This document shows, one piece after another, positions 1 through 64,000 of a stretch of DNA of 64,000 nucleotides. The position numbers were made by a program, and so were the translations under genes. Source of the DNA: a virus; the IMG/VR virus record IMGVR_UViG_3300030381_000254, positions 69,982 through 133,981 of that record; one strand, 5' to 3'. Under the pieces are notes generated by a model that had not been told where the DNA came from, did no database searches, and saw only the letters and a program-made list of their open reading frames with translations. Position 1 is the stretch's first letter. The number at the start of each line of letters is the position of its first letter.

Positions 1-893
1 AATTAACTTTTACATATTTATTATTCAAATCCTTCAGTAGTATATTTTTATATTCATGAAAATATTCTAATATAGTTTTTTTATATCTTCCTTTTTTCCC
101 ATAATCTTTCTCTGCAAATCTATAAATTTCGTCAAGCATATTTTTATTTATATAATAGATACAGCTATTACTTGGATCTACTATAGTTCTTTGTGATAAA
201 TTTAAGGTGTTATTATTATCATATCCCCATCTATTATGATGACAAATAAACTCATTAGTAGAAAAATTATATGATATATCAGAAAAACAATCATCGCTAT
301 CAAGTCTAGCAAGATCTATATCATCATTAGGAAGCGGGTAGCTATAAAGTTCTATATCTACATTTCCTATATTTCCCCCAAATTCAATTGTAACTATGGC
401 TTTAGGGCTATTAGTACCATCATTTTCATTTAATATATAAAATCCAATTGGCTCATCTGAATTATCATTTCCAGTAAATAACCATGAATTTTTAGAAAAG
501 ATAAAACTTTTCATTGACTCTTTAGATTCTATTATTTCCGAAAAAATGTCGCTAGAATTATGATCTATCTCAATAGGATTAGTTTCATCATATAGTACTT
601 TATTAGCACCCGTCATTTCTTGTACTATGTCAAATAGTTTTTTTAATTTTTTATTATTACTATTACTCCTCGAAAGTATCCCAACTACATATTGTAGTTT
701 TGTCATACAATCATTATACTTTTCCCATTCCCAACCAAAGTCTCTACTTGGTATCTCTAAATCCCCGTTGGAATTTAATTTTAGGGTTTCATCTACTGTA
801 TAATCTTTTTTAGTACTAATAACTACACTATGAGACGAGCTACTATTCGTTTCAGGTAATTTTTCTCTGATAATTCTTTTAATACCTTTCATA
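1..893 (-). CDS. Hypothetical protein, 5'-partial; the ORF starts at the ATG at 891-893 (minus strand) and runs off the window start
   Basis: Manual reverse-complement translation from 893 leftwards gave a continuous frame, MKGIKRIIREKLPETNSS..., with no stop by position 1. No recognisable motifs. Confidence 0.4.
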
Positions 894-950
894 TATTGAT
901 ATTGTTTATGAATTTAATAACATATATAAGGAATTAAGGTTATTAGAAGA

Positions 951-993
951 AATAAAAAAAGATCATAGATTTCCTATGATCTTTTTTTATTAT
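951..993 (-). terminator. Minus-strand terminator after lysis cassette
   Basis: Hairpin aaagatcatagatttcctatgatcttt with A and T runs on both sides. Confidence 0.55.
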
Positions 994-1349
994 TATTTGG
1001 GATTTAAATTATAAACTTTGAATATAGTATCACTATTAAAAATCACTTTATCATATTCAATACTATTTATTTTAAACAATAAACTATCATTAATTTCTAA
1101 CATAGAATATTCTTCTTTTAATTCCCAATTTCCTTTTTTATATACCTTATTACAAGTCCAATCCGTTAGTACAAATATATTATTATTTTCAAAATGTATT
1201 ATATCATTGTTATCATTAATTCTCCACATTCCAATAAGTTGATCTTCTGATACATTAATTGTATTTGTACAACTTATTATGATTGATATAAGAACAGACA
1301 ACACTATTATAACATAATTAGTTATATCTTTCATTTTATTATAGTCCAA
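993..1349 (-). CDS. Small secreted or lipoprotein-like protein, 118 aa
   Basis: The N-terminus has a hydrophobic segment followed by Cys (IIISC), which looks like a signal peptide plus lipobox. It sits immediately downstream of the holin and peptidase, so it could be a lysis accessory or spanin-like protein. Confidence 0.45.
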   Translation of the reverse strand: MDYNKMKDITNYVIIVLSVLISIIISCTNTINVSEDQLIGMWRINDNNDIIHFENNNIFVLTDWTCNKVYKKGNWELKEEYSMLEINDSLLFKINSIEYDKVIFNSDTIFKVYNLNPK

Positions 1350-1915
1350 GCCTCCTTAACTACTTGAAAATCATTAAATGGTAAATACCAGTACCCATAC
1401 TCTCCATATGAATATCCCCAAGAATTTTTAATAATTAAAGAATCCTGATTATATCCGACCACTGCCACAGCATGTCCTATATTTTGTGCAGTTGGTCCAT
1501 TCCAAAAATCTGTTCTATCTGTATCTCTAACCGTCATTGCAATAAGAGCTGGTCCATTAGCTAGTATAGACTGCTTTAATGAATCTAGTGTTGATATTCT
1601 AGAAAACATCTTTATTCTTCCTTCATCAGATAATATCTTAAATCCTTCAGCTGGTTGCATACCATCTAAACTTTTATCTGATCTCTTATCATATACGTAT
1701 GTATATGGAATATCTAATTTTCTTCCATGAGATATCTGATAAAAATTATACATCTCAGAGATACTACAGCTAACACAAGATCCCTTACTTCCTTGGTCCC
1801 ATACTTCGCCTAAATCTTTAAGTTTATATTCTTTGGGTAATTCACAAACTTCAGGATTATATTCTTTATAAGATTCTAAGTTATCTGTTTTAATATAACC
1901 ATAAAAACGTTTCAT
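1331..1915 (-). CDS. Papain-like (C1-type) cysteine peptidase, candidate endolysin or lysis peptidase
   Basis: QGSKGSC places Gln six residues before Cys, as in papain Q19/C25. His in NIGHAVAVVGY lies 16 residues before the Asn of NSWG, as in papain H159/N175-S-W177. The WGxxYGExGY tail is also present. The gene is adjacent to the holin. Confidence 0.7.
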   Translation of the reverse strand: MKRFYGYIKTDNLESYKEYNPEVCELPKEYKLKDLGEVWDQGSKGSCVSCSISEMYNFYQISHGRKLDIPYTYVYDKRSDKSLDGMQPAEGFKILSDEGRIKMFSRISTLDSLKQSILANGPALIAMTVRDTDRTDFWNGPTAQNIGHAVAVVGYNQDSLIIKNSWGYSYGEYGYWYLPFNDFQVVKEAWTIIK

Positions 1916-1930
1916 AGATTAATTTTTAAA

Positions 1931-2254
1931 TTATTTACTATCACTACTACTTATTTTAATTTTTTCAAAAATAAGTTTTAATAACTGTTGTACTACATTA
2001 ATATCCCAAATACCATTAGATGCAAGTCCTGCAAAAACTCCTATAATTAAAGATTGCCACCAATTTACATCAGCAAACACTCCAAGATTAAAGAATTGTC
2101 CAAATAATGCTATTAATAAAGCAACTATCCAAGATATTAATTGATTTGCCCAACTAGGTAATTCTTTTTTAATCAAACTTTTAATTCCTTCAGTTACTAC
2201 TGGAATTAATGCCACTACTGCAGCAAAAGTTTCAAAACATGATACAATATCCAT
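1931..2254 (-). CDS. Holin, phage_holin_4 / phiLC3-like family
   Basis: 107 aa with two or three TM segments and a charged C-terminus. The pattern LIPVVTEGIKSLIKK...GVFAGLASNGIWD resembles Gram-positive phage holins. It lies next to the peptidase gene. Confidence 0.6.
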   Translation of the reverse strand: MDIVSCFETFAAVVALIPVVTEGIKSLIKKELPSWANQLISWIVALLIALFGQFFNLGVFADVNWWQSLIIGVFAGLASNGIWDINVVQQLLKLIFEKIKISSSDSK

Positions 2255-2258
2255 ACTA

Positions 2259-2579
2259 TTACTCCTTTCTAAATTTTATAAAATAAATACTGTCATCTTT
2301 TTCTCTTGTTACTGAAAATATGTATGTAGTATCTTCTTTTTGAATATACTTAACATATTGTTCTGTTATAACAGAGTCAGATCCAAAATACATACTTTTA
2401 CTCCAATTATAAAAGTTACTTTCAGGGATTAGATTACTAGCGCAAATACTATCAATTACATTTTCTGGAGTATTTGTATATATTTCGAAAAAAGTAGTTA
2501 AAAACTTTCTTTTAGTTGCACAAGATACAATAAAAAGAATAAAAATAGTTAATAATACTGAATATATAACTTTCTTCAT
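2259..2579 (-). CDS. Lipoprotein-like small protein, 106 aa
   Basis: MKKVIYSVLLTIFILFIVSC has a signal peptide and lipobox-like Cys. Confidence 0.45.
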   Translation of the reverse strand: MKKVIYSVLLTIFILFIVSCATKRKFLTTFFEIYTNTPENVIDSICASNLIPESNFYNWSKSMYFGSDSVITEQYVKYIQKEDTTYIFSVTREKDDSIYFIKFRKE

Positions 2580-2594
2580 AATAATTATACTATA

Positions 2595-5324
2595 TTATAC
2601 ATCGAAAAAACCATCTGTAGATGATACTTTCTTAAATTTAACTTCATTACTTTCTCCAAGAGATAATTGATCTCTAGTAACATTATGAGGATTATTACTA
2701 TTGCTTATATGAGAATCTATCTTATCGGAAATTAATTTTATTTGTGAATCTAATGCTTTAAGACAATCAATTATAGTTGTTTTTCCATTTAAATAATTTG
2801 TTCCAGATAAACTTGGTAAAGATCCGTCTTCTGAAGTTCCAATAGTATCTTTTACTTTTTCAATAGAACTTTTTATACTACTTAACTCACTATTTAAATT
2901 ATATACATTACTTATTTGTATTGCTTTATATCCAGAATTAGATAAAAAACTTTCCCCAGTTCCATCAAAAATAATTTTATCTAATTTTATTTTATCTGCA
3001 TTATTCATGAGTCCGGGAGGATTTCCATCAACTCCAGAAACTTCACTTATAATCAAATTTCCATCACTAGAAGGATATAGTAAATCTTTATTAGTACCCA
3101 ATTGAATAGACTTTACTACTTTTAAATTATCAATTTTTACGTCTAAATCACTTATTTTCCCCTCTAAACTACTATTAGTCTCGTCTATTTTAGTATTTAA
3201 TTGAGTATCTGCGTTTTCCCTATCAATAATTTCTTGATTAACTTTATTAGTTAACTCTGTTATTTTATTATCAATTCCTCCTATTGTAGAATCTTCTAAA
3301 TTATTTAGTCTAACTTTATCTTCCTTAGACATTAATCCATCTAATGTTTCTGTAGCATTTGGATAAAGTCTTATAGTACTATCACCAGAGTTAGAGTAGA
3401 GATATCCATATGTTCCATCATTACTGAACTTAATACCAATTTCTCCTTTATTACTTAAATTAGGAGTAGATGAATCTGGAATAATCTTACTAATAATATC
3501 TGATACAGATCCATCAATTTTATCTATAGTAACACCTAATTCTATGTCTTCATCTGTATGCTCAATATTAATTGGATAAATATTATTTTCTCTACTAACA
3601 GTTTTTATTTTTTCAGATAGATAATTAGCAGGACCGTTTGCGGTTACTTTTACTTTCCCGGATTCTTCTGGCAAAGAAGTTTTAGATATAGTTATGTTAT
3701 GTCCTTCCGATGTAATTGAAGATATATATTTATTATTCTCTTCTTCCCCATTACTAATAACTACATTAGGTATTATTAATTGGGATTTAGTAACTTTTAT
3801 AGAATGATCATTAACAGATATTCCAGTTACATAATTATTAGATATTTCTTCTCCACCAGTAATAGATAATCTTGGTAAATCTGAAGTAGTTCCTGATAAC
3901 TTAGTTCCAGAAAGATTAACACTTGATATATATTTTCCGGATTCTGCAGTAACTGACCCACTTAATGATACCTTAGACGTTTCTACTACATGTCCTAAAT
4001 CGTCTATCTTTACAGTAGTAACAAAAGAACCACTGCCTCCAGCATCATTCCCAGAGGATGGTTTATCTTGATGTGATAATGTTCTAGTAGATCCTAGATC
4101 ACCTCCTCCAACTAAACCTTTTCCTGGAAGAATAGCTATAGAGGTTTTTGCTAAATTGGATAAGGATAATCCCGAATCTTTTACTAATTTTCCAGTATTT
4201 CCATTAAAAATTGGAATATTATTGTTTACACAGCTTGACGGCCCAACTACAGCACCATCAATATTTGTTTGAACAACAGTCCAATCTGAATCATTCTTTA
4301 CAGAACCATCTTTTATACAAATAATTAAATCTCCAGGCTCTAATACTTCATCTCCTACATTTGGAGCACCTATTAAAGATAGATAAACATCTCCAGTAGT
4401 ATGAGAACTTGGCAATTCAGTTATTGTTCCACCATTACCTATAGTTCCTTTAAACCTAAGAGCTATTGCTGCCTGTATCTTATCTTGAATTTCTGCTATA
4501 ACGAATTCTGTAGTAGCTAGTTGCTTAGTATTAGTTCCTTTACTTGCTGTGGGTGCTTGTGGTACCCCTGTGAATACTGGATTATTAATAGGAGCTTTAT
4601 TATTTAACTCATCAGTTAAATTAGTAATCTGAGATATACTGTGTGTATGATCTGAAAGTGTAGTATTAATTACAACATCTCCACTAAAATCTGATCTAAC
4701 ATTACCATTAACAGCTCCTTTAATAGTTATAGATTTTGGATTTTGAAATTTAGTAGTTGTTCCTGAATTTCCTGATATATTAATCTGCTCTGGATGTACA
4801 TGATCAGCTCTTGACCAATCATTTTTTGTTCCAGGAGATCCACTACCTGAATTTATTTTTGGAGTTTCATTACTAGATAATGGAATATTAATTGTAACCT
4901 TATTAGATCCATCAAATTCTCCTGTTGAACCCCCTTGAAAAATTAATTTATTTTTTACTTTCCCTGCAGAATTAACTATACCACCACCATCAGTAAATGT
5001 TATATCATTACTAGATTTTACATGTCCTACAGTATCCCCATTAGCTAATAATAATTCATGAGAACTAAATGAATTCTCTAATGAATTAATTATAGAAGAT
5101 ATATTATCTATAGATTGAGTTGTAGCAATTACATCGAAACAAGAATCTCCAACTCCATTATCTTTACCTATTGCAAGAATTACTCTAGCATCTTCTTCAG
5201 TTTTTCCATATATTGCTACTGCAGGTTCACCTTTTTGAAATATAATATTTCTTAGAGCCTGTAGTGCTTCCTCTTCAGTACTAAAATATTCTTCATTTTT
5301 CTTTAAAACAATTCGAGCTGCCAT
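2595..5324 (-). CDS. Tail fibre or tail spike-like protein, 909 aa
   Basis: Long Ser/Gly/Thr/Asn-rich protein with a predicted beta-rich composition. It has an NPHxVT motif near the C-terminus like the giant fibre. Its N-terminal roughly 60 aa resemble the N-terminus of ORF 20736..21314 (EEAL.AL...GE..AV.Y...V.LAI.K...GD). Confidence 0.55.
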   Translation of the reverse strand: MAARIVLKKNEEYFSTEEEALQALRNIIFQKGEPAVAIYGKTEEDARVILAIGKDNGVGDSCFDVIATTQSIDNISSIINSLENSFSSHELLLANGDTVGHVKSSNDITFTDGGGIVNSAGKVKNKLIFQGGSTGEFDGSNKVTINIPLSSNETPKINSGSGSPGTKNDWSRADHVHPEQINISGNSGTTTKFQNPKSITIKGAVNGNVRSDFSGDVVINTTLSDHTHSISQITNLTDELNNKAPINNPVFTGVPQAPTASKGTNTKQLATTEFVIAEIQDKIQAAIALRFKGTIGNGGTITELPSSHTTGDVYLSLIGAPNVGDEVLEPGDLIICIKDGSVKNDSDWTVVQTNIDGAVVGPSSCVNNNIPIFNGNTGKLVKDSGLSLSNLAKTSIAILPGKGLVGGGDLGSTRTLSHQDKPSSGNDAGGSGSFVTTVKIDDLGHVVETSKVSLSGSVTAESGKYISSVNLSGTKLSGTTSDLPRLSITGGEEISNNYVTGISVNDHSIKVTKSQLIIPNVVISNGEEENNKYISSITSEGHNITISKTSLPEESGKVKVTANGPANYLSEKIKTVSRENNIYPINIEHTDEDIELGVTIDKIDGSVSDIISKIIPDSSTPNLSNKGEIGIKFSNDGTYGYLYSNSGDSTIRLYPNATETLDGLMSKEDKVRLNNLEDSTIGGIDNKITELTNKVNQEIIDRENADTQLNTKIDETNSSLEGKISDLDVKIDNLKVVKSIQLGTNKDLLYPSSDGNLIISEVSGVDGNPPGLMNNADKIKLDKIIFDGTGESFLSNSGYKAIQISNVYNLNSELSSIKSSIEKVKDTIGTSEDGSLPSLSGTNYLNGKTTIIDCLKALDSQIKLISDKIDSHISNSNNPHNVTRDQLSLGESNEVKFKKVSSTDGFFDV

Positions 5325-5378
5325 AATATATTAAAATAATAGGGAAGAGGTTATAAGTCTCCTCCCTATCTATTAATG

Positions 5379-8090
5379 TTATTTATTAAGTTGTTTCTTA
5401 AGCTCCTCTATTTCTTTCTTAAGAAGTTTAATTCCTTCAATAGCTAATATACTAAGCTTTGAATAATCTACCTCTTTTACTAAAACATAAGATTCGCCGT
5501 TAATTTCTACTTTATCAAACTTGCTAGGCTCATCTACATCAGATTCTTTTAATCTAGCTTCAGAAACTAGTTCTGGAAATTTATCTTCAACTTCTTGCGC
5601 TATAGTTCCAAAATCATTCTTTCCATTTAAGATAAATGAATCTGTAGGGATAGAACAAATATCTTCAAGAGAATGATCTAACGGTTTTATATTAGATTTC
5701 AATCTCTTATCAGAAGTTTGAAAGAATCCACTAGAAGCATTTACTCTTGTTAATGATATAGTACTATTCAAACTAAATGTATTTCCTGATAAACTTAAGT
5801 TAGTTCCAGCTGTATAAGTTTGATTATTATATGTAGCACCTTTAGTTAAAGTTAATTTAGTTCCACTAATAGATGCAGCTGTTATAGCATTACCAGTACC
5901 TGTGACTTCTACAGTTTGTACTTTAGAATTTAAAGCAGTTTGTGTAGCTGTAGATATAGGCTTATTTAAGTCACTAGTATTATCACAGTTTCCTAAACCT
6001 ACTTGAGCTTTAGTTACTCCATGAGGATTAGATTTATTTGCTATATGGTCATCTGCTTTTTTCTCTAACTTACCTAAAGCGGCATTAATACTATCTGTAG
6101 CAGCAATAGCAGATGTAGAAGTAGGTTTAGAATATCCAGTAACTTTTGCATTAGCACCAGTTATTACTGGATTAGTAGATATTTTTATACCATTAACAGT
6201 ATAATTATCTATAGTTCCTTTATTACTATTAATAGAAGACTGTAATTGATTCTCCTTTGTAGTAGCTCTAGAAACTTCAGCTTCTAATCTATCTTCTAAT
6301 TCTCCTAATGTATTTCCAGATTCAGTCGCAGTTCCTAAAATATCACTCTTAGTAGTATCTATTTTATTATCTAACTCTTTTTCTCTTGTGGTTGCTCTAC
6401 TAGTTTCTGCAGAAATTTGATTAGGTAAAGTAGTATCTAATTTTACTTTATCTGCAGCAGTCATAACACCCGCTAAAGATGATGTAGCAGAAGGTAATGT
6501 TATATTATTATTTGCTGATGCACCAGTTGATATCGTAGTTTTAGTAGCTGCAATTGCTACTGTACTAGCGTTAGGAGTTACTGCACCTAATGCAAAATTA
6601 GCAGTTGTAATTCTATCTAACTCAGTTTTGTCAGTAGAAGTCATAACACCTGCTAAAGATGATGTAGCGGCTCCTATAGAAACAGAATGTTCAGTTACAG
6701 TTCCTAAAGAATCATCTGATGAATTAGGATTAACACAAGAAAAATTTAATTTAACATCTGATGCAGATCTAGTAAACGCCGTATCATCTTTTACATGTGT
6801 TATAGCTGTCATAGCTTCTAAGTTTGTCAAAGCTATCTTATCTTTAGCAGTTACTGTACCTGCTTTAGTAGTACTAGATACTGGAAAATCAAATGTAGAA
6901 GTAGAATCTGCAGAATTTCCATTATCTTTCTTAACTGTAAAAGTAGCTTTAGATTCATTAGAAGTTACTGATATTCCACTAATATTATTAGTATTTAATC
7001 CATCTAATTTTGTTTTATCTGCAGCTGTTAATATACCAGCTTTAGACTGAGTTACTACTGGAATATCTGCAGTTTTAGTAACTACTGAAGAATTAGCACC
7101 AGCGGTTGATGATATATTCTTATAATTTAAAGTTACTGTATCTTCTGTAGTAGTAAATGTAGGAGTAGTTTCATCATCTGAATCATTTATCTTAGATATT
7201 GCTCCTAATTTATTCAACTGTTCAAGCTGATTCCTCTGATCAGCAGCTAACATTCCAGCATTAGTTAAACTAGCTGCTGGAATATCTGCAGTTTTTTCTA
7301 CAGTTGAACTAGTAGCTCCAGCTGTTGTATCAATGCATGTATAGTGAATTGTAGCCTTAGTTGCATCTGTAGTTATTACTCCACCGTCTTTTAAATGAGT
7401 AACTTCCCCTATTTTATTTAATTGATCTAATTGATCCTTTCCATCAGCTGTTAGTACCCCTGCTAAATCTCCAGTTGCAGCAGGAATATCCTCATATTTA
7501 GTTTCAATTGCACTAGTAGCTCCAGCTGTTGTACTAATACAATTATAATTAAATGTAAGTTTACTAGCTGATTTAGTAAATATTCCAGCATCTTTCATGT
7601 GAGATACTGAACCTATTTTATTTAATTGATCTAATTGATCCTTTCCATTAGCTGTTAGTACTCCAGCATTATCTCCGGTTGCAGCAGGAATAACTGCTAT
7701 TCCATCTTCACTAGTTTCTGAATTTTTCCAAGTATTATAATTCAAGGTTACATCATTTGCAGTAGTGGTAAAATTTTTTATCTTATCTGCACCATGAGAT
7801 TGAAGACTGTCAAATTCAGTATCAACATTCTGTAATTTTCTCCATCCACTAGCTTGTTTTCTATTAGCCCAATCATCTAATCTATATACACTTTTTTCCG
7901 AAATTACATACCATTCTTGACCAATTGCATCATTTCCAGTATTATTCTTAGATTTACTAAGAATTGCATCGGACAATTTATATAGTGCTTCCAGATTAGC
8001 AACTGTTCTATGACCTTGAATATGATCTGCAAACACTATACCAAATTCATCAGTATTTGCAGACTCAAGTGTTCCAGGATAACGTGCCAT
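5379..8090 (-). CDS. Tail fibre protein with C-terminal intramolecular chaperone (peptidase S74-like) domain, 903 aa
   Basis: The N-terminal ~90 aa are homologous to the N-terminus of the 2708-aa fibre (ANLEALYKLSDAIL...NTGNDAIGQEWYVISE). It has NPHGVTKAQVGLGN motifs and coiled-coil-like RATT(R/K)E repeats. The C-terminal 111 aa begin with SDKRLKSNI and end with an amphipathic helix (LSILAIEGIKLLKKEIEELKK), typical of auto-cleaving endosialidase-type chaperone domains. Confidence 0.65.
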   Translation of the reverse strand: MARYPGTLESANTDEFGIVFADHIQGHRTVANLEALYKLSDAILSKSKNNTGNDAIGQEWYVISEKSVYRLDDWANRKQASGWRKLQNVDTEFDSLQSHGADKIKNFTTTANDVTLNYNTWKNSETSEDGIAVIPAATGDNAGVLTANGKDQLDQLNKIGSVSHMKDAGIFTKSASKLTFNYNCISTTAGATSAIETKYEDIPAATGDLAGVLTADGKDQLDQLNKIGEVTHLKDGGVITTDATKATIHYTCIDTTAGATSSTVEKTADIPAASLTNAGMLAADQRNQLEQLNKLGAISKINDSDDETTPTFTTTEDTVTLNYKNISSTAGANSSVVTKTADIPVVTQSKAGILTAADKTKLDGLNTNNISGISVTSNESKATFTVKKDNGNSADSTSTFDFPVSSTTKAGTVTAKDKIALTNLEAMTAITHVKDDTAFTRSASDVKLNFSCVNPNSSDDSLGTVTEHSVSIGAATSSLAGVMTSTDKTELDRITTANFALGAVTPNASTVAIAATKTTISTGASANNNITLPSATSSLAGVMTAADKVKLDTTLPNQISAETSRATTREKELDNKIDTTKSDILGTATESGNTLGELEDRLEAEVSRATTKENQLQSSINSNKGTIDNYTVNGIKISTNPVITGANAKVTGYSKPTSTSAIAATDSINAALGKLEKKADDHIANKSNPHGVTKAQVGLGNCDNTSDLNKPISTATQTALNSKVQTVEVTGTGNAITAASISGTKLTLTKGATYNNQTYTAGTNLSLSGNTFSLNSTISLTRVNASSGFFQTSDKRLKSNIKPLDHSLEDICSIPTDSFILNGKNDFGTIAQEVEDKFPELVSEARLKESDVDEPSKFDKVEINGESYVLVKEVDYSKLSILAIEGIKLLKKEIEELKKQLNK

Positions 8091-8116
8091 ATTATATTAT
8101 TATTTAAATAAGTTCA

Positions 8117-8560
8117 TTAAGATTTAATTTTCATATAAAATACTCTATATTTAGCATTTCCACATCTATATGCTTCAACACCACCAACTACAATAGATAC
8201 TCCATATTTAGGACCGCCTGTAATAAGTTGTGCGTTTCCAGTAGGCTTATAGCAAACGCAATTAGACCACATTCCAGCATTAGTATCGTAATATACAATA
8301 GAGATTATCATATTTTCATATCCTTCTTCGGGCTCAGGTAAATTTATACTACTTATTACTCCATCACTGTCAGAAGTCCCTTCAATATATTCTATTTTCT
8401 GCGAATCTATATTGTTAGATGAATTATAATACTGTCCATGTGTATATATCTGATTAGTATCTTTAATAAAACATACCGATGTTTGGGATATTAGTCCGGC
8501 ATCTAAATCTGATTTAAAAGTATTATACGTATTATAATGAACTAATATATTTTCAATCAT
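8117..8560 (-). CDS. Hypothetical protein in tail fibre module, 147 aa
   Basis: ORF with fibre-module context only. Confidence 0.4.
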   Translation of the reverse strand: MIENILVHYNTYNTFKSDLDAGLISQTSVCFIKDTNQIYTHGQYYNSSNNIDSQKIEYIEGTSDSDGVISSINLPEPEEGYENMIISIVYYDTNAGMWSNCVCYKPTGNAQLITGGPKYGVSIVVGGVEAYRCGNAKYRVFYMKIKS

Positions 8561-8565
8561 TTTTA

Positions 8566-9549
8566 TTATTTAAAGTCTAATTTAACATTTTGGAATGCAC
8601 CTTTATTTTTAGAGGTGTATACATAATAAGTGATAGCTAAACCAGCATTATTAGTAACACTAACTTCAGTTCTATTAAAATCCTCAAGTACAGGTGCAGC
8701 ACCATTTTGTACAGCAGTAGTTAGTGCTCCAAGATCTTTTGGAAATGCATAACAATAATATTCTGTACTTTGTGCTGTAACTCCAGAAACTGATAAGTCG
8801 TTATTATTAGATAATTTTGATCCAGCCAAAGCTTTCACTTGACTTTGATTAGGAGCGCTTGCTGTAGTTACTCCATAATACAACTTTGACCATATATTAA
8901 TAGATACTTGATCAGAAGTATTATCATTTCCAGTAGCTTCTACTACAGAAGAACCACTAACCATAAATCCTTTTTTCTTTGCAGTTAGAGTTTCTTTTAT
9001 TGTTCTAGAAGCTGTTATATTATCTATAGTAACAGGATCAGATAGTACATCTGTAGTAGGAAGTTTTGTTCCTAAATCACCACTACAAGATGTAGGGGCT
9101 TTATTAGTAGTTGTCTTTGACCATTTAAATTGTCCAACATACTTTGCTTTATAACCTCTTTCAATAGTAATTGATTTAGCATGTTCATCAGATACTCCTA
9201 CTTCTTCTTTAGTAGCTTCTTCTCCAGAATTATCTTTGAATGTCCAAGTTCCTGATATTGAAGGAGTAGCTAATAATCTATCGGCAAATAATCTAGTATC
9301 TAGTGCCCAAGTAACTTCCCCTTCTTCACTTATAGATTGAACATAATATCCAGTTTCTTCATCTGTTACTAATACTTTAGCTCCAACTTCCAATCTTTCA
9401 ACTGGAATAGCATCTCTATCAGAAATTGACTTTACTGATTTAAATCCACCCATTCCATATATAGCGGAATGAGTAGGATAAACATCAGCTGTATTAGATG
9501 GAACGATGCCCGAATAGAGCACCGTTCCTTTTAAATTATTATTTGGCAT
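8566..9549 (-). CDS. Tail fibre-associated protein with shared C-terminal module, 327 aa
   Basis: The C-terminal ~70 aa (YYCYAFPKDLG...AGLAITYYVYTS...FQNVKLDFK) are homologous to the C-termini of 9549..17675 and 17687..19180. Confidence 0.5.
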   Translation of the reverse strand: MPNNNLKGTVLYSGIVPSNTADVYPTHSAIYGMGGFKSVKSISDRDAIPVERLEVGAKVLVTDEETGYYVQSISEEGEVTWALDTRLFADRLLATPSISGTWTFKDNSGEEATKEEVGVSDEHAKSITIERGYKAKYVGQFKWSKTTTNKAPTSCSGDLGTKLPTTDVLSDPVTIDNITASRTIKETLTAKKKGFMVSGSSVVEATGNDNTSDQVSINIWSKLYYGVTTASAPNQSQVKALAGSKLSNNNDLSVSGVTAQSTEYYCYAFPKDLGALTTAVQNGAAPVLEDFNRTEVSVTNNAGLAITYYVYTSKNKGAFQNVKLDFK

Positions 9550-12500
9550 TATTTATTCAATTTAACTTCAATATTCAATATTCCATTATACTTATTGCTT
9601 AATCGGTAGATTGTATATTCAGCTTTTCCTCCTGAAGCATTTACAACATTTCTACTAGTTTCAACAACATCAGTAACTAAGATATTATTTGCATAGATAG
9701 TATAATTAGTTGCATTCACTTTAGGTATTGCAACATAAATATATTTTCCACCTGTACAATCAAGCTTAGTTAAAGGAAGACTATTTTTCTCATTATCAAA
9801 GAATGAAGTCATAGCTTGTAATTCAGAATCACTAACAGTATTATTAGTTGAAGTTCCTACATATACTTTACTATAGAATTTAACTTGCAATTCTGCACTA
9901 GCTGAAATACCTCTATATCCGGCAGATAATACAAATGTAGTATCAGCTAAAACGTCAGTGATTGATAACGTTCTAGATGCAGGTTCCGCTACATTACCGT
10001 TAATATTTTGAGATTCAGGATTTTCTCCTTCACCTAAACCATTATATTCCCAGTTAAATTTAATAGTAGCATTTTCTCCAATTTCACATTCATATTTATC
10101 TGCTGTAAATGAAGTAATATCAAATCTAGTAACTTCATCTCTCTGATTTGATCCACTTAATCGATACCAAGTACCATAAGCATTAAATATAATATCATAA
10201 GGTAAAAACTCATAACCAAATCTTACACCTTGTCCTCTTACAATATAATAATCTCCTTCTTGCGCATTATTTCCTAAATCATTCTCTAACTTAGGAGAAT
10301 TAATATCAGCATCCCAGAAACCACGATAATGTAAACTATGAATAACTTGATCAGGTAATTGAGTAGTAGGAACCTTACCATCTACTAAATCTGCTTTCTT
10401 ATCAAGGGCTATTTGTGTAGCAGTAGATACAGGTTTATCCATATCAGCTGTATTATTCACATTTCCTAATCCAATTTGGAAAGCAGTAACACTATGAGGA
10501 TTATTCTTATCTGCAACATGAGCATTTAAGATTTCTCCTTGAGACGTAATTGTAGTAGTAAGATCTAATTTAATTTTATTTACTAATTCTTGAGTTGCAT
10601 TAGAGACTGGTTTCTCTAAGTCGTTAGTATTATCTACTCTATCAAGACCAACTTGGGCCTTTGTTACCTGATGAGGATTGCTATAATTTTGAGCATGAGC
10701 ATTTACTATTTGGGTAACACTATCACTTAATGCTGATAAAGCTTCTCTAGTAGCATTAGAAACTGGTTTATTTAAGTCACTTGTATTATCTACATTACCT
10801 AAACCAACTTGTTCTTTCGTTACTCCATGAGGATTTCTTACATCAGCAATATGATCATTAATACTCTTAGTTACTTCTGCTTTAGCTGCACTGATAGCTT
10901 CTGACTGAGCAGTAGATACAGGTTTATCTTTATCGGCTGTATTATCTACATTTCCTAATCCTACCTGTTCTTTTGTTACTTCATGAGGATTAGATTTATT
11001 TGCAATATGTGAAGTAAGTGTTTCACTTCCTTCTCCAATACTTTGCTCTAAATCTTCTTTAACCTTATCTATCGCTGCTTGAGTAGCAGTAGATACAGGT
11101 TTATCCATATCAGAAGTATTATCTACATTAGCTAAACCTACCTGTTCTTTTGTTACCTGATGAGGATTTTCAGTATTAGCTACATGCTCATTTAATTTAT
11201 CTGTAGTAGCTTTACCTTTATCTCCAGGATATGCTGTACTAGAAGTTTCACCAAGTGCTAAAGAAGAAGATATCTCAACGTATTTAGATCCACTCCAACG
11301 ATATATGATATTAGTATCTTTGGCTAAATAGATCTTTCCAATTTCTCCAACTTCTGGGAATTCATCAAGACTATCTGCTTCAACAATATCATCTACGAAG
11401 GAAGGCAATTGAGAACTAGGAACTTTTCCAGATTCATCAAGAGTAGCAACACCACTAGCAACTCCCATTTCAGAACGTTTAACCTGAGCGTCATTAGTTA
11501 CATTGCTTAATCCTACTTGTTCTTTTGTTACCTGATGAGGATTAGACTTATCTGCAATATGAGTAGTTACAGATTCACTTAATCTACTATCTAATTCATC
11601 TAATGCTCTTTGTGTAGCAGTAGATATAGGTTTATCTATATCTCTTGTATTATCTACATCTCCTAAACCAATCTGAGCTTTAGTAACTTCATGAGGATTA
11701 TTCTTATCTGAAGTATGAATAGTAATTTTAGCAGTTAAATCAGATTCAACTTTAGAAATTCTTGCTTCTTGAGCTAATGATACAGGCTTATTTTCATCAC
11801 TAGTATCATCAACGTTACCTAAACCAATCTGAGCTTTAGTAACTTTATGAGGATTATTTTCACTACTAACATGAGCAGTTAATGATGAATTTACTTTATC
11901 AACCTCTGGAAGAATTTCACTCTTAACTTTATCTATTGCTGCTTGTTGAGCTATAGATACTGGTTTATTTAAGTCCGCTGTATTATCTACATTTGCTAAA
12001 CCTACTTGTTCCTTCGTTACTCCGTGAGGATTATTTTTATTTTCTGTATGAAGTGTAATAGTTTGAGTTAAACTATCTTTCGTACTATTTATTAATTCTT
12101 TAGTAGCATTAGAAACTGGTTTATCTAAATCTGCAGTATTATCTACATTACCTAAACCTACTTGAGCTTTTGTTACTTCATGAGGATTAGATTTATTAGT
12201 AGTATGAGATTCTACATCAGATGTTATTTTATCTAGAGCTTCTTGTGTAGCAGTAGATATAGGTTTATCCATATCAGCTGTATTATCTACATTAGCTAAA
12301 CCCACTTGAGCTTTAGTAACATTATGAGGATTTTCAGTATTAGCTACATGTTCATTTAATTTATCTGTAGTAGCCTTACCTTTATTTCCTTCATAAGCTG
12401 TACCTTCAGTTTCCCCTAAATGTATAGGATTTCCAATTTCTACTAAATCAGTACCATCCCATCTATAGATATAATTAGTATCTCTGTTAGAATAAATAGT

Positions 12501-15500
12501 TCCTTTTTCAGGAGTCTTTCCTTCATCAACAGTTGTATCACTAATAGCTGTATAAATCTTCTTATCTTCTTTTACGTAGTAAGTAGTACCAACTACTAAT
12601 CTAGAAGTAGGAATTTGATCTTTACTATCTACAAAATGATCAATACCAAATACTTGAACTACTTTTCCAGGAAGTTGTGAATCTGGAATTTTTCCATTAT
12701 CATCAAGGGTAGCAACTCCGTTAAGAGCACCCATCTCAGAACGTTTAACCTGAGCATCATTAGTAACGTTACCTAAACCTACTTGTTCTTTCGTTACTCC
12801 ATGAGGATTATTTTTATCTGAAATATGTTCATCAATTTTTGAATTAACATCATTAAGTTGATTTAATTCAGCAAAGATAGAACCATCCCAACGATACATT
12901 TTATTCCCCAATCCAGAAGTAATATCTACATAGATAACTCCTGTAATAGGCTCATATGGATGTCCTTGTTTATCATTAAAAGTAGTTTCATTAATGTATT
13001 TACCTTCCAATACATTTATAGCTTCCTTAGGTATTTGTGCCTGAACTAATTTTCCATTAGAGTCTAAAGTAGCAATACCATTAGGTTGTGCTAAAGAATC
13101 ATTAATAGCTTTTAATCCACTAGTTAATACATCTAAAGCTTCTTGTGTAGCAGTAGATATAGGTTTATTCAAGTCACTTGTGTTATCAACTTCACTTAAA
13201 CCAATATCTTCTTTATCTAATACAGGATTTTCAGATATCTTATAACCATTAATAGTATAATTATCTGTAGTTTCTTTATTAGAATCAATATTTTGTTTAA
13301 GTTCGTCTTTAACTGCATCTAATGCTGCTTGTTGAGCTTTAGATACTGGTTTATTAACGTCACTTGTATTATCTACATCTCCTAAACCCACTTGAGCTTT
13401 AGTAACTTGATGTGGATTTTCGAAATCTTCTAAATGAGAATTTACTTTATCAGTAGTTTCTTTACCTTTATCTCCAGGATATGCTGTTCCAGCTATTTCT
13501 CCTAAATGTATAGGATTTCCAATTTCTACTAAATCAGTACCATCCCATCTATAAATTATATTAGTATCTCTATCTGAGTATATTACTCCTTTTTCTGGAG
13601 TCTTTCCCTCATCTAGAGATGTATCACTAATAGCTGTATAAATTTTCTTCTCAAGTTTTGCATAATAAGTAGTTCCGGTATCTAATCTAGAAGTAGGAAT
13701 TTGATCTTTACTATCTACAAAATGATCAATACCAAATACTTCATCTACTTGACCTGGTAATTGCCATGTTGGAATTTTTCCATTTATATCAAGAGTAGCG
13801 ACTCCTTCAGCAACTCCCATTTCTGTTCTCTTAACTTGAGCATCATTAGTTACATTTCCAAGACCTATTTGTTCTTTTGTTACTTCATGAGGATTAGATT
13901 TATTATCAATGTGATCTAATATATCTTGCTCTATATCTCCAGTTTGGCAAAGTTTAACAAACGCTGTACCATTCCAACGATATATATTATTATTAGATCC
14001 ATCAGTAATATCTACATAAATTATTCCTAATGCTGGAGTGTATGGAGAATCTGACCTATCATTAAAAGTAGTTTCATTAATATACTTACCTTCTAGTACA
14101 TTAATTGCTTTACTTGGAATTTGAGATTCTACCAATTTTCCATTAGAATCTAGAGTAGCAATTCCATCAGGTTGAGCTAATGAATCATTTAATTTATTAG
14201 CTAGTTCTTTAACTGAATCTAAATCAGATTGTGCTGCTTTAGAATTCAATTCATCTGTTAAACCACTAATATCTGCAATTTCAATTACTACTTCTCCAGA
14301 CTTTCCATTAACAGATTTTACTGCATCTACATTATCTACCTTAGCCCAATTTCCACCGTTATTAATTACCCAATCTCCAGGTTCGAAATTTATACCGAAT
14401 TGAGATCCAGCAATCGAAACAACATAATATTTTCCAGAATTCTCTGGAGAATTATCTGTTAACTCCGGTATATTCTTAGAAGCATCCCAAGTTCCTGAAT
14501 ATCTTACATTTCCTAATACTGAATCAGGTAATTGAGAACTAGGAACTTTTCCAGATTCATCAAGTGTAGCAACTCCTTCTGCTATACCCATTTCAGCTCT
14601 TTTAACCTGAGCATCATTAGTAACATTACCTAATCCTACCTGTTCTTTTGTTACTTGATGAGGATTAGACTTATCTGCAATATGAGCCTCTACTTTAGAA
14701 TCTACTGTATCAATATTTCCTTGTAATTCTTCTTTTGCTACATTTACGGCTTCATCTACTATATCTTTAATCGAAGTATTTTCATCAATACCTTCAGAAA
14801 GAGTATCTAATTTCTTTTTATCTTCCTTAGACATAGTACCATTAGCTTCCTGTGTAGCTGTAGGTAAATTTGTAGTTGCTAATTCAGTAAAATCTTTAGA
14901 AGTTAGATCATAACTCCAACTATTAGAATCAGCAAATATTTCCCCATAGTAAGTATAAGTTCTCCATACTCCTGTAGTATCTAAAAATTTACACTTAACT
15001 CCAGGTACTCTATATTTAGGATCAGCGTAGCTATCTAATTTAGATATAGCTAATTGAATAGTCCACTGATCTTTATTATCTCCTTGTCCTTCTCCTGGGA
15101 AAAGAGACGTAACATTATATACTATATCTGAATGCTCTTGTAATTTCTTCAATGCATCTAACGTAGCAGTAGAAATCGGCTTATCCATATCAGATGTATT
15201 ATCTACATTTCCTAAGCCAACCTGTTCTTTAGTAACATTATGAGGATTTTCAGTATTAGAAGTATGAGCTTCCAAATCTACCTGAGAAGCTTTAGAATCT
15301 AATTCATCTCTTAAATTTGGAATATCTTCAATAACTAATTCTACTATTCCATCTTTACCATTAACAGATTTTACTGCGTCTACGTTATCTACCTTAGACC
15401 AAGATCCATTACTATTAATTACCCAATCTCCTGCGTCAAAATCAAATCCAAATTGAGATCCCGGAACATCAACAATATAGTAATGTCCATTATCTTCTTC

Positions 15501-17675
15501 ATTTCCTTCTACTAGTTCAGGAGTATTTGTGGAAGCGTTCCAAGTACCCATAAACTTAACATTTCCTAATACAGAATCAGGAAGTTGTGAATCTGGTACT
15601 TTTCCATTATTATCAAGGGTAGCAACACCATTAGCAACTCCCATCTCAGAGCGCTTAACTTGAGCATCGTCCGTAACATTTCCAAGGCCAATGTCAGTTT
15701 TATTTAAGACAGGATTTTCAGATATCTTATAACCATTAACAGTATAATTATCTATTACTTCTTTAGTATCTTCTACGATTTCATTAATCTTATCTACTAT
15801 AGAAACGCCTTCTCCTATACCTTCGGAAAGAGTATCTAATTTCTTCTTATCTTCCTTAGACATAGTACCGTTAGCCTCTTGTGTAGCGGTAGGTAAATCT
15901 ACAGTTGCTAATTCAGTAAAATCTTTAGAAGTTAGATCATATTTCCAAGAACTTACGTCAGTAAATACTTCTCCATAGAAAGTATAAGTTCTCCACTTTC
16001 CATCCTCAGTTATTAATTTAATCTTAACTCCTGGAACTTTGTACTTACTATCAATTGTACCACTTAGTCTAGATATTGCGGATTGTAAATTCCATTGATC
16101 TTTATTATCTCCTTGTCCTTCTCCTGGAAAGAGATCAACTATATTAAATAATACTTCAGTATGTGAAATTAATTCATCTAAAGCTTCTTGAGTAGCAGTA
16201 GATATAGGTTTATCCATATCAGAAGTATTATCTACGTTTCCAAGACCAACATCTTCTTTATTTAAGACAGGATTTTCAGATATCTTATAACCATTAACAG
16301 TATAATTATCTATTACTTCTTTAGTATCTTCTACGATTTCATTAATCTTATCTACTATAGAAACACCTTCCTCTATGCCTTCAGAAAGAGTATCGAATTT
16401 CTTCTTATCTTCCTTAGACATAGTACCATTAGCTTCTTGTGTAGCTGTAGGTAAATTTGTTGTAGCTAATTCAATAAAATCTTTAGAAGTTAGATCATAG
16501 TTCCATTTAGATTCATCTAATATTTCGGAAGATTCTCCATAGAAAGTATAAGTTCTCCACTTATCTTCATTAGATAAAAATTTTATTTTAATACCTGCTA
16601 ATCTTTCTTCATCTGATAATAGTGAATCTAATTTAGATATGGCTCTAGTTAAAGTCCATTGATTCTTATTATCTCCCATTCCTTCATTAGGAAAAAGAGT
16701 ATTAATATTATAGAGATATTCTGTATGAGATTGCATTTCATCTAGATCAGACTTATACTCTTCTTTTACTTTATTATCTCCTGCATTAATGGCTTCTTGA
16801 ACCCCGCTTAATTTTAGCCCGTTTTCAGATAAACTTAAAAAATCTTCACTACTTTCGTCTCTAAGTATTCCAATAGTAGGATCATTTTTTGTTCCTTCTA
16901 TAATAATACCCTTTCCTTCTGTAGCGGTGATGCTATGAACTGTATTTTCATTTAATGAATCTATCTGATCTTTTAACTCTTTTCCTTGAGATGCTCCTAA
17001 TACTTGTTCAGATTCACCTCCTTCTAAAGAATTAATTATATCAGTTTTCTTTACATATAATTTTTCAGCATCTTCCTTCTTAAGATACGGCTCTAATTCG
17101 ATACCTAAATCATATTCTCCTAATTTCTCCCAAGCTCTAGATTCAAATCCAGCCTCATCATAGACAGTAGTAAGAATATATTCTATATATTTTTGATTCT
17201 CTCCTTCATTTTCTGTTTTTCTTAAGATATATATCTTATTAAACTTTGCTTCTTTTAAAGGAGGAAGTTCATCAACAAATATAAAAATTTCAGTATCCAA
17301 CGTACAAGAAATGATATTATCTTCTGAAATATTAATTCCTGTACCAGCTGTTAACTTATCTTGTTTTTTCTTTAATTCTTCTTGTAATTGATCTTCGGTA
17401 ACATATTCACCTAAAGAGGATTTCCAACCCTCTTCTGAATGACGATTATCCCAACTAATTAATTTATAATTAGATGCTTCACTAACTACATACCATTCTT
17501 GACCAATTGCATCATCTCCAGTATTATCTCCACTATCAGACAATATACAATCTGGTATTTTATACAAAGCTTCTAGAGATGATACAGTTTTGTGTCCTGA
17601 GATTTCTATAGCTCTCGCAATCCCATAACTTTTAGGATTATTAGACACTAATATATCTGCAAATTTTAATGCCAT
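9549..17675 (-). CDS. Giant tail fibre protein, 2708 aa, highly repetitive
   Basis: Its N-terminus is shared with fibre 5379..8090. There are more than 20 tandem copies of a ~35-aa unit NPHxVTKEQVGLGNVDNTSDxDKPVSxATQ. There are three ~185-aa repeats (…LTSKDFTELATTNLPTATQEANGTMSKEDKKKLDTLSEGI…) with near-identical DNA, and repeated …IYRWDGTDLVEIGNPIHLGE… blocks. It shares the C-terminal module with its neighbours. Confidence 0.7.
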   Translation of the reverse strand: MALKFADILVSNNPKSYGIARAIEISGHKTVSSLEALYKIPDCILSDSGDNTGDDAIGQEWYVVSEASNYKLISWDNRHSEEGWKSSLGEYVTEDQLQEELKKKQDKLTAGTGINISEDNIISCTLDTEIFIFVDELPPLKEAKFNKIYILRKTENEGENQKYIEYILTTVYDEAGFESRAWEKLGEYDLGIELEPYLKKEDAEKLYVKKTDIINSLEGGESEQVLGASQGKELKDQIDSLNENTVHSITATEGKGIIIEGTKNDPTIGILRDESSEDFLSLSENGLKLSGVQEAINAGDNKVKEEYKSDLDEMQSHTEYLYNINTLFPNEGMGDNKNQWTLTRAISKLDSLLSDEERLAGIKIKFLSNEDKWRTYTFYGESSEILDESKWNYDLTSKDFIELATTNLPTATQEANGTMSKEDKKKFDTLSEGIEEGVSIVDKINEIVEDTKEVIDNYTVNGYKISENPVLNKEDVGLGNVDNTSDMDKPISTATQEALDELISHTEVLFNIVDLFPGEGQGDNKDQWNLQSAISRLSGTIDSKYKVPGVKIKLITEDGKWRTYTFYGEVFTDVSSWKYDLTSKDFTELATVDLPTATQEANGTMSKEDKKKLDTLSEGIGEGVSIVDKINEIVEDTKEVIDNYTVNGYKISENPVLNKTDIGLGNVTDDAQVKRSEMGVANGVATLDNNGKVPDSQLPDSVLGNVKFMGTWNASTNTPELVEGNEEDNGHYYIVDVPGSQFGFDFDAGDWVINSNGSWSKVDNVDAVKSVNGKDGIVELVIEDIPNLRDELDSKASQVDLEAHTSNTENPHNVTKEQVGLGNVDNTSDMDKPISTATLDALKKLQEHSDIVYNVTSLFPGEGQGDNKDQWTIQLAISKLDSYADPKYRVPGVKCKFLDTTGVWRTYTYYGEIFADSNSWSYDLTSKDFTELATTNLPTATQEANGTMSKEDKKKLDTLSEGIDENTSIKDIVDEAVNVAKEELQGNIDTVDSKVEAHIADKSNPHQVTKEQVGLGNVTNDAQVKRAEMGIAEGVATLDESGKVPSSQLPDSVLGNVRYSGTWDASKNIPELTDNSPENSGKYYVVSIAGSQFGINFEPGDWVINNGGNWAKVDNVDAVKSVNGKSGEVVIEIADISGLTDELNSKAAQSDLDSVKELANKLNDSLAQPDGIATLDSNGKLVESQIPSKAINVLEGKYINETTFNDRSDSPYTPALGIIYVDITDGSNNNIYRWNGTAFVKLCQTGDIEQDILDHIDNKSNPHEVTKEQIGLGNVTNDAQVKRTEMGVAEGVATLDINGKIPTWQLPGQVDEVFGIDHFVDSKDQIPTSRLDTGTTYYAKLEKKIYTAISDTSLDEGKTPEKGVIYSDRDTNIIYRWDGTDLVEIGNPIHLGEIAGTAYPGDKGKETTDKVNSHLEDFENPHQVTKAQVGLGDVDNTSDVNKPVSKAQQAALDAVKDELKQNIDSNKETTDNYTINGYKISENPVLDKEDIGLSEVDNTSDLNKPISTATQEALDVLTSGLKAINDSLAQPNGIATLDSNGKLVQAQIPKEAINVLEGKYINETTFNDKQGHPYEPITGVIYVDITSGLGNKMYRWDGSIFAELNQLNDVNSKIDEHISDKNNPHGVTKEQVGLGNVTNDAQVKRSEMGALNGVATLDDNGKIPDSQLPGKVVQVFGIDHFVDSKDQIPTSRLVVGTTYYVKEDKKIYTAISDTTVDEGKTPEKGTIYSNRDTNYIYRWDGTDLVEIGNPIHLGETEGTAYEGNKGKATTDKLNEHVANTENPHNVTKAQVGLANVDNTADMDKPISTATQEALDKITSDVESHTTNKSNPHEVTKAQVGLGNVDNTADLDKPVSNATKELINSTKDSLTQTITLHTENKNNPHGVTKEQVGLANVDNTADLNKPVSIAQQAAIDKVKSEILPEVDKVNSSLTAHVSSENNPHKVTKAQIGLGNVDDTSDENKPVSLAQEARISKVESDLTAKITIHTSDKNNPHEVTKAQIGLGDVDNTRDIDKPISTATQRALDELDSRLSESVTTHIADKSNPHQVTKEQVGLSNVTNDAQVKRSEMGVASGVATLDESGKVPSSQLPSFVDDIVEADSLDEFPEVGEIGKIYLAKDTNIIYRWSGSKYVEISSSLALGETSSTAYPGDKGKATTDKLNEHVANTENPHQVTKEQVGLANVDNTSDMDKPVSTATQAAIDKVKEDLEQSIGEGSETLTSHIANKSNPHEVTKEQVGLGNVDNTADKDKPVSTAQSEAISAAKAEVTKSINDHIADVRNPHGVTKEQVGLGNVDNTSDLNKPVSNATREALSALSDSVTQIVNAHAQNYSNPHQVTKAQVGLDRVDNTNDLEKPVSNATQELVNKIKLDLTTTITSQGEILNAHVADKNNPHSVTAFQIGLGNVNNTADMDKPVSTATQIALDKKADLVDGKVPTTQLPDQVIHSLHYRGFWDADINSPKLENDLGNNAQEGDYYIVRGQGVRFGYEFLPYDIIFNAYGTWYRLSGSNQRDEVTRFDITSFTADKYECEIGENATIKFNWEYNGLGEGENPESQNINGNVAEPASRTLSITDVLADTTFVLSAGYRGISASAELQVKFYSKVYVGTSTNNTVSDSELQAMTSFFDNEKNSLPLTKLDCTGGKYIYVAIPKVNATNYTIYANNILVTDVVETSRNVVNASGGKAEYTIYRLSNKYNGILNIEVKLNK
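11700..13700 (-). repeat. Tandem array of ~105-nt (35-aa) NPHxVTKEQVGLGNVDNTSD fibre repeats
   Basis: A recurrent DNA motif recurs, ...cctaaaccaacttg(t/a)(t/g)ctttcgttac(t/c)ccatgaggatt.... More than 20 peptide repeats are visible in the translation. Confidence 0.65.
14640..16750 (-). repeat. Intragenic ~185-codon repeats in the giant fibre gene, three copies
   Basis: The DNA is near-identical at about 16255..16515 and 15700..15960, for example ...tttcagatatcttataaccattaacagtataattatctattacttctttagtatcttctacgatttcattaatcttatctactatagaaac.... A third copy lies around 14790..14960. Confidence 0.7.
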
Positions 17676-17686
17676 TGTAATTATAT

Positions 17687-19180
17687 TTATTTAAATTCTA
17701 TAGTAACATTAGTAAATACTCCTGGATGATTTGTAATATATACTTTATAATCAATTCCAATTCCAGCTGCATTGATAACTTCTATTGAGTTTTCAAATTT
17801 ATGAAAAGCTCCTAGAATTGGAAAACCATCCTGATAAATACCTTTCAAGTCACCTAAAGAATCTGGAAAGGCTATTAAATAATACTCATCTTCATCTGTA
17901 GTTACACCTTCTACTTTAGTTTCTAAATTTCCTTCTAAAATTAGTTTAGTATCAGATAAAGATCTAATATCATATTCAACTATATCTTTTTCAGATCCTT
18001 TATGTAAAGTTCCGTAATATATTCTATCAGCAAAAGATACTTTTCTTTTATCTTCAGTTACATCTATTTTCCCATTACTATAAATTACATCTTCTCCTCT
18101 AACCATAAATCCAGTTTTAGGAGCCTCAAGCTTAATTAAAAACTCTGTATCTTCAGTAACATATGTAGATGTAAACATAGAAGACTCTACCCCACTAGGA
18201 GTTAATTCTTTCCACGTTGAATCTTCCGATATGCTAATTGGATCTTTTTTTCCTTCCTCAGATTTCCAAGAATACACTCCTTTAAATACTACTTTATAAC
18301 CCTTTTCTATAATTGGATTATCTCTATCAGGACTTGGATATACTGAAATAGGTTTAAATGAATTATTATAAAATTCCCAAGAACAACTAATTTTAGGAAC
18401 TACTAATTCTTTATTTTCATCCAATAAACTATCTAAATTATCTACTATCTCTAGTAATGATTTAGAAGTACTTTCTACTGCTGATGTAAATACTAAAGTG
18501 TCATTATTAAGAGTAATTACTTCTTTATAATATTTTCCTTTAAATATCCACTCAATAGTAAGAATATGTTTACATTGATATTCACACTCTATAGTACATG
18601 CAGAAGCCGTTACAGGAACTATTCCTCTTCCTTCGTTTACCTTCATTGCTACTATAGACGCAGATAATTTCAATGATTCACAAAGTTTCTTAAATTTATC
18701 TGCTCCTCCAAAAACTTCAGAAATCTCTTCACTAGTACTTTCGCTAGTTAATTCTGAGGTCTTTAATGGAAGTAATAAAACTTTACTATTTATTAAATTT
18801 AATACTTCATTTTCAGACAATGCAAAAAAAGTACCAGCAGTCCAAATCTGTCTAGTCTCTTTTATATACACTATAGATGATTCAGGAATTACTCCTGCAG
18901 ATAGATCTAATTCAAAGCTTTCAATTAAATCATAAACTCTAAAGAAATTACCCCAAAATAAATCTACTCTAGGATCTCTTAAATCTATAATATTTCCAGC
19001 GGAATTTTTTGCCCAGATACTTTCATGACCTTCAAATAATCCTAAACCAAGTTCTCCAACCTCTAATTGTTCTGGTTTAGGCATTTTTCCTTCTTCTATA
19101 GAATTCTTTAATATAATAATAGAAGGAAGAGGAAGCTGGGTATTATCCACTACATTTTTTAATTCTTCACTATTATTCAT
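17687..19180 (-). CDS. Tail fibre or baseplate-associated protein with shared C-terminal module, 497 aa
   Basis: The C-terminus (YYLIAFPDSLG...AGIGIDYKVYIT...FTNVTIEFK) is homologous to the C-termini of the two upstream genes. Confidence 0.5.
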   Translation of the reverse strand: MNNSEELKNVVDNTQLPLPSIIILKNSIEEGKMPKPEQLEVGELGLGLFEGHESIWAKNSAGNIIDLRDPRVDLFWGNFFRVYDLIESFELDLSAGVIPESSIVYIKETRQIWTAGTFFALSENEVLNLINSKVLLLPLKTSELTSESTSEEISEVFGGADKFKKLCESLKLSASIVAMKVNEGRGIVPVTASACTIECEYQCKHILTIEWIFKGKYYKEVITLNNDTLVFTSAVESTSKSLLEIVDNLDSLLDENKELVVPKISCSWEFYNNSFKPISVYPSPDRDNPIIEKGYKVVFKGVYSWKSEEGKKDPISISEDSTWKELTPSGVESSMFTSTYVTEDTEFLIKLEAPKTGFMVRGEDVIYSNGKIDVTEDKRKVSFADRIYYGTLHKGSEKDIVEYDIRSLSDTKLILEGNLETKVEGVTTDEDEYYLIAFPDSLGDLKGIYQDGFPILGAFHKFENSIEVINAAGIGIDYKVYITNHPGVFTNVTIEFK

Positions 19181-19776
19181 TTCCTAAGACATTTAGTACA
19201 TTCAGGAATATCATTATTTACTCTCCATCCTGTATTCGTTACATCATTATAATTATAATAAGAATAACTTTCATCTTCGGGATAAACCCCGGAAGTCCAA
19301 TTTTCAAAGTCTGATACACTTTGTCCAGGAGAACATTCATTTCCACACGGACATTCATTTATCGGATTTTGATATAAAAGGTTTTGATATTGAAACTTTA
19401 TTCTAACTAATAAAGCTGTAATTACATTACTCCAGGAATAGATAAATCTATCTTGATTATATGGAATTTCTTCATTATCTACATAAATCTCTCCATTATC
19501 TATTCCTAACTCTCTTCTAAGATCATCAACATCCCCGTATATAATCTTTGTTTCTCCATGTTCCTTAATATCAAATATCTCTTGAATACTTACTTCAATA
19601 TCTGAACCTTCTGGGAGTAAAGTTAATCTTTTACTTATATAGTCTAAAGTATAAGTAATGTACGGTGCTAATTCACATCTTAAAGAATAATCTATTTGTG
19701 ATATTCCTAAGACAGATTTAATATTTTGAAGAGCTACTTTGTAAATGATATATCCATTTTTATCATTCCACTTCAT
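19177..19776 (-). CDS. Hypothetical structural protein with Cys-rich C-terminus, 199 aa
   Basis: CPCGNECSPGQ...CTKCLRK is a possible zinc ribbon. The gene sits in the structural block. Confidence 0.35.
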   Translation of the reverse strand: MKWNDKNGYIIYKVALQNIKSVLGISQIDYSLRCELAPYITYTLDYISKRLTLLPEGSDIEVSIQEIFDIKEHGETKIIYGDVDDLRRELGIDNGEIYVDNEEIPYNQDRFIYSWSNVITALLVRIKFQYQNLLYQNPINECPCGNECSPGQSVSDFENWTSGVYPEDESYSYYNYNDVTNTGWRVNNDIPECTKCLRK

Positions 19777-19777
19777 A

Positions 19778-20161
19778 TTAATCTTTCACTTCAAAAATAG
19801 TAACACCATTAATCATTATTTTGACTAATGATTTTGTTTCTGGGTTTAAGAAAAAGTATAATCTATCCTTTTCAAATTGAAGAATACTGCTAGCATCAGT
19901 TACCACATCAATTCCTTTACAACTTTCTGATTGCATTATTTTATCAGAAACTGAAATTTGAATACCCTTTTTTGTATTTCCATAACAATCAGAGTTACAA
20001 GTAGCATCTGCAATTCTAATACCATCTCCTTCTAATATTTCAGAAGGACTTATTGCATTTGTATATAAATCTGAAATAGCGTTTTCAATCTTATTAAGAT
20101 TAGCTGCATTAACTGGAGTTTTATTATCAATCCAGGTTGTTTTTATGTAATTATTTTTCAT
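19778..20161 (-). CDS. Hypothetical protein, 127 aa
   Basis: ORF in structural block with tight gene packing. Confidence 0.35.
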   Translation of the reverse strand: MKNNYIKTTWIDNKTPVNAANLNKIENAISDLYTNAISPSEILEGDGIRIADATCNSDCYGNTKKGIQISVSDKIMQSESCKGIDVVTDASSILQFEKDRLYFFLNPETKSLVKIMINGVTIFEVKD

Positions 20162-20182
20162 AATTTTATATTATAATAATAT

Positions 20183-20545
20183 TTACCACTCTCCTCCATC
20201 AATTATATCAAATGGAGCAGACCAATTATCTTCATTTATCCAATTTTCCTCGTCAGTATTAGCACCCTTATAAATAAACTCTAGAAAATTTCCTTCAGAT
20301 CCTAAAAATCTTATTTTCATACCTAATCTTCTTCTAGACTCAGGAACTAATAATACAGCGGTACTTAAATTAAACTTTCTTGAGAAATCATTAGCTTCGG
20401 AATTAATATTACAGAAATCCTTTATTATCTCATTTATATAATTTACACCAGAATTAGCTGTATTATTTACAGAGTTGAAATCCTGATGTGATAAAGAATC
20501 TCCTAATTTCTTCATTCCTACACCAGATGTATTTAATAAATCCAT
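20183..20545 (-). CDS. Hypothetical protein, 120 aa
   Basis: ORF in structural block. Confidence 0.35.
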   Translation of the reverse strand: MDLLNTSGVGMKKLGDSLSHQDFNSVNNTANSGVNYINEIIKDFCNINSEANDFSRKFNLSTAVLLVPESRRRLGMKIRFLGSEGNFLEFIYKGANTDEENWINEDNWSAPFDIIDGGEW

Positions 20546-20547
20546 AA

Positions 20548-20736
20548 TTATTTAAGTTTCATTAGATCTAGATTATAGTCACCAAAGACATTTCCACTAA
20601 CTTTTCCAGAATCTATTAATTTCTTGAGAGCATTTGGAATAGGATGATTTAATCTGCCAAGAAATGGAGAATAATTTTTTCCAGATGACTTCCCAACTTT
20701 TAATCTTATATCTTTAGGACTTCTTACTTTTTTCAT
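20548..20736 (-). CDS. Small basic protein, 62 aa
   Basis: Short Lys/Arg-rich ORF packed tightly between neighbours. Confidence 0.3.
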   Translation of the reverse strand: MKKVRSPKDIRLKVGKSSGKNYSPFLGRLNHPIPNALKKLIDSGKVSGNVFGDYNLDLMKLK

Positions 20737-21314
20737 TAGAATGTTCCTCCATAAATCTTATTTACTCTAATAGCATCTATATCTTTATCATAAACTAGAC
20801 TATTATCGTCAAGTTTAACATCTGCTTTTAGAGTTTTTTTACTTTCTGTTGGTCCAGGAGAAAGAGTAAAATCAATAGTTCCAGAATCTTCAAATATAAT
20901 TCCTAAACCATCTGCAGTAGTACCTCCAGTCTTAATCCATTCTCCCCCTATCATAGTATAAGTAATAGATGTAGTTCCATCATATGATGTTAAAATTACT
21001 ACATCACCATTTTTTGGTTTCTCACCAAATAATGCTATTAATATACACTCAGCATCAGATTGATCTTCAGACTGTTTCTTTGCTGTAAATATTCTAGGTT
21101 GATTACAACATAAAAAACTATCTGATACTATCTCAAAATCACCAAGATCAGCGCTTTTATAAATAGCTAAGATAATACAAACTTCTTCATTTTCATTATA
21201 ATATCTAACTGCTACTAATTCAGCGTATTGTCTACTTGAACAACTTAGAGCCTTTAACGCTTCTTCTCGACTTGAATAAATACATTCAAATCTAGTTAAC
21301 TGTCCTTGTGCCAT
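20736..21314 (-). CDS. Hypothetical structural protein, 192 aa, with fibre-like N-terminal domain
   Basis: The N-terminus (SSREEALKAL...YAELVAVRYY...ILAIYKSADLGD) resembles the N-terminus of fibre 2595..5324. Confidence 0.4.
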   Translation of the reverse strand: MAQGQLTRFECIYSSREEALKALSCSSRQYAELVAVRYYNENEEVCIILAIYKSADLGDFEIVSDSFLCCNQPRIFTAKKQSEDQSDAECILIALFGEKPKNGDVVILTSYDGTTSITYTMIGGEWIKTGGTTADGLGIIFEDSGTIDFTLSPGPTESKKTLKADVKLDDNSLVYDKDIDAIRVNKIYGGTF

Positions 21315-21323
21315 ATTATATAT

Positions 21324-21839
21324 TTATTTTTTATCTAGAATGTCCCCATTAAAATTAACATCGATATCAGATATATCATCAACATCTTTAGTAATATCTT
21401 CTACCGTAGCTCCAACAATTCGAACAATTCTATTAGTTATTACATTTCCATTTTCATCGATAATTGCTATACCATTTACATTATTTAACCAAGATGGATT
21501 AGTATCAACTCCATATCCACATACAGTTTGACCCGCTAAAAATCCTCCACAAGTAGATTTAAACTTACTTATTACATTAAGCTCTACTACTTCTAGGTCT
21601 TTCCATGTAAATATTTTTCCGGGATATTCAACTAGCTCAATAACTGTTATAGTCTTCCCATCTAAAGATATTCTAAAAAATATATCTTTTATAGTAAGCA
21701 ATTCATTTACTCCACTAAAACATCCGAAAAAATTACTAACTGGCATTGATTTTACTTTAACTTTCGCACCAATTAGTTGTTCATATTCCCAAACTCCGGA
21801 TGGGCTTACTATTCTTGCATTTTTACAACTATTTAACAT
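21324..21839 (-). CDS. Hypothetical protein, 171 aa
   Basis: ORF only. Confidence 0.35.
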   Translation of the reverse strand: MLNSCKNARIVSPSGVWEYEQLIGAKVKVKSMPVSNFFGCFSGVNELLTIKDIFFRISLDGKTITVIELVEYPGKIFTWKDLEVVELNVISKFKSTCGGFLAGQTVCGYGVDTNPSWLNNVNGIAIIDENGNVITNRIVRIVGATVEDITKDVDDISDIDVNFNGDILDKK

Positions 21840-21840
21840 C

Positions 21841-22332
21841 TTAATCTATTCCTTTAGCTAGCGAATCTACATAGTTATTCCAATATATGTCTGGATTAAC
21901 TCCATCAAATTTTTGATGTCCTTTTACCCATTCATAACTTAGTCTACCTTGTAAACCCTGTTTCATTATTTCTTTATCTATTTCGCTCTTTATTTTAGCA
22001 ATATAAGGTTCTTTAATTCTCCATTTTCCTGTCATCCACTCCTTTACTCCCAAGTAATCCGCATGAATTACTACTTTGTCTAATGGACCCCAAAATTTAG
22101 AAAATTCTCTAAGAGCAAATAATACTCCTACTAACTCAGCACTAGGATTACTACATTTAGATGCTCCAAAATTATCATACATATAATCTTGTTTTAACTC
22201 GTTAGAAAATTTTCCGAGTATAGTTCCCATTCCAGGGCCTGATAAATTTACTATAACTCCTCCAACACCTAAACGTCCATTATTCTGCTTATCTAAATGA
22301 GATCCATCTGTATAAACATCAAATTGTTTCAT
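21841..22332 (-). CDS. rnhA: Ribonuclease H (RNase HI-like)
   Basis: DVYTDGS matches the RNase H motif 1. ELVGVLFALRE and WVKGHQKFDGNPD...NYVDSLAKG resemble the C-terminal catalytic Asp region. Confidence 0.7.
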   Translation of the reverse strand: MKQFDVYTDGSHLDKQNNGRLGVGGVIVNLSGPGMGTILGKFSNELKQDYMYDNFGASKCSNPSAELVGVLFALREFSKFWGPLDKVVIHADYLGVKEWMTGKWRIKEPYIAKIKSEIDKEIMKQGLQGRLSYEWVKGHQKFDGVNPDIYWNNYVDSLAKGID

Positions 22333-22817
22333 ATATCAATATTTTTATTAAGAGATCTATATTCTAATGGATCTAAATCTAGATTAAAGTCATTAAGAAC
22401 CCAATCTCTAAAATCTTTAGTACCAATTACACTAATATTCCCTAAAACATCTAATAACTCATCTCCATTAATAGATGATAAATTTGGTTCAAGATAACAA
22501 ACGAATTTAGTCATTAAATATCCAAAATTATTAAACTTATCATCCTCATAATTTACACTATGATATAAAATTTCGTCACCAGAATGACAATTTAAAGCGG
22601 AAAATAAATAAATCCATTTTGGAGGAATATAAATTGAAGTTCCATTATATAGGTATATAATATAATGACCAAATTCCGTAACCCTATATAAAATATAATC
22701 AGATACTAAATTATCATTAAAATTTAGTATTATTCTCTTATCTTTTATATCAGAATAATATAATCTATAGAATTCACTAAAAATTCTCTTAAACCAAGGA
22801 TCAGTTACTACTTTCAT
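22329..22817 (-). CDS. Hypothetical protein, 162 aa
   Basis: ORF only. Confidence 0.35.
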   Translation of the reverse strand: MKVVTDPWFKRIFSEFYRLYYSDIKDKRIILNFNDNLVSDYILYRVTEFGHYIIYLYNGTSIYIPPKWIYLFSALNCHSGDEILYHSVNYEDDKFNNFGYLMTKFVCYLEPNLSSINGDELLDVLGNISVIGTKDFRDWVLNDFNLDLDPLEYRSLNKNIDI

Positions 22818-23083
22818 AATAATGTATATAAGTTTATTAATCCAAGACCACTAAGAATTATAGTATTATTATCCTCTAATATCAAGTATCCTGACTTATC
22901 ACATTGATTTTTATAATCTAGAATATCTAAAAATTCTAATAAATCAGAATTTAAATAAAATGTTATAGATACAATCCCATTATCAAATGCAAATGAACAG
23001 ATAACTGAATATGGGTTTATATCATAGTTACTAAGTCTTTTCTCTATTTCATCTTGAATTTCTATTTCTCTAGGAACTTTCAT
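22814..23083 (-). CDS. Hypothetical protein, 89 aa
   Basis: ORF with overlapping start and stop with its neighbours. Confidence 0.3.
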   Translation of the reverse strand: MKVPREIEIQDEIEKRLSNYDINPYSVICSFAFDNGIVSITFYLNSDLLEFLDILDYKNQCDKSGYLILEDNNTIILSGLGLINLYTLL

Positions 23084-23505
23084 AATATCAACTCAGTAAC
23101 TCTATCATCTAGAATTCTCATGTTATTTAATATACTTGACAATATAGATCTATGACAATTCTTATCATCTGATCCATACCCCATTAAAACTACACCTCTA
23201 GCATCTGATAAATTAGCTAAATAGTTTAATCTATCTATCACACTAACAAAATTAACTTCAGACATTTCTATAATATACTTCTTAGAGAATTCTTCAAAAC
23301 TTATTAAATTATCTCTTCTTTCTCTAAATAATTCATTACTAGGAGCTAATTCTCTCATGTGAATTGCTGTTCCAGAATACTTTCCTATTAAATTTGAATT
23401 TCCTATATTTCTAATAATAAATATTGGCAAATATCCATACTCTGGGAGAACTTTTAATGTCATTGGAGACACAAAAGATGTTTTTACTTGTAATTGGTAA
23501 CTCAT
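23080..23505 (-). CDS. DUF488 (YeaO-like) family protein
   Basis: ...AIHMRELAPSNELFRE...ISFEEFSKKYIIEM... matches the DUF488 signature LAPSxEL...F...W.EF..RY..EL. Confidence 0.45.
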   Translation of the reverse strand: MSYQLQVKTSFVSPMTLKVLPEYGYLPIFIIRNIGNSNLIGKYSGTAIHMRELAPSNELFRERRDNLISFEEFSKKYIIEMSEVNFVSVIDRLNYLANLSDARGVVLMGYGSDDKNCHRSILSSILNNMRILDDRVTELIL

Positions 23506-23536
23506 TTTTCTATAAATTTTAAATTAATAACTTCTT

Positions 23537-23983
23537 CTATTTTCCTCCAAATTTCTTATTCGCCGTTCGAAATCCTGACTTTCCAGAAAAATTAGAAGAT
23601 GATTTTTTATTAAATTTTCTATCTGAATTTTTATAAGATTCTGAAAATCCAGTAGAATTATTAGATTTTTTAGACGATATTAATCCAGAAGTTCCTCCAA
23701 AACGTTGACTACTTATAGTAAATCCAGAAGGGGCAGTTTGTAATCTTTTTATTAAATTAACATTGCTTTCTACCATACTTTTCACAGTATAAGAATCTAG
23801 ATGATAAGATATCTCTGGATAATCTAGAATATCACCTTGTAATAATCCAGCAGAATTTAAAAAAATTGAAAGATTAACTAAAGCCTCTGTTAAGTTACTA
23901 GACACTAATAATGTATCAGTAGTTGGTTCATATACCTGAAAATTCTGATTATCTTTATTATAATTTATTACTACCTCTACCAT
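23537..23983 (-). CDS. Hypothetical protein with Gly/Ser/Lys/Arg-rich C-terminal tail, 148 aa
   Basis: The C-terminus (FGGTSG...KFNKKSSSNFSGKSGFRTANKKFGGK) is low-complexity and basic, and may bind nucleic acid. Confidence 0.35.
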   Translation of the reverse strand: MVEVVINYNKDNQNFQVYEPTTDTLLVSSNLTEALVNLSIFLNSAGLLQGDILDYPEISYHLDSYTVKSMVESNVNLIKRLQTAPSGFTISSQRFGGTSGLISSKKSNNSTGFSESYKNSDRKFNKKSSSNFSGKSGFRTANKKFGGK

Positions 23984-23991
23984 AATATCTT

Positions 23992-24384
23992 TTATTTAAT
24001 TATAGCTATAGTGCCAAAGATAACTGCTACTAAACCTAAAGCACTAGTCCATACTGTCTTTTTTATCTTTTCTTTTTTTAATGTCTTTTCTAAATTATTA
24101 ATAGATTCAGTATAATATTTATTCTGTTTATCAATTATATTAGTTTGATTAACTATTATAGAATCTCTTTCTGATTTAACTATAGAGTCATTTTTAATAA
24201 TTTTATTTTGAAGATTTATTATTTTTTTAGAATCCTCAAGATCAATGATAATCGAATTTATAGTTTTTAAATTGTTAGGGGAGATTACTATCATGGTATC
24301 TCCTTTATGCTCTATTATCTCTTGAGCCTCTATACTTAATAAAGGCAATAGAGATAACAAGAGACAATAGATTATTTTTTTCAT
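23992..24384 (-). CDS. Membrane protein with N-terminal signal and C-terminal TM anchor, 130 aa
   Basis: MKKIIYCLLLSLLPLLSIEAQE is a signal peptide. The C-terminal WTSALGLVAVIFGTIAIIK is a TM segment, with a coiled-coil middle region. Confidence 0.4.
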   Translation of the reverse strand: MKKIIYCLLLSLLPLLSIEAQEIIEHKGDTMIVISPNNLKTINSIIIDLEDSKKIINLQNKIIKNDSIVKSERDSIIVNQTNIIDKQNKYYTESINNLEKTLKKEKIKKTVWTSALGLVAVIFGTIAIIK

Positions 24385-24399
24385 AAAATTTATTTTAAA

Positions 24400-24440
24400 T
24401 AAAAAAAACTTAGAGAACTTGACTAAGTAAGTTCTCTAAG
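24400..24440 (-). terminator. Minus-strand rho-independent terminator
   Basis: An A-run on the plus strand is followed by the hairpin cttagagaacttgactaagtaagttctctaag. On the minus strand this reads as a hairpin plus a T-run. Confidence 0.6.
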
Positions 24441-24446
24441 TTAAAT

Positions 24447-24785
24447 TTAATTATTATACTTACTTTCAAATTCTCTAAGTTTAGATCTTAGAAACTCTAC
24501 TCCTTGTGTAGTAGGTAAATTTCTAATACTATCAACTTTATAGATTCGAGTAGTATCAATCTTTCTAATACTATCTCTGAGATAATCTATAATACTATCT
24601 CTCTTAAGAATTACTCCTTTAAGAGAGTCTATTTTATCTTTTTCTGGTTTAATAACTTCAATAGGTATATTTACAGAAGGGGTCTGAGAATTTTCCTTCT
24701 TAAAAAAGAAATATCCCAGACACCATCCGATCAATATGCTTATAAAAGTAATTAAAATAGCTTTAATTAACTCCTTTACTTTCAT
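24447..24785 (-). CDS. Type II membrane protein with coiled coil, 112 aa
   Basis: The N-terminal TM is LIKAILITFISILIGWCLGYFFF, and the rest is predicted helical. Confidence 0.4.
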   Translation of the reverse strand: MKVKELIKAILITFISILIGWCLGYFFFKKENSQTPSVNIPIEVIKPEKDKIDSLKGVILKRDSIIDYLRDSIRKIDTTRIYKVDSIRNLPTTQGVEFLRSKLREFESKYNN

Positions 24786-25368
24786 TTTCAGTTACGAATA
24801 TACCGATTCGATACTCGATATCATCTTCTTTCTTATAATTAACAAATTGATGAAATATTCTATAATATCCATCATCTTCTCTTTGAATAAGATGCGCATC
24901 CCATCCATGAGTAGTTGTTAATTTATCGATTAAATCTTGTAATCTAGATATTTTAGGAGCGTATTCTTTTAATACTTCTATATCTTGAGAAGGATCCATA
25001 AATTCTTTTAATCTTGCAAGTTCTTTATTGGATTCTTCTTCATTCATTATGTCGCTAGTAAACTCAGTTAATTTATACTGCTTAATATCACTAGTACTTT
25101 TAATAGTATTTAGAAATTGTCCTGCTATTTTCTTACTAGAAATTTCAGCAATAACAGCATTATACTCATCCTTAGAGGATATGATATTTCTCATATCCTC
25201 TAATACTTTCATAGATGTAGTAATGCCTAAACTAACAAATACTCCAAATGGTTTAACAAATGTATTCCCATCAACTGAATTTACATAAAATGTTTTAAAT
25301 GCTGGTTGATAAAACACTTCAACCAGTGAATGAATTTTATCTCTATTTATGTTTCCATTAGTAGCCAT
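24763..25368 (-). CDS. Hypothetical protein, 201 aa
   Basis: ORF only. Confidence 0.35.
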   Translation of the reverse strand: MATNGNINRDKIHSLVEVFYQPAFKTFYVNSVDGNTFVKPFGVFVSLGITTSMKVLEDMRNIISSKDEYNAVIAEISSKKIAGQFLNTIKSTSDIKQYKLTEFTSDIMNEEESNKELARLKEFMDPSQDIEVLKEYAPKISRLQDLIDKLTTTHGWDAHLIQREDDGYYRIFHQFVNYKKEDDIEYRIGIFVTENESKGVN

Positions 25369-27085
25369 AACTATTTTTAAAATTTTTTACTTTGAAATAT
25401 TTAAAATTTTGATTATAATTACTAGAGCCATAATTAAATCCATACATAGTATATTCTGGCATCTTAGACTCTTCTTCATGCCATTCTTCCAAGTAATCTT
25501 CAAAATCTGAGATAAGAATCAATATAGCTTCTGGCCCATAATTATCTCTAAAGTATTTTATACCTCTAGCCATTCTTGTTCCACCTCCCATAGATATACG
25601 AGGAACACCTTTTCTTGGATTAATGTTCTTTATGTGCTCACCTAAACAAGTAGACCAAGATATAATATTGTAAGTAAGACCTCTTCCAAGTCGTTTCATC
25701 TTACTAGCAATAGTATTAAGTATTCTATCTACAAGTCTAGTATCCATAGATCCTGACACATCTATTAAAAATACAATAGTAGGATCATTTGAAATAGTAA
25801 CTTTTCTTCTAATAGTTGGAGTAATAACACTTCTATTAATCCCCCTATTATACATATACATTAAATCTTTTTTTGTATCTACTTTTACTACTCTAGATTT
25901 ATAGTTCAACATAACTTCATCTAGAGCCATATCTACTTCATCAGTATCTGTTACTACTCTAGTAGCATCCGGACCACCTGAATTTCCACATCCAACTCCA
26001 CCACCAGAACGAATTTGTCCTAGCTCTCTCTTTTTATCTGCATCATCTCTAGAATCTGTTCCGTGGTCTCTATGAGTTCCTCCTTTATTATTTCCATTAG
26101 GATCTAACTCATTTGTTCCAGAATCTCTATTCCCTTTATATGGACAATCCCTAGGTGTTTTTTGTCCTTGACCATTACCATTTCCAGAACCAGAAGACAT
26201 ACCCATTTCTTCCATCAAATCAGATAGTCCTTGCATTCCTCCTCCTTGAGAAGAACCTCCATCTCCACTACCTAATGCATTCTGTACATCTTCAGCAGTT
26301 ATATTAGAAGTATCTCCATTTCCTCCATTCTTAATTGATACTAGCATCTTAACAAATTGATCTAAGTGCATAATAATCAACATAAGATATTCTGAATAAG
26401 AACGTTCTTTTGGAAATGGTGTAGGATCTGGTAATGCATTATCTAGATGATATCTCTCTGGAATAATTAATTTAATTTTTGTTTCATTCTCCATTTTCTT
26501 GAGAGCTTCATCTATTTGTTTTTTCACTTCTTCATCATCAGTGTGATCTCTCTGATATCTTAATAATTCTGCTTGATAATCCGGAAGTTTTTCTGAAATA
26601 TCTTTCTCCATTTCTTCAATATCATCTTTAGATAATATCTTAGAATTTACTTCCATATCCATAGCTATATTATGAATACTGTGATTTAATACAGGATCAT
26701 CAATTACTCTTTCAATAAGCTTATCCGCAAAATCAATCCCACACTCTTTATTAATTCTATCTATAAGCTCTCCTCTATGATCTCTGAAAGCATTACAGAT
26801 CTGAACATCTAACTCTTCGTGAATTCCATCCAAATGACCCAAATATATATGACCATATTCATGCATAAGTACTCTAAAATCAGTTCTTGGAATTCCTATT
26901 TCAGAACACACTATCTTATAAGTTACGTATCCAGTAGAATCATCTTTATATTTATAACAATATCCTAATTCTGGATTATCTGGATTAAATGGTTTTTCTG
27001 TATTAACCATTAATAAATTTCCAAATCTGCAATAAGTGTTGTCTACAAATCTTTTTATAAACTCTAATTCTGATTGAGTTCTCAT
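25358..27085 (-). CDS. VWA-domain protein with N-terminal HExxH putative metallopeptidase domain (DUF2201-like), partner of the MoxR ATPase
   Basis: The N-terminal LMHEYGHIYLGH is an HExxHxxxxH motif. The middle has a Gly/Ser/Asn/Asp-rich low-complexity linker. The C-terminal VFLIDVSGSMDTRLVDRILNTIASK is a VWA MIDAS motif (DxSGS). Confidence 0.65.
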   Translation of the reverse strand: MRTQSELEFIKRFVDNTYCRFGNLLMVNTEKPFNPDNPELGYCYKYKDDSTGYVTYKIVCSEIGIPRTDFRVLMHEYGHIYLGHLDGIHEELDVQICNAFRDHRGELIDRINKECGIDFADKLIERVIDDPVLNHSIHNIAMDMEVNSKILSKDDIEEMEKDISEKLPDYQAELLRYQRDHTDDEEVKKQIDEALKKMENETKIKLIIPERYHLDNALPDPTPFPKERSYSEYLMLIIMHLDQFVKMLVSIKNGGNGDTSNITAEDVQNALGSGDGGSSQGGGMQGLSDLMEEMGMSSGSGNGNGQGQKTPRDCPYKGNRDSGTNELDPNGNNKGGTHRDHGTDSRDDADKKRELGQIRSGGGVGCGNSGGPDATRVVTDTDEVDMALDEVMLNYKSRVVKVDTKKDLMYMYNRGINRSVITPTIRRKVTISNDPTIVFLIDVSGSMDTRLVDRILNTIASKMKRLGRGLTYNIISWSTCLGEHIKNINPRKGVPRISMGGGTRMARGIKYFRDNYGPEAILILISDFEDYLEEWHEEESKMPEYTMYGFNYGSSNYNQNFKYFKVKNFKNSYGY

Positions 27086-27189
27086 AATTTTAAATTTTTT
27101 TAAATTGTTCTTAATGAAAAAACCTTAGAGATTCATATAAATCAAACTATATTCTCTCTAAGGTTATATACTATCTATTTAACTATATT

Positions 27190-28716
27190 TTATTTAAAAC
27201 CTCTAATTTCAGGTACTATAGATGCAAGAGCTGGATCTTCCTGTAAAATAATCTTACGGAAAGATTTCAATCTAAATCCAGCTACCTTCAAGTCTTCTTG
27301 AGTAGACTTAAGTGTAGATACTGAATTATCTTTATTTCCATAACCCTTAGTAGAATCCATAACTAATTCTTGCATTGATGTCATAAGGTCTGCTAAAACA
27401 TTCCAATAAGTAACGTAACCAATAAAAGTATCTGAAGATATTTTATCTAAGAACTTATCTGTCGGTGCCATCTTAATCTTGCTAATGCTAGATCCAGAAG
27501 CTTTGCAAATCTTAAACATCTTTTCAATACATTCAGGATCAATAGGACGTTCAATAGAGTTAATTTCCTTATCTCCCTTCAATTCAGAAAGCTTATTAAT
27601 AATAGCCTGCATTTCAGGAATTTGGAACTGAGTCTTTCCATCTACTATGTCATTGAAGAATTTAGTATATTTAGGTAACTTATCATTCTTCATCTTCTCA
27701 ATATCATTAACGATATTAACCATAGTATCATAGAACTCTTTTGAAATTGGAGTTTTAATAACATTCTTAGAGGATTTATCTCTAGAAATACCAATTCCAC
27801 AAAGACCATCAATCATATTTCTATAATTATCACTAGTAATACCAGCTTTTCCAAAACATTTGAAAGAAGCTATAGTTACATCTCTAAGATAATTAAGAGT
27901 TCTGAATGTAACGAATCCATAAAGTTTAGTTTCATTCTCTGCATCTGAATATAATCCTTGAAGATCTGTAATAGCCAAATCTACTACTTTAGATCCAGAA
28001 GTCATAAGAGATTTTGCGGTCATTTTAATACCTCGTTCGATATATTCACCAATCTTATTATACTGATCTTCTGAAATATCTTGTTCTTGAGCATCCAGCT
28101 TTTTCATGGTCTTTCTCAAGTTTTCCATGTAATTATTTGTCTTTCCTTCAGAAGATGCTATAGCTCCTTCATACTTACATAAGAATGTATCCAAATCGTT
28201 ATAATCAGGAGTTATATTAAATATCATAAAACGGTTCATTAATGGAGGAAGCATCTGCATTGAATTAGAAAGATTCTGTGCATAGTTACCTGCAGACACA
28301 ATCAATGTATTTTCAGGCAATTTTTCACTTCCTACCTTACGTTCAAAAACTAAATGTAACAACGCAGACTGAACGTACTCGTTTGCAGTTGTAATTTCAT
28401 CCAAAAATAACAAACTTTTACCACCCTTTTCTGCAATATCACGAATTTCAGTATACCATGATGGGCGAAGATGTTTAGTAGTCTTTGATTCTGGATTATC
28501 ATTATCCACTACATCATATCCCATTACTTCTTCAGCAGTAGTACTATTACCTCTAAGAAGTACTAGATTATATCCTCTAACTTCAGCAAACATTTCTACT
28601 GAAGTTGATTTACCCAAACCTGGATTAGACATAATCAATACAGGTACTTTACTAGTTTCGCTAACTTTTAATGCTGTAAAAATTTGAACATTAATAGAAT
28701 CATTTTTCTTTGCCAT
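27190..28716 (-). CDS. MoxR-like AAA+ ATPase (AAA_5 / CbbQ / GvpN-type)
   Basis: Walker A is SNPGLGKST and Walker B is LLFLDEIT. Sensor-like SAGNYAQN is present. It lies immediately upstream of the VWA protein, the classic MoxR-VWA arrangement. Confidence 0.65.
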   Translation of the reverse strand: MAKKNDSINVQIFTALKVSETSKVPVLIMSNPGLGKSTSVEMFAEVRGYNLVLLRGNSTTAEEVMGYDVVDNDNPESKTTKHLRPSWYTEIRDIAEKGGKSLLFLDEITTANEYVQSALLHLVFERKVGSEKLPENTLIVSAGNYAQNLSNSMQMLPPLMNRFMIFNITPDYNDLDTFLCKYEGAIASSEGKTNNYMENLRKTMKKLDAQEQDISEDQYNKIGEYIERGIKMTAKSLMTSGSKVVDLAITDLQGLYSDAENETKLYGFVTFRTLNYLRDVTIASFKCFGKAGITSDNYRNMIDGLCGIGISRDKSSKNVIKTPISKEFYDTMVNIVNDIEKMKNDKLPKYTKFFNDIVDGKTQFQIPEMQAIINKLSELKGDKEINSIERPIDPECIEKMFKICKASGSSISKIKMAPTDKFLDKISSDTFIGYVTYWNVLADLMTSMQELVMDSTKGYGNKDNSVSTLKSTQEDLKVAGFRLKSFRKIILQEDPALASIVPEIRGFK

Positions 28717-28816
28717 TTTTCTAATGTTTTAAATTTGTGAATTTTATATAATTTACTTCTTAAATAATGAGAGCCAATAACTTGATTAGCTCTCATTATT
28801 TAGATTTTCAAGGGTT

Positions 28817-29548
28817 TTAAAATGCGTTTTTATCTGCATTATCAATATTATTAGATATACTATTTTTATTATCGCAATTCAATATACTTTCTTTAAGTTT
28901 TGATTCCAAATAAGTATAAATATCTTCATGAATATTTTCACCAGTATAATTATACAATGGACCATCATACATTATTCTTCCTCCAGTACGAGGATCAATA
29001 GATATACCATTATTCCCATAATTTCCAGGAACCTTCCTAATCAATTCTTTCCTTATCTCATTAATTTCTTTCTTAAGATCAGATACTTCTTTCTTCAAAT
29101 CAAGTATTTCTTTATCTCTTTCATCAATCTTTATTAATAGTTCTGGATCATCAATTATATTTTCTAAGTGTCCCCTAAGAAGATTCAGAATAATATCTAA
29201 AGTGTCTTTATCTAATTCTAATAATTTTGTTAATATATCTTTTTTAAAATCATCAGATAATTCTATTCTACTTTGTAAATCATCCTCGTCACTCCAAATG
29301 GGAGTTTTACTAAATGAAGAGCTTGTTGAAGTAATAGAACTACTAAATGGATTCTTACTACTACTATAACCATACATTGGAGTAGATCCACTATATCCAA
29401 TTACATCTTTACTAATAGTATTAATAGCAGTAGATGATAAATCTGAAGAAATTGTATAATCTCCTACACTCACGTCTGCAGAATTCAAAGAACTAATATC
29501 TGCAGAAATAATGCTATTAACATCAATTGTTTTAAATTCTTCTTCCAT
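28817..29548 (-). CDS. Coiled-coil protein with Ser/Thr-rich N-terminus, 243 aa
   Basis: The C-terminal half (KEILDLKKEVSDLKKEINEIRKELIRK) is heptad-like. Confidence 0.35.
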   Translation of the reverse strand: MEEEFKTIDVNSIISADISSLNSADVSVGDYTISSDLSSTAINTISKDVIGYSGSTPMYGYSSSKNPFSSSITSTSSSFSKTPIWSDEDDLQSRIELSDDFKKDILTKLLELDKDTLDIILNLLRGHLENIIDDPELLIKIDERDKEILDLKKEVSDLKKEINEIRKELIRKVPGNYGNNGISIDPRTGGRIMYDGPLYNYTGENIHEDIYTYLESKLKESILNCDNKNSISNNIDNADKNAF

Positions 29549-29556
29549 AACTATAA

Positions 29557-30276
29557 TTATTTATTAAGTTTATATAATTCATTAATATCTAAACATTTAT
29601 ATAATACGTTCTCTAACGAGGATGTTAAAGAACAGTGATAGTGACCAAAAAACCATCTACTACATCTTATATTTCTAAAAATATAATCTAAATAATTTCT
29701 ATCTTCTAAAATATTATTATAAATCTCTTCCGTCATGTTACTATCTCTAGTAATCACAGGAAGAAAACTAATTGGAGCCTCATGAGATACTATAATATCT
29801 ACTTTATTAGGAAGATCTCTATATTTCTTTATTGGTCTTTCATCTTCCCACCAAATTCTTTTAGATGATCCATACTTTTCCATCTTAGAGTTATAGTCTA
29901 ATCTAAATTTCATATCAATACTCTGAGCCCCTCCTATTGGATAGATAGTTTTTCCAGATAACTCCATAATTTCATGATCCGGAACATACTTAATTCTTGG
30001 ATAATTATAATAGTCATTATTAAAGTATTCTAATGAATCATGATTTCCTCTTATAGCAAAAATTTCTATATTATTTTTTTCTAATTTTGGTTCTATCTTC
30101 TTATATATATCATCATAATAAGATTTTTTATTAAATCCATCAAAACCAAAATCGCCACATACAATAATATTAGCATCAGCTATATCATATCTATTTATAA
30201 TATTCCATAAATTAGTTTTAATTTCTCCATGCCAATCCGAAGAAAAATATAAATCTCGTTCTTGTCTACTTTTCAT
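29557..30276 (-). CDS. Calcineurin-like metallophosphoesterase (Ser/Thr phosphatase-like)
   Basis: SSDWHGE (D-x-H), VCGDFGFDG (GDxxD) and RGNHDS (GNHD/E) are the metallophosphoesterase motifs I-III. Confidence 0.65.
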   Translation of the reverse strand: MKSRQERDLYFSSDWHGEIKTNLWNIINRYDIADANIIVCGDFGFDGFNKKSYYDDIYKKIEPKLEKNNIEIFAIRGNHDSLEYFNNDYYNYPRIKYVPDHEIMELSGKTIYPIGGAQSIDMKFRLDYNSKMEKYGSSKRIWWEDERPIKKYRDLPNKVDIIVSHEAPISFLPVITRDSNMTEEIYNNILEDRNYLDYIFRNIRCSRWFFGHYHCSLTSSLENVLYKCLDINELYKLNK

Positions 30277-31115
30277 AAAAATGATGTTAATTTAAATTCA
30301 TTAATTACATATGAGATAGAAAAATTGTATAATAAATAATCATATTGAGAATTCCACATTCTTTTTTCTAAGTCTTTTATTAATAACTTAACCGTTTCTA
30401 TATCAGAATTAAAAAATTTATCTAAAAATTCTTTAAATTTAATAGAATCATACCCAGAAAATTCACTAAGTAAATTTTGAATAATATAAAAATTAGATTT
30501 ATTTTGATTTTCTTTATCCTTAGATAAATTCAAAATCTTTTTAAATTTTATATTCAATAAATCCTGATTATTCTGTATTTTTTCAGGAAATTCTATCAAA
30601 GGAAATAATCTTATAGTAGATAAATTAAACTCATCATAAAGATATGAATCCCTAATTGAATCTTTTTTTATCTGAAGACTAGTCTTTTGATGAAATTTTT
30701 TAGAATCAGCTTCTAAAATTAATCCACCACTAAGAATAAAATCTACATATATTACTTTTCGATAAAAAAACTCATCGTCATCAGTTATGTCATTAGCAGT
30801 ACATAAAGATTCCCACTTTTCTCTATTAGAAATCACTATTGGATATTCACTTAAATACTTAATTTTAAATCTATCCAATAAATTTTCTAAAAGAAGTTCA
30901 TTATTATTTTTTTCTCTTTTAGTTAATTGAGAATTCCTCCTAGAAACGATATTGCATTTAATCATGTCTTTATAAACAATTATAGGAATTGGTAAATAAA
31001 AATCATTTGATTTACTAGATACTATATCGAAATTAAACGAGAGTACATCTGAAAGTAATAATATTTCGCTAAAATATTTATTAATTTTTTCTAAATTCTT
31101 TTCATAATTATTCAT
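30273..31115 (-). CDS. Protein with C-terminal DUF559-like (Vsr/PD-(D/E)xK-type) endonuclease domain
   Basis: VIYVDFILSGGLILEADSKKFHQ...KDSIRDSYL... fits the DUF559 pattern D...LxIExDGxxH...D..RDxxL. Confidence 0.4.
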   Translation of the reverse strand: MNNYEKNLEKINKYFSEILLLSDVLSFNFDIVSSKSNDFYLPIPIIVYKDMIKCNIVSRRNSQLTKREKNNNELLLENLLDRFKIKYLSEYPIVISNREKWESLCTANDITDDDEFFYRKVIYVDFILSGGLILEADSKKFHQKTSLQIKKDSIRDSYLYDEFNLSTIRLFPLIEFPEKIQNNQDLLNIKFKKILNLSKDKENQNKSNFYIIQNLLSEFSGYDSIKFKEFLDKFFNSDIETVKLLIKDLEKRMWNSQYDYLLYNFSISYVINEFKLTSFL

Positions 31116-31199
31116 AGTATTATTTTTATAAAGTATGACACAACTACATACTTTTTATTACATTATTAAGTATTTACCCTGATTATCACCGCGTTTTAA

Positions 31200-31230
31200 A
31201 CCTTAAAATTCTTATAAATGAACTATGTTT
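31200..31230 (+). promoter_or_regulatory. Promoter-like motif variant upstream of flotillin-like gene
   Basis: aaaccttaaaattcttataaatgaactatg is one mismatch from the CTTATATATGA core. Confidence 0.4.
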
Positions 31231-31249
31231 AATTTAAAATTAATAATTT

Positions 31250-32758
31250 ATGATTAGTACTTTTATTTTAATCGGAATTATTGTTCTGATTCTAGTAGTT
31301 ATTGTGTTAGTTTCTTATGTAAAAGCACCTCCAAGTCAAGCTTTTATAATCTCAGGTTTAAACAAAAATCCTAGAGTTCTTATCGGTAAAGGAGGATTTA
31401 GATTGCCATTCTTTGAACGATTAGATAAAATCTATCTAGGACAAATTACTGTAGATATAAAAACGGAAACTTCTGTTCCAACTAATGACTTTATTAATGT
31501 AGATGTAGATGCAGTAGCAAAAATTAGAGTAAAACCTACAGATGAAGGAATTAGATTAGCTGGAAAAAACTTCCTTAATATGAAACCTTTAGATATTGCA
31601 AATCAATTGCAAGATTCTCTTCAAGGAAATATGAGGGAAATTATAGGAACTCTTGAACTTAAAGAACTTAATACTAATAGAGATGGATTCTCTGATCAGG
31701 TAATGGAAAAAGCTGCTCCTGATATGGAAAAATTAGGTATTGAGATATTATCTTGTAATATTCAAAATATTACAGATAGAGAAGGGTTAATAAAAGATTT
31801 AGGTGCTGATAATACTTCTAAAATAAAAAAAGAAGCAGCTATTACTAGAATAACTGCTGAAAAAGAAATTAGCATAAAAAGTAGTCAGGCAAATAAAGAA
31901 GCTAATGATTTTAAAGTAGAATCTGAAATGAGGATAGCTGAAAAAAATAATGAACTATCTCTCAAAAAATCAGACTTAAAACTAAAAGAAGATGCTAAAA
32001 AAGCAGAAGCTGATACCGCTTATGAGATACAAAAACAAGAACAGCAAAAAATAATTAATACTAAATCTGTTGAAGCTGAAATTGAAAAAACGAAGAAACA
32101 ACAGATTCTTAGTCAAGAACAAATTATAATTCGTGAAAATGAATTAAAAGCTGAAATAAATAAAAAGGTAGAAGCTGAAAAATATAAAACCGAAAAAGAA
32201 TCTGAGGCAGAAAAGTATAAAACTGAAACTGAAGCAAAAGCAATTCTGGAACAAAGAAAAAGAAATGCTGAGGCTGAAAAATACGAAACAGAACAAAAAG
32301 CAGAGGCTATGAAAGCTGAAGCAGATGCCATTAGATACAAATTAATCCAAGAGGCAGAAGGTATAAAAGCAAAAGGTGAAGCAGAAGCTTATGCAATTCA
32401 ACAAAAAGGTATAGCTGAAGCAGAAGCTATGAAACAAAAAGCAGAAGCTTATAAATTATATAATGGTGCTGCTGTTGCTGAAATGATGATAAAAATACTT
32501 CCAGAAATGGCAGCAAATATTGCTAAACCTATGGAATCTATTGATTCTGTAAATATCTATGGTACTAATGGTAATGAGGTTTCTGGAGTAACTGGTAATA
32601 TTCCAGTAATAGTTAAACAAGTATTTGATACTATGAGTCAAGCTACTGGAGTAGATATGAAAGAAATACTGAAAACTGGTACAATAGAAGCCGCTACCAC
32701 TAGAAATATTAATATCTCTAAAGATATTGATGAACTAAAGGATAATATTGTAAAATAA
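31250..32758 (+). CDS. Flotillin-like SPFH/Band-7 protein with E/A-rich coiled-coil repeats
   Basis: An N-terminal TM helix is followed by an SPFH-like domain (IISGLNKNPRVLIGKGGFRLPFFERLDKIYLGQITVDIK...). Next come tandem AEAEKYKTE / EAEAMKQKAEAY repeats, as in flotillin EA repeats. The DNA-level tandem repeats lie at about 32160..32460. Confidence 0.65.
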   Translation: MISTFILIGIIVLILVVIVLVSYVKAPPSQAFIISGLNKNPRVLIGKGGFRLPFFERLDKIYLGQITVDIKTETSVPTNDFINVDVDAVAKIRVKPTDEGIRLAGKNFLNMKPLDIANQLQDSLQGNMREIIGTLELKELNTNRDGFSDQVMEKAAPDMEKLGIEILSCNIQNITDREGLIKDLGADNTSKIKKEAAITRITAEKEISIKSSQANKEANDFKVESEMRIAEKNNELSLKKSDLKLKEDAKKAEADTAYEIQKQEQQKIINTKSVEAEIEKTKKQQILSQEQIIIRENELKAEINKKVEAEKYKTEKESEAEKYKTETEAKAILEQRKRNAEAEKYETEQKAEAMKAEADAIRYKLIQEAEGIKAKGEAEAYAIQQKGIAEAEAMKQKAEAYKLYNGAAVAEMMIKILPEMAANIAKPMESIDSVNIYGTNGNEVSGVTGNIPVIVKQVFDTMSQATGVDMKEILKTGTIEAATTRNINISKDIDELKDNIVK

Positions 32759-32764
32759 ATAAAA

Positions 32765-32797
32765 TAGAGGGATAAAATTATCCCTCTATTTTTTCTT
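32765..32797 (+). terminator. Rho-independent terminator after flotillin-like gene
   Basis: Hairpin tagagggataaaattatccctcta followed by tttttt. Confidence 0.7.
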
Positions 32798-32856
32798 CTC
32801 TAAAACTCTTATAGATGAAAAGAAAATAATTAACTTTATAAATATTTTAATAAATT

Positions 32857-33606
32857 ATGAAAAATTTAAAAGATACAATTTTTATTCACTATGGAACAAA
32901 TAAAATTAAAGAGAAATTATTTAAAACAATAAAGAATAGAAGAGGGTGGAATAAACCAAGTGGAGGAATATGGGCTTCTCCACTAAACTCTAATCATTCT
33001 TGGAGAAAATTCTGTTTGGATGAAAATTTCAATATCGGAACTTTAAAGAAACATATATTATTTAAAATAAATCCTAACAGTAAAATATATACCATAGATT
33101 CTTATCTAGATCTTATTAAGTTAAAAAAATATTGGATCTATGATAAAAATAGAATATTTAATGAAGTTATGATAGATTATGAGAAGATGATGAAAGATGG
33201 ATATGATGGAATATATCTTACTGAAGATGGGGAACATGATACTAGATTTTCTCCATATGGCAGGTATGACTGTAGTATGGGTGGAAAGTTAGATCTGTAT
33301 GGATGGGACTGTGAGAGTATTGTGATATTTAACAAAAATATTATAAAACAAATCAAAAGAAAAAGATTAAAACTTTCCAAAAGAAATTATAAGAGACAAT
33401 CAATAATTATAAATACACAAAAATCAAATAATATTAATAACCCTGATATATTAGAATGGGATAGAAATGAATTAATGAATAATACCATATTTATACCAGG
33501 GAAGAACTATAAATCTAAGAAAGCATATTATAGAGATATAGAAAAAATATTATATGAAACTGAAGATGATCCATCAAGAATAGTAAAATTATATGGAGGA
33601 AAATAA
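32857..33606 (+). CDS. Hypothetical protein, 249 aa
   Basis: ORF followed by a strong bidirectional terminator. Confidence 0.4.
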   Translation: MKNLKDTIFIHYGTNKIKEKLFKTIKNRRGWNKPSGGIWASPLNSNHSWRKFCLDENFNIGTLKKHILFKINPNSKIYTIDSYLDLIKLKKYWIYDKNRIFNEVMIDYEKMMKDGYDGIYLTEDGEHDTRFSPYGRYDCSMGGKLDLYGWDCESIVIFNKNIIKQIKRKRLKLSKRNYKRQSIIINTQKSNNINNPDILEWDRNELMNNTIFIPGKNYKSKKAYYRDIEKILYETEDDPSRIVKLYGGK

Positions 33607-33609
33607 AAA

Positions 33610-33645
33610 CAAGGAAGAGGATTAATCCTCTTCCTTGTTTTCTTG
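33610..33645. terminator. Bidirectional rho-independent terminator between convergent genes
   Basis: A perfect palindrome caaggaagaggattaatcctcttccttg is flanked by an A-run upstream and a T-run downstream. Confidence 0.7.
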
Positions 33646-35742
33646 TTCTACATAATTATTTGCTACTAGTAAATTATTATATTCTAACTGATAGTAAGGT
33701 TTAACTGATATTAACTCTAATCCATCTAATCTCTTACCATTATTTGAAATTTTACATTTCTTAACTTCAAAATATTCTCCTAAATCAATAGCTTTTGGAG
33801 TTGCTTTATAGTTAATAGAACTGTAAAGATTAGTAAGAATATTCTTTATATCTGTATTTGGAATTTTATCACCTATCTTAAAATTTTGAAATATAGTCTT
33901 AACTAGTAATTCTTTATTAAATACTACTACTCCTAATTCTCTTTCAATATATGTTCTATTATATCCAAGAGATTTTAATCTGTCAGGTTTTAATGTAGTG
34001 TAATAAGATCTAATATTATCATGTTCCCCTATTTGCTCTAATGCAATACTTCTAGCTTCATCGGACATATCATATTCACAAAGTAATCTAAGTTTATCTT
34101 TAAATAAAGATAGTCGATCGTATTTATAAAAAAATGCTTCAATTTCTTGATTTACTGAATATCCTATATCTAACTTTTCATTTATAGTACTAAATACAGT
34201 AAATCGATCTGCATAATCATACTGTTGTATTTCAAATACTCTAAGATCGTTTACTTTAACTAAATTATTAAATGTTGGAAATAATCCGGTACCTCCATGA
34301 GTATTTACTGAAACATAATTATCTTTATAATTTGCAGATTTAGCTACATATTGATAAGTTAAAGCTAGTGTAGATTTTGAAGATTCGGTATCACATCTTT
34401 CATACGCATACAATAAATCTTTAGTAGCTTTTTCTTTTCTCTCTATCTCCTTCATAAACTCCTCTTGCGAAACTTTTCTATAATCCGCAGTTACTCTATA
34501 AAAAAATTCGGCGGAATTTTTCCACGGATTTTCAGATTTTCTTTGACGTCCTAAGATTTGTGGAAGATCATCACTTATATCTACTGCTAATGTATCTAAA
34601 TTAGCGTCACTGAATATAAAAGTTCTTGCACAATAACTATCAAAATCAGCTCCTAGATAAACCGTTGAAGTACAAAATGTAAACATTGGAAAACTCTCTC
34701 CTTTTTCAATAATAGGTACATGTCCTATACTAAAAAATTTTCCTAATTTCTTCCTTATTTTCTTTTTATTATCTTCTGTCTTAGCACATAATATTAATAC
34801 TTGATCTGAACTTAAATTACATTTTTTGATAATACTAATAATATGATTTACAGAATTCATAAATAATACTGCTTCCCTAGACTCTATTTCTACTGGGAAA
34901 CCATTAATAATTCTAGTAGCCCTTTCAAAATTTCCATTAAGATAAGATTGTATAATTTCTCCTGCTTTAGTACCTACGGATTTCATTGTTCTTACCTTAA
35001 GAGAAGGTTTAATAACTCTAGTAAAATCTTCAGTTAACCAATCTAGTTCTATATATGGAAGACCATCAAATTCATCTAACATATTCAAATATTTATCTAC
35101 CATTGGTGTAGCTGAGACAAATATAGCTGAATGAGATTTCTTAAGATATCCTAAAAATTCGTTCTCAGTATTACTCTTAAACCTAGAATCATGTAAGATA
35201 CTTTGAAATTCATCTATTATTGTATAGAAAGTATCAAACTTACCTAGAGCAATTAAAATATCTTGTACTATCCTATAAGAATCGTACGTAACTAAGATTT
35301 TATAAGGTTTACCGTAGAAATCTCTCATATTAATATAATCTTTAATTTCTCTCATTAATCGATTATATATATCTTTTTTTCTTTGATTAGGATCAATACA
35401 ATCTTTAAGCTTTTCCTCAAATATATCTCCACTGGACATCTGAGTAAATTTATCTAATTTACTCAAATCTTTATCAATTCCTGGATCAGAATCCAATAAC
35501 TCATTTTTTACTAAATAAACATCCTTGTCATGTTTACTATATTTACTGTCAAGAAGAGCTATTCTAGGACTACATAATATACAATTTTCTATTCCATTAA
35601 TTACTCTTTCTGTAAAACCACAACCAGGAATTTGTTTATTTATTATACATTTTGGTGGTAATTTATAAAAGAAAAAATCTTTCCAATCACTTAAAAATCT
35701 AATTCCTCCTGGTACAATCCAAGATTTTAATTTATTTATCAT
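33622..35742 (-). CDS. SF2 helicase-like protein with atypical Walker A, 706 aa
   Basis: Motif I-like IPGCGFTE has no Lys. DEFQ resembles the motif II DExx box. FVSATP resembles the motif III SAT. It is oppositely oriented within the plus arm. Confidence 0.4.
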   Translation of the reverse strand: MINKLKSWIVPGGIRFLSDWKDFFFYKLPPKCIINKQIPGCGFTERVINGIENCILCSPRIALLDSKYSKHDKDVYLVKNELLDSDPGIDKDLSKLDKFTQMSSGDIFEEKLKDCIDPNQRKKDIYNRLMREIKDYINMRDFYGKPYKILVTYDSYRIVQDILIALGKFDTFYTIIDEFQSILHDSRFKSNTENEFLGYLKKSHSAIFVSATPMVDKYLNMLDEFDGLPYIELDWLTEDFTRVIKPSLKVRTMKSVGTKAGEIIQSYLNGNFERATRIINGFPVEIESREAVLFMNSVNHIISIIKKCNLSSDQVLILCAKTEDNKKKIRKKLGKFFSIGHVPIIEKGESFPMFTFCTSTVYLGADFDSYCARTFIFSDANLDTLAVDISDDLPQILGRQRKSENPWKNSAEFFYRVTADYRKVSQEEFMKEIERKEKATKDLLYAYERCDTESSKSTLALTYQYVAKSANYKDNYVSVNTHGGTGLFPTFNNLVKVNDLRVFEIQQYDYADRFTVFSTINEKLDIGYSVNQEIEAFFYKYDRLSLFKDKLRLLCEYDMSDEARSIALEQIGEHDNIRSYYTTLKPDRLKSLGYNRTYIERELGVVVFNKELLVKTIFQNFKIGDKIPNTDIKNILTNLYSSINYKATPKAIDLGEYFEVKKCKISNNGKRLDGLELISVKPYYQLEYNNLLVANNYVEQENKEED

Positions 35743-36098
35743 AATTTATATTTATTTATTACAGAATCCAGTTAAATTGTCTTATTTTTATGAAGTCAAA
35801 GGAGTTTCCCTTTAACTCAATTGTAAGGATAATAAGTTATAATAAACGTATTTTGTCGATTTTATTGAGATAATTTTAACCATATTCTAATATAAGATAG
35901 TTATTGAAAGAAATTCGACACCTTTTCCTTTCTTTCCCTCCTTTCAATGGGAGGGAAAGAATCAATTTTAATAGAATAATTTCCTATAACACTTTATAGG
36001 GTTTCATTCAAGTTTAAAAGGAAAAAAGTAGAAGGGCTAACGCCTTTGTCTTCAGAAATAAAGGACAAAAATAAATAAGTAAGATTAGTTAATCTTAC

Positions 36099-36350
36099 TT
36101 ATGAAAAAGTTACGATGATAAATCCGATATATAAATATATTAAGATACTTAATATATAAAAATCTCTCATTATTTTAGATTCTTTTAAGTACATACCTAT
36201 ACTATTATCATCGATAGAACTCTTTAAATTACATAATGTATTTATTGAACTACTGTTCTTTATTAAAATTCCGATTAAAAGAACAGTAAACCAAACTGCT
36301 ATACCTGGAAATAAAAATAAACCTTCCAGATTATTCATAAATTTTCTCAT
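36099..36350 (-). CDS. Small membrane protein, 83 aa
   Basis: Two hydrophobic helices. The promoter-like motif lies upstream on the minus strand and a terminator hairpin lies downstream at 36078..36097. Confidence 0.4.
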   Translation of the reverse strand: MRKFMNNLEGLFLFPGIAVWFTVLLIGILIKNSSSINTLCNLKSSIDDNSIGMYLKESKIMRDFYILSILIYLYIGFIIVTFS

Positions 36351-36388
36351 ATATTTAAATTAAAGTTATTGTATTCTTTAAAAGTTTA

Positions 36389-36415
36389 TCTTTCATATAT
36401 AAGGCTTTGAAGGAA
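36389..36415 (-). promoter_or_regulatory. Conserved phage promoter-like motif on minus strand
   Basis: The reverse complement reads ccttcaaagccttatatatgaaaga, about 40-65 nt upstream of the minus gene 36099..36350. Confidence 0.5.
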
Positions 36416-36571
36416 TAATAAAAGAAAGAAAAAATTAGCACCGTTTTCACAAACAGTGCTAATCATAATTTGATAATATCGAACTTAATTGCTTTAGACG
36501 ACAATTTTACTAATTGTCTTTAACTATGTCCATTTATAAGGATTTTAAGGGTTTTAAATTATAATAGTTTA

Positions 36572-36590
36572 TAATCCTTATAAATGATAA
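36572..36590 (+). promoter_or_regulatory. Promoter-like motif variant
   Basis: taatccttataaatgataat lies upstream of the gene at 36607. Confidence 0.35.
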
Positions 36591-36606
36591 TATTAATAAG
36601 CAATTT

Positions 36607-36993
36607 ATGTTAAGAGAATTAAATAAAATTGAATTTGTTAAGATTGGATATTATATAAATGTTCTTTCTTCTTCTACAAATAATGTAGAATATGGTGTTA
36701 ATGATTTTTCTAAACTTGAATTAGAAAAATTAAATTTAAGAGATTGTATCACTTTATTTCAAGTAGATGATAATAAAGTGAAGGTTTACTATAATAGTGA
36801 TATTGTTTTATTAAATCCATATAAACTAGATTTTAAGATTAGTAAAGATGATCCCAATAGTTTACTAGTATCATTATGTCTTGGATCAATATCTAATACT
36901 GTTAAAGTAGTTGATTCAATATTTTATGGAAAAGATATACAGAAAGTGTACGTAGATATTAAAGATGAGTCAATATTAATAATTCTAAAATAA
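36607..36993 (+). CDS. Hypothetical protein, paralog A, 128 aa
   Basis: It shares its start (ML+EL) and its C-terminal KVYVDIKDESILIILK with the adjacent ORF. Confidence 0.4.
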   Translation: MLRELNKIEFVKIGYYINVLSSSTNNVEYGVNDFSKLELEKLNLRDCITLFQVDDNKVKVYYNSDIVLLNPYKLDFKISKDDPNSLLVSLCLGSISNTVKVVDSIFYGKDIQKVYVDIKDESILIILK

Positions 36994-36995
36994 AT

Positions 36996-37364
36996 ATGTT
37001 AAAAGAGTTAACAGATATTAATCAAGAAATATCGGTTTCAGATTTTTCATCATTAATTTATGAGAGTAATAATAATGTAACTAGTGAGTTTAATAATACT
37101 AATTGGGAAATTTTTATTCTAGTTTTACAAGTTGGAGAGAATTCTATAAATATATTTATTAATGAAAAAGTTTTTAATGAAGTTAGGCACTCGTTTAGAA
37201 TATATACAGAGGTGTTTAATAATTCATTAGTATTAAGAACAAATATTAATAATATTTCTAGAATCTTTAAAATACATGATAAAATTTTTAATAAAAAAGA
37301 AGTAGATAAAGTTTATATAGATGAGAAAAATAGTTTATTATCAGTTAAATTAAGAAAATGTTAA
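36996..37364 (+). CDS. Hypothetical protein, paralog B, 122 aa
   Basis: Tandem paralog of 36607..36993. Its C-terminus is KVYIDEKNSLLSVKLRK. Confidence 0.4.
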   Translation: MLKELTDINQEISVSDFSSLIYESNNNVTSEFNNTNWEIFILVLQVGENSINIFINEKVFNEVRHSFRIYTEVFNNSLVLRTNINNISRIFKIHDKIFNKKEVDKVYIDEKNSLLSVKLRKC

Positions 37365-37367
37365 ATT

Positions 37368-38198
37368 ATGGTACATTTTGAAAAAATAAAGTTAACAAAA
37401 GGAATTTTTAAAGGAACTGAAGAGATAGAATTAGAAATTCCAGACATTAAATGGGTATTGTGGGATGGTGTTCCTCGTGGAGGAAAAAGAATTAATCATG
37501 TGAATTATTGGTCTATATTAAAAGTTTCAGATGAAGAAGAAGCAAAATATGTTAAGGATAAGTTAAAGAATATTAGAGCACATCAGATGTACTCATATGA
37601 ATTAATTAAAAATAAGATATGGGTTCTTGAATTAAATGATGTGGATAAGACGTATGATATACCACAAATGACAACAGCACATGATTTATACAGTACTTAT
37701 TTAAAAGATTTAGTATTTGTAGAATATACTAAGTATTTTAGGATATCTTCAGTTTTTAGAATAAAAGAAATAGATCATCCTGATTCTGTAACAGTACAAT
37801 CTGTAATATTGAATGGAAGATTTTGTTTTAATAGACCCTGTTATAATATTATGACTACTATTAATAATTGTCTTCCGAAAATGATAAATTTTTTAGGAAC
37901 AGGAGATATTTTTGTAGAAGTATTTAGTGGAAATATTGCAAATAAGTGGTGGTATTCTGCATTTAACAAAGCTATATTTAGTTATGATTTTGACCTAAAT
38001 TTTAATGAAGGAGATAATATAATTTGGGATGCTGATGTTCCAGATAGTTTTAATATTGATGATCTGTTAAGTTTATCTGTAGTTGATAAAAGTGAAGAAA
38101 ATGTTTCAGAAAAAGTAAAAGAGATTGAGAAAAGATTTAAAGAGTTTGAAGAAATCTTTTTAAAAATTTCTAAATTTAATGAACAATTTAAACAATAA
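37368..38198 (+). CDS. Hypothetical protein, 276 aa
   Basis: ORF only. Confidence 0.4.
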   Translation: MVHFEKIKLTKGIFKGTEEIELEIPDIKWVLWDGVPRGGKRINHVNYWSILKVSDEEEAKYVKDKLKNIRAHQMYSYELIKNKIWVLELNDVDKTYDIPQMTTAHDLYSTYLKDLVFVEYTKYFRISSVFRIKEIDHPDSVTVQSVILNGRFCFNRPCYNIMTTINNCLPKMINFLGTGDIFVEVFSGNIANKWWYSAFNKAIFSYDFDLNFNEGDNIIWDADVPDSFNIDDLLSLSVVDKSEENVSEKVKEIEKRFKEFEEIFLKISKFNEQFKQ

Positions 38199-38240
38199 TT
38201 ATGTTAAGGAGATAGAGATTTAATTTCTATCTCTTAATTT

Positions 38241-38266
38241 TCTTCAAATTTTTATATATGTATAAA
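38241..38266 (+). promoter_or_regulatory. Conserved phage promoter-like motif (variant)
   Basis: tcttcaaatttttatatatgtataaa lies about 270 nt upstream of groES. A terminator hairpin at 38384..38426 lies between the two. Confidence 0.4.
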
Positions 38267-38383
38267 TTTTAAATAACTATAATTATTATAGTAGTAATAA
38301 TGAAGAATGCTGAGATAGTGTAAAATTATTAAGAAGAGTATTATAGAGATATTGTACAAATTACATAGTTATGTGGATAAGGG

Positions 38384-38426
38384 ATAGAAGAGAACTAGTT
38401 CTCTTCTATTTATTATTTTGCTTTTT
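38384..38426 (+). terminator. Rho-independent terminator in GroES upstream region
   Basis: Hairpin atagaagagaactagttctcttctat followed by a T-rich tract. Confidence 0.6.
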
Positions 38427-38534
38427 AAAACCCTAAATAATCTTAGTAATGAAGAAAGAGGAATAAAAACAGTCCTCAATCTCTTATAATTGTATAAAAA
38501 GTTTATTGTGTAACATTTAAAAATTTAAAAAGAA

Positions 38535-38792
38535 ATGAAAGTATTACAATCAAAAGTTTTAGTACAAGTAGATAACGATCAATTACAACAGAAGCTTGGT
38601 AATTTTACAGTTCCTGTAGAAGATATTGAGAAAGCTACTGTTATCGAGGTTGGAAATGAAGTTAATAAAGATGGAGAGATTTTAAAGCCTGGGGATAAGG
38701 TGTATATTTATCCAAAATCTGGAAAGGAATTCATGGAAAACGGAGAGAAATATCGTGTTATTACTTTAAATGAAATTATTGTAGTATTGTAA
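38535..38792 (+). CDS. groES: Co-chaperonin GroES / gp31-like
   Basis: 85 aa, KVLVQV...TVIEVGNE...GDKVYIYPKSGKEF...YRVITLNEIIVVL. It lies directly upstream of the GroEL homolog. Confidence 0.65.
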   Translation: MKVLQSKVLVQVDNDQLQQKLGNFTVPVEDIEKATVIEVGNEVNKDGEILKPGDKVYIYPKSGKEFMENGEKYRVITLNEIIVVL

Positions 38793-38812
38793 AATTTAAA
38801 ATTATTAGAAAA

Positions 38813-40438
38813 ATGGCAGAAGGAAAAAAAATTATTAAAGGAGCTGAATCACGTGAGAAAGTAATTAGTGGTGTTATCAAGATTGCAGATGCAGTAAAAA
38901 CAACTATTGGTCCCGCAGGAAAACATGTAGTAATTGCTAACAGTATGACTGGTCCTGAAATTTCTCGAGATGGTAGTATTGTTAGTAAATCTATATCTTT
39001 TAAAGATCAAGAAGAAAATATTGGAGCTCAGATTGTTCGTAAAGCAGCTGCAAGTACTGAAGATCAAGCTGGTGATTCAACCTCAACTACAGTAGCTCTC
39101 ATTGAAGAAATGGTGATTAAAGGTCAAAAAGCAATTCGTACTGGAGCTAATGTAAATGAAATTAAAGATGGTATGAAGAAAGCTCAGAAATGGGTTACTA
39201 ACTATATTGCTAAGAATTCTATTAAGGTAGATGGTGATCTTAATAAAATTCATAAGGTAGCAACAATTTCTGCTAACAATGATTCTACTATTGGAGATCT
39301 AATAGTATCATGTATGGAAAAAATCGGAACTGATGCAGAAATTCAAGCAGATTATTCTTCTGGTATTGATACGACTATTGATATTGTTCAAGGGTTTAAA
39401 CTTACTAAAGGATGGTCTAGTCCACAGTATGTAAATAGTCCGTCTGATGCAAAATGTGTAATGGAAAATCCATACATTATAGTAGTTGGAGAGAATATTA
39501 GTAATTTCAATCAGGTAGGTCCTATTATCGAACCTTTATGTAAAAGTGGTCGTCCTTTCTTGATTGTATGTAATGATATGTCTGATCAGGTAAATGGTAT
39601 TTTTATTCTTAATACTCTTCAAGGAAATATTCGTTGTTGTGTAGTTAAAGGAGTAGACTTTGGAGATAATAGAAAAAATATTATGGCGGATTTAGCTGTA
39701 TTTACTGGTGGAACATATTTGGATCCAGAAAATGGAATTTCAATCAATCAGGCTACATTAGAGGATTTTGGTACAGCAAATAAAGTTGTAGTATCTAGAG
39801 ATTCTTGTATTATCTATGAAGGAAATGGAGATAAGAGTATTATTAGTGAAAGAATTGAAACTTTGAAAAATCGAATTTCTGATCCTGACATTAGTGATTA
39901 CGATAAGAAGAAATATAGCTCTAGATTATCTCAATTAGCTGGGGGTATTGGATTAATTAAAGTTGGTTCTGCTAGTGAAATTGAAAGGGCAAATTTAAAA
40001 GCAACCGTTGAAGATGCTATTTTGGCATCTAAGAGTGCTTTGGCAGAAGGTTGTTCTCTCGGATCTGGATATACTTATTTCAAAGCATCACTTGAATTGG
40101 CTAAAGATAAGGAGTTCTGGAAAACATTGGTTGATGATGAGATTGAAGGAGCAAAAATTCTTCAAGAATCATTGCCAATTATTATGAAATCCGTAGTAGA
40201 AAATTGTGGAGTATCTCCTGATGTAGTATTAGAAAAGATTAAAACATCTAAACCTGGTGTAGGTTTCAATGCAAAAACAAAGAAGTATTGTAATCTTGAA
40301 GAAGAAGGTGTTTTAGATTCTTCTAAAGCATTAAGAGTAGCACTCGAAAATAGCGTATCTGCTGCATCTATGATATTATTGATTGATTGTACAGTTGTAG
40401 ATGAAGAAGATAAAAACGAAGATAATTTAATTAAATAA
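38813..40438 (+). CDS. groEL: Chaperonin GroEL-like, 541 aa
   Basis: The N-terminus KIIKGAESREKVISGV...TIGPAGKHVVIA...GDSTSTTVALIEE matches the GroEL ATP-binding motifs. It lacks the C-terminal GGM repeat. Confidence 0.8.
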   Translation: MAEGKKIIKGAESREKVISGVIKIADAVKTTIGPAGKHVVIANSMTGPEISRDGSIVSKSISFKDQEENIGAQIVRKAAASTEDQAGDSTSTTVALIEEMVIKGQKAIRTGANVNEIKDGMKKAQKWVTNYIAKNSIKVDGDLNKIHKVATISANNDSTIGDLIVSCMEKIGTDAEIQADYSSGIDTTIDIVQGFKLTKGWSSPQYVNSPSDAKCVMENPYIIVVGENISNFNQVGPIIEPLCKSGRPFLIVCNDMSDQVNGIFILNTLQGNIRCCVVKGVDFGDNRKNIMADLAVFTGGTYLDPENGISINQATLEDFGTANKVVVSRDSCIIYEGNGDKSIISERIETLKNRISDPDISDYDKKKYSSRLSQLAGGIGLIKVGSASEIERANLKATVEDAILASKSALAEGCSLGSGYTYFKASLELAKDKEFWKTLVDDEIEGAKILQESLPIIMKSVVENCGVSPDVVLEKIKTSKPGVGFNAKTKKYCNLEEEGVLDSSKALRVALENSVSAASMILLIDCTVVDEEDKNEDNLIK

Positions 40439-40455
40439 TAATTTTAAATATAATG

Positions 40456-40489
40456 CCTACCTAGAGACTTCTAGGTAGGTTTTATTTTA
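40456..40489 (+). terminator. Rho-independent terminator after groEL
   Basis: Hairpin cctacctagagacttctaggtagg followed by ttttatttta. Confidence 0.7.
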
Positions 40490-40500
40490 TTAAATATATT

Positions 40501-41067
40501 ATGATAACTGATATAATAGTAGAAAATAGATATTCTCCAGGATTAAATTTATATTTAAAATATACTTATATAATTCTTAACTATAAGATTGGATTAGTAA
40601 GTAATTTTAAGGACTATGATAATAAATTATTAGAAACTATAAAGAAAAAAGTAGATCTTAATTTATCAGTTGAGGATTTTTTTAAGAAATCTGTTGATGC
40701 AGTTAATGAATTTAATAGTAATAATACTGATGAAAAACATTTAAATGAAATAACATTTTGTATTCCAATGTCAATGTATCCAACTAAAATGGGATTTTCT
40801 AAATGTTTTGTAAAAAATTTAGAAAATACTAGAAGTATTTTTATACTTCCTAATTATTTGATTTTTGGAGAACTTGTTATCTCTAGTAATGTAAAGTATT
40901 ACTATGGTATTGACTTTGATATTGATCTATTAATTAATAGATTTCTAGAAAGTTTAAATAATCAATTTCTATCAGCTAAAGATTATTTAGAATTTTGTAA
41001 TTCTAAAAATGAAATAGAATTAGTAAGGTTTATATATTTTTTAGCGGATTATTTAAAACGCTCTTAA
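40501..41067 (+). CDS. Hypothetical protein, 188 aa
   Basis: ORF only. Confidence 0.35.
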   Translation: MITDIIVENRYSPGLNLYLKYTYIILNYKIGLVSNFKDYDNKLLETIKKKVDLNLSVEDFFKKSVDAVNEFNSNNTDEKHLNEITFCIPMSMYPTKMGFSKCFVKNLENTRSIFILPNYLIFGELVISSNVKYYYGIDFDIDLLINRFLESLNNQFLSAKDYLEFCNSKNEIELVRFIYFLADYLKRS

Positions 41068-41148
41068 AATACCTTGATTTCCTGATATGTGAGATTAATT
41101 AGTAAATTAATCTTAATTTAAATATTACTAATAAATAAAATTTTAATT

Positions 41149-41541
41149 ATGAAAAACGAAGATAAAGATTTACCATTATATGATGGCGGTAATAATAATG
41201 ATGAGTCAAATTATGATGATAATTTTGAAGATAATCAATTACCAAATATAGAAGAATTACCAGACTGCCCATTAACTGATGTTCTTTTAAATTCTTTAGT
41301 AATGCCAAAACCATTGGGATATATGTTTCCTCAAGAAAAAATGGAAGAATTTCTTAAGAATCGTGGATATAGAATAATAAAGAGATATTCTGAATCTAGA
41401 GGACAGGATTATAATGTAGCAGTAAAAGTTGGTTCTTCTTCTATTCCTGAAGATGATTACAGTAATGTAAGAGAGATTTTTGATAATGAAGTTCAAGATA
41501 TTTTATTATCTTGGTTATTGAAAATAGGAAAAGAAGCTTAA
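41149..41541 (+). CDS. Hypothetical acidic protein, 130 aa
   Basis: ORF with an Asp/Glu/Asn-rich N-terminus. Confidence 0.35.
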   Translation: MKNEDKDLPLYDGGNNNDESNYDDNFEDNQLPNIEELPDCPLTDVLLNSLVMPKPLGYMFPQEKMEEFLKNRGYRIIKRYSESRGQDYNVAVKVGSSSIPEDDYSNVREIFDNEVQDILLSWLLKIGKEA

Positions 41542-41578
41542 ATTCTTAATTATGTAAATAATTAAAATTTTTTAGATT

Positions 41579-43105
41579 ATGTGTAATAATAACATTACAG
41601 AACAATCATTAGAAAAATGGAAAACTTTAATTCAAGCTTGTAAAAACTATTATATTGACTCTCTTCCAACAGGAATGAGTGATAGTGAGTTTGATGAGTT
41701 GGAATTAAAGGCGATAAAGGAAGATGGTTTTTTTGCTAGAGATTATGTATTCAATACATATTTGAAAGGAACAAAAACCAAAAATAGTTGGATAGAAAAA
41801 ATAAAAAAGAAAAAAGTAGAAGGAATATCTATGTTAGATGCTCTTCGAAATGTAGAGAGAGAGTTTGGAGAAGAATTATTGTATGATTTAAAATATGATG
41901 GGGCTTCTATAGCTATTTACATAGATCCTACTACTGGGACTCCGATGAGAATCGTAACTGTAGGAAATCTAAACTTAGACAACTATGGTGTAGATCAAAC
42001 TTGGAAATTAATAAGCTTTCTTCCGAAAAAGTTTCCAAAAGGTATTGTTGCTATTCAAGCCGAAGCTCTTGTAGATTTAAATAGGTTGGGAGATTCTGAC
42101 CCAGATACTGCAAGACAAAAGGCTAATGGATTAGTAAATTCTAAGTATCTTGTATCAGAAGTAAATAATTATTTAACATTAAGAGCTTATAGATTTTATA
42201 TTGATCCTAATATCGATAAGGAAAGTTTTTGGAAATCGTATAATTATGATTTTAGAAATGTAATAAATTCATTTGAAATCACATATTCTCCTATAGACGG
42301 ACATATTTTATTTGCACCAGCATCAATTTGGACTTTAAAGGATTTAGAATCTGCTCCTGGATATACAGAAACGTTAAAAACTATTACTCCAACCGGTTAT
42401 TTTTTAAATGATGGTTGGGTGATATACAACAAGTTGGGAGTATGTATAGGAGCGCTTAAATATTCTGGAGCTGGAAATGATACTGAGTTGGTAAAAACAG
42501 AAGTATTAGGAATTCAATGGAATTCTCAAGTTGCTAAAGGAAAAGATAGTTGGTCAGCAAATATTTTAATTAATCCAATACAGATAAAAGGATGTACTAT
42601 AAAAAAACCTTCAGCAGGAAGTGTTAGTAAAATGGTATCAAAGAAAATAACTCCTGGATCTATTGTTAGTATTATAATGGCAAACTCTACTATTCCAATG
42701 GTTGGAGAATCATTTAAAGAAGGTAATGGAGATTTTCAATGGCCTACTTGTCCATGTGGATATACAATGTCTGAAAAAGATGTATATGGAAGTTTATTAA
42801 AGTGCGGTAATCAACTGTGCAGTGAAAGAATGGGAAGAATGAGATCATATTTATCTTCTCTTCAACCAAATTTAGTTGGATTTGATTTAAATAAATATCT
42901 TGTTATTGATAGGTTTAAGTGGGAGAACACTAATATAGATTTATCAATATTATTCTCATTTGTTGAAAATAACAATGAGCAAGGATTTTTTGAATACCTA
43001 GCAGGATATTTAACTACTCAATTACAGCTTAGAAATTTAAACTTAGTTTGGAAAGCAGGATTTATTGTTTTAAGAGAATATTATGAAAAGTTTATTAGAG
43101 TTTAA
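41579..43105 (+). CDS. ligA: NAD-dependent DNA ligase (compact LigA-like, no BRCT)
   Basis: The N-terminal Ia-like LIQACKNYYIDSLPTGMSDSEFDELELK fits AxxxYYxxDxPxxSDxEYDxL. The adenylation motif is LKYDGASIAIY (KxDG). A C4 zinc finger CPCGYT...CGNQLC is present. Confidence 0.65.
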   Translation: MCNNNITEQSLEKWKTLIQACKNYYIDSLPTGMSDSEFDELELKAIKEDGFFARDYVFNTYLKGTKTKNSWIEKIKKKKVEGISMLDALRNVEREFGEELLYDLKYDGASIAIYIDPTTGTPMRIVTVGNLNLDNYGVDQTWKLISFLPKKFPKGIVAIQAEALVDLNRLGDSDPDTARQKANGLVNSKYLVSEVNNYLTLRAYRFYIDPNIDKESFWKSYNYDFRNVINSFEITYSPIDGHILFAPASIWTLKDLESAPGYTETLKTITPTGYFLNDGWVIYNKLGVCIGALKYSGAGNDTELVKTEVLGIQWNSQVAKGKDSWSANILINPIQIKGCTIKKPSAGSVSKMVSKKITPGSIVSIIMANSTIPMVGESFKEGNGDFQWPTCPCGYTMSEKDVYGSLLKCGNQLCSERMGRMRSYLSSLQPNLVGFDLNKYLVIDRFKWENTNIDLSILFSFVENNNEQGFFEYLAGYLTTQLQLRNLNLVWKAGFIVLREYYEKFIRV

Positions 43106-43562
43106 AAAGGATTCTATATCGGTTAATTCTCCTAGCAAAGAATGGGAAGAGTTATATAAAAATTTAATAAATTTATTTATAGAATGGAATATTGAGGATA
43201 GAGTTTCTACTTTTGAATTTGAGTGGAATAATAAATTTGGTGTTATTGATGAAAAATTTGAACCAACATTTATAAAAAAATTAATAATACATGTTTTAGA
43301 TATACCCAATATTCCTATCTGGAAAGATATTTTTACAATAAAGAATACTACGTATAATCAATCATATCATGGTTCTGGGAGCAATACTTTAGTTTATCAA
43401 TATTATATGGAACTAGAGTTTAAAAGAAGTGTATTACAGAAACTAGATAGTGAGTGGGTATATGATAATTATTCTCTAGTTAAAGAATTTATGGAAGATA
43501 ATGAATTGTATACTAGATTATTTAAAATATCTAAATTATTTCCAATAAAAGTATATGTTTAA
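43083..43562 (+). CDS. Hypothetical protein, 159 aa
   Basis: ORF only. Confidence 0.35.
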   Translation: MKSLLEFKKDSISVNSPSKEWEELYKNLINLFIEWNIEDRVSTFEFEWNNKFGVIDEKFEPTFIKKLIIHVLDIPNIPIWKDIFTIKNTTYNQSYHGSGSNTLVYQYYMELEFKRSVLQKLDSEWVYDNYSLVKEFMEDNELYTRLFKISKLFPIKVYV

Positions 43563-43953
43563 TATAACTCCGAGAAATTCTTTTATAAAAACAATAAATG
43601 ATACTGACTTTACCGATGTAGTAAGGTCAGTATATAAATTATTATCTGAAAAATATGGATATACAGCAAGAATATCTGATATATTTATATTATTAAGGGA
43701 TGCATTTGATATTAAAGAATTTTTACTACTAGACTTTAATAATATTAGAAGTATTGAATTTGAGTCTTGGTTAGTTGATATCTTTATTAATTGGAGAAAT
43801 GGACAAGAGGTAGATTTTGTTCAGGTATACAATGCTATATTAGAAGCCGGAGATTTTAGTATGAATGAAAAAAGTCTATTTACCTCTGGTTTAGTTGAAG
43901 AAAGATTATGGGCTATTTTTTTATTAATAGCCAATCCTAATATTAATATGTAA
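43555..43953 (+). CDS. Hypothetical protein, 132 aa
   Basis: ORF only. Confidence 0.35.
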   Translation: MFNITPRNSFIKTINDTDFTDVVRSVYKLLSEKYGYTARISDIFILLRDAFDIKEFLLLDFNNIRSIEFESWLVDIFINWRNGQEVDFVQVYNAILEAGDFSMNEKSLFTSGLVEERLWAIFLLIANPNINM

Positions 43954-43977
43954 AATTTAATTTAAATAGTTTATAAA

Positions 43978-44601
43978 ATGATTGAAGTAAATTTGTATTC
44001 AATTCCTACTCAAGATGTAAATTCAATGGTAGGTCGTTGTGTTGCTCGTAGCAGATTTAATAAAGAAAGTATGGGCGTAAGTATTATGGAATTTGTTAAA
44101 GGATTCCTTAAAAATAATTTATCTAATTTTGAAAGTTCGTTAGGTAATGAAGAATTAGTATCTTATATTAATTCTAGTAGTATTATGAGTACTAAGGATT
44201 TTTCTAGTATTAATTATTGGTTAGCTCAATCAGGATTTATGGTTCAGATTCAGAATGTAACCGATGATGAAGAAAATTCTACTGGAGTTCCTTCAGGTGG
44301 TGTAGTTGAGTGGAACGTTATTGATTATAACTTTATTCAGAATGACTATCCTACAGCAACTAAAATTATTCCAGGCGAAGGTATGGATATTCCAAGTGTT
44401 CTTCGTCAGATCGTAGAACAGTCTGGTTTATTTGATCAAAATAAGATGTCTGGTGTAAAAAATCCATTTACAGTTTTATTAAATAATATGGATAAGATTA
44501 AAAGTACTACAGGTTCTATAAGCCCATCTATTACTTCTCAAATATATAATCTTTTAGATCAGATGGGAATTAAAGTATTTTGTGCTACTAGTGAAGATTA
44601 A
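43978..44601 (+). CDS. Hypothetical protein, 207 aa
   Basis: ORF only. Confidence 0.35.
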   Translation: MIEVNLYSIPTQDVNSMVGRCVARSRFNKESMGVSIMEFVKGFLKNNLSNFESSLGNEELVSYINSSSIMSTKDFSSINYWLAQSGFMVQIQNVTDDEENSTGVPSGGVVEWNVIDYNFIQNDYPTATKIIPGEGMDIPSVLRQIVEQSGLFDQNKMSGVKNPFTVLLNNMDKIKSTTGSISPSITSQIYNLLDQMGIKVFCATSED

Positions 44602-44606
44602 TTATT

Positions 44607-45050
44607 ATGACAACTCTTCAAAATGATATTTTAGAAATATATAATTCATTAGTGGAGTTTTCAGACAATACTGTTAAATCTAATTTTCCTGTACCTATAA
44701 CAGTTAGGTATGAGAGAGAATCTAGATTATTAATTATGGAACAAAAAGGTAAGTCAGTATATTTAAATCTCCCTATATACTATTGTTTAGCATTAGAAGA
44801 TTTAAAAAAACCGACATATCTTTTACCAGAAGATTATGACTATCTAATGTCAACTCTCCAATCATTAATTGCATCTGGAGAGTTGATAAAAGATAGAACA
44901 TGTGTTAGTCCTGAAAACTATGGATTTGATGTATATGCAGTAAATATAAATGAAATGTATAAAGGACCAGGATTAATTGGACAAGTAAGATTTATTTCAG
45001 GTACATCTTGGTTTTTTAAGTATAGGACAAGAAAAAAGTATAAATTATGA
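44607..45050 (+). CDS. Hypothetical protein, 147 aa
   Basis: ORF only. Confidence 0.35.
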   Translation: MTTLQNDILEIYNSLVEFSDNTVKSNFPVPITVRYERESRLLIMEQKGKSVYLNLPIYYCLALEDLKKPTYLLPEDYDYLMSTLQSLIASGELIKDRTCVSPENYGFDVYAVNINEMYKGPGLIGQVRFISGTSWFFKYRTRKKYKL

Positions 45051-45586
45051 AAATTGATGGAACTATTATTATTACAGATCCTTGTTATTTTGTAAAAAAG
45101 GATGGAGATTGGTCTAGCGAAGATACTGGATTTAATTATGTAACTTGTAAAATAAATCCTTCTTTAGGATTTACAGATTATATTTGGGAAGCTACTAAAG
45201 TTGGAGACGGAAGATGGAAAGTCTCTGAAATGAATAAAGTTATGTGTCAACTAGAGTTAGAAAAATTTGTTGAGGACATAGAGGATGCTTATTATAGTTT
45301 TTATAAAAATTCTAATATTGATAATCAAATAAAGTTAGAAGATCTTATAAGATCTAGAAAAACTATAGGTAGATTTTGTGTAGACTCTGGAAGTTTTGGA
45401 GTATTTAAATTAGATGAAGTATTGAAATACTGTCCAGATTTTCTTTCTAGTTACGGAGATTGGTGTTATACTATTATTCCTAATTTTATTGGGGATGTTA
45501 ATTTTTATGAAGATTCAAATAATCAAGTTCATATTTTAGGAGTAGGTAATAAATCTTTTTATAGTAATACAGTATCATGGTTGTAA
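45047..45586 (+). CDS. Hypothetical protein, 179 aa
   Basis: ORF only. Confidence 0.35.
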   Translation: MKIDGTIIITDPCYFVKKDGDWSSEDTGFNYVTCKINPSLGFTDYIWEATKVGDGRWKVSEMNKVMCQLELEKFVEDIEDAYYSFYKNSNIDNQIKLEDLIRSRKTIGRFCVDSGSFGVFKLDEVLKYCPDFLSSYGDWCYTIIPNFIGDVNFYEDSNNQVHILGVGNKSFYSNTVSWL

Positions 45587-46008
45587 AAATAGTTAATAAA
45601 TCAAATAATCCAAATCCAAAGTACGCTAAACCAGGGGACAGTGGAATGGATATAAGAACTTTTATAGATGAACCCGTAGTGTTAGGACCTTTGGAAAGAT
45701 ATACTTTTCCTACAGGTATTTACTTAGATATTCCTGAAGGTTATGAAATTCAAATTCGTCCACGAAGTGGATTAACTAGTAATCAAGGATTAGTAGCTCA
45801 ATTAGGAACTATTGATTCTTCTTACACGGGAGAGCTAAAGATTACATTAATAAATCTTAGTAATGAAACTCATACTATTAATTCAGGTGAAAGAATAGCT
45901 CAAATAGTTTGTGCAAAAGTTGAAATCATAACTTTGGAAGAAGTAGATAAAATTGAAAAAATAACTGAAAGAGGAGGAAATGGCTTTGGACACTCAGGAT
46001 TACAATAA
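45577..46008 (+). CDS. dut: dUTP pyrophosphatase (dUTPase)
   Basis: The motifs are AKPGDSGMDIRT, IRPRSGL, GTIDSSYTGEL, RIAQIV and a C-terminal GGNGFGHSG. Confidence 0.8.
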   Translation: MVVKIVNKSNNPNPKYAKPGDSGMDIRTFIDEPVVLGPLERYTFPTGIYLDIPEGYEIQIRPRSGLTSNQGLVAQLGTIDSSYTGELKITLINLSNETHTINSGERIAQIVCAKVEIITLEEVDKIEKITERGGNGFGHSGLQ

Positions 46009-46417
46009 TAATAGTGAAATCAAAAGACTTCTTAGTATGAAAGGTACTAAGAGGTTAGAAATAGGTAATAACTTAACTGAGTACATACTAAATTATAATT
46101 ATTCAGAAAATACTCCAGGAATATCTTTAAGATTTCTAGAAACTAGAAAAAGAAGCGAAGAATTAGGGGATTGGGATAATTATTATGTATTGTTCAGCGC
46201 ATTAAAATATAATGATTCTATTGAATATTTAGATCATATATTTAAATCTATTTCGAAAATAATTAGTGATTGGTCTGATAAAATAGAAATTGATGTTATT
46301 GGATTACAAGAAGTAGATTGTAGTGAAGCAAAATATTATTATATATTAATTTATATATTAAGTAATGGAAGAGATAAAGAAATCGGAGAAAGAAATACTT
46401 TGTTCGGAGGAGAATAA
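45980..46417 (+). CDS. Hypothetical protein, 145 aa
   Basis: ORF only. Confidence 0.35.
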   Translation: MALDTQDYNNNSEIKRLLSMKGTKRLEIGNNLTEYILNYNYSENTPGISLRFLETRKRSEELGDWDNYYVLFSALKYNDSIEYLDHIFKSISKIISDWSDKIEIDVIGLQEVDCSEAKYYYILIYILSNGRDKEIGERNTLFGGE

Positions 46418-46811
46418 AGAAAGTATTAAATGTAAAGATCCAAATCCATATAGATATAGTAAACAATATATTTATGGATGGGATAATGCTATGTCTGTTG
46501 CAGCTGATATTTGGTCGAGTATACATTCTTCATTATTAAATGGAGAGCTAGTATTTGCTTATAAAAATTTAAATAGCGATTCTGAACTAGTTCAAATAGT
46601 TGTAGTAGTTAATTTATTTGATAAATTTGGGAATAAATTAATTAATTCAGACTTCGGAATTGGTATGGTTACATCAGGATATACTTCTTTACTTCCACAT
46701 GTACCACTAGATTACTTAGAAAATCAAGTAACTCAAGATCTTAAGAAATACAAAGTTAATAAAAAAATAATAGATAGTTTTAATGAAGTAATTAAAAATT
46801 ATAAACAGTAG
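46365..46811 (+). CDS. Hypothetical protein, 148 aa
   Basis: ORF only. Confidence 0.35.
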   Translation: MEEIKKSEKEILCSEENKESIKCKDPNPYRYSKQYIYGWDNAMSVAADIWSSIHSSLLNGELVFAYKNLNSDSELVQIVVVVNLFDKFGNKLINSDFGIGMVTSGYTSLLPHVPLDYLENQVTQDLKKYKVNKKIIDSFNEVIKNYKQ

Positions 46812-46816
46812 AAAAT

Positions 46817-47872
46817 ATGGGAAAAGATAATCAAAAGAAATTACTAGCATTAGATTATGGATATAGTTCTCTGAAGACAAGTTTTTATGATGAAAACGGG
46901 GTTCTTCAATTTGAGAAATTTATAAGCGCAGCAGCTAAATTGGGAGGAAAAGATTTAGTAGAAGATCCTAATGATGATACTATATTTTGTTTAAATGGTG
47001 AGTATTATGTTTTAGGAACTCCGGCACTTAAAGTTCCTAGATCTTTATTATATAGATTAGAGACATATGAAGATATGAAAGCTACTTATCCTATTTGGCT
47101 TTCTTATTTATTGAAAAGATATGGCGGTGATAATTGGTTAGATAGATTTGATCATGTAATTCTAGGTTTATCTTTAGCATTTAGCGATAAAGCTTCAGAT
47201 TTATTAGATCATTTATATGAATCATTAAATATTACTAAAGATAATTTCTTTCTCTGTCTTCCTCAAGGATTAAGTTGTAAACTTGCTTATCAGCAATTTG
47301 GTTTGGATTTGAGAGAAGTATCTAAAAAGAATGATGTGAAAATGCGAAATTACTTAATAGTTGATGGAGGATTTTTAAGTATTGATGCTGCACAAGTTCT
47401 TGATGGAAAATCTTCTGCTGGTGCTGCTATAGGATTAGCTAATACTGGGGTTATCTGTATAGTATATAAAATTATAGATTATTTATTCCAGAATTTTGAG
47501 ATGAAGATGAGTGTAAAAGAAGGTCAGACTGTATTGGATAATAACGGCTTATTTACACGAAGAATGAGAGAATATGATATTTCAGATAAAGTAAAAGAAT
47601 TTACTAGAGAATATCTTATTAATGTAATTAAACTATTAGAAGAAAAGTTTAGTGAATCACTAGATTCCATTGAAGGAATATTAGTTTGCGGAGGTCTTGC
47701 TTATTTCTTTAATAAAATGAAAGATGATGAGATTTTAAATAAAGAAATAGAAAAACACTTTCCAAAATCATTTATTAAGTTAGGTGGAAATGGTAGTGAT
47801 AGTGAATTCTATAATTCAATCAGTTATCTTAAAATTGCGGAAAAATTAATCGATGAAGGTCGTTTAAATTAA
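46817..47872 (+). CDS. Actin-like ATPase (ParM/Alp family)
   Basis: Phosphate-1 is LALDYGYSSLKTSF. Phosphate-2 is IVDGGFLSIDAA. The adenosine/GG motif is ILVCGGLAYFF. At 351 aa it has ParM-like size. Confidence 0.6.
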   Translation: MGKDNQKKLLALDYGYSSLKTSFYDENGVLQFEKFISAAAKLGGKDLVEDPNDDTIFCLNGEYYVLGTPALKVPRSLLYRLETYEDMKATYPIWLSYLLKRYGGDNWLDRFDHVILGLSLAFSDKASDLLDHLYESLNITKDNFFLCLPQGLSCKLAYQQFGLDLREVSKKNDVKMRNYLIVDGGFLSIDAAQVLDGKSSAGAAIGLANTGVICIVYKIIDYLFQNFEMKMSVKEGQTVLDNNGLFTRRMREYDISDKVKEFTREYLINVIKLLEEKFSESLDSIEGILVCGGLAYFFNKMKDDEILNKEIEKHFPKSFIKLGGNGSDSEFYNSISYLKIAEKLIDEGRLN

Positions 47873-47952
47873 TTAATATTAGAGAACATTAGAACAATTT
47901 ACGTACGATATTGTAAATTAGTCCTAATGTTCTTCTTTTTTATTTTAAAATT

Positions 47953-48498
47953 ATGAGTGATAAATCAAAGATAATATATGGTCAAGCTTATATAGTTGAA
48001 AGACCTGAGAATAATAAAGGAAGAGTCTTATATAGTTTAGTACAGGAACAGACTCTAATAGTTCCCGGACAGGGTGCTGCTAATAATACTGTAGAATTGA
48101 TAGGTGATGTAGTTGGAGATCTTAAATCAGAAGGTACATATAAATATAATGGAAAGAATTATTTTTATTGGGAATATAAAATGACTGATTCTGAGAATGA
48201 TGATGTTAATACTACAATTAAGTATGAATGTCCACAACCTAGTTATTTTGGAGATGATTTTTTTACTGAAGAAGATACTATAGATACAGTAAAAGGAGAA
48301 TACTCTAAATATTGGATAAAGAAAATAAATACAGCTAAAGATAATTTTGAATATAAAGCAGCTATTCAGAAGAAAGAAATTGTTTTTCCTGGAACAAGCT
48401 ATGTGAATCAAAAAGGAGAATTAGTTGAAGTTAAGGAAATAAGAAATGCCAATACTGAATTAGGCGATATAACTAATTTATTAGATCAATTATTTTAA
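47953..48498 (+). CDS. Hypothetical protein, 181 aa
   Basis: ORF followed by a terminator. Confidence 0.4.
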   Translation: MSDKSKIIYGQAYIVERPENNKGRVLYSLVQEQTLIVPGQGAANNTVELIGDVVGDLKSEGTYKYNGKNYFYWEYKMTDSENDDVNTTIKYECPQPSYFGDDFFTEEDTIDTVKGEYSKYWIKKINTAKDNFEYKAAIQKKEIVFPGTSYVNQKGELVEVKEIRNANTELGDITNLLDQLF

Positions 48499-48502
48499 AT
48501 AA

Positions 48503-48537
48503 AAGAGAAAGGTATGAGTACCTTTCTCTTTTTTCTT
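48503..48537 (+). terminator. Rho-independent terminator
   Basis: Hairpin aagagaaaggtatgagtacctttctctt followed by ttttctt. Confidence 0.7.
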
Positions 48538-48538
48538 C

Positions 48539-48568
48539 CTTTTAAATCTTTATATATGAGAAAAATAA
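48539..48568 (+). promoter_or_regulatory. Conserved phage promoter-like motif
   Basis: ttttaaatctttatatatgagaaaaataa lies just upstream of the gene at 48580. Confidence 0.5.
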
Positions 48569-48579
48569 TTTAATATATT

Positions 48580-49125
48580 ATGGAATTTGTAGAATTTTTA
48601 AAACGATATTATTCTTTAGAGGATGATAATTATATTGAAAAATTGACATTATTATTTGTTTCTCAATATCCTGAGAAATATTTGTATGATTTAATTTATG
48701 ATAAGGAATTAATATACTTATCTAAACATTACAGTTATTTAGTTCCATGTTTTCATAGTAGCAAAACTATATTAGAGTTTGTTATATCCGGAAGTAAACT
48801 TGGTGATCCTTTTTTAAGATATTTTTCAAAGAATTTAAAGATAAATAAGTGTTATTCAAAAGATTACATTAATGAACTAATAGAAAATTATCCATATTTT
48901 CTTACAAAAGAGGAATCGTATTTCCTAAAAACATTTAATTTATCTATAGTATATTTATTTTTTAAAAAGATTATTTGGTATGATAAAGATAATAATCCTT
49001 TAAAGTACGCACCCTCTAGATATTCAAATAACCTAGAGATTAGTTATGTTAGATTATTTGACAAAATAGATTGTAAAGATTTAAAAAACTTAAATTTTAA
49101 AAAATATGATAAAGAATTGGAATGA
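48580..49125 (+). CDS. Hypothetical protein, 181 aa
   Basis: ORF preceded by the promoter-like motif. Confidence 0.4.
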   Translation: MEFVEFLKRYYSLEDDNYIEKLTLLFVSQYPEKYLYDLIYDKELIYLSKHYSYLVPCFHSSKTILEFVISGSKLGDPFLRYFSKNLKINKCYSKDYINELIENYPYFLTKEESYFLKTFNLSIVYLFFKKIIWYDKDNNPLKYAPSRYSNNLEISYVRLFDKIDCKDLKNLNFKKYDKELE

Positions 49126-49738
49126 AGTTAATATGGAAATGTTCAAGGAAATACTTGATTCATATTGGAATAGAGAAGATTGGACATTAGATAAAGTTTT
49201 AGAAATACAGTATTTAGATAAAATCCTAGATAATAAAAGTTCTACTAGAGTATATTTAGGAAATGGAATAGATATAAATGAGTGGAAGGATTTTAATAAA
49301 TCAACTTTAGAACTTATGGATATGTTAACTGATATGTTTATGCCAGATAAAAGTACGAAAGAAATTTTATCTAATACATGTCTGTCAATGTGTATATTAG
49401 AAGATGGTCCTAGGATAACACCATTATCTAATACTAAAGATCACTATAATCTATTATGGAGTACTAGTTTTGGCCACTCATCAATAAATAAAGAAATAAC
49501 TAATATGATATCTAATCCAATTGTTTTATGGTATTGGAAAGATGGTAATTATTTTAATATAGGATCAAGTAATTTATCTGATACTTTACAAGAAAAAGAT
49601 AAATTCGTAAGATTAAGAGGTATTTCTTTAAATACTTGGAAAGATATGATGTATAAATATGTAGAAAGTGGATTTGATCCAAATATATTATGTATTAATT
49701 CGGATATTTCAAAAGAGTTAATTCGAAGACCATTTTAA
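49106..49738 (+). CDS. Hypothetical protein, 210 aa
   Basis: ORF only. Confidence 0.35.
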   Translation: MIKNWNEVNMEMFKEILDSYWNREDWTLDKVLEIQYLDKILDNKSSTRVYLGNGIDINEWKDFNKSTLELMDMLTDMFMPDKSTKEILSNTCLSMCILEDGPRITPLSNTKDHYNLLWSTSFGHSSINKEITNMISNPIVLWYWKDGNYFNIGSSNLSDTLQEKDKFVRLRGISLNTWKDMMYKYVESGFDPNILCINSDISKELIRRPF

Positions 49739-49863
49739 AAACCTTAAAAACCTTATAATTGAAAAGAATGATAATAAATCATAAGTGAATTTAGATTATA
49801 ATATCTACTTAAGTAATAAAGCTTAGGTAGATTTTTTTATTTACGTTAATAAAGATTATAAAA

Positions 49864-50340
49864 ATGGAAAAAAGTTTTTTTAAAAAATTTATGCTTGGAG
49901 TTACTTCAAGTACTTTAAGATTTACACTATGGATAGTGTATTCTCTTGGATGTTATAGAAGTATAACATCTACATTAAAATTGTATGAAGATTATACATT
50001 AAGTAAATTAAGAAAAGAAGAAAATTGCTTAAAAAATATATGCAACGTTACTGGCTTAGATTCAGAATATTTAGAGAAAATAGTAAGAGTCAGAACTTCA
50101 GCTATTATTATAAAAGCTTTGGAAATTTCTGGAGCTAAAGTTGAGATTATGTCGTCTCCAGAAAAAATAAAAAAAGTTATTGAAAATCATTTTGGTATTG
50201 AAATTCAAGTAAATGAAAACGGTTGTTATAAATACTCTAATCAATCTGGATTTAATTGGGGATTAGAGTGTAGTCAAGAAAACAAAAGGAGATTTGAGTT
50301 GTTTAATATCATAATGATTATTTTAGAATCAAGGGAGTAA
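49864..50340 (+). CDS. Hypothetical protein, 158 aa
   Basis: ORF followed by a terminator. Confidence 0.4.
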   Translation: MEKSFFKKFMLGVTSSTLRFTLWIVYSLGCYRSITSTLKLYEDYTLSKLRKEENCLKNICNVTGLDSEYLEKIVRVRTSAIIIKALEISGAKVEIMSSPEKIKKVIENHFGIEIQVNENGCYKYSNQSGFNWGLECSQENKRRFELFNIIMIILESRE

Positions 50341-50360
50341 TTCCCTTGATTTTTTTTATT
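50330..50360 (+). terminator. Rho-independent terminator
   Basis: Hairpin caagggagtaattcccttg followed by attttttttatt. Confidence 0.65.
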
Positions 50361-50412
50361 TAAAGAACATTTAAATCCTTATTAATGTATAACAAATATA
50401 AATTATAAATAT

Positions 50413-50703
50413 ATGAGAAAATTAAAAATTACATTAATTTCAGTATTATCAGTTTTAATTATTGGTTCAATATTAAAATGGTATTTTTTGCCAGAAAATA
50501 GAACAACAAGAATTTTTGGAGGAACAATGGAAATTAATGTCGAACCTGGAGAAAAAGTTTTAATGGCTACTTTTAAAGGAGATAATCTATTCTATTTAAC
50601 AGAACCAATGGACTCTAATTATGTTCCTAAGATAAAAATCTTAAGGGAAAAATCAGTTAGGGGAATATTAGAGTCTAAAGTAAAATTTATTGAATCTAAA
50701 TAG
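50413..50703 (+). CDS. Small membrane or secreted protein, 96 aa
   Basis: The N-terminal hydrophobic segment is ITLISVLSVLIIGSILKWYFL. Confidence 0.4.
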   Translation: MRKLKITLISVLSVLIIGSILKWYFLPENRTTRIFGGTMEINVEPGEKVLMATFKGDNLFYLTEPMDSNYVPKIKILREKSVRGILESKVKFIESK

Positions 50704-50706
50704 TAT

Positions 50707-51111
50707 ATGTACAAGTCGACTAGTAGAGTTTTTTCATATGTTATTTCATATGAAAAAATGAAAGAATTTTTAGAGAATAGAGGGTATACTATAATAACTG
50801 CTACTCAAGCTCTAAAAACATTTAATAAAGATATAATGGTATATATAAAGAATAAATGCGGAGCATGCTGTTTATCTGGATTAAACTATTCTTTTGCTTA
50901 TAAAGAGTCAGAAAAAGAACAATTTTTCTTTAAATTTTCAAATTTAATAAAAGATTTGTATAATGATGATATTTCTGGTGGACAATTCTTTTATGGAAAA
51001 TATTTTTGGCTAAATCAAGGAGGATTATATTATGATATAGTCGATATTAAAGTTATGAATATTATTAGAGATGAATTTAAAAGAAATATTTTAGGAAATA
51101 ATAATGAATAA
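50707..51111 (+). CDS. Hypothetical protein, 134 aa
   Basis: ORF only. Confidence 0.35.
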   Translation: MYKSTSRVFSYVISYEKMKEFLENRGYTIITATQALKTFNKDIMVYIKNKCGACCLSGLNYSFAYKESEKEQFFFKFSNLIKDLYNDDISGGQFFYGKYFWLNQGGLYYDIVDIKVMNIIRDEFKRNILGNNNE

Positions 51112-51206
51112 TGACTTTAAATCAATCTTACACATATTAGATAGGATTGAAAATAATTTAAATATATTAATTAAATATTTAGAAAAAGATCAAATAACAA
51201 AAGTTT

Positions 51207-52103
51207 ATGGAAAAAGTATTAATAATTTATCACAGGGTAGACTTTGATGGTGCATTTTCTGGATGTATAGCTAATAATTGTGCTAAGGAGTGCGGGTATG
51301 AAACTGAATTACTTGGGTGGACTTATGGGGATGATATACCTGATATTAGTTATTTAGAAAAATATAATGAAATTATATTAGTGGATTTATCATTTCCACC
51401 CGAAGTAATGTCTTATTTAAAAATTCAAAATAAATTTAGGGTTACTTGGATAGATCATCATACTACAGCAATTAACAATTCATATTCTCACAATTATTCA
51501 GATATTAATGGTCTTAGAAGAGATGGAACTGCTGCGTGTGAGTTATGTTGGGAATTCTTTTATCCATCATTATTAATCCCAAAAGTAATAGAGTATATAG
51601 GATGTTATGATGTTTGGGATAAGACTAGATATTCTTGGGATAATATTGTTTTGCCATTTCAATATGGATTGAGAACTAGATATAATATTAAAGCTTTTAT
51701 GTTATCACAAGTATATAAAGATCTGATTTTTGAGAACATAGATTTAGATGAAATTATTCATGAAGGAGAAATAGTTTTAAAATATTTAGATAGAAATTGG
51801 AGAAGTGCTTGCAAAGTTTATTCATTTGATGTTAGAGTAGCTGGAAAATATAAAGGAATATGTATTTTAACAACTGAATTTACTAGTAACATTTTTAATT
51901 CAGTTCGGGATAATTATGATGTAGTTATATGTTGCAATAGAAGAGGTCCTGACGTTTATAATTTAAGTATGTATAAAGATACTAATAAATGCCCAGAATT
52001 TAGTTGTGGTGGATATAGATGGTTTAGTGGACAAAAATGTGCAGCAGGATGTACTGTGAATTTTGAAGAATTTAAGAAATTAATAACAGAGTGTGAAATT
52101 TAG
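51207..52103 (+). CDS. DHH-family phosphoesterase (NrnA/RecJ-like core)
   Basis: IYHRVDFDGAFSG matches the DHH motifs I-II (HxxxDxDG). WIDHHTT is motif III (DHH). Confidence 0.5.
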   Translation: MEKVLIIYHRVDFDGAFSGCIANNCAKECGYETELLGWTYGDDIPDISYLEKYNEIILVDLSFPPEVMSYLKIQNKFRVTWIDHHTTAINNSYSHNYSDINGLRRDGTAACELCWEFFYPSLLIPKVIEYIGCYDVWDKTRYSWDNIVLPFQYGLRTRYNIKAFMLSQVYKDLIFENIDLDEIIHEGEIVLKYLDRNWRSACKVYSFDVRVAGKYKGICILTTEFTSNIFNSVRDNYDVVICCNRRGPDVYNLSMYKDTNKCPEFSCGGYRWFSGQKCAAGCTVNFEEFKKLITECEI

Positions 52104-52122
52104 TTAATTACCGATTAATAAT

Positions 52123-52149
52123 CCTTTAAAGCCTTATATATGTAATAAA
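52123..52149 (+). promoter_or_regulatory. Conserved phage promoter-like motif (AAAGCCTTATATATG...)
   Basis: cctttaaagccttatatatgtaataaa lies about 30 nt upstream of the small ORF at 52177. Confidence 0.5.
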
Positions 52150-52176
52150 TATATAATATAATAAAACTTAATAAAG

Positions 52177-52338
52177 ATGAAAAAAGGTTATATAATTTCA
52201 GGAATTACAGTGGTAGTATCCGCTGTTATTGCTATTGTCTTGTATGCAAAAAACAAGGCAAAGGAAGGGTTTGACGAAATTCGTGATACTACATCTGAAG
52301 ATAATTCTTCTTCAGGGGAAAGTAGTAAAGAGAAATAA
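52177..52338 (+). CDS. Small membrane protein, 53 aa (not in ORF track)
   Basis: MKKGYIISGITVVVSAVIAIVLYAKNKAKEGFDE... has a single TM. The promoter-like motif lies 30 nt upstream and a terminator hairpin downstream at 52358..52385. Confidence 0.4.
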   Translation: MKKGYIISGITVVVSAVIAIVLYAKNKAKEGFDEIRDTTSEDNSSSGESSKEK

Positions 52339-52357
52339 AGACAAATCAACGAAAATA

Positions 52358-52396
52358 AAGACTTAGGACTAGTCCTAAGTCTTTATTTTGCTTTTA
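52358..52396 (+). terminator. Rho-independent terminator after small membrane ORF
   Basis: Hairpin aaagacttaggactagtcctaagtcttt followed by attttgctttt. Confidence 0.65.
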
Positions 52397-52596
52397 CTTA
52401 TCATTGAAAGCCTAATAATTGAATCATAGAAAAATAGTTATAGAAGTTTATAACTAATTTTTTATGATTTTTTATTTTCTGTAATGTAAAAAAGTGCAAT
52501 AAAATTCCCTTATTTCCTTATAAAAGAGAGGGTAAAGTTTTACCCTCTTTAATTATAATAAATAATACTTAAATTAATCAATTAAAAGACTAAAAA

Positions 52597-53694
52597 ATGG
52601 AAGACGAATTTTTGTTAGATGAAGAGGAAGACTTGGAAAACCAAGGATATCTCGGGCAAGACAATGACGATGATTCTGACAATAATGATGATTCTGGTAT
52701 TAGCCTTGAAGATGCGGAGGAAGCTAGAGAAAAGGTAGATGAATCACAGTATCAGGGTAAGATGACTAAAGATGAAATTTGGTTATCTACTGCATATGAT
52801 GATATCATTGCTGCTGGGAAAAAAGATACTAGTAATGCTATAGAAGATGCAGTAACTACTATAGTTCAAGCTAATCCAAAGCACACATCAATTACTACTA
52901 TTGGAAATATCATTAAAGATCTATTTCATAAGCAAGGTCACTCTAGAATGGTCAATTCACTCTATACACCTGATACTATGTTAAGAGGTGAAGATGTTGA
53001 TATTGATTTTAGAGATGAGGATGATTCTGGATTTAATAAAGCATATGCTGAGGAAGCCAGAAATCAAATTGCTAGATTTATAGATTTCTTAGCTAATAGA
53101 GATCTTTCTAAAGATTCTGTTGTATCTAGAAGAAGAAAGCAAAGACAAATTCCTGCTTTTATAATATTTCTATTTTCTTCTGGAATGTATGACTTGATAT
53201 TAGATTGTCCTACAATGCCAAAAGAATATGATACTCAGATTAAAGAAGCTTTAAGAAAGATAATGAAAGCTAAGTATGATATTGTAGAAGAACTAGCTAA
53301 GAAGTATGAAGAGATGGGAAGACAGCAAGTAGCGGATAGAGTAAGAAAATTACAATTATCCTGGTTTAATAAAGAACCAGCTGAAATTCGATCTTCTTCA
53401 GAGTATTCTGATCTAGATCTTACTTATGATGATGTATTAGTTTATCGAGAATACAGAGGAAGATTCACTAATACTTCTAGAGCTATTACACAAGATGTTA
53501 TTTCAGATTTAATTGAAGTAGTAGTAGATAAAGATTCTGGAATTTTTGAAAGATTAAAAGATAAAACGCGTTCTGATGCAATAGCAGATGTAAAGCAAGT
53601 TTATAAAGAATGGTCTAAAGAAAATTCTAATGATTCTGAACTGGCTACTAAGATTATTTGGAAAGATGTTTCAGAAATAGTTAAATCTAATTAA
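52597..53694 (+). CDS. Acidic protein upstream of RNAP operon, 365 aa
   Basis: The N-terminal ~60 aa are extremely acidic (DEEEDLENQG...DNDDDSDNNDD). Its position suggests a transcription-associated factor, but no motif was recognised. Confidence 0.4.
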   Translation: MEDEFLLDEEEDLENQGYLGQDNDDDSDNNDDSGISLEDAEEAREKVDESQYQGKMTKDEIWLSTAYDDIIAAGKKDTSNAIEDAVTTIVQANPKHTSITTIGNIIKDLFHKQGHSRMVNSLYTPDTMLRGEDVDIDFRDEDDSGFNKAYAEEARNQIARFIDFLANRDLSKDSVVSRRRKQRQIPAFIIFLFSSGMYDLILDCPTMPKEYDTQIKEALRKIMKAKYDIVEELAKKYEEMGRQQVADRVRKLQLSWFNKEPAEIRSSSEYSDLDLTYDDVLVYREYRGRFTNTSRAITQDVISDLIEVVVDKDSGIFERLKDKTRSDAIADVKQVYKEWSKENSNDSELATKIIWKDVSEIVKSN

Positions 53695-53710
53695 TTTTTA
53701 AATTTATTTT

Positions 53711-54843
53711 ATGTCAGTATCTCTTGAGTTACTAACCGATGAAGCAATCATCGATTATACTAAAAGTGATGGAAAGGATAGAGTTCTCTATAATCATAGA
53801 GACTTAGACTTAAAGTATAACGGTATACAACCTATTTCTGGTGGAGTATATGATGTTGAAATATTCGGATCTCCTATGGAAGATAGATGTATCTGTGGAA
53901 AAATTCGACAACCTTCTATGGAACCTTGTCCTAATTGTGGAGCTAGAGTATTTTCTAGAGAAGAGGGACTTAGAAGATTTGCCAGAATAGAATTACCTTT
54001 CTATTATTTGAATGATTTGCGTTTTGATATCTTTAAAGAATTATTTGAAGATATATTTAAAGAAAGCAAAATAGTTTTAGATTTCTTCGGGGATGATCTT
54101 AGAAGAAATGGTTATAGTGCGAGAGGAGCAAAGAAATTAGGTATTAAAGTATTCGATACCTGCCAGTTTGATTATAATCCTACTACAAAAGAGCTTAAGA
54201 TTTCTGAATTTATAGATGATGAATCTAAATGTTCTTATGAAGGACTTATGAAGATTATAGAAGAACATTTTCCTGGTCGTCTCGTAGAATATAAAAAGTT
54301 GATTAATAGGTATTACTTAGTACAGCCAGCTATGATGAGACCTTTTACCCTTGGTGTAAAAAACGGAAAAAAGATAATGGGATCTCATAAACTTAGTATC
54401 TGGTATTCTATTATAATTAGACTTTGTTGTGTAGAAGATACTAAATCTAATGACTTAAATTATGCGGAAGTAACTTCTAAATTTAAGACTCCAGGTGAGA
54501 AAGTTAGATATACAGCACTTCTAAGAGCACTTCTTAATACAGGTAAGAAAGAAGCTACGGCACTTCTTAATACGTCTAAGGAAAATTTAGCGCGTGATCT
54601 TTATTCAGTAAGAACAAAGAGTTCTGCTAGATGTCCAATCATTCCTAGTACTACACTAGCTATTGATGAAATTTCTATACCTATTCATATTGCATATGAA
54701 ATGTGTAGAGAAGGATTCTTAGACTATTTAATGAAAGAATTAAATTTTACTAAAGAAGAGGCTCTTAAAGCAACAAAAGAAGAGTATAATAATCCGGAAA
54801 CTTTAAAGATGTTTAAAGAATTTGCGGAAAAACAAATCGTACT
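53711..54843 (+). CDS. rpoC: RNA polymerase beta' subunit, exon 1 (N-terminal Zn-finger region to ...EKQIVL)
   Basis: CICGKIR...CPNCGARV matches the beta' N-terminal Cys4 zinc finger. The exon ends with U at 54843, which pairs with the intron IGS GGTACG at 54858..54863. Confidence 0.7.
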
Positions 54844-55728
54844 AGATTTTTCACTGGTACGTTAGGTGAAAATCCTGAAACAAATGTAAATTACGTTTGT
54901 TTAATTTTGTGTATTGCTGGAAATTAATTATAATTAATAATCAGCAGTTGAATCTATTATAAAAGCAGAATAATAAATATAAAAAGAAGAGCTTATGAAG
55001 ATATTTAGGATTAATTTATTTTCTACACTATCTTCTACAACTCCATGGAATCGATCTGAACATATGAAACAACTTCATGCTGAAGGAAGATATAAAGGAA
55101 CTTCTAAGATAGGGTTGTGGAATGTTAGCGAAGAAAAAAGACAAAGAATGGCTAATATACGATTAGCAAATTCTTTAAATAAAAATAGTAAAGGATATGG
55201 TAGTGAGTGGCATATGAGACTAGCTAACAGAACTTTACTGCATAATAAATTTCAAGGAGAACAGGGTTATTTATACTTTGTTAGATTTCCTATGAGTATC
55301 AAGGTTGGTTTTTCAAAAAATTGGGAAAGAAGACTGAATTATCAATTACCTAACTTGAATCATATCTTAGGTGGTAAAGTTATAGCAATCATATCAGGAC
55401 CAACAAATGATTTAGCCGATCTTGAATTTGATACATTTGTTAAATTTCAAAATTATACAAAATTATCAGAGGATGGAACTAGATATACTGAATTCTTAGA
55501 CTTATCAGTAAGAAAAGAAGTTTATGAGTTCTTAAAATCTAGAGTATCTGATAATAATGAGTTAGAATTTTTAATACAGAATCCGCTTTTATAATAAATT
55601 CAATTCAACGACTATGGACAAAACTAAGATTAGTGTTGTGATAACCTAGTTTTTGATAATATAGTCTTGCAGGATAGAGATATCCTGGTAAAGAATGATT
55701 ATAATGACGTAATATAATCATTCTACAG
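54844..55728 (+). mobile_element. Group I self-splicing intron 1 in rpoC (885 nt) carrying a homing-endonuclease ORF
   Basis: P element ATTGCTGGAAA is at 54913, Q element AATCAGCAG at 54938, R element TCAACGACTATGG at 55605 and S element GATAATATAGTCTT at 55655. R and S form the P7 pairing GACTAT/ATAGTC. A P9 hairpin lies at 55669..55687. There is a U at -1 and an omega G at 55728. Joining the exons gives QIVL|VNRQPSLHEY..., which aligns to E. coli HPVLLNRAPTLH. Confidence 0.75.
54995..55594 (+). CDS. Intron-encoded putative homing endonuclease (GIY-YIG-like motif)
   Basis: A free-standing ORF lies inside intron 1 between the Q and R elements. GYLYFVRF...IKVGFSKNWERRLNYQ resembles GIY-(10)-YIG-...R. 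Confidence 0.5.
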   Translation: MKIFRINLFSTLSSTTPWNRSEHMKQLHAEGRYKGTSKIGLWNVSEEKRQRMANIRLANSLNKNSKGYGSEWHMRLANRTLLHNKFQGEQGYLYFVRFPMSIKVGFSKNWERRLNYQLPNLNHILGGKVIAIISGPTNDLADLEFDTFVKFQNYTKLSEDGTRYTEFLDLSVRKEVYEFLKSRVSDNNELEFLIQNPLL

Positions 55729-56709
55729 AGTAAACCGTCAACCTTCATTACATGAGTATAGTACTTTTGCAATGAAGTTAAGAATTCATGAGGATTATAC
55801 AATACATTTTCCTATTCAAGTATGTGAACCATTAAATGCTGACTTTGATGGTGATACTGTATCAATACAGTTAGTTCCGCCTGAAGCAGCTGAAGAGACT
55901 TATGAAAGAATGAGTCCTAGATATGTTACAATTTATAAAAAGAATAATGAACCTATTTATAAATTTAATCACGAAACACTTAATGGTTTAGCAGTTGCGA
56001 CTGAATATTCATACTCTGATTTGGAAGAATTGAAAGATCCTAAATATTTTTATACTGATTATGTTCAGTTATTAAAGGATGTAGAAATAGAAAAGAAAAT
56101 CAAAGTTGGAACACCGATTGTATTTACAGGAAAAATAGGGAATGTAGATTATCAATCTAAAGTTACAAGTTATGGTAGACTTCGTATTTCTAAAATACTT
56201 GATGCTGATATAGATAAAATTGGTATATTTAGTAATGAGTTTGAACGTATTAGTGCTAAGAGTGCAGCTAAGTTAAGTCTTTATTTAAATCAATTCGAAG
56301 ATGGAGTTGAAAAGAGAAAAGCACTTACTAAATTTGCTCTTCGCGTAGTTAGCATGGCTGGAGTAGTAACGTTTGATTATAAAACACTGTATGCTGATTG
56401 TGATACGGAGACTTATAAGAGAATTTGTAACGTAGCAGATTCTAAAGAACTTACAGATAAACAGAAACTTTTGATAATGACTCAAGAATTTAAGAAATAT
56501 GAGGACGAAGTTTCTGCAAGTTTTAGTTCTGATTTGAAAAATGAACTTGATAGAGCAGCTCGTGTTAAATTATCATCTATTGTAGCAATGTCAATGCCAC
56601 AGTTTATAACTTCAGGAGTTGATGAAAAACCTGTAATTACTCGTGGAACATTGTTATCTGGTTACACAGAGAAAGATTATCAATTACATGCAATAGAAAA
56701 TCGAAGCTT
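55729..56709 (+). CDS. rpoC: RNA polymerase beta' subunit, exon 2 (catalytic NADFDGD region); 3' end approximate
   Basis: VNRQPSLHEYSTFAMKLRIHEDYTIHFPIQVCEPLNADFDGD aligns to E. coli NRAPTLHRLGIQAFEP...NADFDGD. A bridge-helix-like SGY motif lies near the end. The exon end was chosen at the U at 56709, 70 nt upstream of the P element, the same spacing as in intron 1. Confidence 0.6.
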
Positions 56710-57201
56710 ACAATCTATTAAAGTTAGTGGTGTTAAAATATTAAGCTCGAATATGGTAGCCCACTTAAAATAACAATTAAATGCTGGAAAGAATATGTAA
56801 ATATAAAATCAGCAACTTATATAATCTTTAAATCTATTTTATGGCGAGATTGGAAAAAGTTTTAGAAATTTTAAAAGTAATTGGAGGAATTGCTAAAACT
56901 ATGCTTTGTGGAATGGAAGAGTATAGAAGAATTCAAGAAACAAGAGCATATAGAGAAAATCAAAAGAAAAAAGTAAAATATTTACCAAAGCCAAAGAAAA
57001 GATATAAAAGAAATAAATAAGATCAACGACTATGTATTGTTAGATTAAACAAAGTTTAATCATGATATAGTCTAATCCTATGTGATAAACATAGGCAGGA
57101 TGGGATTTTAGGAAGCGCTTTTAATTTATATTATAGCCTAATATCCTTGAATGACCTTCGAGCGGATATTTAACTCGTCAAATATCTTTCCTTTTAAATA
57201 G
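56710..57201 (+). mobile_element. Group I intron 2 in rpoC (~490 nt), boundaries approximate
   Basis: P element AAATGCTGGAAAG is at 56779, Q element AAATCAGCAAC at 56806, R element ATCAACGACTATG at 57022 and S element CATGATATAGTCT at 57061. A P9 hairpin lies at 57076..57095. G at 57201 is the only omega-G candidate consistent with phase, given the in-frame stop at 57170. The intron contains a 59-aa Lys-rich ORF at 56841..57020. No canonical U.G P1 pairing was found, so the 5' splice site could instead be at 56718 or 56724. Confidence 0.55.
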
Positions 57202-58357
57202 CTACGTATATCATGAAGGAGAAGATACTGAAAATGATGGTCTTTTGATACCTAGATACAAAGCTTTAGGACGTACTGCACCTAATGGAAAAGTATATCC
57301 AGAAAAGCCATTAGTAAACGGTTCAGAAGATGATTTGGTACCAGTTAGATCAATCATTACAAAAAGAAAAGGTGACACTCATACGATTACTCCTGACCTT
57401 ATAGGAACTAAATTCAAATTTACTGATGGAGCAGCTATTGGTCTTTCTTTTGCAACATCCTTAACTGAGGGAACAACCCAAAGTGCATTAGGATTAAAAC
57501 ATGGAGGTCATGAACGTGTTTTACAAATGGACGGAATACTTAAAGCTCCTAAACAATGCGAATTTAGAGAAGAAGGAAGATGGATTTATTTAAAAGTTAG
57601 AGGTGGAGAATTAAAATATCCAAGACCTGATAACTGGGTAAGTGTAGGAAAAGAAAAGTTTGAAAAGGGAGATACTATAGGAACAGCATATAATACTACA
57701 TCTCCTATTTATAAACTTAATGCACTTATTAAATTGATGAGAGCAAAGGGATCTGATGGTACTAGATACTTTGAAAAAGATAATGTTATAGTTTCTGACT
57801 CATACTGTTATAAATCGGGGACGATTCATTACAAGGAGACTAAGGATGGTGATATAGAAGTATGGATTGGAGATATTCAATATGATTATAATCCAATGTG
57901 TATGTATTATTATCCTGATGGTACTGAAATAAAGAAATATCAAAGATTCTGCAGTGGAGTGGTTAATATGAATCACGTGATTCCAGGTATGAATAATAAT
58001 TTGAATGATATTTATTTAATTTTCAGAAATCAATTCTATACATTAACCGACGGAAAATTTGCATCTACTGGATTAACTGATTTACATTCAACTCAAGAAG
58101 AATTAGTAGAGTTATTGTTTACTGGTTTAACTGATATTATTGTAGATACTGATACTCAGAAAATTGAAGATATCCAATATTTGGGAACTCAATCTGGTGT
58201 ATTAAATAAGAAGTCATTCTATACAGTATTATCTTATGGTTATTCTAGTAGAGTAGTTAGTAGAGCCCTCAAGGGGGATTTAAATCTTAGTGGTGATGTT
58301 ATGACAGAAACTATATTAGGATTATTGTTAAATAATAAACTTGATGATAAAAAATAA
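57202..58357 (+). CDS. rpoC: RNA polymerase beta' subunit, exon 3 (trigger-loop region to C-terminus); 5' end approximate
   Basis: ...YVYHEGEDTENDG resembles E. coli VVTEDDCGTHEG. GAAIGLSFATSLTEGTTQSALGLKHGG aligns to [28 protein letters not shown]. The ORF caller placed the start at the TTG at 57245. Confidence 0.6.
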
Positions 58358-58665
58358 TGGGAACTATTAAATTTGAAATAGATCTTCCAGAATTTGAAAA
58401 AGAATTAAGTTTGAATTTAATTATTCGTAGAGATGGTGAGGTAATTTATAATACCTCATCCTCTTCTACAAATAACTCTTTTTCAAAAAATAATGGTAGA
58501 TTGGAAAATTCTGTAGAAAAAGTAGATAAAATAATTCCCCCTATCGTGGAAGGTAGTGGAAATTCATTATCTAATAATATAGGAAATAAGGTAAGAGAAC
58601 AATCTATTACATCAAAAACTCCTAAAGGAAGAGGAGGTAATTTGATGAATTTGACAGATATTTAA
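58357..58665 (+). CDS. Hypothetical protein between rpoC and rpoB, 102 aa
   Basis: ORF whose start overlaps the rpoC stop. Ser/Asn-rich. Confidence 0.35.
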   Translation: MGTIKFEIDLPEFEKELSLNLIIRRDGEVIYNTSSSSTNNSFSKNNGRLENSVEKVDKIIPPIVEGSGNSLSNNIGNKVREQSITSKTPKGRGGNLMNLTDI

Positions 58666-58686
58666 TAAAAAGAAGAGAATTTAATT

Positions 58687-59037
58687 ATGAACGATAATTA
58701 TTATAAAATTACTTTATCATATGAAATTCCATATAACGTCATAGATTCTCAAGATCCTAATGTAATACAGGCTAGAAATATACTTTACGAAAAATTAAAA
58801 GATAGTATTTATCCTAAATATGAGAAATTTTCAGTTAAACTTGTATTATATCAGTTAAAAGATACATTTAATTATTTAGTTACATATGAGGCTTTCTTTA
58901 GATCTTTAGATGGTAAACCTATGGAAGAATATGTAGAGGCTCGTGATCTAAAAGATAGTATTAAGAAAGAATTAGAAGATTTTTTTAATTCAGTAGATTG
59001 CGATTATAAGCAGTTAAATATTAAAACATTATTATAA
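58687..59037 (+). CDS. Hypothetical protein, 116 aa
   Basis: ORF whose stop overlaps the rpoB start. Confidence 0.35.
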   Translation: MNDNYYKITLSYEIPYNVIDSQDPNVIQARNILYEKLKDSIYPKYEKFSVKLVLYQLKDTFNYLVTYEAFFRSLDGKPMEEYVEARDLKDSIKKELEDFFNSVDCDYKQLNIKTLL

Positions 59038-62000
59038 TGAGTAATTTTAATCAATATTTTAGAAACACTGGAGTAAAAATAATGGTAGATAAGTTCTTCA
59101 GACAGAGTAATATAGATAAATATAATCCAGATAATAAAATTACTTCTTTGGATTATGAAATTATCGAAGAACCACCTCAGCCAGCTTCTTACTATATAGA
59201 AAATGGTTTGACTGCTACTCATAAAGTAAGAATTAATTATACCATTAATGAAGACGATGAACTAAAATATGCAGAATTTGAAGTACCTAAAGAAATAGAT
59301 GGAGCTTTTATTATAGAAGGAGCTTATCGTATTTCAACTAACAAAATGAATGCAGATTTTGACTGTCGTATTCGTATGTCAGGTACTGGAGAATATACAG
59401 TAAAATTCGATTATGATAGAACATATGATATAAATAAAAAGATTTTAAAGATAACTAGAATAAATCCAGATCTAGGAATTTCAGAAAAGGCTATGGATAT
59501 TCACTTTGATGATATCGATAAGACCTTAGAAACTGATAAAAAAGATATTCTTAAACTTACTGAAAGACAGTCTAAGAAATTGATGATTAAGTTGGACCTA
59601 GACTATAAACCGGAGTATATAACACAAAAGCTTATTCAAGATTGTATGGCTTTTGGAGACGATAGACTTAAGGATTTAATCATTGATAAAACTATAGAGT
59701 CTGTACCTAATGGATTTATGAAATATCTATTCAGAGATAATAATCGAAGAAACTATTATTCTGCTTGTAGAAGAATAAATTCATACTTTACTAAATATGG
59801 AAGAATACAGGATCAAGTTACTGCTATTACTACTTTATGTTTCAGATATTTTAAAGGAGCAAAAGATATCTCTACAGCAGAAACAGGAATTCAGGTTCCT
59901 CCTGGTGTAAACTCTATTAATCTAGAAGCAATCTCTAATAAAATTGTTATTCCAGATAGCATAGCATATAATACCACATTTAGTGATTTGATAGATATTG
60001 CTGATACACCTATTAATAATAATACTAATCTCCAGAATTCATTAACGGTTTCATGTCATATTACTGATGATGATATACTTTTTGATGTTTATGATAAAAA
60101 TTTTATGAGGATAACTATCCCTTACATCGATTATCTTAACCATAAAGTATGTGCATCTGAATTTGTAGATTACGAAACTAATACTATAAAACCTAATAAA
60201 GATGGACAAGTAGAAGTTAAGTATAGAATGAAACGTAGAATGGTTCCTGTAGAGGAGATAGAATTAATAGACCTACATCCTGACTATAGATTATCCGGAA
60301 CTACTAGAAGAATACCATTTGTAAATTATACTGATAGTGTTCGTATTAGTATGGGTACTTCTATGTTAAAACAAAGTATTCCATTAGTTAATGCAGAACG
60401 ACCATTAGTTGATACTGGTAGATCGGAAGAGTTAAAAGATAATATATTGAATGAGAAATTTCAATATCCAGAAGGAAAAGTAAAAGATATTACTGACGAT
60501 AAAGTAGTAATAGAGTTACCTGATGGAACTGAAACTGAAATATTAAGACGTACGGCTATTCAGAGTATAAATGATGTCGCTGTATTTACAGAGCCTAAAG
60601 TAAAGATTGGACAAAAAGTAAAACAAGGAGATATTATTACTGGAGCTGTAGGACATACACTAGATACTTATAAATCTGGAGTTAATGCATTAGTTCTTTT
60701 CCATGCATATCATGGATTAGTTAATGAGGATGCTTTGGTTATTTCAGAGTCTTTTGCAAATCGAATAGCATCTTATAGCATTATAGATTTAATGATTAAT
60801 GTTAAAAATATTAGTGCTATTAAGTGGATTGCTCCTATTGGAACTAAAGTTAAATCTAAAGATCCAGTAGTTACATTATATAAAGCAGTTCGTCTAGATG
60901 CTATAAATGCTGCTTTACAGGAAAAATTAGGAGGATTATTTGGAGAAGGAAGAGATTTAACCGAATATACTATTGAGGATCATCTAAAAGTACCTAATAA
61001 TATAGATGAAGCTTGGGTATCTGACGTTATGGTTCAAGAAATGAAGAATCCTAAAATTCCAAAATCTGTAAAAGCTCCTGATTACTCATTTGCGCATACT
61101 TCTCAAGATGTTATTAATGAGTATGAGAAAAATAAAGATAGAAAAGTAATTTATGATAAATTTCCAGAATATGTAGCAGCTGATACTTTAGATCCGATTA
61201 ATATGGATCCAGATGCATATAAAATTGTTTATACAGTTAGAATAAGACTGATTAAGAGAACAATAGGTATGATTGGATCTAAGATTACATCTAGATATGG
61301 AGGTAAAGGAGTAGTTAGCTGTGTAAAACCGGACGAACAGATGCCTATTATGGTAGATAAATTTGGAAATAAGACGAGAGTTGAAGTAGTAATGAATCCT
61401 TATTCAACTATTAATCGAAAAATTCCTAGTGTTCTTATGGAATTTGCTCTTGGAAATATTGCACATAGATTACATGATCTTGTAGATGAGTATAAGAAAA
61501 CAAAAACTGGACAGAAGAAAATTAAACCATTGTTAGAAAAATATTATCCAGGAAGATTTGACTCTATGACTATTGAAGAAATAATAGATCGTCATAATTC
61601 AAGTCCTATTGAAGAAATGTATTATTTTAATGTTGGTTGTTTTTCTACTAAATTCACACCAGAGTTAGTTAATGAATGGTCAGATGAATTAGGAGTAGAA
61701 TCTCAGAGTAAGATTCTAATGCCTGAAAATGAACTTACTGATCTCGATGAATTAAAGGAAAATTTAGATTCAGAAGAATACGAACAGGTGGTGAAAAATA
61801 TAACAGGTAAATTTATTGAAGTTGATAAGCCTCTAATGACTGGATATATGTGTTTAGAGGAGTTATATCATATACCTAGTTACTCTAATAAAGTTACCAC
61901 TAGTTTGTATGGAGTGGATGTAAATCCTAGAAGAGACGAACCTATATTAGGACGGGGAAGATATCGTTTAACTGGACAAAAGATTGATGAAATGAGTTTG

Positions 62001-62225
62001 TCAGTTCTTTTATCTAGAAATGCTAAGAAATTCATAGAAAGTACTCGTAAGGATACAGCTACTGAAGATAATCAGTTATTCTTGAATAATCTTCTTGGAT
62101 TAGGATTAACTGTGGTTGATGATAAAGGATTTAATCAAGGAGGTAGTTCTTTGAAGAAAGAATTAAATGATCTTAAAGTTAAATTCCGTCGTAAAAATAA
62201 TTTATTAAATTTGGGAGATAAATAA
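59037..62225 (+). CDS. rpoB: RNA polymerase beta subunit (compact, 1062 aa)
   Basis: MGTSMLKQSIPLVNAERPLV aligns to the beta motif NMQRQAVPL...PLV. GRGRYRLTGQKIDEMSLSVLLS aligns to GGQRFGEMEVWAL. Confidence 0.7.
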   Translation: MSNFNQYFRNTGVKIMVDKFFRQSNIDKYNPDNKITSLDYEIIEEPPQPASYYIENGLTATHKVRINYTINEDDELKYAEFEVPKEIDGAFIIEGAYRISTNKMNADFDCRIRMSGTGEYTVKFDYDRTYDINKKILKITRINPDLGISEKAMDIHFDDIDKTLETDKKDILKLTERQSKKLMIKLDLDYKPEYITQKLIQDCMAFGDDRLKDLIIDKTIESVPNGFMKYLFRDNNRRNYYSACRRINSYFTKYGRIQDQVTAITTLCFRYFKGAKDISTAETGIQVPPGVNSINLEAISNKIVIPDSIAYNTTFSDLIDIADTPINNNTNLQNSLTVSCHITDDDILFDVYDKNFMRITIPYIDYLNHKVCASEFVDYETNTIKPNKDGQVEVKYRMKRRMVPVEEIELIDLHPDYRLSGTTRRIPFVNYTDSVRISMGTSMLKQSIPLVNAERPLVDTGRSEELKDNILNEKFQYPEGKVKDITDDKVVIELPDGTETEILRRTAIQSINDVAVFTEPKVKIGQKVKQGDIITGAVGHTLDTYKSGVNALVLFHAYHGLVNEDALVISESFANRIASYSIIDLMINVKNISAIKWIAPIGTKVKSKDPVVTLYKAVRLDAINAALQEKLGGLFGEGRDLTEYTIEDHLKVPNNIDEAWVSDVMVQEMKNPKIPKSVKAPDYSFAHTSQDVINEYEKNKDRKVIYDKFPEYVAADTLDPINMDPDAYKIVYTVRIRLIKRTIGMIGSKITSRYGGKGVVSCVKPDEQMPIMVDKFGNKTRVEVVMNPYSTINRKIPSVLMEFALGNIAHRLHDLVDEYKKTKTGQKKIKPLLEKYYPGRFDSMTIEEIIDRHNSSPIEEMYYFNVGCFSTKFTPELVNEWSDELGVESQSKILMPENELTDLDELKENLDSEEYEQVVKNITGKFIEVDKPLMTGYMCLEELYHIPSYSNKVTTSLYGVDVNPRRDEPILGRGRYRLTGQKIDEMSLSVLLSRNAKKFIESTRKDTATEDNQLFLNNLLGLGLTVVDDKGFNQGGSSLKKELNDLKVKFRRKNNLLNLGDK

Positions 62226-62227
62226 TT

Positions 62228-62872
62228 ATGGAAAATAATAGTTGTTTAATGCTTAATTGCACACTTTATCTTCCTGTATCATTATCTTCCATATTTGATA
62301 AAGAAGATTTAAAAGATACAGGAATTGAAAATGAATCACATGTTACATTACTATATGCAGCTGGGAAAGAGATACCTAAAGATAATCTATTAAGTGATAT
62401 CGAAACAATTTTAGGAGATAGTGATTTTAGTTTTGATAATTTTATGGAATTCATTAAAAATGAAGAAACTGGAAAAACTGATAGAGTAATGAATTGTTTT
62501 GAACTAGGATCTTTTGAGAATGATAGCGATTATATAGTCCTAAAGATGAAACAAGAATGTAAAATATACTTTACATTAGGTCTTATTAATAAAGGACTTA
62601 GAGCTAAATATGGAGTATCATCAGAATACTCATATACACCTCATTTATCTTTAGCAGAGCTTAAACCAGGAACTGCAAGTAAGTATCTAAATAATCCAAA
62701 ATTAAATCTAATTTTAGGAGATAGTTTTGTATCATTTGAAGATTTAGTAATTTCATACGGTCCATCAAATACACCAGTAGATAGGGAAAGATATAATTTA
62801 ACAACATTTAATGTAGTTGATTATTTCTTTCATACTGAGAGAAATCGAAAAGAAAATATGGAATTAGATTAA
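62228..62872 (+). CDS. 2H phosphoesterase (LigT / cyclic phosphodiesterase-like)
   Basis: Two H-x-T/S motifs are present, SHVTLLYA and TPHLSLAE, with the spacing typical of the 2H superfamily. Confidence 0.6.
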   Translation: MENNSCLMLNCTLYLPVSLSSIFDKEDLKDTGIENESHVTLLYAAGKEIPKDNLLSDIETILGDSDFSFDNFMEFIKNEETGKTDRVMNCFELGSFENDSDYIVLKMKQECKIYFTLGLINKGLRAKYGVSSEYSYTPHLSLAELKPGTASKYLNNPKLNLILGDSFVSFEDLVISYGPSNTPVDRERYNLTTFNVVDYFFHTERNRKENMELD

Positions 62873-62904
62873 ATTTAAAGATAATTCGATAATTTTTGCA
62901 AAAA

Positions 62905-62940
62905 AGAGTAGTGAATTAATTCACTACTCTTTTCCTTTTA
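62905..62940 (+). terminator. Rho-independent terminator after 2H phosphoesterase gene
   Basis: Hairpin agagtagtgaattaattcactactct followed by tttcctttta. Confidence 0.65.
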
Positions 62941-62945
62941 TTATT

Positions 62946-62975
62946 CCTTCAAAGCCTTATATATGAGAAAATAAA
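62946..62975 (+). promoter_or_regulatory. Conserved phage promoter-like motif
   Basis: ccttcaaagccttatatatgagaaaataaa lies about 30 nt upstream of the gene at 63005. Confidence 0.5.
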
Positions 62976-63004
62976 TAAAAATTAACAATTTAAAATTAAA
63001 AATT

Positions 63005-63382
63005 ATGGAAAATGGAACAAAAAGAGAAATTGCTTTCTGGTCAGGAATATTATCAATCCTTTCTTTAATGGGGATAGGAATAGATCAAAGCATATGTGCA
63101 AATAAGTATAGATTGATAAATCTGTTAAAAGATTATAAACTCAGCTTAACGTATCTAGAAAACAGAACCAAAGAACAAAAAGAAAAGGGAGAGGATGTTG
63201 GAATGAGAATAGTTGAGCTAGGAAGTTTACAGGTAGAATCTAGCAGTATCATAGCAGAATTAGAAGCTATGAATAAGTACAAATTGTACATTAATTATTT
63301 GAGAAAAGGTTCAGAGTTAAACATGAAGTTGGACAAATTTTTCAAAAAGTTTAACTCTTTAAAGAAACAAGTAGAGGATTAA
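63005..63382 (+). CDS. Hypothetical membrane-associated protein, 125 aa
   Basis: The N-terminal hydrophobic segment is IAFWSGILSILSLMGIGI. The promoter-like motif lies upstream and a terminator downstream. Confidence 0.4.
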   Translation: MENGTKREIAFWSGILSILSLMGIGIDQSICANKYRLINLLKDYKLSLTYLENRTKEQKEKGEDVGMRIVELGSLQVESSSIIAELEAMNKYKLYINYLRKGSELNMKLDKFFKKFNSLKKQVED

Positions 63383-63404
63383 TCCTCTACTTTTATTTTT
63401 TTTT
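63371..63404 (+). terminator. Rho-independent terminator
   Basis: Hairpin gtagaggattaatcctctac followed by ttttatttttttttc. Confidence 0.7.
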
Positions 63405-63429
63405 CTTAAAAAGTACTCTAAAGAGACTT

Positions 63430-63453
63430 AATAATCTTATATATGGAGAGATA
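63430..63453 (+). promoter_or_regulatory. Conserved phage promoter-like motif (variant)
   Basis: taataatcttatatatggagagat lies upstream of the topoisomerase gene at 63535. Confidence 0.4.
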
Positions 63454-63534
63454 TATTGTGTTATCTCTCTTTTATTTGATTATTTATAATATATATTTTG
63501 AAAACTTTTAAAATTTTTATTTTAATTAATTTTT

Positions 63535-63999
63535 ATGGAAGAAAAAAAGAAAAAAGGTCCTGGTGATATTAGACAACTAGATTGGAGAGAAGCTATTCTT
63601 ACAAATCCTGAATACATGATAGGTAGTTTAACTCCAGACCCAACCGGAAAACAACCATGTGAAGGAGCATGTAATGCATTTAGAGAAATTATTGATAATG
63701 CAATTGATGTTCTGTATGATAATCCAGATTCTACTACTATAATAGTAGATACGGAAAATTTTAATGGATATAATTTTGTTGCAGATGATTCTTGGGGAAT
63801 TCCTATTAAAATGAGTGAAGTACCAGGAAAAACAATGGCACATCTTTCAATTAGTGCATTAAATTCTGGATCTAAATTTAATGGTAAAGGTGATGATACT
63901 GGAGCTCATATAGGTCGTCATGGTGTAGGTAGTTCTGTAACTAATTGTCTTAGTTCAGAGTATATATTATTATCTAAAATTACAGAAGATAATTATGAT
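63535..63999 (+). CDS. Type II DNA topoisomerase ATPase subunit (GyrB / T4 gp39-like), 3'-truncated by window end
   Basis: The start is the ATG at 63535. REIIDNAIDV resembles the GHKL motif EIVDNSIDE. GRHGVGSSVTNCLSSE resembles GLHGVGxSVVNALS. Confidence 0.65.
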   Translation, partial: MEEKKKKGPGDIRQLDWREAILTNPEYMIGSLTPDPTGKQPCEGACNAFREIIDNAIDVLYDNPDSTTIIVDTENFNGYNFVADDSWGIPIKMSEVPGKTMAHLSISALNSGSKFNGKGDDTGAHIGRHGVGSSVTNCLSSEYILLSKITEDNYD

Positions 64000-64000
64000 A

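What the first reader, a model, noticed from the sequence alone, without database searches (positions are those of the whole stretch)
8566..19180. Shared C-terminal ~70-aa module on three consecutive fibre-region genes and shared N-terminal anchor on two fibres
The genes 8566..9549, 9549..17675 and 17687..19180 all end with a homologous module (Y-Y-x-x-A-F-P-x-x-L-G...A-G-[IL]-x-I-x-Y-x-V-Y...F-x-N-V-x-[IL]-[DE]-F-K). The fibres 5379..8090 and 9549..17675 share an N-terminal ~90-aa domain with about 70% DNA identity (7900..8010 against 17492..17600). This points to modular shuffling. The shared C-terminal module may be a common receptor-binding, carbohydrate-binding or trimerisation unit.
Basis: seen in the sequence. 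Interest (0 to 1): 0.55.

Follow-up and report, generated by a model that had tools for sequence, protein, structure and literature searches.

The report
Plug-and-socket connectors joining phage tail fibres
Three neighbouring tail-fibre genes of a giant gut phage end in the same unannotated domain, and in this and many other phages a gene ending in that domain is almost always followed directly by a gene starting with a matching "anchor" domain, which suggests the two domains are a socket and plug that join fibre proteins end to end.

Summary
g327 (8566-9549), g497 (17687-19180) and the 2708-aa fibre g2708 (9549-17675) all end in one homologous module. g903 (5379-8090) and g2708 share a ~90-aa N-terminal domain (54% aa identity; 67.6% DNA identity at 7900-8010).

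The module is larger than reported: about 240 aa, made of an Ig-like sandwich plus a 105-aa beta-sandwich. The g2708 copy is a divergent subtype (C').

The main new result concerns gene order. In 140 of 140 canonical cases, covering 12 clusters at 50% identity, a gene ending in the module is directly followed by a gene starting with the N-anchor. These cases include jumbo phages, crAss-like phages, 41-kb phages and a TAG-recoded phage. The divergent C' is instead followed by the divergent N' domain of g327-type proteins, in three lineages, and I saw no cross-pairing.

My reading is a lock-and-key docking pair that builds a serial fibre, g497-g2708-g327-g903, analogous to T4 gp34-37 and T2 gp37/gp38. 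This is inferred from gene neighbourhood only; no binding was tested.

The parts
17687..19180 (-). g497, a 497-aa fibre-region protein and the proposed proximal segment of the chain. Its own N-terminal region carries other fibre-type motifs.
   Evidence: ORF. An ortholog at 54.5% identity sits in the same position in related jumbo phages.
17690..18439 (-). Canonical C-module of g497 (aa 248-497): an Ig-like sandwich plus the C-terminal beta-sandwich.
   Evidence: The outside profile gives E=7e-78 and covers HMM positions 5-248. It is followed 11 nt later by the start of g2708.
17391..17675 (-). N-anchor of g2708 (aa 1-95).
   Evidence: 54% identical to the g903 N-terminus. N-anchor HMM E=6e-40.
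9549..17675 (-). g2708, a 2708-aa giant fibre carrying the N-anchor, a long repetitive shaft (16 'NPH.VT..Q.GL' repeats and other repeated modules) and the divergent C' module.
   Evidence: ORF. Repeat map. Multiple PHROG tail-fibre hits. Ortholog lengths range from 1765 to 2984 aa.
9552..10112 (-). Divergent C' module of g2708 (about aa 2522-2708).
   Evidence: Outside profile E=4.8e-10 for the last ~105 aa. hhalign probability 97.2%, E=3.7e-11 over 173 columns. Its stop codon overlaps the g327 ATG by 1 nt.
9301..9549 (-). N' domain of g327 (aa 1-83), a remote homologue of the N-anchor.
   Evidence: hhalign against the N-anchor gives probability 83%, E=8.7e-6 over 58 columns. The first 35 residues are conserved in the alignment consensus but have pLDDT near 40 in the monomer model.
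8569..9285 (-). Canonical C-module of g327 (aa 89-327).
   Evidence: Outside profile E=2e-89. In the AF2 model the pLDDT is mostly 90-98 over aa 90-327, with a dip to about 73-79 around aa 190-210. The C-domain modelled alone has pLDDT 95.6.
8117..8560 (-). g147, a small ORF inserted between g327 and g903. Its aa 4-50 resemble g497 aa 78-124. Its role is unknown.
   Evidence: blastp 38% identity, E=8e-9; z=11.9. L116 has a gap of matching size at this position. Related jumbo phages have no gene here.
7806..8090 (-). N-anchor of g903 (aa 1-95).
   Evidence: N-anchor HMM E=6.5e-41. Alignments.
5379..8090 (-). g903, a 903-aa fibre carrying the N-anchor, a shaft and a C-terminal intramolecular-chaperone domain. 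It is the proposed distal segment.
   Evidence: ORF. PHROG tail-fibre hits.
5565..5714 (-). Peptidase_S74 (endosialidase-type intramolecular chaperone) domain of g903, aa 793-842.
   Evidence: Pfam PF13884, E=1.9e-9, 38.1 bits against a cut-off of 22.

Best explanation
The shared C-terminal module and the shared N-terminal 'anchor' are two halves of one connector. The C-module is about 240 aa, an Ig-like sandwich followed by a 105-aa beta-sandwich, and acts as a socket at the distal end of one fibre protein. The N-anchor is about 90 aa, a conserved N-terminal peptide plus a small beta domain, and acts as the plug of the protein encoded by the next gene.

The connector comes in at least two matched subtypes: canonical C with canonical N, and divergent C' with divergent N'. 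In this jumbo phage it is used three times in a row. The four gene products would therefore assemble head to tail in gene order: g497 (proximal, ends in C), then g2708 (starts with N, ends in C'), then g327 (starts with N', ends in C, a short connector or knee), then g903 (starts with N; its distal tip matures through an S74 intramolecular chaperone).

What is shown: the homologies, the domain architecture, the gene order, the subtype-specific pairing, and the absence of any annotated family. What is inferred: physical binding, the oligomeric state, and a linear rather than branched chain.
For: 1. Adjacency holds in both search directions. L048 also does once shorter ORFs are allowed. Loci retrieved through the N-anchor: 62 of 62 are preceded by a gene ending in the C-module.

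2. Combined table: canonical C followed by canonical N in 140 of 140 cases, and C' followed by N' in 5 loci. No C-to-N' pairing was seen. The only two 'C' followed by N' entries (L086, L087) look like a canonical C-module split across two adjacent ORFs, because the upstream ORF matches the Ig-like part of the profile. Only 4 partial C-domains are unpaired. 12 of 16 clusters at 50% identity contain a paired member.

3. The paired lineages are diverse:
- jumbo phages of 290-401 kb;
- crAss-like cr131_1 and cr109_1, where the plug heads a 1,126-aa protein annotated as a phosphatase;
- 41-kb phages;
- contigs of 150-290 kb with C-proteins of 1,293-1,816 aa;
- a TAG-recoded phage;
- contigs binned as Bacteroidaceae, Prevotella and Ca. 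Muiribacterium.

4. Everything else in both proteins varies while the two junction domains persist at only 24-40% aa identity. The constraint is therefore at protein level, not a DNA recombination site.

5. The C' then N' then C then N triple recurs in three lineages: the window, L116 and L015 (jumbo phages), L120 and L122.

6. Genes are translationally coupled or nearly so: TAATG at g2708/g327 and an 11-nt gap at g497/g2708.

7. The first 35 residues of g327 are conserved in sequence but have pLDDT near 40 in the monomer model. This is consistent with, but does not show, a peptide that orders on a partner.

8. Most N-anchor proteins in nature are only about 155-161 aa. That is too short for a baseplate-anchored fibre but fits a cap on a fibre tip.

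9. Precedent for the logic: T2-type gp37 C-terminal subtypes are each invariably associated with one gp38 N-terminal subtype, which was read as lock and key (PMC3157838). The T4 long tail fibre is a serial gp34-gp35-gp36-gp37 assembly from clustered genes (PMC3004832).
Against: No binding was tested.

The sampled loci were found through short motif patterns, and many come from one metagenome (3300045988). They cover only 16 clusters at 50% identity, out of at least 3,059 clusters that carry the module, so the rule may not be universal.

The homology of N' to N rests on hhalign probability 83%. The giant-fibre C' of several relatives falls below HMM thresholds.

In the window, g147 is interposed between g327 and g903.

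The C-domain is confidently predicted as a self-contained monomeric sandwich (pLDDT 95.6), which says nothing about how a trimeric fibre would present it.

P0174 carries an internal second N-anchor that is not at a gene start.
Confidence: 0.55

Rival explanations
1. The C-module is the distal receptor- or glycan-binding tip shared by three fibres of different length. The N-anchor attaches g903 and g2708 to the same kind of site on the baseplate. The C-then-N gene order would then be inherited synteny of a fibre gene cluster.
Against: Receptor-binding tips are normally the most variable part of a fibre. Here the last ~70 aa are the best-conserved part across crAss-like, jumbo and small phages.

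Synteny alone does not explain 140 of 140 adjacency while everything else is reshuffled, nor the subtype-specific pairing of C with N and C' with N'.

Most N-anchor proteins are only about 160 aa. In cr109_1 the N-anchor heads a 1,126-aa enzyme-like protein.

Confidence: 0.2
2. The downstream N-anchor protein is an assembly factor or chaperone (Tfa or T4-gp38-like). It binds the C-module transiently to fold the upstream fibre and is not a permanent structural link.
For: The arrangement of a fibre gene followed by a small gene (about 155-161 aa in most family members) mirrors fibre/Tfa gene pairs. An interaction between the two domains would also explain the adjacency and subtype pairing.
Against: In this window the N-anchor proteins are themselves large fibres. 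g2708 has 16 fibre repeats, and g903 has its own S74 chaperone. In cr109_1 the N-anchor protein is 1,126 aa.

No Pfam hit to tail-fibre assembly families was found on the window's fibre-region proteins, including g903 and g2708. The short ~160-aa N-anchor proteins were not scanned against Pfam.

The conserved part is N-terminal and the variable part C-terminal, which is the layout of an attached payload.
Confidence: 0.1
3. The C-module is a C-terminal folding nucleus or trimerisation unit, playing the role that the S74 chaperone plays in g903. The downstream N-anchor is unrelated to it.
Against: The module is predicted with high confidence as two self-contained monomeric sandwiches. It also occurs on short, non-fibrous proteins such as g327 and the ~297-aa proteins with a ~50-aa N-terminal part. 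This model does not explain the adjacency or the subtype pairing.
Confidence: 0.1

Closest known systems
T2/T6-type gp37-gp38 lock-and-key (adhesin docked on the long-tail-fibre tip)
   Same: The upstream fibre's C-terminus and the downstream protein's N-terminal attachment domain come in matched subtypes that are invariably associated in genomes. The rest of the downstream protein is the variable payload (PMC3157838). The same pattern is seen here for C/N and C'/N'.
   Different: There is no sequence or fold relationship. No Pfam or PHROG match to gp37 or gp38 families was found for these domains. The payload here ranges from a 60-aa stub to a 2,700-aa fibre, and the connector is used iteratively, three times in one operon. 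Binding is not demonstrated here.
T4 long tail fibre, a serial assembly of gp34-gp35-gp36-gp37
   Same: Several clustered genes encode consecutive segments of one compound fibre. The N-terminus of the first protein binds the baseplate, and short proteins form the knee or joint (PMC3004832). g327 (327 aa) would play a gp35/gp36-like connector role.
   Different: The T4 junctions are not reported to be built from one repeated, portable domain pair (from my own knowledge of T4, not tested here). Here the same pair recurs at each junction and across unrelated phage families. The serial order here is inferred from gene order only.
Branched tailspike or fibre systems with adaptor domains (CBA120 TSP1-4, G7C gp63.1/gp66, DT57C LtfA/LtfB, phiKp24)
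Peptidase_S74 intramolecular-chaperone fibres (endosialidase, T5 pb1 type)
   Same: g903 has this domain at its C-terminus (PF13884, E=1.9e-9).
   Different: The shared C-module of g327, g497 and g2708 is not an S74 domain; it has no Pfam hit.

Membership tests
T2-type gp37/gp38 lock-and-key pair | C-terminal subtype of the upstream fibre is invariably associated with one N-terminal subtype of the downstream protein | tested here: met
   C followed by N in 140 of 140 cases; C' followed by N' in 5 loci from 3 lineages; no cross-pairing seen. This is analogy, not homology.
T2-type gp37/gp38 lock-and-key pair | Sequence homology to gp38 (glycine-rich motifs, hypervariable segments) or to the gp37 tip | tested here: not met
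   No Pfam, PHROG or NCBIfam hit of that kind on the C-module or N-anchor.
T2-type gp37/gp38 lock-and-key pair | Physical attachment of the downstream protein to the fibre tip | not testable with these tools
   No multimer prediction or experiment was available.
T4-type serial long tail fibre | Consecutive genes encode consecutive fibre segments that bind C-terminus to N-terminus | tested here: inconclusive
   The gene order g497, g2708, g327, (g147), g903, with matched junction domains and coupled start and stop codons, is compatible. Assembly order was not observed.
T4-type serial long tail fibre | Homology to gp34, gp35, gp36 or gp37 | tested here: not met
   PHROG hits are generic fibre-repeat families only, and none falls on the junction domains.
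Peptidase_S74 intramolecular chaperone (PF13884) | Pfam match above the gathering score at the C-terminus | tested here: met
   Met for g903 only: 38.1 bits against a cut-off of 22, aa 793-842. Not met for g327, g497 or g2708.
Carbohydrate-binding or Ig-like beta-sandwich modules (CBM, FN3, PKD, BACON-like) | Significant fold or sequence match to a defined CBM or lectin family | tested here: inconclusive
Tail fibre assembly proteins (Tfa / Caudo_TAP) | Pfam or PHROG match of the downstream protein to a Tfa family | tested here: not met
   No such hit on g903, g2708 or g147.
Pfam DUF7418 (PF24193) | Score above the gathering threshold | tested here: not met
   g497 aa 354-393 scores 16.3 bits against a cut-off of 27, E=0.013. 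The family is absent from the other members scanned.

The most novel reading that the evidence does not exclude
A portable plug-and-socket connector with matched subtypes lets phages of gut and marine Bacteroidota, including crAss-like phages and jumbo phages, hang interchangeable payloads on the end of another fibre, and even daisy-chain fibres. The socket is the C-module and the plug is the N-anchor. Payloads include stubs, fibres and enzyme-like proteins. This jumbo phage would chain four proteins, about 4,400 aa per protomer, into one compound fibre through three successive connectors. If so, gene order would predict fibre assembly order in a large body of uncultured phages.
Probability: 0.4. 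Interest if true: 0.7.

Novelty: new variant of a known kind. Interest (0 to 1): 0.55.

Why it matters
Shared modules among tail-fibre genes are routine on their own. What stands out is a widespread domain pair with no annotation: the C-module is in at least 3,059 clusters at 50% identity, and the N-anchor gave 229 hits even in a limited search. The two domains sit on either side of a gene junction with near-perfect regularity and come in matched subtypes.

If they are a physical connector, three things follow:
- There is a simple rule for reading fibre architecture and assembly order from sequence in crAss-like and other Bacteroidota phages, whose receptor-binding apparatus is largely unknown.
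- It explains how payloads are swapped without disturbing attachment.
- It offers a natural, orthogonal (two-subtype) docking system for engineering phage host range.

It would also justify two new domain families in Pfam and PHROGs.

Tried and rejected
- Near-identity DNA search of 8000-20000 against GenBank phages found no match.
- Pfam, PHROGs and NCBIfam scans of the module proteins and of ten distant family members found nothing above threshold. There was only a sub-threshold DUF7418 hit, which I rejected.
- Profile searches of PDB sequences with the C-module and N-anchor alignments found nothing.
- I considered recent duplication or gene conversion as the source of the shared N-anchor and rejected it. 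The paralogous N-anchors show the same 51-54% identity across genomes as within the window, which gives no sign of within-genome homogenisation, and a relative at 46-73% protein identity keeps all the modules.
- I considered a conserved DNA recombination site at the junction and rejected it, because conservation is at protein level with only 24-40% aa identity between lineages.
- My first hhalign of the giant-fibre C-termini was contaminated with unrelated long ORFs. I repeated it cleanly.
- The genome-contig scan with the broad alignment failed for lack of a conserved stretch. I repeated it with a narrower alignment.
- A mirror-tree or DCA co-evolution test was not attempted. There are too few independent pairs and the phylogenetic confounding is strong.


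Full report
**Context.** The window has about 28% G+C, and its first 31 kb is a run of minus-strand genes. The region 2.6-20.5 kb is a fibre cluster, transcribed in this order: g199, g497 (17687-19180), g2708 (9549-17675), g327 (8566-9549), g147 (8117-8560), g903 (5379-8090), g909 (2595-5324).

g2708, g903 and g909 hit many PHROG tail-fibre families through repeat motifs. g903 ends in a Peptidase_S74 intramolecular-chaperone domain.

Close relatives are IMG/VR viral genomes of 290-401 kb with the same gene order, so this is a jumbo phage. One 371-kb contig that is 98% identical over the 250-aa g327 C-module is deposited as an 'uncultured Mycoplasmatota bacterium' MAG.

**Checking the observation.**
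- g327 and g497 are homologous over about 250 aa, not 70: 33% identity, E=4e-31, z=45 against shuffles.
- The g2708 C-terminus matches g327 at z=8.9, with 0 of 500 shuffles reaching the score, but matches g497 only marginally.
- To avoid circularity I built a profile from 147 outside relatives. Among all 232 window ORFs of at least 50 aa it hits only g327 (2e-89), g497 (7e-78) and the end of g2708 (4.8e-10). The next best ORF is at 0.18.
- Profile-profile comparison of eight giant-fibre C-termini with the family gives probability 97.2%, E=3.7e-11 over 173 columns and spans both subdomains.
- The shared N-terminal domain of g903 and g2708 is 54% identical over 82 aa (E=2e-23, z=39). DNA identity at 7900-8010 is 67.6%.

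Both observations are confirmed. The corrections are that the module is larger than reported and that the g2708 copy is a divergent subtype, which I call C'.

**What the module is.**
- An exhaustive HMMER search of 1.84 billion cluster representatives finds 3,059 clusters at E no higher than 1e-3, and 248 at E no higher than 1e-30.
- In the listed hits the match runs to the C-terminus, behind N-terminal parts from a few residues to about 1,100 aa that share little with one another.
- None of Pfam, PHROGs, NCBIfam or PDB sequences recognises it.
- AlphaFold2 with a 27-sequence alignment gives a confident model of g327 (pLDDT 84 overall, mostly 90-98 for aa 90-327). It shows a small N-terminal domain (aa 36-83), an Ig-like sandwich (about aa 97-228) and a C-terminal beta-sandwich (aa 229-327). 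The first 35 residues are unstructured.
- The C-domain modelled alone has pLDDT 95.6.
- Foldseek against BFVD finds the module in crAss-like phages (cr131_1, cr109_1, cr52_1 and others). More remote matches lie in other uncultured phages, some labelled tail fibre protein, and in Tenacibaculum and Cellulophaga phages.
- tblastn places it in unannotated genes of Suoliviridae crAss-like genomes, next to 'minor structural protein', 'phosphatase' and 'internalin-like receptor-binding protein' genes.

**The unexpected regularity.**
While aligning N-anchors I saw that in unrelated small phages the gene right after the C-module gene begins with the N-anchor. I tested this systematically.
- Of 49 viral loci retrieved through a C-module motif, 47 have an N-anchor gene starting within about 100 nt downstream on the same strand. 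One of the two exceptions, L048, also has it once shorter ORFs are allowed.
- Of 62 new loci retrieved independently through an N-anchor motif, all 62 are preceded by a gene ending in the C-module.
- The pair is also present in cr109_1, where the N-anchor heads a 1,126-aa protein annotated as a phosphatase. That genome reads TAG as a sense codon, which had broken my stop-to-stop ORFs.
- It is present in another TAG-recoded phage, and in contigs binned as Bacteroidaceae, Prevotella and Ca. Muiribacterium.
- In total 140 of 144 C-module instances, in 12 of 16 clusters at 50% identity, are paired. The four unpaired ones are partial or weak matches.

**A second, matched subtype.**
- The g327 N-terminal domain (N') is a remote homologue of the N-anchor: hhalign probability 83%, E=8.7e-6.
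- The divergent C' of the giant fibre is followed by N' in the jumbo phages.
- The same C', then N'...C, then N triple recurs in two other lineages. One is a 109-kb phage (L120), where C' sits on a 545-aa protein. The other is L122.
- No C-to-N' pairing was seen. The only two 'C' followed by N' entries (L086, L087) look like a canonical module split across two ORFs.

In the window the rule therefore holds at all three junctions: g497(C)|g2708(N), g2708(C')|g327(N') and g327(C)|[g147]|g903(N). The genes are 11 nt apart, overlap as TAATG, or are separated only by the small g147.

**Interpretation.**
Two domains persist on either side of a gene boundary at 24-40% aa identity while everything else in both proteins is exchanged, and they come in matched subtypes. 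This is the signature that was read as a lock-and-key interaction for the T2-type gp37 C-terminus and gp38 N-terminus (PMC3157838).

Serial fibres assembled from clustered genes are established for T4 gp34-gp37 (PMC3004832).

I therefore propose that the C-module is a socket and the N-anchor a plug. This phage would chain g497, g2708, g327 and g903 head to tail, with the S74-matured end of g903 as the distal tip.

Two further observations are consistent with this. The first 35 residues of g327 are conserved but predicted to be disordered. Most N-anchor proteins in nature are only about 155-161 aa.

This is inference from comparative genomics. No binding was tested, the stoichiometry is unknown, and a branched rather than linear arrangement is equally compatible.

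**Limits.**
- The loci were found through short motif patterns, and many come from one metagenome, so they sample a small part of the family.
- The homology of N' to N is only moderately supported.
- C' in several relatives falls below HMM thresholds, although it is clearly orthologous.
The module could both dock a partner and bind glycans. However, they do not explain the adjacency or the subtype pairing.

**Verdict.** The most likely function is a fibre-to-fibre connector, a new variant of a known principle built from two unannotated and widespread domains. Interest is moderate, and would be higher if binding is confirmed.

Noticed in passing
L116 (CASEGV010000001.1, 370,971 bp): A 371-kb contig that is 98% identical over the 250-aa g327 C-module (the only stretch compared) is deposited and used in GTDB as an 'uncultured Mycoplasmatota bacterium' MAG. 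It is almost certainly a low-GC jumbo phage genome that was mis-binned as a bacterium.
   Followed up: partly
window 9549-17675 and orthologs in L001-L025: The giant fibre varies from 1,765 to 2,984 aa among the related jumbo phages fetched, whose g327 C-modules are all about 70-73% identical to the window's. The flanking genes stay in the same order. This points to rapid expansion and contraction of the internal repeat modules (16 'NPH.VT..Q.GL' units, 3 'WRTYTFYGE' domains, 5 'YRW' units and others).
   Followed up: partly
window 8117-8560 (g147) and 18809-18949 (g497 aa 78-124): g147 is an extra small gene between g327 and g903. L116 has a gap of matching size at this position, while other relatives (L001-type) have no gene there. 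Its N-terminal 47 aa are 38% identical to an internal segment of g497. The same 'SIVFIKDT..IWTHG.FY' motif heads several fibre-like proteins in L121.
   Followed up: partly
P0204, P0207, P0244, P0282, P0298, P0202; L123 7213-8097; L026 10727-11863: N-anchor proteins of very different lengths tend to end in a similar short C-terminal motif ('..D[IV]D.LWN', 'VDALWK', 'IDTLF'). This may be another conserved docking or termination element.
   Followed up: no
window 19778-20161 (g127) and L120 8361-9998: The g127 N-terminus (MKNNYIKTTWIDNKTPVNAANLNKIENAI) matches the N-terminus of the 545-aa C'-bearing protein of phage L120. What is one protein there may be split between g127 and other genes here.
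   Followed up: no
window 20183-20545 (g120) and g2708 aa 352-391: g120 shares a short motif (KIRFLG...F.YKG...W) with a domain that is repeated three times in g2708. blastp E=0.005 in the small local database, so the match is weak.
   Followed up: no
L004 (cr109_1) and L121 (GCA_002127135.1 contig): In-frame stop codons fall at glutamine positions of conserved motifs, for example 'G*LWFVV' and 'IT*NDAY'. These phages use a reassigned stop codon, which breaks naive ORF-based scans.
   Followed up: partly
window 31250-32758, 38813-40438, 46817-47872, 55772-56773, 59037-62225 (+ strand): The plus-strand half of the window encodes a flotillin/SPFH protein, a GroEL-type chaperonin, an MreB/actin-like protein and pieces of a multisubunit RNA polymerase (Rpb1- and Rpb2-like). 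These are typical jumbo-phage cargo.
   Followed up: no
window 2259-2579 (-): A 106-aa ORF just downstream of the fibre genes has a lipoprotein-type signal peptide (MKKVIYSVLLTIFILFIVSC...).
   Followed up: no
L120 17339-18559: A reverse-transcriptase gene (PF00078) lies about 4 kb downstream of the fibre cluster in the 109-kb phage L120. It may belong to a diversity-generating retroelement. I did not look for one in the window.
   Followed up: no
window 6628-7050 (+): A 140-aa TTG-start ORF lies antisense within g903. It is most likely spurious.
   Followed up: no

Follow-up and report, generated by a model that had tools for sequence, protein, structure and literature searches.

In cells, AAA_5/MoxR ring ATPases work with a MIDAS-bearing VWA partner in RavA/ViaA, CbbQ/CbbO, NorQ/NorD, CoxD/CoxE and Midasin/Rea1, whose clients are cellular enzymes or pre-ribosomes and whose VWA partners carry no zincin domain. 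MoxR–vWA 'ternary conflict systems' add a third component (VMAP, beta-propeller or FtsH) together with effector domains (Kaur et al. 2020, PMC7159879). Viruses also encode such pairs. In Acidianus two-tailed virus (ATV) the MoxR protein p618 and the VWA protein p892 interact, p892 stimulates the ATPase, and the two have been given a chaperone role in tail development (PMC4124505). The window pair described below corresponds to gp24 (AAA ATPase) and gp25 (vWFA) of phage N4, core genes of the N4-like phages, or Schitoviridae (PMC2784036, PMC10783043), in which the vWFA gene is among 14 core genes (PMC10783043). For jumbo phages, Iyer et al. 2021 described a MoxR–vWA pair that bears an N-terminal metallopeptidase, and proposed for it a role in virion assembly and peptidolysis (PMC7824862). 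The ATPase–zincin–VWA module is already described. Besides the N4-like phages, where its genes are core, the S-TIM5 group of cyanophages and a jumbo phage of Staphylococcus carry it.

The window, by which we mean the whole stretch of 64,000 nucleotides analysed, comes from a lineage of uncultivated gut jumbo phages of ~340-400 kb. The clade is low in G+C (~28%), and the nearest relatives of its multisubunit RNAP beta-like protein are those of Staphylococcus and Bacillus AR9/PBS1-type jumbo phages, at 22-26% identity. A phage GroEL is encoded within the same window. On the minus strand, where all features given here with coordinates lie, a 508-aa ATPase gene (27190..28716) is followed, after a gap of 104 nt, by a gene for a 575-aa protein (25358..27085) made up of a zincin-like domain, a low-complexity linker and a VWA domain, hereafter the adaptor. 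Both open reading frames are exactly as given in an earlier note on this DNA, and the note's central reading holds, in which a MoxR-type ATPase has as its partner a VWA protein with an HExxH peptidase-like domain. Its implied novelty is smaller, since the pair is of the N4 gp24/gp25 type and a MoxR–metallopeptidase-vWA pair has already been reported in jumbo phages (PMC7824862).

Gene order is the same as in N4-like phages (ATPase, short gap or small ORF, zincin–VWA), the ATPase cores are homologous (24-36% identity over residues ~11-200, with catalytic residues in common), and N4-like adaptors, like that of the window, have HExxHxxxxH and NxAxDxxVN motifs, a linker (Gly/Pro-rich) and a MIDAS VWA domain. 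The window proteins are, however, longer: the ATPase has 508 aa against ~340-400 aa, with a C-terminal extension of 330 aa, and the adaptor 575 aa against ~385 aa, with an extra two-helix insert of ~45 aa between the zincin motifs and a low-complexity linker of ~125 aa. A conserved downstream gene, p201, further sets the window apart from the N4-like module.

The long architecture recurs in Staphylococcus jumbo phage DC4, whose pair UFVDC4_00011/00012 comprises an ATPase of 514 aa and a DUF2201 protein of 641 aa (PF09967, 7.7e-8) with HExxHxxxxH ahead of a low-complexity linker, and the jumbo-phage context is common to DC4, the pairs of Iyer et al. and the window. In pairwise BLASTP, however, the DC4 proteins show marginal similarity to those of the window (E 0.011 and 2e-8, over short stretches), and the DC4 ATPase, in which an insert separates Walker A from Walker B, is built unlike that of the window. 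ATV resembles the window in joining a viral MoxR ATPase to a VWA partner, although that partner is without a peptidase domain (PMC7824862) and the structural match of our adaptor to ATV ORF892 is weak (BFVD, E 0.011). Moreover, ATV is an archaeal virus, and its p618, a major virion component, acts outside the cell in tail growth.

The ATPase and the adaptor

The ATPase is matched above threshold by Pfam AAA_5 (PF07728; 28.3 bits against a cut-off of 22, 2.1e-6), residues 26-163 covering profile positions 2-139 of 139, and by PHROG 1297 (3e-31, residues 11-175). Searched against the PDB, its family profile finds Midasin (5e-25, 4-5 AAA modules) and RavA (1e-5), with other AAA+ families weaker; on these matches the ATPase belongs to the MoxR/AAA_5 clade of AAA+, as the earlier note had it. 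The AAA+ core (residues 11-175, 28192..28686) contains Walker A (28603..28629), with GLGKST at residues 33-38, and Walker B (28396..28413), with LFLDE at residues 103-107, both correctly read in that note, together with sensor-1 N144 (28285..28287) and the Arg finger R162 (28231..28233) in LMNRF, an 'xxLxxRF' motif. G33, G35, K36, D106, E107, R126, N144 and R162 are invariant in 21/21 aligned sequences, which took in ATPases of N4-like phages, a cyanophage and a gut contig. The C-terminal extension (residues 181-508, 27193..28176) is clade-specific, being kept within the jumbo-phage clade in the ATPase alignment, while tblastn against 50,697 phage records returned nothing at E<=1.

A sub-threshold match to PF20030 bpMoxR (16.2 bits, cut-off 27), a label that some homologues bear among their precomputed annotations, would suit a phage-borne defence or superinfection-exclusion device of the ternary conflict type. 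Such an identity is highly improbable: the Pfam families of the third component (VMAP, beta-propeller, FtsH) and of the effector domains are absent among the neighbours in the window and in five related loci, PADLOC gives no match at meaningful E-values, and in lytic phage genomes the module has the character of a conserved core block.

Within the adaptor, the VWA domain (residues 424-551, 25433..25816) finds its best Pfam match in VWA_CoxE (35.4 bits against a cut-off of 26.4, 9.6e-9, residues 424-530) and also matches VWA_2 and VWA. Its MIDAS is complete, comprising DxSxS as DVSGS (residues 442-446, 25748..25762), T503 (25577..25579) and D527 (25505..25507), and none of the five residues (D442, S444, S446, T503 and D527) varies among 22 homologues that are 64-93% identical, bearing out the VWA domain and MIDAS proposed earlier. 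A BFVD structure search with the full-length adaptor returned 22 viral VWFA or VWA-like proteins at E<=1e-3, among them a 641-aa protein and a PBS1 protein. The linker, delimited by composition and alignment A1 (residues 259-378 at 25952..26311, or 254-378 by composition), amounts to ~125 aa where ~120 aa rich in Gly, Ser, Asn and Asp had been described; G/S/N/D/Q/T make up 64% of residues 254-378 vs 28% of the N-domain. Its length is hypervariable among homologues (A1) and it is modelled as disordered, with pLDDT <50 over residues 298-378. Within it lies a conserved island, DH..DSRD.AD.KRELG.I.S.GG.GCG.SG (residues 340-376, 25958..26068; A1).

The N-domain (residues 1-258, 26312..27085), recognised from its motifs and modelled fold, contains HEYGHIYLGH (HExxHxxxxH; residues 75-84, 26834..26863) and NIAMDMEVN (residues 139-147, 26645..26671), separated by a clade-specific two-helix insert (residues 88-131, 26693..26824). 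The earlier note had the protein start with MHEYGHIYLGH, which is wrong: that Met is residue 74, and the 73 residues ahead of it are conserved and are modelled as a helix and three-stranded sheet of the zincin fold. As modelled, a mixed beta-sheet is followed by the HExxH-bearing active-site helix and then by a helical lower subdomain, giving the adaptor a zincin-type metallopeptidase-like fold. H75, E76, H79 and H84 are the same in all 22 homologues of 64-93% identity (A1), HExxH is invariant in 28 relatives at 20-38% identity, and both HExxHxxxxH and NxAxDxxVN persist unchanged down to 20% identity. Neither outcome that had been named in advance as fatal to the reading occurred: VWA and AAA_5 models both match above threshold, and the HExxH region is modelled as a zincin with invariant HExxH ligands, not as a non-peptidase bundle with unconserved ones.

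In bacterial MoxR–vWA systems, vWA-fused peptidase domains are often catalytically inactive (PMC7159879), and the pair might be a non-proteolytic chaperone for metal or cofactor insertion or for complex remodelling, in which HExxH is only a metal-binding or docking module. The parallels are with CoxD/CoxE, NorQ/NorD, CbbQ/CbbO and RavA/ViaA; the best VWA match is VWA_CoxE, above threshold, the closest solved ATPases are RavA and Midasin, and the phage GroEL in the window suggests a phage that invests in folding helpers. We nonetheless regard this as rather unlikely, as relatives down to 20% identity all keep the three His and the catalytic Glu of HExxH, the residue that inactive peptidase domains usually lose. 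The conserved block, moreover, holds no CO-dehydrogenase or other candidate client metalloenzyme gene, and the clients of the cellular pairs likewise have no genes near the window pair. A CoxD/CoxE-type cofactor maturation pair, considered as a candidate in its own right, was rejected: VWA_CoxE matches, but the operon of the client metalloenzyme is missing from the block.

Kinship with the DUF2201 family

PHROG 1314, which is the RefSeq family label of the N4-like DUF2201_N+DUF2201 proteins and includes phage N4 gp25, matches the adaptor (2.1e-10, residues 311-530), and PHROG 1297 is the ATPase family found beside PHROG 1314 proteins in N4-like phages. The window pair thus matches both PHROGs of the N4 gp24/gp25-type pair, in adjacent and co-oriented genes. 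A DUF2201-type relationship had been suspected earlier, and it stands by way of distant relatives, whereas the two Pfam models proposed for it miss the adaptor itself, unlike the N4-like DUF2201_N+DUF2201 proteins. PF13203 (DUF2201_N) matches neither the whole adaptor nor its isolated N-domain at E<=10, and 0/28 of the distant relatives at E<=0.01; PF09967 (DUF2201) likewise gives no match to the adaptor, but is matched by 11/28 of those relatives (best 2.4e-7). Three distant relatives (P0305, P0312 and P0342) align to PHROG 1314 with E of 2.8e-19, 3.2e-12 and 6.9e-19, from the HExxH helix (profile positions 67-72) through the end of the VWA domain.

The N-domain itself is harder to connect. 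A 34-sequence N-domain profile aligned by hhalign to an 8-sequence DUF2201_N profile gives a probability of 11% (P 2.7e-3) over the HExxH helix only, rising to 87-89% (P 3-4e-6), with both motifs aligned, after post hoc deletion of the insert (residues 88-131). The window motifs, HEYGHIYLGH...NIAMDMEVN, follow the pattern of HExxHxxxxH and then N-x-A-x-D-x-x-[IV]-N, as do those of bona fide DUF2201_N members (HELWHVARMH...NYACDIWIN, HETLHMALCH...NIAADIVVN and HEYLHAGLQH...NIACDYVIN), the spacing between them being 54 residues in the window adaptor vs ~13 in these members. Homologous ATPases adjoin bona fide DUF2201_N+DUF2201 genes in one N4-like phage, cyanophage S-TIM54 and a gut contig, and in two more N4-like phages adjoin a 'gp25-like' gene that bears the same RefSeq label. 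By this indirect route, sequence comparison supports the adaptor as a divergent relative of the DUF2201_N+DUF2201 family. Because its relatives align to PHROG 1314 and the ATPase matches PHROG 1297, the pair is a very divergent member of a widespread phage module of ATPase and peptidase-like adaptor.

A conserved block and its possible roles

The next gene after the VWA gene is p201 (191-201 aa, 24763..25368), whose start overlaps the VWA stop by 11 nt. It directly follows the VWA gene in the related loci L007, L008, L013, L014 and L015, with copies 50-73% identical (alignment A5), and hhalign pairs it with the L015 copy at a probability of 99.5% even though the L015 VWA protein is only ~33% identical. 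Pfam, PHROG and a further family search found no match for p201, which may be a third component or a substrate of the ATPase-adaptor module. What the earlier note called an 'accessory' cluster is, for ATPase–VWA–p201, a conserved syntenic block down to ~33% identity.

The flanking genes are all on the minus strand, as described earlier, but those upstream of the ATPase do not stay with the pair in related loci. The calcineurin-like phosphoesterase among them is confirmed (Pfam Metallophos, 6.4e-13). The 'coiled-coil' neighbour has only weak, sub-threshold coiled-coil-type Pfam matches, and the 280-aa 'DUF559-like nuclease' (30273..31115) matches nothing in Pfam (even at E<=10), PHROG, NCBIfam or PADLOC, so that a motif resemblance is all that is left of that label.

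The phosphoesterase and nuclease-like genes, if taken as companions, invite a reading in which the pair is a host-takeover or anti-defence protease that, in the early or middle stage of infection, captures and cuts a host protein (a defence factor, regulator or stress protein). N4-like phages carry the pair outside their structural module, with genes for RNA polymerase (RNAP2) and nucleotide metabolism (dCTP deaminase) around it, and the solved folds nearest to the N-domain are regulatory zincins, CapP of CBASS and IrrE/PprI, which cut specific cellular proteins. This role seems unlikely to us, though worth weighing. Within this jumbo-phage lineage the pair stays in a syntenic block conserved over deep divergences, unlike known anti-defence genes, whose occurrence is typically patchy and variable; the upstream neighbours are not kept with it, and neither PADLOC nor any other defence-related family matches. 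The module is also core in N4-like phages (PMC10783043).

While the identity of the parts, a MoxR-type ATPase and an adaptor with VWA/MIDAS and zincin-type domains, is shown, their joint action is a matter of somewhat better than even confidence: we favour an ATPase ring with a zincin–VWA adaptor that captures, remodels and cleaves a phage protein, most likely during assembly. By analogy with RavA, CbbQ and Midasin, the ATPase would form a hexameric ring and dock the adaptor; the metal-bound MIDAS would grip an acidic residue on the target, ATP hydrolysis would pull or remodel it, and the HExxH domain, tethered by its long flexible linker, would cut it. Since the module belongs to the conserved core and is no variable accessory, the target would most likely be a phage protein needing assisted assembly or proteolytic maturation, for example of the virion or another large phage complex, with the translationally coupled p201 perhaps a third subunit or the substrate. 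We know of no report of N4 gp24/gp25 as virion proteins, which fits an intracellular role and not virion maturation specifically. In DC4 the ATPase homologue was found by LC-MS in purified virions, a finding for which its authors urge confirmation (PMC10638138).

A more elaborate version of this favoured mechanism, which we think doubtful, is a three-gene machine particular to the jumbo lineage, in which p201 joins the long ATPase and the zincin–linker–VWA protein. Here the linker islands (DH..DSRD.AD.KRELG...GCG.SG) would serve as a tethered handle or pseudo-substrate, threading of which by the MoxR ring would switch the peptidase on, and a stem-loop would set stoichiometry. If true, the lineage would have a site-specific protease gated by ATP and targeted by its MIDAS, of a kind that to our knowledge is not yet characterised in any virus. 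The stem-loop (27121..27165) lies in the 104 nt that separate the ATPase gene from that of the adaptor, where it could set ring subunits in excess over adaptor, and has an 11-bp stem (AACCUUAGAGA/UCUCUAAGGUU) followed by U5 (MFE -19.4 kcal/mol, z -3.06). L013 has no stem-loop at this position; the stem is identical in L007 and L008, and a different one occurs in L014.

The ATPase and its zincin–VWA partner

The 508-aa open reading frame at 27190..28716 (-) carries both motifs that the earlier note had read in it, Walker A GLGKST (aa 33-38) and Walker B LFLDE (aa 103-107), and its labeling as a MoxR-type AAA+ ATPase is borne out: Pfam AAA_5 matches above the gathering score (28.3 vs 22 bits), PHROG 1297 ('ATPase') covers aa 11-175 (3e-31), and homologs are named 'MoxR-like ATPase' by their sources. 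In an alignment of 16 jumbo-phage homologs with five further ATPases, whose sources are known phages and a gut contig, the invariant residues are G33, G35 and K36 of Walker A, D106 and E107 of Walker B, R126, N144 (sensor 1), and R162, the MoxR-type arginine within LMNRF. A PDB search with the single ATPase sequence gave no match; the top solved relatives of a profile built from this alignment were Midasin/Rea1 (5e-25, several AAA modules) and RavA (1e-5), both of which partner MIDAS/VWA proteins. Conservation of the C-terminal 330 residues is confined to this clade in the alignment, and tblastn with this extension found zero matches in 50,697 phage records.

The partner of this ATPase, here called the adaptor, is a 575-aa open reading frame at 25358..27085 (-). 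It had been thought to start with MHEYGH, which is wrong: that methionine is residue 74, and conservation extends over the 73 residues N-terminal to it, with L7, K11, Y18, G41-K45 and Y56 invariant among 22 aligned homologs and an AlphaFold model of one helix plus a three-stranded sheet. There is one HExxH only, at aa 75-79 inside VLMHEYGHIYLGH. Pfam has no match within the N-terminal 258 residues (the N-domain) even at E<=10; AlphaFold models it with confidence (pLDDT 84.7, pTM 0.81), in the order helix–three strands–HExxH helix–helical bundle. Searching BFVD with Foldseek returned only weak matches to this model (E>=0.014), enriched in SprT-like and IrrE-like proteins. Residues H75, E76, H79, H84, H89, E90, N139, A141, D143 and N147 are invariant across the 22 homologs, and the HExxH, N, D and N positions stay so in 28 relatives of 20-38% identity; this motif invariance speaks against a non-peptidase bundle with unconserved ligands.

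The adaptor does end in a VWA MIDAS, as had been read from it. VWA_CoxE matches the C-terminal domain in Pfam (35.4 bits vs a cut-off of 26.4), DVSGS occupies aa 442-446, and the MIDAS is complete, with D442, S444, S446, T503 and D527 all invariant in the alignment. The anticipated low-complexity Gly/Ser/Asn/Asp linker of about 120 aa is a stretch of 125 aa (aa 254-378) that is 64% G/S/N/D/Q/T. It includes a conserved island at aa 340-376 (25958..26068 (-)), DH..DSRD.AD.KRELG.I.S.GG.GCG.SG, around which linker length is hypervariable and the region is modeled as disordered by AlphaFold. Smaller conserved islands read GGNGDTS, GMQ.L.DLM..MGM and PYKG.R. With the adaptor profile, PDB sequences yielded nothing beyond marginal matches to integrin I-domains (E~0.1), and neither the whole adaptor nor its N-domain or VWA part alone found anything in the 50,697 phage records by DNA or tblastn search, even at E<=1; a distant family member (P0330) searched against phages also had no match. 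We rejected an artefact or chance open reading frame, because hundreds of homologs carry the invariant motifs.

Relation to DUF2201 and the gp25-like proteins

Judged by sequence, the N-domain family is narrow: a profile search of 1.84 billion proteins yielded no more than 68 representatives (E<=1e-3). The layout common to the distant full-length members is HE[YF]GH....H, N[IY]AMD.EVNS, low-complexity linker, YNRG and DVSGS...GGT...SDFED. Pfam matches among 28 such members were VWA_CoxE (18/28) and PF09967, DUF2201 (11/28), with PF13203 matching none of the 28. Three distant members align with PHROG 1314, the N4 gp25-type vWFA family, without a break, starting at the HExxH helix and running through to where the VWA domain ends (P0305, aa 67-481, 2.8e-19; P0342, 6.9e-19; P0312, 3.2e-12), and the window adaptor also matches this family directly. 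The proposed kinship with DUF2201 is supported indirectly: distant relatives match PF09967 and PHROG 1314, but PF13203 is without a match and the N-domain goes undetected by Pfam.

The description of PHROG 1314, 'HNH endonuclease', is the RefSeq product name of the gp25-like gene in N4-like phages, and gp25-like genes are so annotated at three of the loci compared here (L001, 6259..7416; L009, 4395..5555; L011, 3993..5156). The copy that was scanned, from Pseudomonas phage inbricus, matches PF13203 (6e-54) and PF09967 (2.2e-36) and has no HNH domain; the label looks like a propagated mis-annotation.

In hhalign, the N-domain profile reached a probability of 4-5% against single DUF2201_N sequences, and against an alignment of eight bona fide DUF2201_N sequences the HExxH helix alone aligned (11%). 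Residues 88-131 of the adaptor, a clade-specific insert, are modeled as a pair of additional helices separating the two motifs, and with these removed both motifs align (87-89%, P 3-4e-6). Since this deletion was made post hoc, we take the result as supporting evidence, not proof. HExxHxxxxH followed by NxAxDxx[IV]N is common to the adaptor, inbricus gp69, and the DUF2201 proteins of cyanophage S-TIM54 and a gut contig; a homology search with the S-TIM54 protein found close relatives only (77-100% identity), providing little diversity for a target profile. The full-length adaptor model has 22 BFVD matches at E<=1e-3 to full-length viral VWFA or VWA-like proteins, among them a 641-aa protein and proteins of Bacillus phage PBS1 and Klebsiella phage vB_KpP_FBKp27. 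ORF892 of ATV is a weak structural match to the same model.

Distribution, gene order and possible role of the pair

The ATPase matches 665 of 50,697 phage records by tblastn, including N4-like Schitoviridae, Vequintavirinae, the cyanophage S-TIM5 group, ~190-kb Vibrio phages and Bacillus phage G. In the N4-like phages inbricus, phiCB2047-B and QDWS595 the ATPase is followed, after no or one small open reading frame, by the gp25-like gene, which in inbricus was confirmed by scan as DUF2201_N plus DUF2201; in S-TIM54 a DUF2201_N plus DUF2201 gene directly follows a MoxR-like ATPase. Staphylococcus jumbo phage DC4 has the pair in the same long format as the window, with a 514-aa ATPase (PHROG 1297, 1.5e-41) and a 641-aa partner that combines HEVIHVAHGH, a low-complexity linker and DUF2201 (PHROG 1314, 2.3e-34). 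No DUF2201 gene was found beside the ATPase in Cronobacter phage GAP31, Vibrio phages phiKT1024 and VBP47, or Bacillus phage G. A human faecal contig deposited as 'Bacteriophage sp.' (MT835968.1; L004, 3384..9650) encodes an AAA_5 ATPase and then a 609-aa protein with two DUF2201_N plus DUF2201. Four apparent calcineurin-like phosphoesterase genes (two Pfam-confirmed) flank its pair, and the remainder of the contig, with transketolase-like and glycerol kinase-like genes, looks bacterial, so it may not be a phage.

The counterparts in N4 itself are gp24 (AAA) and gp25 (vWFA), whose function is given as 'Unknown' (PMC2784036), and a published set of 14 core genes for N4-like phages includes the vWFA gene (PMC10783043). 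The DC4 ATPase was found in purified virions by LC-MS, which according to its authors needs confirmation (PMC10638138). Closer to the window, five loci with adaptors of 78% down to ~33% identity keep the order ATPase – adaptor – p201 (191-201 aa) – ... – DUF488 – ... – RNase H. At the locus of the most distant family member (L016, a 4.4-kb contig), the 488-aa and 179-aa neighbors show no detectable kinship to the ATPase or p201, and the pairing is therefore unconfirmed at that distance.

The feature is real and well conserved, and the interpretation in the earlier note is correct in outline; the pair adds a highly divergent member to a module that has been described before and is widespread in phages. 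This module of MoxR and zincin-VWA proteins is among the most widespread phage gene pairs without an assigned function, and the window extends its known range to uncultivated jumbo phages of the gut, a large clade whose version escapes the standard Pfam models.

Onto the components and conservation observed here we project a mechanism taken from established MoxR–VWA biology, for which RavA/ViaA and CbbQ/CbbO are models, and in which Midasin uses its MIDAS to hold an acidic residue of the substrate as the ring exerts its pull. A hexameric ATPase would dock the adaptor, whose MIDAS would capture a target; ATP hydrolysis would remodel the captured target and the tethered zincin would cleave it. 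In ATV p618/p892, the VWA partner binds and stimulates the ATPase (PMC4124505), and Iyer et al., who had earlier described a jumbo-phage pair of MoxR and a vWA protein bearing an N-terminal metallopeptidase, proposed for it, by analogy with ATV, a role in virion assembly and peptidolytic processing (PMC7824862). We lean, somewhat, towards a chaperone-protease for phage assembly. HExxHxxxxH, NxAxDxxVN, the MIDAS and the ATPase catalytic set all survive extreme divergence, which argues that proteolysis and MIDAS binding may both be functionally required; a chaperone role without proteolysis seems to us rather improbable. A part in host takeover or anti-defence is unlikely, if slightly less so: the N4-like pair sits among RNA polymerase and nucleotide-metabolism genes, which keeps a host-directed or regulatory protease alive, but core-gene status and deep synteny make a client within the phage likelier than an accessory function in host range. 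NCBIfam and PADLOC scans gave no meaningful match, and we give very little credence to the pair being a defence system. For work on the function of this putative assembly chaperone-protease, culturable phages such as N4, Staphylococcus DC4/PALS2 and Bacillus AR9/PBS1 offer a better starting point than the window.

What this lineage adds is modest and does not make for a system of a new kind: the zincin domain undetected by Pfam, with its two-helix insert; the long linker with conserved islands; the extended ATPase; the coupled p201 gene; and an intergenic stem-loop.

Neighboring genes and intergenic stem-loops

The window is AT-rich (G+C 23-33% per 2-kb step), and homologs of the ATPase and adaptor occur on metagenomic contigs that reach 340-398 kb. 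It also encodes GroEL (38813..40438 (+); PHROG 5725, 2.9e-121), a multisubunit-RNAP beta-like protein (59037..62225 (+)) whose nearest known relatives are in the Staphylococcus DC4/PALS2/S6 and Bacillus AR9/PBS1 jumbo phages (22-26% identity), and a giant 2708-aa open reading frame (9549..17675 (-)) adjoining tail-fibre genes.

Placing the pair in an accessory cluster, as the earlier note did, does not suit the pair itself, because the ATPase–adaptor–p201 order is kept in the five loci, and the phosphoesterase, coiled-coil and nuclease-like genes upstream come and go. The calcineurin-like phosphoesterase is well identified (Metallophos, 6.4e-13). Upstream of the pair, the window and L007/L008 each have a Metallophos gene; L013, L014 and L015 have none there. 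The supposed coiled-coil neighbor of 243 aa has weak sub-threshold matches only, and the 280-aa 'DUF559-like nuclease' (30273..31115 (-)) could not be substantiated, with no HMM match in four libraries (E<=10 in Pfam). By eye, its stretch YVDFILSGGLILEADSKKFH...IRDSYLYDEFNLSTIRLFP resembles a Vsr/DUF559 endonuclease core, and a 249-aa gene nearby in L014 has a weak precomputed DUF559 match. Just upstream of the cluster, on the opposite strand, is a gene for a 502-aa SPFH/Band 7 and flotillin-domain protein (31250..32758 (+); Band_7 1.9e-22, Flot 2e-9) that has no PHROG match.

Downstream, p201 (24763..25368 (-)) encodes 201 aa without a family match, and its start overlaps the adaptor stop by 11 nt. 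It lies directly 3' of the adaptor in 5/5 related loci, including the one with a ~33% identical adaptor, and is clearly homologous across them. The next small gene, p112 (24447..24785 (-)), overlaps p201 by 23 nt and has a hydrophobic N-terminus; p130 (23992..24384 (-)) has a hydrophobic, signal-like N-terminus and a hydrophobic C-terminus, and both look membrane-spanning by eye. A 111-aa gene occupies the p112 position in three relatives. A DUF488 protein (23080..23505 (-); DUF488-N3a, 4.4e-13) and RNase H (21841..22332 (-); 2.9e-7) follow, syntenic with ATPase–adaptor–p201 in all longer related loci.

A sigma-70 promoter scan found no enrichment over shuffles (53 found vs 53.5 expected). The 104-nt gap between ATPase and adaptor holds a stem-loop (27121..27165) whose stem, a perfect match over 11 bp (AACCUUAGAGA/UCUCUAAGGUU), precedes U5 (MFE -19.4 kcal/mol, z-score -3.06). 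A second stem-loop of identical stem sequence (24407..24442), followed by T8 and scoring as terminator-like, closes the adaptor–p201–p112 string, which is thereby bracketed by the shared stem CTTAGAGA/TCTCTAAG; the chance expectation for such a pair is 0.00. Three of four relatives have a stem-loop at the ATPase/adaptor junction, two with the same stem and one with a different stem, and the fourth has no gap there. We infer only that the junction stem-loop may be a terminator or attenuator.

Follow-up and report, generated by a model that had tools for sequence, protein, structure and literature searches.

A full-length flotillin-family gene in a common jumbo phage of the human gut

The window analyzed here, a 64-kb stretch of DNA, carries one full-length gene for a genuine flotillin and belongs to a very common human-gut jumbo phage of ~371 kb. 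The protein is a clear and unsurprising member of the known flotillin family, with the domain order of its bacterial relatives; its gene is of bacterial ancestry, has adapted to the base composition of the phage and is under purifying selection. Flotillins are a conserved family whose members range from bacteria to humans, and there is continuing debate over what they do in bacteria. We tentatively favor the reading that this is the gene for a functional flotillin of the FloT type, taken long ago from a Bacteroidales host and kept by gut jumbo phages for membrane homeostasis, which we regard as plausible but somewhat short of probable.

Results

Domain architecture of the phage flotillin

A previous sequence-only reading of this DNA had proposed a phage-encoded, flotillin-like SPFH protein with the FloT/YuaG architecture. 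The ORF map recovered the open reading frame at exactly the proposed position, and the following features were assigned to it and its flanks:

31116..31249, + strand: upstream intergenic region, 134 nt (ORF map and sequence)
31250..32758, + strand: flotillin-family gene, 502 aa, stop codon included in the coordinates (ORF map)
31253..31315, + strand: N-terminal hydrophobic membrane anchor, aa 2–22 (Kyte–Doolittle; AF2 helix 2–22)
31322..31861, + strand: SPFH/Band 7 domain, aa 25–204 (Pfam PF01145, E = 1.9e-22)
31787..32173, + strand: first long helix, aa 180–308 (AF2 secondary structure)
32168..32464, + strand: degenerate 11-residue (33-nt) E/A repeats, ~9 units, aa 307–405 (autocorrelation, TRF)
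32381..32641, + strand: Pfam Flotillin domain PF15975, aa 378–464 (38 bits against a cut-off of 27)
32761..32802, + strand, readable on the − strand too: intrinsic terminator (terminator scan and sequence)

We discounted the minus-strand ORFs within the repeat region (e.g. 32113..32340), which we attribute to the repetitive E/A codons.

The anchor, which had been described as a transmembrane helix, is the single strongly hydrophobic segment of the protein, with a Kyte–Doolittle 19-residue mean of up to 3.4 compared with 1.6 or less in all other segments. It contains Gly9 and could form either a transmembrane helix or a re-entrant hairpin. The B. subtilis homolog YuaG/FloT, which shares the PHB/SPFH-plus-flotillin-domain layout, likewise has a hydrophobic N-terminal anchor, which is a hairpin with a glycine at position 10 (PMC4312047). 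The anchor of the phage protein is followed by a region that the Pfam Band_7 model PF01145 matched with 80.6 bits (gathering threshold 23.6), placing the protein in the SPFH/Band 7 superfamily as had been anticipated. This domain is the best-conserved part of a 40-sequence alignment. The helical region after it is rich in E, A and K, which together account for 113 of the 215 residues between aa 196 and 410. Toward the C-terminus, the Flotillin domain PF15975 also scored above its gathering threshold, as is expected of the flotillin family; the search against PF01145 and a flotillin model that the sequence-only reading had suggested thus returned both domains.

Sequence and fold comparisons

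The NCBIfam FloT model NF058507 aligned residues 6–475 of the phage protein to positions 4–473 of its 477, with 261 bits. Because this score lies below the curated equivalog cut-off of 700 bits, the protein is not a FloT equivalog and falls in a different orthologous group from B. subtilis FloT. Among solved structures, the best sequence match was human flotillin-1/2, which aligned over the full length at ~27% identity; using phmmer against flotillin-1 (9l3g_A), we obtained an E-value of 2.4e-55, with query residues 26–330 and 367–492 aligned. The phage protein carries ~36 extra residues in the helical region (aa 331–366, roughly three repeat units) relative to human flotillin. Its N-terminal helix, in turn, found no equivalent in the human protein in this alignment, human flotillins being attached through a hydrophobic SPFH1 surface that bears covalent lipids (PMC11260169). 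The human cage (9bq2, 9l3g) is also a hetero-oligomer of two proteins, 22+22 (PMC11260169), whereas a single flotillin gene was seen in the 64-kb phage window.

We then compared folds using an AF2 monomer model of moderate confidence (pLDDT 66, pTM 0.34). The predicted order is that of flotillins: the anchor, an SPFH domain with an alpha/beta fold at aa 23–176, two successive helices of 129 and 111 residues, and a C-terminal region. Foldseek ranked the flotillin cages 9l3g and 9bq2 at the top over ~450 alignment columns (E = 1.6e-21 against 9l3g_A), and the SPFH-domain structures 1win, 3bk6 and 4fvj were matched with TM-scores of 0.65–0.82, normalized to the target. Specifically, the first long helix is collinear with flotillin-1 residues up to ~310 and, in the model, is the counterpart of the helices that build the barrel wall of a flotillin cage. 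The PF15975 region extends from the last part of the second helix into the beginning of the predicted C-terminal oligomerization region, and aligns to flotillin-1 residues 311–438. The Pfam domains, the FloT model, flotillin-1 and the fold matches therefore agree on the proposed flotillin identity. The next-best folds were the HflK/C–FtsH, prohibitin, erlin and stomatin cages.

An 11-residue repeat in the helical region

The sequence-only reading had described tandem repeats of ~45 nt in an E/A tract of about 120 residues. Repeats and quoted motifs are present, with three copies of AEKYKTE/AEKYETE and EAEAMKQKAEAY, but the period is 33 nt, or 11 residues, and the tract extends over ~99 residues (aa 307–405). 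Autocorrelation of the protein peaked at lag 11 (z = 6.2), and that of the DNA at lags 33 (z = 4.6) and 66 (z = 3.9), with z = −1.3 at lag 45. Tandem Repeats Finder reported a sole array, of period 33, at 32350–32441. The copies in the DNA are spaced 33 and 66 nt apart and are merely 64–78% identical. The motifs AEAEKY, AEAEAM and GEAEAY in the predicted helical wall follow the A/G-E-A/G-E pattern characteristic of the family, which is carried by the wall helices of the solved flotillin cage, themselves arranged as a right-handed barrel of parallel helices (PMC11260169). The 11-residue period is common to bacterial, viral and human homologs, and the human cage proteins have E/A repeats of this period as well.

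A common jumbo phage of the human gut

The identical 502-aa protein was found in at least 56 blocks of the assembly collection, in independent samples. The repeat region is therefore not the sequencing or assembly artifact that had been considered as a way in which the earlier reading might fail. The identical gene lies on contigs of 188–371 kb, including two of 370,915 and 370,971 bp, and the ~371-kb contig recurs across independent assemblies. In the window, the flotillin gene is accompanied by genes for tail-fiber proteins, a 2,708-aa fiber-repeat protein, a phage-type GroEL and an RNA polymerase beta subunit, while most other genes are ORFans. Scans of the whole window for tRNAs and Rfam families returned none, and no tRNA or rRNA genes are present. 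Together with the recurrent contig, this gene content bears out the phage context that had been assumed.

In principle, the sequence could come from a small bacterial genome with an ordinary flotillin, or the gene could be a recent, decaying passenger or part of an assembly chimera. The 370,971-bp contig CASEGV010000001.1 is indeed filed in GTDB as "uncultured Mycoplasmatota bacterium", and no capsid (MCP), portal or terminase (TerL) gene was identified in the scanned parts of the window. However, the fiber proteins, the phage-family GroEL and RNA polymerase beta, the predominance of ORFans and the lack of tRNA and rRNA genes across 64 kb speak against a bacterial genome, as does a GC content at third codon positions (GC3) of 0.125 in the flotillin gene, which matches the phage and not Bacteroidales. 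A chimera is at odds with the recurrence of the ~371-kb contig in independent assemblies and of the identical protein in the collection, and decay with the dN/dS values given below. We consider these explanations extremely improbable.

The lineage is most likely that of the Jug (jumbo gut) phages, an assignment for which the evidence is circumstantial. Jug genomes measure 360–402 kb, with group mean GC contents of 27% and 30%, according to the report that describes them (PMC12880540); the ~371-kb contigs and the window GC of 28.5% fall within these ranges, and the types of gene in the window also match those described there. The same report lists a pspA-like gene, terD genes and a Ca2+ P-type ATPase in Jug phages, apparently exchanged with Bacteroidales (PMC12880540), and its main text makes no mention of a flotillin. 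A near-identity DNA search with the gene and its surrounding 24 kb gave no match among 50,697 phage records.

Bacteroidales ancestry and purifying selection

The closest cellular relatives are proteins annotated as "flotillin family protein" in Bacteroidales (Prevotella/Segatella, Alistipes and a Bacteroides MAG), which have 490–501 residues and are 63–68% identical to the phage protein over the full length. They share with it the order of anchor, SPFH domain, E/A helices and Flot domain, as well as the 11-residue periodicity. At the Prevotellaceae loci examined (e.g. Segatella buccae ATCC 33574, locus L084), the gene stands alone, as in the phage. Outside Prevotellaceae, the named nearest cellular homologs are limited to a single MAG each from Alistipes and Bacteroides.

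In the tree, the phage proteins form a clade of their own (86.5% bootstrap), nested inside the Bacteroidales flotillins and with a Bacteroides chromosomal copy as its sister (92.5%); the phage sequences sit on longer branches than their Bacteroidales homologs. We considered whether the sister sequence, from a "Bacteroides sp." MAG (L101), could be a mis-binned phage fragment, and rejected this on account of its bacterial neighbors (DcaP porin, CBM9, ICMT and GAGBD) and a GC content of 53%. The phage gene differs from its bacterial orthologs in residing in a ~371-kb phage genome, in its GC3 (0.125 versus 0.48–0.75), the mark of adaptation to phage base composition, and in clade-specific replacements. 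Of 339 bacterially conserved columns, the phage clade keeps 221, and at 46 sites with at least 95% conservation among the bacterial proteins it has replaced the residue throughout. Many of these 46 replacements are conservative (R to K, D to E), and clade-specific substitutions occur in the predicted helical wall and the C-terminal region. They could reflect a change of function.

Between diverged phage lineages, dN/dS was 0.08–0.17, indicating purifying selection. We rejected as evidence of selection the finding that differences among loci encoding the exact protein are all synonymous; this argument is circular, because the loci had been retrieved by exact protein identity, and the comparison of diverged lineages was used instead.

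This ancestry also bears on the idea that the phage protein mimics the host flotillin, co-assembling with host subunits (~65% identity) to poison or re-purpose their microdomains. SPFH cages are often hetero-oligomers of paralogs (Flot1/2, HflK/C, PHB1/2, Erlin1/2), the phage clade is closest to a Bacteroides chromosomal copy, and the helical wall and C-terminal region in which its substitutions fall are where subunits would touch. Yet the predicted hosts are Bacteroides/Phocaeicola, whereas the named nearest cellular homologs are mainly Prevotellaceae (including cultured Segatella and Hoylesella), and the purifying selection acting along the whole protein points to one that is intact and self-sufficient. 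We regard such mimicry as very unlikely.

A stand-alone gene in variable neighborhoods

The 134-nt intergenic region separates the flotillin gene from a divergently transcribed gene encoding 280 aa, and presumably holds its promoter. A sigma-70 consensus scan, whose coverage extends neither to Bacteroidetes-type nor to phage-RNAP promoters, found 16 sites against 17.7 expected; since this is no excess over chance, no promoter was assigned. Downstream, the intrinsic terminator begins 3 nt past the stop codon and consists of a 14-bp stem, a 4-nt loop and a T-run; the terminator scan found five such elements, compared with 0.8 ± 0.9 expected by chance. The gene is thus a stand-alone unit with its own terminator, in a strand island, and its neighborhood varies between phages, at least four different phage neighborhoods having been found.

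The absence of an adjacent NfeD partner, remarked on in the sequence-only reading, held up in the Pfam search: neither flanking gene (280 and 249 aa) has an NfeD or other Pfam domain, and five further neighbors gave no NfeD match, so that the two-gene SPFH–NfeD module is not found here. The phage gene differs in this from B. subtilis floT, which lies in an operon with the NfeD-family gene yuaF. Two Prevotellaceae ortholog loci that we examined also lack an adjacent NfeD gene, and its absence is therefore not a peculiarity of the phage. To look for a conserved partner of another kind, we searched all 67 ORFs of the window against every flotillin locus with tblastn; nothing common was found near the gene, and hence no neighbor points to a pathway.

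These neighborhoods weigh on a further explanation, in which the flotillin cage encloses a specific client, such as a host protease, the Jug Ca2+-ATPase or the lysis machinery, and controls its activity or the timing of lysis. The next-best folds all belong to client-enclosing cages (those of HflK/C enclose FtsH), the 46 lineage-specific substitutions could reflect adaptation to a new client, and Jug phages encode membrane proteins of their own, as their description indicates. On the other hand, no neighboring gene is conserved across the four phage contexts, no protease or membrane-protein gene is adjacent within the window, and conservative substitutions such as many of the 46 are expected from AT-biased drift. 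We consider a dedicated client unlikely.

The sequence-only reading had named remodeling of host rafts and interference with membrane-associated defence as possible roles. The gene might indeed serve in conflict, as a shield against membrane-disrupting abortive-infection effectors or by excluding the DNA of superinfecting competitors. Its terminator, strand island and changing neighborhoods are the behavior of an accessory gene, and its recurrence in many unrelated large phages (~50 IMG/VR contigs from two scans, and also the T5-like Vibrio phage KIT04) is a pattern of accessory host-interaction genes. However, no defence-system model of PADLOC-DB matched the flotillin or the adjacent genes at a meaningful level, the marginal matches being confined to AAA and VWA neighbors (E = 0.002–0.009). 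In the literature searched, no paper links SPFH proteins or flotillins to exclusion or anti-defence, and the conservation of the phage protein (63–68% identity) tracks a housekeeping bacterial family. A role in conflict therefore appears quite unlikely to us.

Other viral flotillin and SPFH proteins

Membrane proteins with the SPFH fold have already been catalogued in viruses, including Rhizobium phage Pasto, Streptomyces phage StarPlatinum, Vibrio phage pVa5 and giant viruses. Most viral Band-7/SPFH proteins are short (250–330 aa) and of the stomatin or HflC type, unlike the 502-aa protein described here. The "flotillin family protein" of KIT04, at 473 aa, is flotillin-sized and has the 11-residue period, but it matches the phage protein in the SPFH part only (25% identity), and Pfam did not detect a Flot domain in it. 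The literature searched contains annotation-level mentions of phage-encoded flotillin/SPFH proteins and no functional study of one. The Perkons paper was rejected as a precedent; there, the phage integrates into the host floA gene, and the flotillin is not phage-encoded.

Discussion

Under the membrane-homeostasis reading that we favor, the flotillin would be expressed after infection from a transcription unit that holds no other gene. The hydrophobic helix or hairpin at its N-terminus would insert into the host inner membrane, leaving the remainder in the cytoplasm. This orientation is suggested by analogy with FloT; other bacterial SPFH proteins, e.g. HflK/C, face the periplasm. The protein would then self-assemble, probably as a homo-oligomer, into a large closed dome with its SPFH domains on the membrane. 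The long helices, rich in E and A and with a period of 11 residues, would lie side by side as the wall of a right-handed barrel, and the C-terminal region would form the roof, so that each cage encloses a patch of membrane. Such cages could keep the host membrane fluid, intact and energized through the long infection of a jumbo phage, and perhaps organize membrane proteins too, acting beside the reported pspA-like, terD and Ca2+ P-type ATPase genes of Jug phages. The proposed role in homeostasis draws on this analogy and on the Jug gene repertoire.

A bolder proposal, which we think distinctly unlikely, is that the flotillin builds phage-specific compartments at the inner membrane, alone or co-assembled with the host flotillin, and uses them to sequester proteases or defence effectors or to organize phage machinery. 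That machinery could include the Ca2+-ATPase, the PspA-like protein and lysis proteins, and jumbo phages would then have a previously unrecognized route for compartmentalizing the infected cell at its membrane.

The flotillin would also extend, by a gene for membrane organization, the set of host-derived membrane and stress genes described for Jug phages. In a phage group that ranks among the most prevalent of the human gut, purifying selection has preserved a full-length flotillin, and dozens of other large phages from gut and rumen carry similar genes; this retention and recurrence imply that a flotillin cage would confer a direct fitness benefit during infection. The phage gene provides a natural gain-of-function system for studying the effect of such a cage on a bacterial membrane. 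In addition, a phage genome that serves as the representative of a bacterial species in GTDB, as the 370,971-bp contig does, can mislead taxonomic profiling.

Domain architecture and predicted structure of the phage flotillin

The ORF map places the flotillin gene on the + strand at exactly the position proposed in the sequence-only reading, and the N-terminal TM-like segment and SPFH/Band-7 domain described there were both recovered, the latter by profile search. Together, the gene and its domains comprise:

31250..32758, + strand: flotillin gene, 502 codons (ORF map)
aa 2–22: N-terminal hydrophobic segment (Kyte-Doolittle 19-residue mean up to 3.4)
aa 25–204: Band_7/SPFH domain (Pfam, 80.6 bits; cut-off 23.6)
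aa 378–464: Flotillin domain (Pfam, 38 bits; cut-off 27)

Outside aa 2–22, no second hydrophobic segment exceeded a Kyte-Doolittle 19-residue mean of 1.6. The NCBIfam FloT model aligned end to end (residues 6–475 against 4–473 of 477) with a score of 261 bits; as this lies below the equivalog cut-off of 700, the protein has the FloT architecture but is not a strict FloT equivalent. Among solved structures, the top sequence matches were nearly full-length and corresponded to human flotillin-1 (E = 2.4e-55) and flotillin-2 (E = 1.1e-48), followed by QmcA and archaeal stomatin as more distant SPFH matches. These domains, the FloT alignment and the human matches, along with the phage gene context described below, support the reading of a phage-encoded flotillin. 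What a phage carries here, and has retained under selection, is a complete membrane-anchored flotillin; of the original observation, everything held except the period and length of its repeat tract.

With a 40-sequence alignment as input, AlphaFold2 gave a model of moderate confidence (pLDDT 66, pTM 0.34), as expected of a subunit that is ordered only within a large oligomer. The model consists of:

aa 2–22: helix
aa 23–176: α/β SPFH fold
aa 180–308: 129-residue helix, followed by a short break
aa 319–429: 111-residue helix, followed by the C-terminal region

Foldseek comparison with the PDB ranked the two solved human flotillin-1/2 complexes, 9l3g and 9bq2, on top (E about 1e-21, 425–456 columns), ahead of HflK/C, stomatin, prohibitin, QmcA, erlin and major vault protein. 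Relative to human flotillin-1, the helical region of the phage protein is longer by ~36 residues (aa 331–366), roughly three repeat units. In overall length the phage protein equals bacterial FloT-type proteins.

An 11-residue repeat shared across the flotillin family

The tandem E/A repeat exists, with a period of 11 residues (33 nt) rather than the ~45 nt first proposed. Autocorrelation of the protein was strongest at lag 11 (z = 6.2 relative to shuffled sequences), with further signal at lags 22 (z = 4.6) and 33 (z = 3.1); at the DNA level, the maxima fell at 33 nt (z = 4.6) and 66 nt (z = 3.9), compared with z = −1.3 at 45 nt. Direct repeats are spaced 33 and 66 nt apart with 64–78% identity between copies, and the sole report of Tandem Repeats Finder was a weak period-33 array. 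Set in rows of 11, the sequence shows ~9 degenerate units in aa 307–405, a shorter tract than the ~120 aa originally estimated.

Homologues from Prevotellaceae, Bacteroides and Butyrivibrio share this period, as do divergent viral homologues, human flotillin-1 and the Vibrio phage KIT04 protein (z = 4.6–7.2, somewhat inflated as maxima over sliding windows); none of them gave a signal at lags 7 or 15. This makes the repeat a long-standing structural element of flotillins, and neither recent expansion of the DNA nor faulty assembly produced it. The phage repeat fits the solved flotillin cage, in which parallel helices bearing repeating A/G-E-A/G-E patterns build the wall as a right-handed barrel (PMC11260169).

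Bacteroidales ancestry and selection within phages

Among 7,991 scored homologues, the closest were a small set on phage-like contigs, several of them 379–389 kb long (68–74% identity), and a large set from Prevotellaceae, Alistipes and one Bacteroides MAG (63–67%). In a neighbour-joining tree, the phage flotillin and the phage-contig proteins formed a single clade (86.5% bootstrap), sister to the Bacteroides-MAG copy (92.5%), whose locus is bacterial (53% GC; neighbours DcaP porin, CBM9 and ICMT). Both are nested among Bacteroidales flotillins, with weak support for the larger grouping (45%). We regard it as improbable that the protein is a mimic co-assembling with host flotillin.

The phage copies are wholly adapted to phage base composition, with GC3 of 0.125 in the flotillin under study and 0.19–0.27 in sister phage lineages, against 0.48–0.75 in bacterial orthologues. 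Nei-Gojobori dN/dS between phage lineages was 0.08–0.17, values that are approximate because dS (1.2–1.7) is near saturation. Of the 339 columns at least 95% conserved in bacterial proteins, the phage clade retains 221 and has replaced 46 clade-wide; many of these replacements are conservative (R to K, D to E), the outcome expected of AT-biased drift. From base composition, dN/dS and conserved columns, we conclude that the transfer to phages is old and that selection has kept the gene within them. We effectively exclude that the gene is cellular or a passenger in decay.

A probable Jug phage genome

The window is phage DNA: it encodes tail-fibre proteins, an HNH endonuclease and a DNA-ligase-like protein, and most of its genes fall outside known families. 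A flotillin of 502 aa identical to this one occurs in 56 blocks of the assembly collection from independent samples, on contigs of 94, 188, 257 and 371 kb with the same neighbour genes, which argues against an assembly artefact. One such copy (locus L037, 5001–6509) lies in GTDB record CASEGV010000001.1, one contig of 370,971 bp that bears the label 'uncultured Mycoplasmatota bacterium' and serves as a species representative. Its size agrees with that of the phage contigs, and it looks like the genome of a jumbo phage mis-binned as a bacterium. The jumbo gut phages termed Jug phages have genomes of 360–402 kb with 27–30% GC, are predicted to infect Bacteroides/Phocaeicola and account for ~1.1% of human gut metagenome reads (PMC12880540). 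Judging from its genome of about 371 kb, the window's GC content of 28.5% and the gene types, the phage is probably one of them.

Other genes of the window include:

9549–17675, − strand: 2,708-aa protein with many repeated tail-fibre/minor-tail-type modules (53 PHROG families matched, up to 18 stretches each)
38536–38793 and 38813–40438, + strand: GroES-like/GroEL chaperonin pair (GroEL a full-length, phage-family match to phrog_5725, E = 2.9e-121)
46817–47872, + strand: 351-aa protein with a sub-threshold actin/MreB-like C-terminal match (PF21522, 25.7 bits; cut-off 27.8), which may be a phage cytoskeletal protein
55772–56773 and 59037–62225, + strand: separate RNA polymerase β′-like (weak fragment match) and β-like genes, as in jumbo phages with their own RNA polymerase

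A tRNA scan detected no tRNA genes in the 64-kb window, and Rfam gave no match.

Gene context and proposed role

Together with the gene that follows it (32857..33606), the flotillin gene makes up a small island of + strand genes between − strand blocks. Two elements flank the flotillin gene, which looks like a single-gene unit:

134 nt, 5′ of the gene: upstream intergenic region
Starting 3 nt past the stop codon: strong intrinsic terminator (14-bp stem and T-run)

As the sequence-only reading had noted, no NfeD gene is adjacent; neither flanking gene has any Pfam domain. This is not a phage peculiarity, since the Segatella buccae orthologue (flanked by ABC-transporter genes and unannotated ORFs) and the common Prevotella copy (between a nucleoside phosphorylase gene and mnmE) likewise have no NfeD neighbour. 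Within the phage clade, the flotillin gene occupies at least four different neighbourhoods, and no other gene of the 64-kb window lies near flotillin in any other phage locus. With no conserved partner gene, nothing hints at a pathway; that the protein scaffolds a specific client is doubtful. PADLOC found no defence-system match for the flotillin or its adjacent genes, and we consider an exclusion or anti-defence function somewhat less likely still.

The surroundings show further features. The island sits within a transition from a long − strand to a long + strand block (~31000–36500), where GC skew changes sign and cumulative skew reaches a minimum near 36 kb. A strong bidirectional terminator-like hairpin (33606–33641, 16–17 bp stem) separates convergent 249-aa and 706-aa genes. 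The latter (33622–35742, − strand; no assigned function) is a mosaic, hypervariable or interrupted gene: two other flotillin-carrying loci, L006 and L009, have two ORFs instead (~371 and 721 aa), with 81–85% DNA identity here and 96–99.8% in the flanks. On the opposite strand, ~2.5 kb from the flotillin gene, is a classic MoxR-VWA chaperone pair: a MoxR-like AAA_5 ATPase beside a VWA_CoxE protein (25358–27085 and 27190–28716, − strand).

Bacillus subtilis YuaG/FloT is reported to be anchored in the membrane by a hairpin with a glycine at position 10, its bulk being cytoplasmic (PMC4312047); the phage flotillin has Gly9. By homology, the phage flotillin would be anchored in the inner membrane of the host, most of the protein lying in the cytoplasm, and would then assemble into a closed, dome-shaped cage enclosing a patch of membrane (PMC11260169). 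Other genes of Jug phages include a pspA-like gene, terD genes and one for a Ca2+-exporting ATPase, akin to host versions (PMC12880540). The most economical reading of this context is that the flotillin is part of a toolkit that maintains the function of the host membrane while a long infection proceeds.

Flotillins in other viruses

Flotillins and their architecture are already known as a family, and so is the fact that viruses encode SPFH proteins. The molecular identity is unsurprising; the biological role is amenable to testing. The main text of the Jug phage paper (PMC12880540) does not mention flotillin or SPFH, and our literature search turned up no work on the function of a flotillin encoded by a phage. 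Nor did we find an earlier report of a full-length flotillin being conserved in a jumbo phage group that is highly prevalent in the human gut, of its Bacteroidales ancestry or of its long maintenance under selection.

In BFVD, short SPFH/Band-7 proteins already carry annotations, in a number of phages and in many giant viruses, and only one entry matches at full flotillin length (473 aa). This equals in length the 'flotillin family protein' of T5-like Vibrio phage KIT04, the only annotated record among the 10 of 50,697 deposited phage records with tblastn matches; the KIT04 protein matches ours in the SPFH part only, with no detectable Flot domain. Two pattern-limited scans of IMG/VR returned 27 and 30 loci on about 50 distinct contigs (43–58% identity), most exceeding 50 kb and several reaching 300–415 kb, and both Band_7 and Flot domains were present in 9/9 metagenomic viral homologues tested. 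Sample 3300045988 contributed at least 17 viral contigs of 94–305 kb (loci L135–L151 and L156) with flotillins 51–57% identical to ours, which looks like another abundant large-phage group with flotillin. A 770-aa homologue on a 75.7-kb metagenomic contig (protein P0005, 56–58% identity) exceeds the other family members in length by ~270 aa, suggesting fusion to an additional domain.

Follow-up and report, generated by a model that had tools for sequence, protein, structure and literature searches.

A strain-variable, candidate gene-less transcription unit upstream of groES in a human-gut jumbo phage

The spacer in front of groES in a phage of the human gut carries a promoter-to-terminator cassette (P1 to T2) that some strains of the species have and others lack. 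Our best reading, held with moderate confidence, is that this cassette is a gene-less transcription unit lying between two copies of the terminator-promoter punctuation of the phage. The cassette itself is probably dispensable. It belongs to known kinds of element, namely the promoter-proximal short transcripts of jumbo phages and cassette-mediated indels, and is not a new category.

The window analyzed here is a 64,000-nt stretch of phage DNA with 27% GC (positions 69,982 through 133,981 of IMG/VR record IMGVR_UViG_3300030381_000254). Structural genes occupy the minus strand from 1 to 31 kb, and a long plus-strand block begins at 36 kb. Megablast and tblastn searches with the locus and the upstream gene found no close relative among GenBank phages; GroEL recurs unchanged in many human-gut metagenome contigs of 250 to 376 kb, and a large phage family with 56 to 63% identical GroEL is represented by contigs of up to 390 kb. 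The window encodes a 1062-aa β-like RNA polymerase subunit (Pfam Rpb2_6, E = 1e-17) together with a weak β′-like fragment, and these polymerase subunit genes indicate a jumbo phage with its own multisubunit RNA polymerase.

Layout of the groES spacer and its variation among strains

A spacer of 336 nt separates a 276-aa ORF (37368 through 38198) from groES (38535 through 38792), which with groEL (38813 through 40438) forms the downstream operon (38535 through 40438; Pfam Cpn10 and Cpn60_TCP1). All features of the spacer lie on the plus strand, in the order T1, P1, an AT-rich body of ~120 nt, T2 with its U-rich tail, two weaker promoter-like sequences, and groES. T1 (38207 through 38235), the terminator hairpin of the upstream 276-aa gene, has 13 pairs and a T-rich tail (−14.1 kcal/mol, z = −3.3). 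P1 (TCTTCAAATTTTTATATATGT; 38241 through 38261) is a copy of the 20-nt promoter motif of the phage and lies 6 nt downstream of T1, so that the two make up a composite terminator-promoter module. The original prediction, which proposed a small RNA upstream of groES, had placed a promoter-like motif at this point, and its coordinates prove right to within 1 to 2 nt (26-mer at 38240 through 38265). The strong terminator that it described ~120 nt further on is also present, 121 nt past P1.

The short transcript is predicted to end at that terminator, T2 (38382 through 38426). T2 consists of a hairpin with a 13-pair stem (38382 through 38411; −14.6 kcal/mol, z = −3.5) followed by the U-rich tail ATTATTTTGCTTTTT (38412 through 38426), and thus has the stem-loop and U-rich tract of an intrinsic (factor-independent) terminator; the U-tract is interrupted, and the stem has only three G-C pairs. 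Both terminator hairpins are stable, and they are paralogs, T1 being the left and T2 the right copy of a duplicated terminator. Terminator-like sites are enriched tenfold in this neighborhood (6 in 5 kb; 0.6 expected). The second promoter-like stretch that had been noted before groES resolves into P2 (CCTAAATAATCTTAGTAATGA; 38432 through 38452), a weak motif copy of 8.9 bits that is near background and forms a second terminator-promoter module with T2, and P3 (CTCTTATAATTG; 38481 through 38492), a groES-proximal promoter core.

To compare strains, GroEL sequences that were identical or 99% identical served to collect 25 further loci of the species, giving 26 sequences with the window; GroEL is 99 to 100% identical among them. 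The unit is present in 11 of the 26 and absent from 15, and the region upstream of groES is otherwise unchanged in those that lack it. The unit goes with one allele of the upstream gene: it is always found with that of 276 aa and never with that of 293/294 aa; the two alleles share 67% protein identity. Unit-less strains have one hairpin after the upstream gene, joined directly to the T2 tail, and share this tail and all sequence downstream of T2. That the T2 tail also follows the only terminator of the unit-less strains would fit its real use. Hardly any strain variation is seen over the 108 nt that separate T2 from groES, and P2 is likewise almost constant, with a single substitution in two unit-less strains.

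The junction is best seen in strain L023, whose sole hairpin (2569 through 2601) aligns to both 38207 through 38239 and 38384 through 38416 of the window, with an identity of 83% to the left and 96% to the right. The double alignment and the shift in identity show the unit to be an indel of ~144 nt with its edges in two paralogous hairpins at a mosaic junction; the segment that is present or absent comprises P1, the body and the T2 stem. This position points to module shuffling as the origin of the unit. Our explanation, to which we give an even chance, is that recombination at terminator-promoter modules created a dispensable gene-less cassette or brought it in. The body would then probably derive from a small gene since lost, of which it would keep the leader and first codons, or be plain spacer; in either case recombination would have left it behind or imported it.

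Among the 11 unit-bearing sequences there are five sequence variants and four lengths (153, 166, 169 and 172 nt). The differences include deletions of 2 nt and 18 nt, an insertion of 2 nt and a duplicated 5-nt segment at the base of the T2 hairpin. P1 is the same in all of them except L015, in which its spacer has gained 1 nt and the T2 stem contains an A·C mismatch that is left uncompensated. By substitutions, the body diverges by 1 to 1.7% and the flanking genes by 1.2 to 4%; as the body does not exceed its neighbors, relaxed constraint is not demonstrated, the strains being too similar for such a test, and the lack of any rise counts against our preferred reading. What the comparison shows not to be conserved is limited to the length, the ORF and the presence of the unit.

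Two known kinds of genetic element resemble this arrangement. Phage morons consist of a promoter, a gene and a terminator inserted between two genes. Like a moron, the cassette is a self-contained transcription unit between neighboring genes, present in some genomes of a lineage and absent from others; unlike a moron, it holds no gene, and at most the decayed start of one. The second resemblance is to the PeSL cassettes of T4-type phages, which mediate indels in hyperplastic regions (Arbiol et al. 2010, PMC2839356; Comeau et al. 2014, PMC4122927). In both cases composite modules of terminator stem-loop and promoter stand between genes in variable regions, and indels between close genomes have their breakpoints in or beside the stem-loops; the terminator of the unit-less strains described here is a T1/T2 chimera. 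The groES spacer thus combines a repeated terminator-promoter module with strain indels that break within the modules. The likeness has limits: PeSL promoters are early promoters of the sigma-70 type read by the host polymerase, whereas P1 belongs to a family of TATG-ending 20-mers in a phage with its own multisubunit polymerase, and PeSL cassettes normally flank an ORFan, whereas the slot here is empty. The observations are evidence that shuffling in the PeSL style, described for T4-type phages, also occurs in an unrelated jumbo-phage lineage.

The body and the predicted RNA

Neither a conserved ORF nor significant structure was seen in the body (38262 through 38381). It contains a single ATG-started ORF, read directly from the sequence, MKNAEIV plus a stop codon (38300 through 38323), in agreement with the original prediction that no real ORF lies between motif and terminator. 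Its length depends on the haplotype: seven codons in the window, 20 in L015, 14 in L180 and none in L016, L020 and L021, in which the ATG has become ATA. Comparison with strains L016 and L015 revealed no conserved ORF of at least 20 aa on either strand of the unit, and none of that length is kept across the strain variants; minus-strand ORFs of 35 and 36 aa are not retained in L016 or L015. A small protein gene was rejected on these grounds, since ORFs of at least 20 aa change or vanish between haplotypes, and so was attenuation by a leader peptide, given the lack of conservation of the tiny ORF. The unit contains neither an RNA thermometer nor a CIRCE operator, and both were likewise rejected; a CIRCE-like repeat lies 2 kb upstream (see below).

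The ATG of the tiny ORF stands 40 nt after the predicted start site, which is the usual leader length at other promoters of the phage (20 to 43 nt); P1 has no start codon of a real gene at that distance. It is only this ATG that hints at an origin of the body in a lost gene, which is unproven. Searches for a coding remnant in the window, the relatives and GenBank phages (tblastx with the body as query, and tblastn with a reconstructed peptide of 22 aa, MKNAEIVKLLRREYYRDIVQIT) found none. Searches of the window and distant relatives with blastn-short returned only AT-rich chance matches to the unit or body, and relatives with 52 to 63% identical GroEL have no homolog of the unit. An exact 17-mer of the body occurs in 87 stretches of JGI metagenome contigs and 51 of GTDB genomes; all are chance matches, none of which extends past the word.

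The RNA itself was assessed by folding and by covariation, both of which the original prediction had proposed as checks. The body folds no better than its shuffled versions (−14.4 vs. −13.3 ± 2.7 kcal/mol, z = −0.42), and it is T2 that gives the whole unit its z score of −2.06. Of 44 pairs predicted by RNAalifold, none is compensatory among the five variants, which are nearly identical and give the comparison little power. Rfam 15 has no match at its gathering scores anywhere in the window, and relaxing the threshold to E = 10 for positions 38100 through 38640 gave only chance-level matches (E above 1); a scan for tRNA and tmRNA genes found none. When the body was paired with the 68 translation-start regions of the window, which is part of a genome of ~370 kb, the best duplex was equaled by 7 of 40 shuffled bodies.

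The proposal of a small RNA therefore divides in two. The promoter-terminator architecture makes a discrete transcript of ~155 to 167 nt a reasonable prediction, whereas nothing in these results supports a functional RNA. In our preferred reading, the multisubunit RNA polymerase of the phage would start at or near G38260 and most transcripts would end in the U-rich tail (38412 through 38426); a non-coding RNA of this length, beginning near 38260 and ending in the T2 tail, is thus probably made. It would have no sequence-specific job, and the sole likely effect of the cassette would be to place an extra terminator between the upstream gene and groES.

Short RNAs of this kind are known from phiKZ, in which promoter-proximal terminators yield RNAs confirmed by northern blotting, with examples of 71 nt and 141 nt and of unknown function (Putzeys et al. 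2024, PMC10914365). Both phages are of the jumbo type and encode multisubunit RNA polymerases of their own, and in both a terminator stands no more than 250 nt past a promoter and upstream of a gene. The phiKZ RNAs are observed, abundant and reported to be conserved within genera (PMC10914365), whereas the RNA of the window is predicted and varies between strains; here, moreover, a further promoter stands between the unit and the gene.

The phiKZ precedent, with its abundant, northern-confirmed RNAs (PMC10914365), counts against our reading and lends weight to an alternative, which we consider unlikely, that the unit is a true trans-acting small RNA gene. It would be a gene-less “moron” whose abundant RNA of ~160 nt pairs with or sequesters a host or phage target in an accessory role. 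The unit has its own promoter and terminator and no ORF, as such a gene would, and none of the 11 unit-bearing sequences has lost P1 or T2. Empty units also recur, which could mean selection for short RNAs: 4 of 14 intergenic promoters in the window meet a terminator-like hairpin before any ORF (38241 [+], 36550 [−], 49742 [+] and 63426 [+]), and related phages have three such units (L001) and one (L005). Against a small RNA gene stand a body with no fold signal, Rfam match, covariation or conservation beyond the species, the indels that it tolerates, including that of 18 nt, and the lack of a standout target among the 68 start regions.

A broader version of this idea is more doubtful still. 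The family of gut jumbo phages might carry mobile gene-less units (a promoter, 30 to 170 nt and a terminator) that are exchanged via recombinogenic modules and encode functional accessory short RNAs; examples would be decoys or regulators of the phage RNA polymerase, or strain-specific anti-host RNAs. If true, this would explain both the 4 gene-less promoters of 14 and the three tandem units of the relative. Were the RNA functional, this uncultured jumbo phage of the human gut, which encodes a chaperonin and an RNA polymerase of its own, would have a regulatory RNA that varies between strains; the RNA would also offer an entry point to the promoter and terminator code of the phage.

The groES promoter and related loci

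P3 lies 43 nt before the groES ATG, at a position equivalent to that of CTTATATATG in other phages of the family. Every relative examined (L001, L005, L004, L170, L172, L173 and L175) has CTTATATATG or a one-base variant of it 30 to 37 nt before groES. This family-conserved position implies that groES has a promoter of its own and that P1 is an extra; judged from the sequences, groES keeps its conserved promoter in all strains. The original prediction had itself named a plain read-through leader of groES as the alternative to a small RNA. Such a leader is made less likely by the proximal promoter of groES and by the 15 of 26 strains that manage without the unit.

A more elaborate form of the same idea, about as unlikely as a small RNA gene, is a promoter-proximal attenuator: P1 would be constitutively active, most transcripts would stop at T2, and conditional read-through past T2, dependent for example on a phage antiterminator or on the time of infection, would add to the expression of groES-groEL. 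The unit is immediately upstream of groES and in the same orientation, and two other promoters in the window meet a terminator and then a gene, so that read-through control may be used by the phage. At 49742 through 49832, a promoter of 21.0 bits is followed after 41 nt by a hairpin, with no further promoter motif before the gene at 49864; at 63426 through 63470, a terminator-like hairpin comes immediately after a promoter of 20.5 bits, again with no further motif before the gene at 63535. These units suggest that the phage uses read-through control or 5′ stem-loops in expressing its genes. Premature termination in 5′ untranslated regions is also documented in phiKZ, where more than 90% of the transcripts from one promoter stop at such a terminator (PMC10914365). 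At the groES locus, however, 15 of 26 strains use the family-conserved promoter alone, the folds show no evident alternative antiterminator pairing, and the length of the body is not conserved.

A model for an attenuator of this type is the PR′-tR′ region of lambda, the source of 6S RNA. It works by Q antitermination, which requires a qut site and the Q protein, and the downstream genes have no other promoter. Lambda and the cassette share a promoter, an untranslated transcript of ~150 to 200 nt and a strong terminator directly before a co-oriented operon; they differ in that groES has its own promoter and the unit is probably dispensable. P1 is thus not the sole promoter of the downstream operon, and unit-less strains rely on the groES-proximal core.

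The slot before groES is occupied differently in the relatives. L001, a 138-kb relative with 52% identical GroEL, has three empty promoter-to-terminator units in tandem before groES (3283 through 3616; period 144 nt, 2.3 copies, 78% matches). Its repeat consists of a terminator hairpin with a GUGA loop, a U-run and the promoter CCTTATATATG, separated by unrelated spacers of 50 to 90 nt. The hairpins have energies of −15, −15 and −9 kcal/mol, and one compensated change from C-G to U-A between copies indicates that the hairpin is what is kept. In L005 a promoter copy runs straight into a hairpin, and in other relatives the slot is just a short spacer or contains a small gene.

The promoter motif and recurrent modules

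Alignment of intergenic copies defines the promoter motif of the phage as the 20-mer CCTTnAAAnCCTTATAtATG. A position weight matrix (PWM) built without P1 finds 15 matches of at least 12 bits in the window, compared with 2.35 expected, and 14 of these lie in intergenic DNA, which makes up 7.7% of the window. With this leave-one-out matrix the score of P1 is 14.4 bits; the twelve copies used to build the motif score 17.5 to 28. It is intergenic and oriented with the downstream genes, as expected of the family, of which it is a genuine but weak member. Almost all copies of the motif lie in the plus-strand block or in the divergent regions (31.2 and 36.4 to 36.6 kb), the minus-strand structural block having a sole copy (940 through 920), and the motif probably marks one temporal class of genes.

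The motif is contiguous and ends in TATG, unlike a −35/−10 pattern. Sigma-70-like promoter matches are at background in the window (38 vs. 34.2 expected), and the sigma-70 scan was set aside as uninformative in DNA of such low GC content. A sigma-70-type early promoter read by the host polymerase was rejected because the motif differs and the phage encodes its own polymerase subunits. The late promoters of phiKZ offer an analogy, in that their TATG ends at the +1 G (PMC4666361). From this we infer that transcription from P1 would start at or near G38260. A promoter function of the motif is likewise inferred from its position, its conservation before groES in the relatives and the phiKZ analogy (PMC4666361).

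It is quite improbable that P1 is inactive and the region simply 3′ trailer DNA between duplicated terminators that end the transcript of the upstream gene: P1 ranks with the weakest copies of the motif, is missing the C residues that usually precede TTATATATG directly and carries the spacer insertion in L015, but its TTATATATG core is perfect, its sequence and its spacing from T1 match those of other terminator-promoter modules, and a match of at least 12 bits is expected by chance only ~0.006 times in a spacer of 336 nt.

Such modules are common in the window. Seven of the 14 intergenic promoter motifs lie 6 to 34 nt after a terminator, forming composite modules, and most promoters are 20 to 43 nt from a start codon. 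The well-supported TATG-ending motif and the terminator-promoter modules that mark mosaic junctions are useful contextual results whatever the fate of the RNA. An identical 32-nt promoter module, CTTTTATTATTCCTTCAAAGCCTTATATATGA, occurs at two distant sites (62935 through 62966 on the plus strand and 36424 through 36393 on the minus strand), a pattern that would fit the copying or exchange of promoter modules within the genome. A filled, moron-like cassette is found at 52123 through 52389, where a top-scoring promoter (27 bits) is followed after 34 nt by a 53-aa ORF (52177 through 52338) and a strong terminator (52352 through 52389). The predicted product has one hydrophobic helix and is of membrane type. 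Further pairs of promoter-like sequence and hairpin follow position 52389, up to 52596.

The divergent promoter region 2 kb upstream of groES contains a CIRCE-like inverted repeat, TTAGCACCG-N10-CAGTGCTAA (36435 through 36462; hairpin 36433 through 36464). The bacterial CIRCE element is TTAGCACTC-N9-GAGTGCTAA. On the minus strand, the repeat forms the terminator-like hairpin of a second gene-less unit, the promoter of which is at 36550 through 36530 (−); after it come another promoter (36413 through 36393 [−]) and a strain-variable gene. The 7-bp arms of the repeat are invariant in 17 loci, and its loop is inverted in L015. The body of this second unit has a small hairpin with one compensated change from C-G to U-A in L028 and L029.

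The RNA polymerase genes form a cluster (54995 through 62225) that includes the β-like 1062-aa ORF and the β′-like fragment of 333 aa. The Pfam match of the fragment begins mid-domain at residue 2, and the next ORF, of 370 aa, has only a TTG start. The long flanking spacers (55595 through 55771 and 57015 through 57244) share the arrangement CAACGACTATG...hairpin...ATATAGTC, with z scores of −2.2 and −3.0 relative to shuffled sequences; an Rfam search of these spacers returned nothing at E up to 1. They may be introns or structured RNAs that split a polymerase gene. The same CAACGACTATG/ATATAGTC motif occurs in the relative L005, near position 1805.
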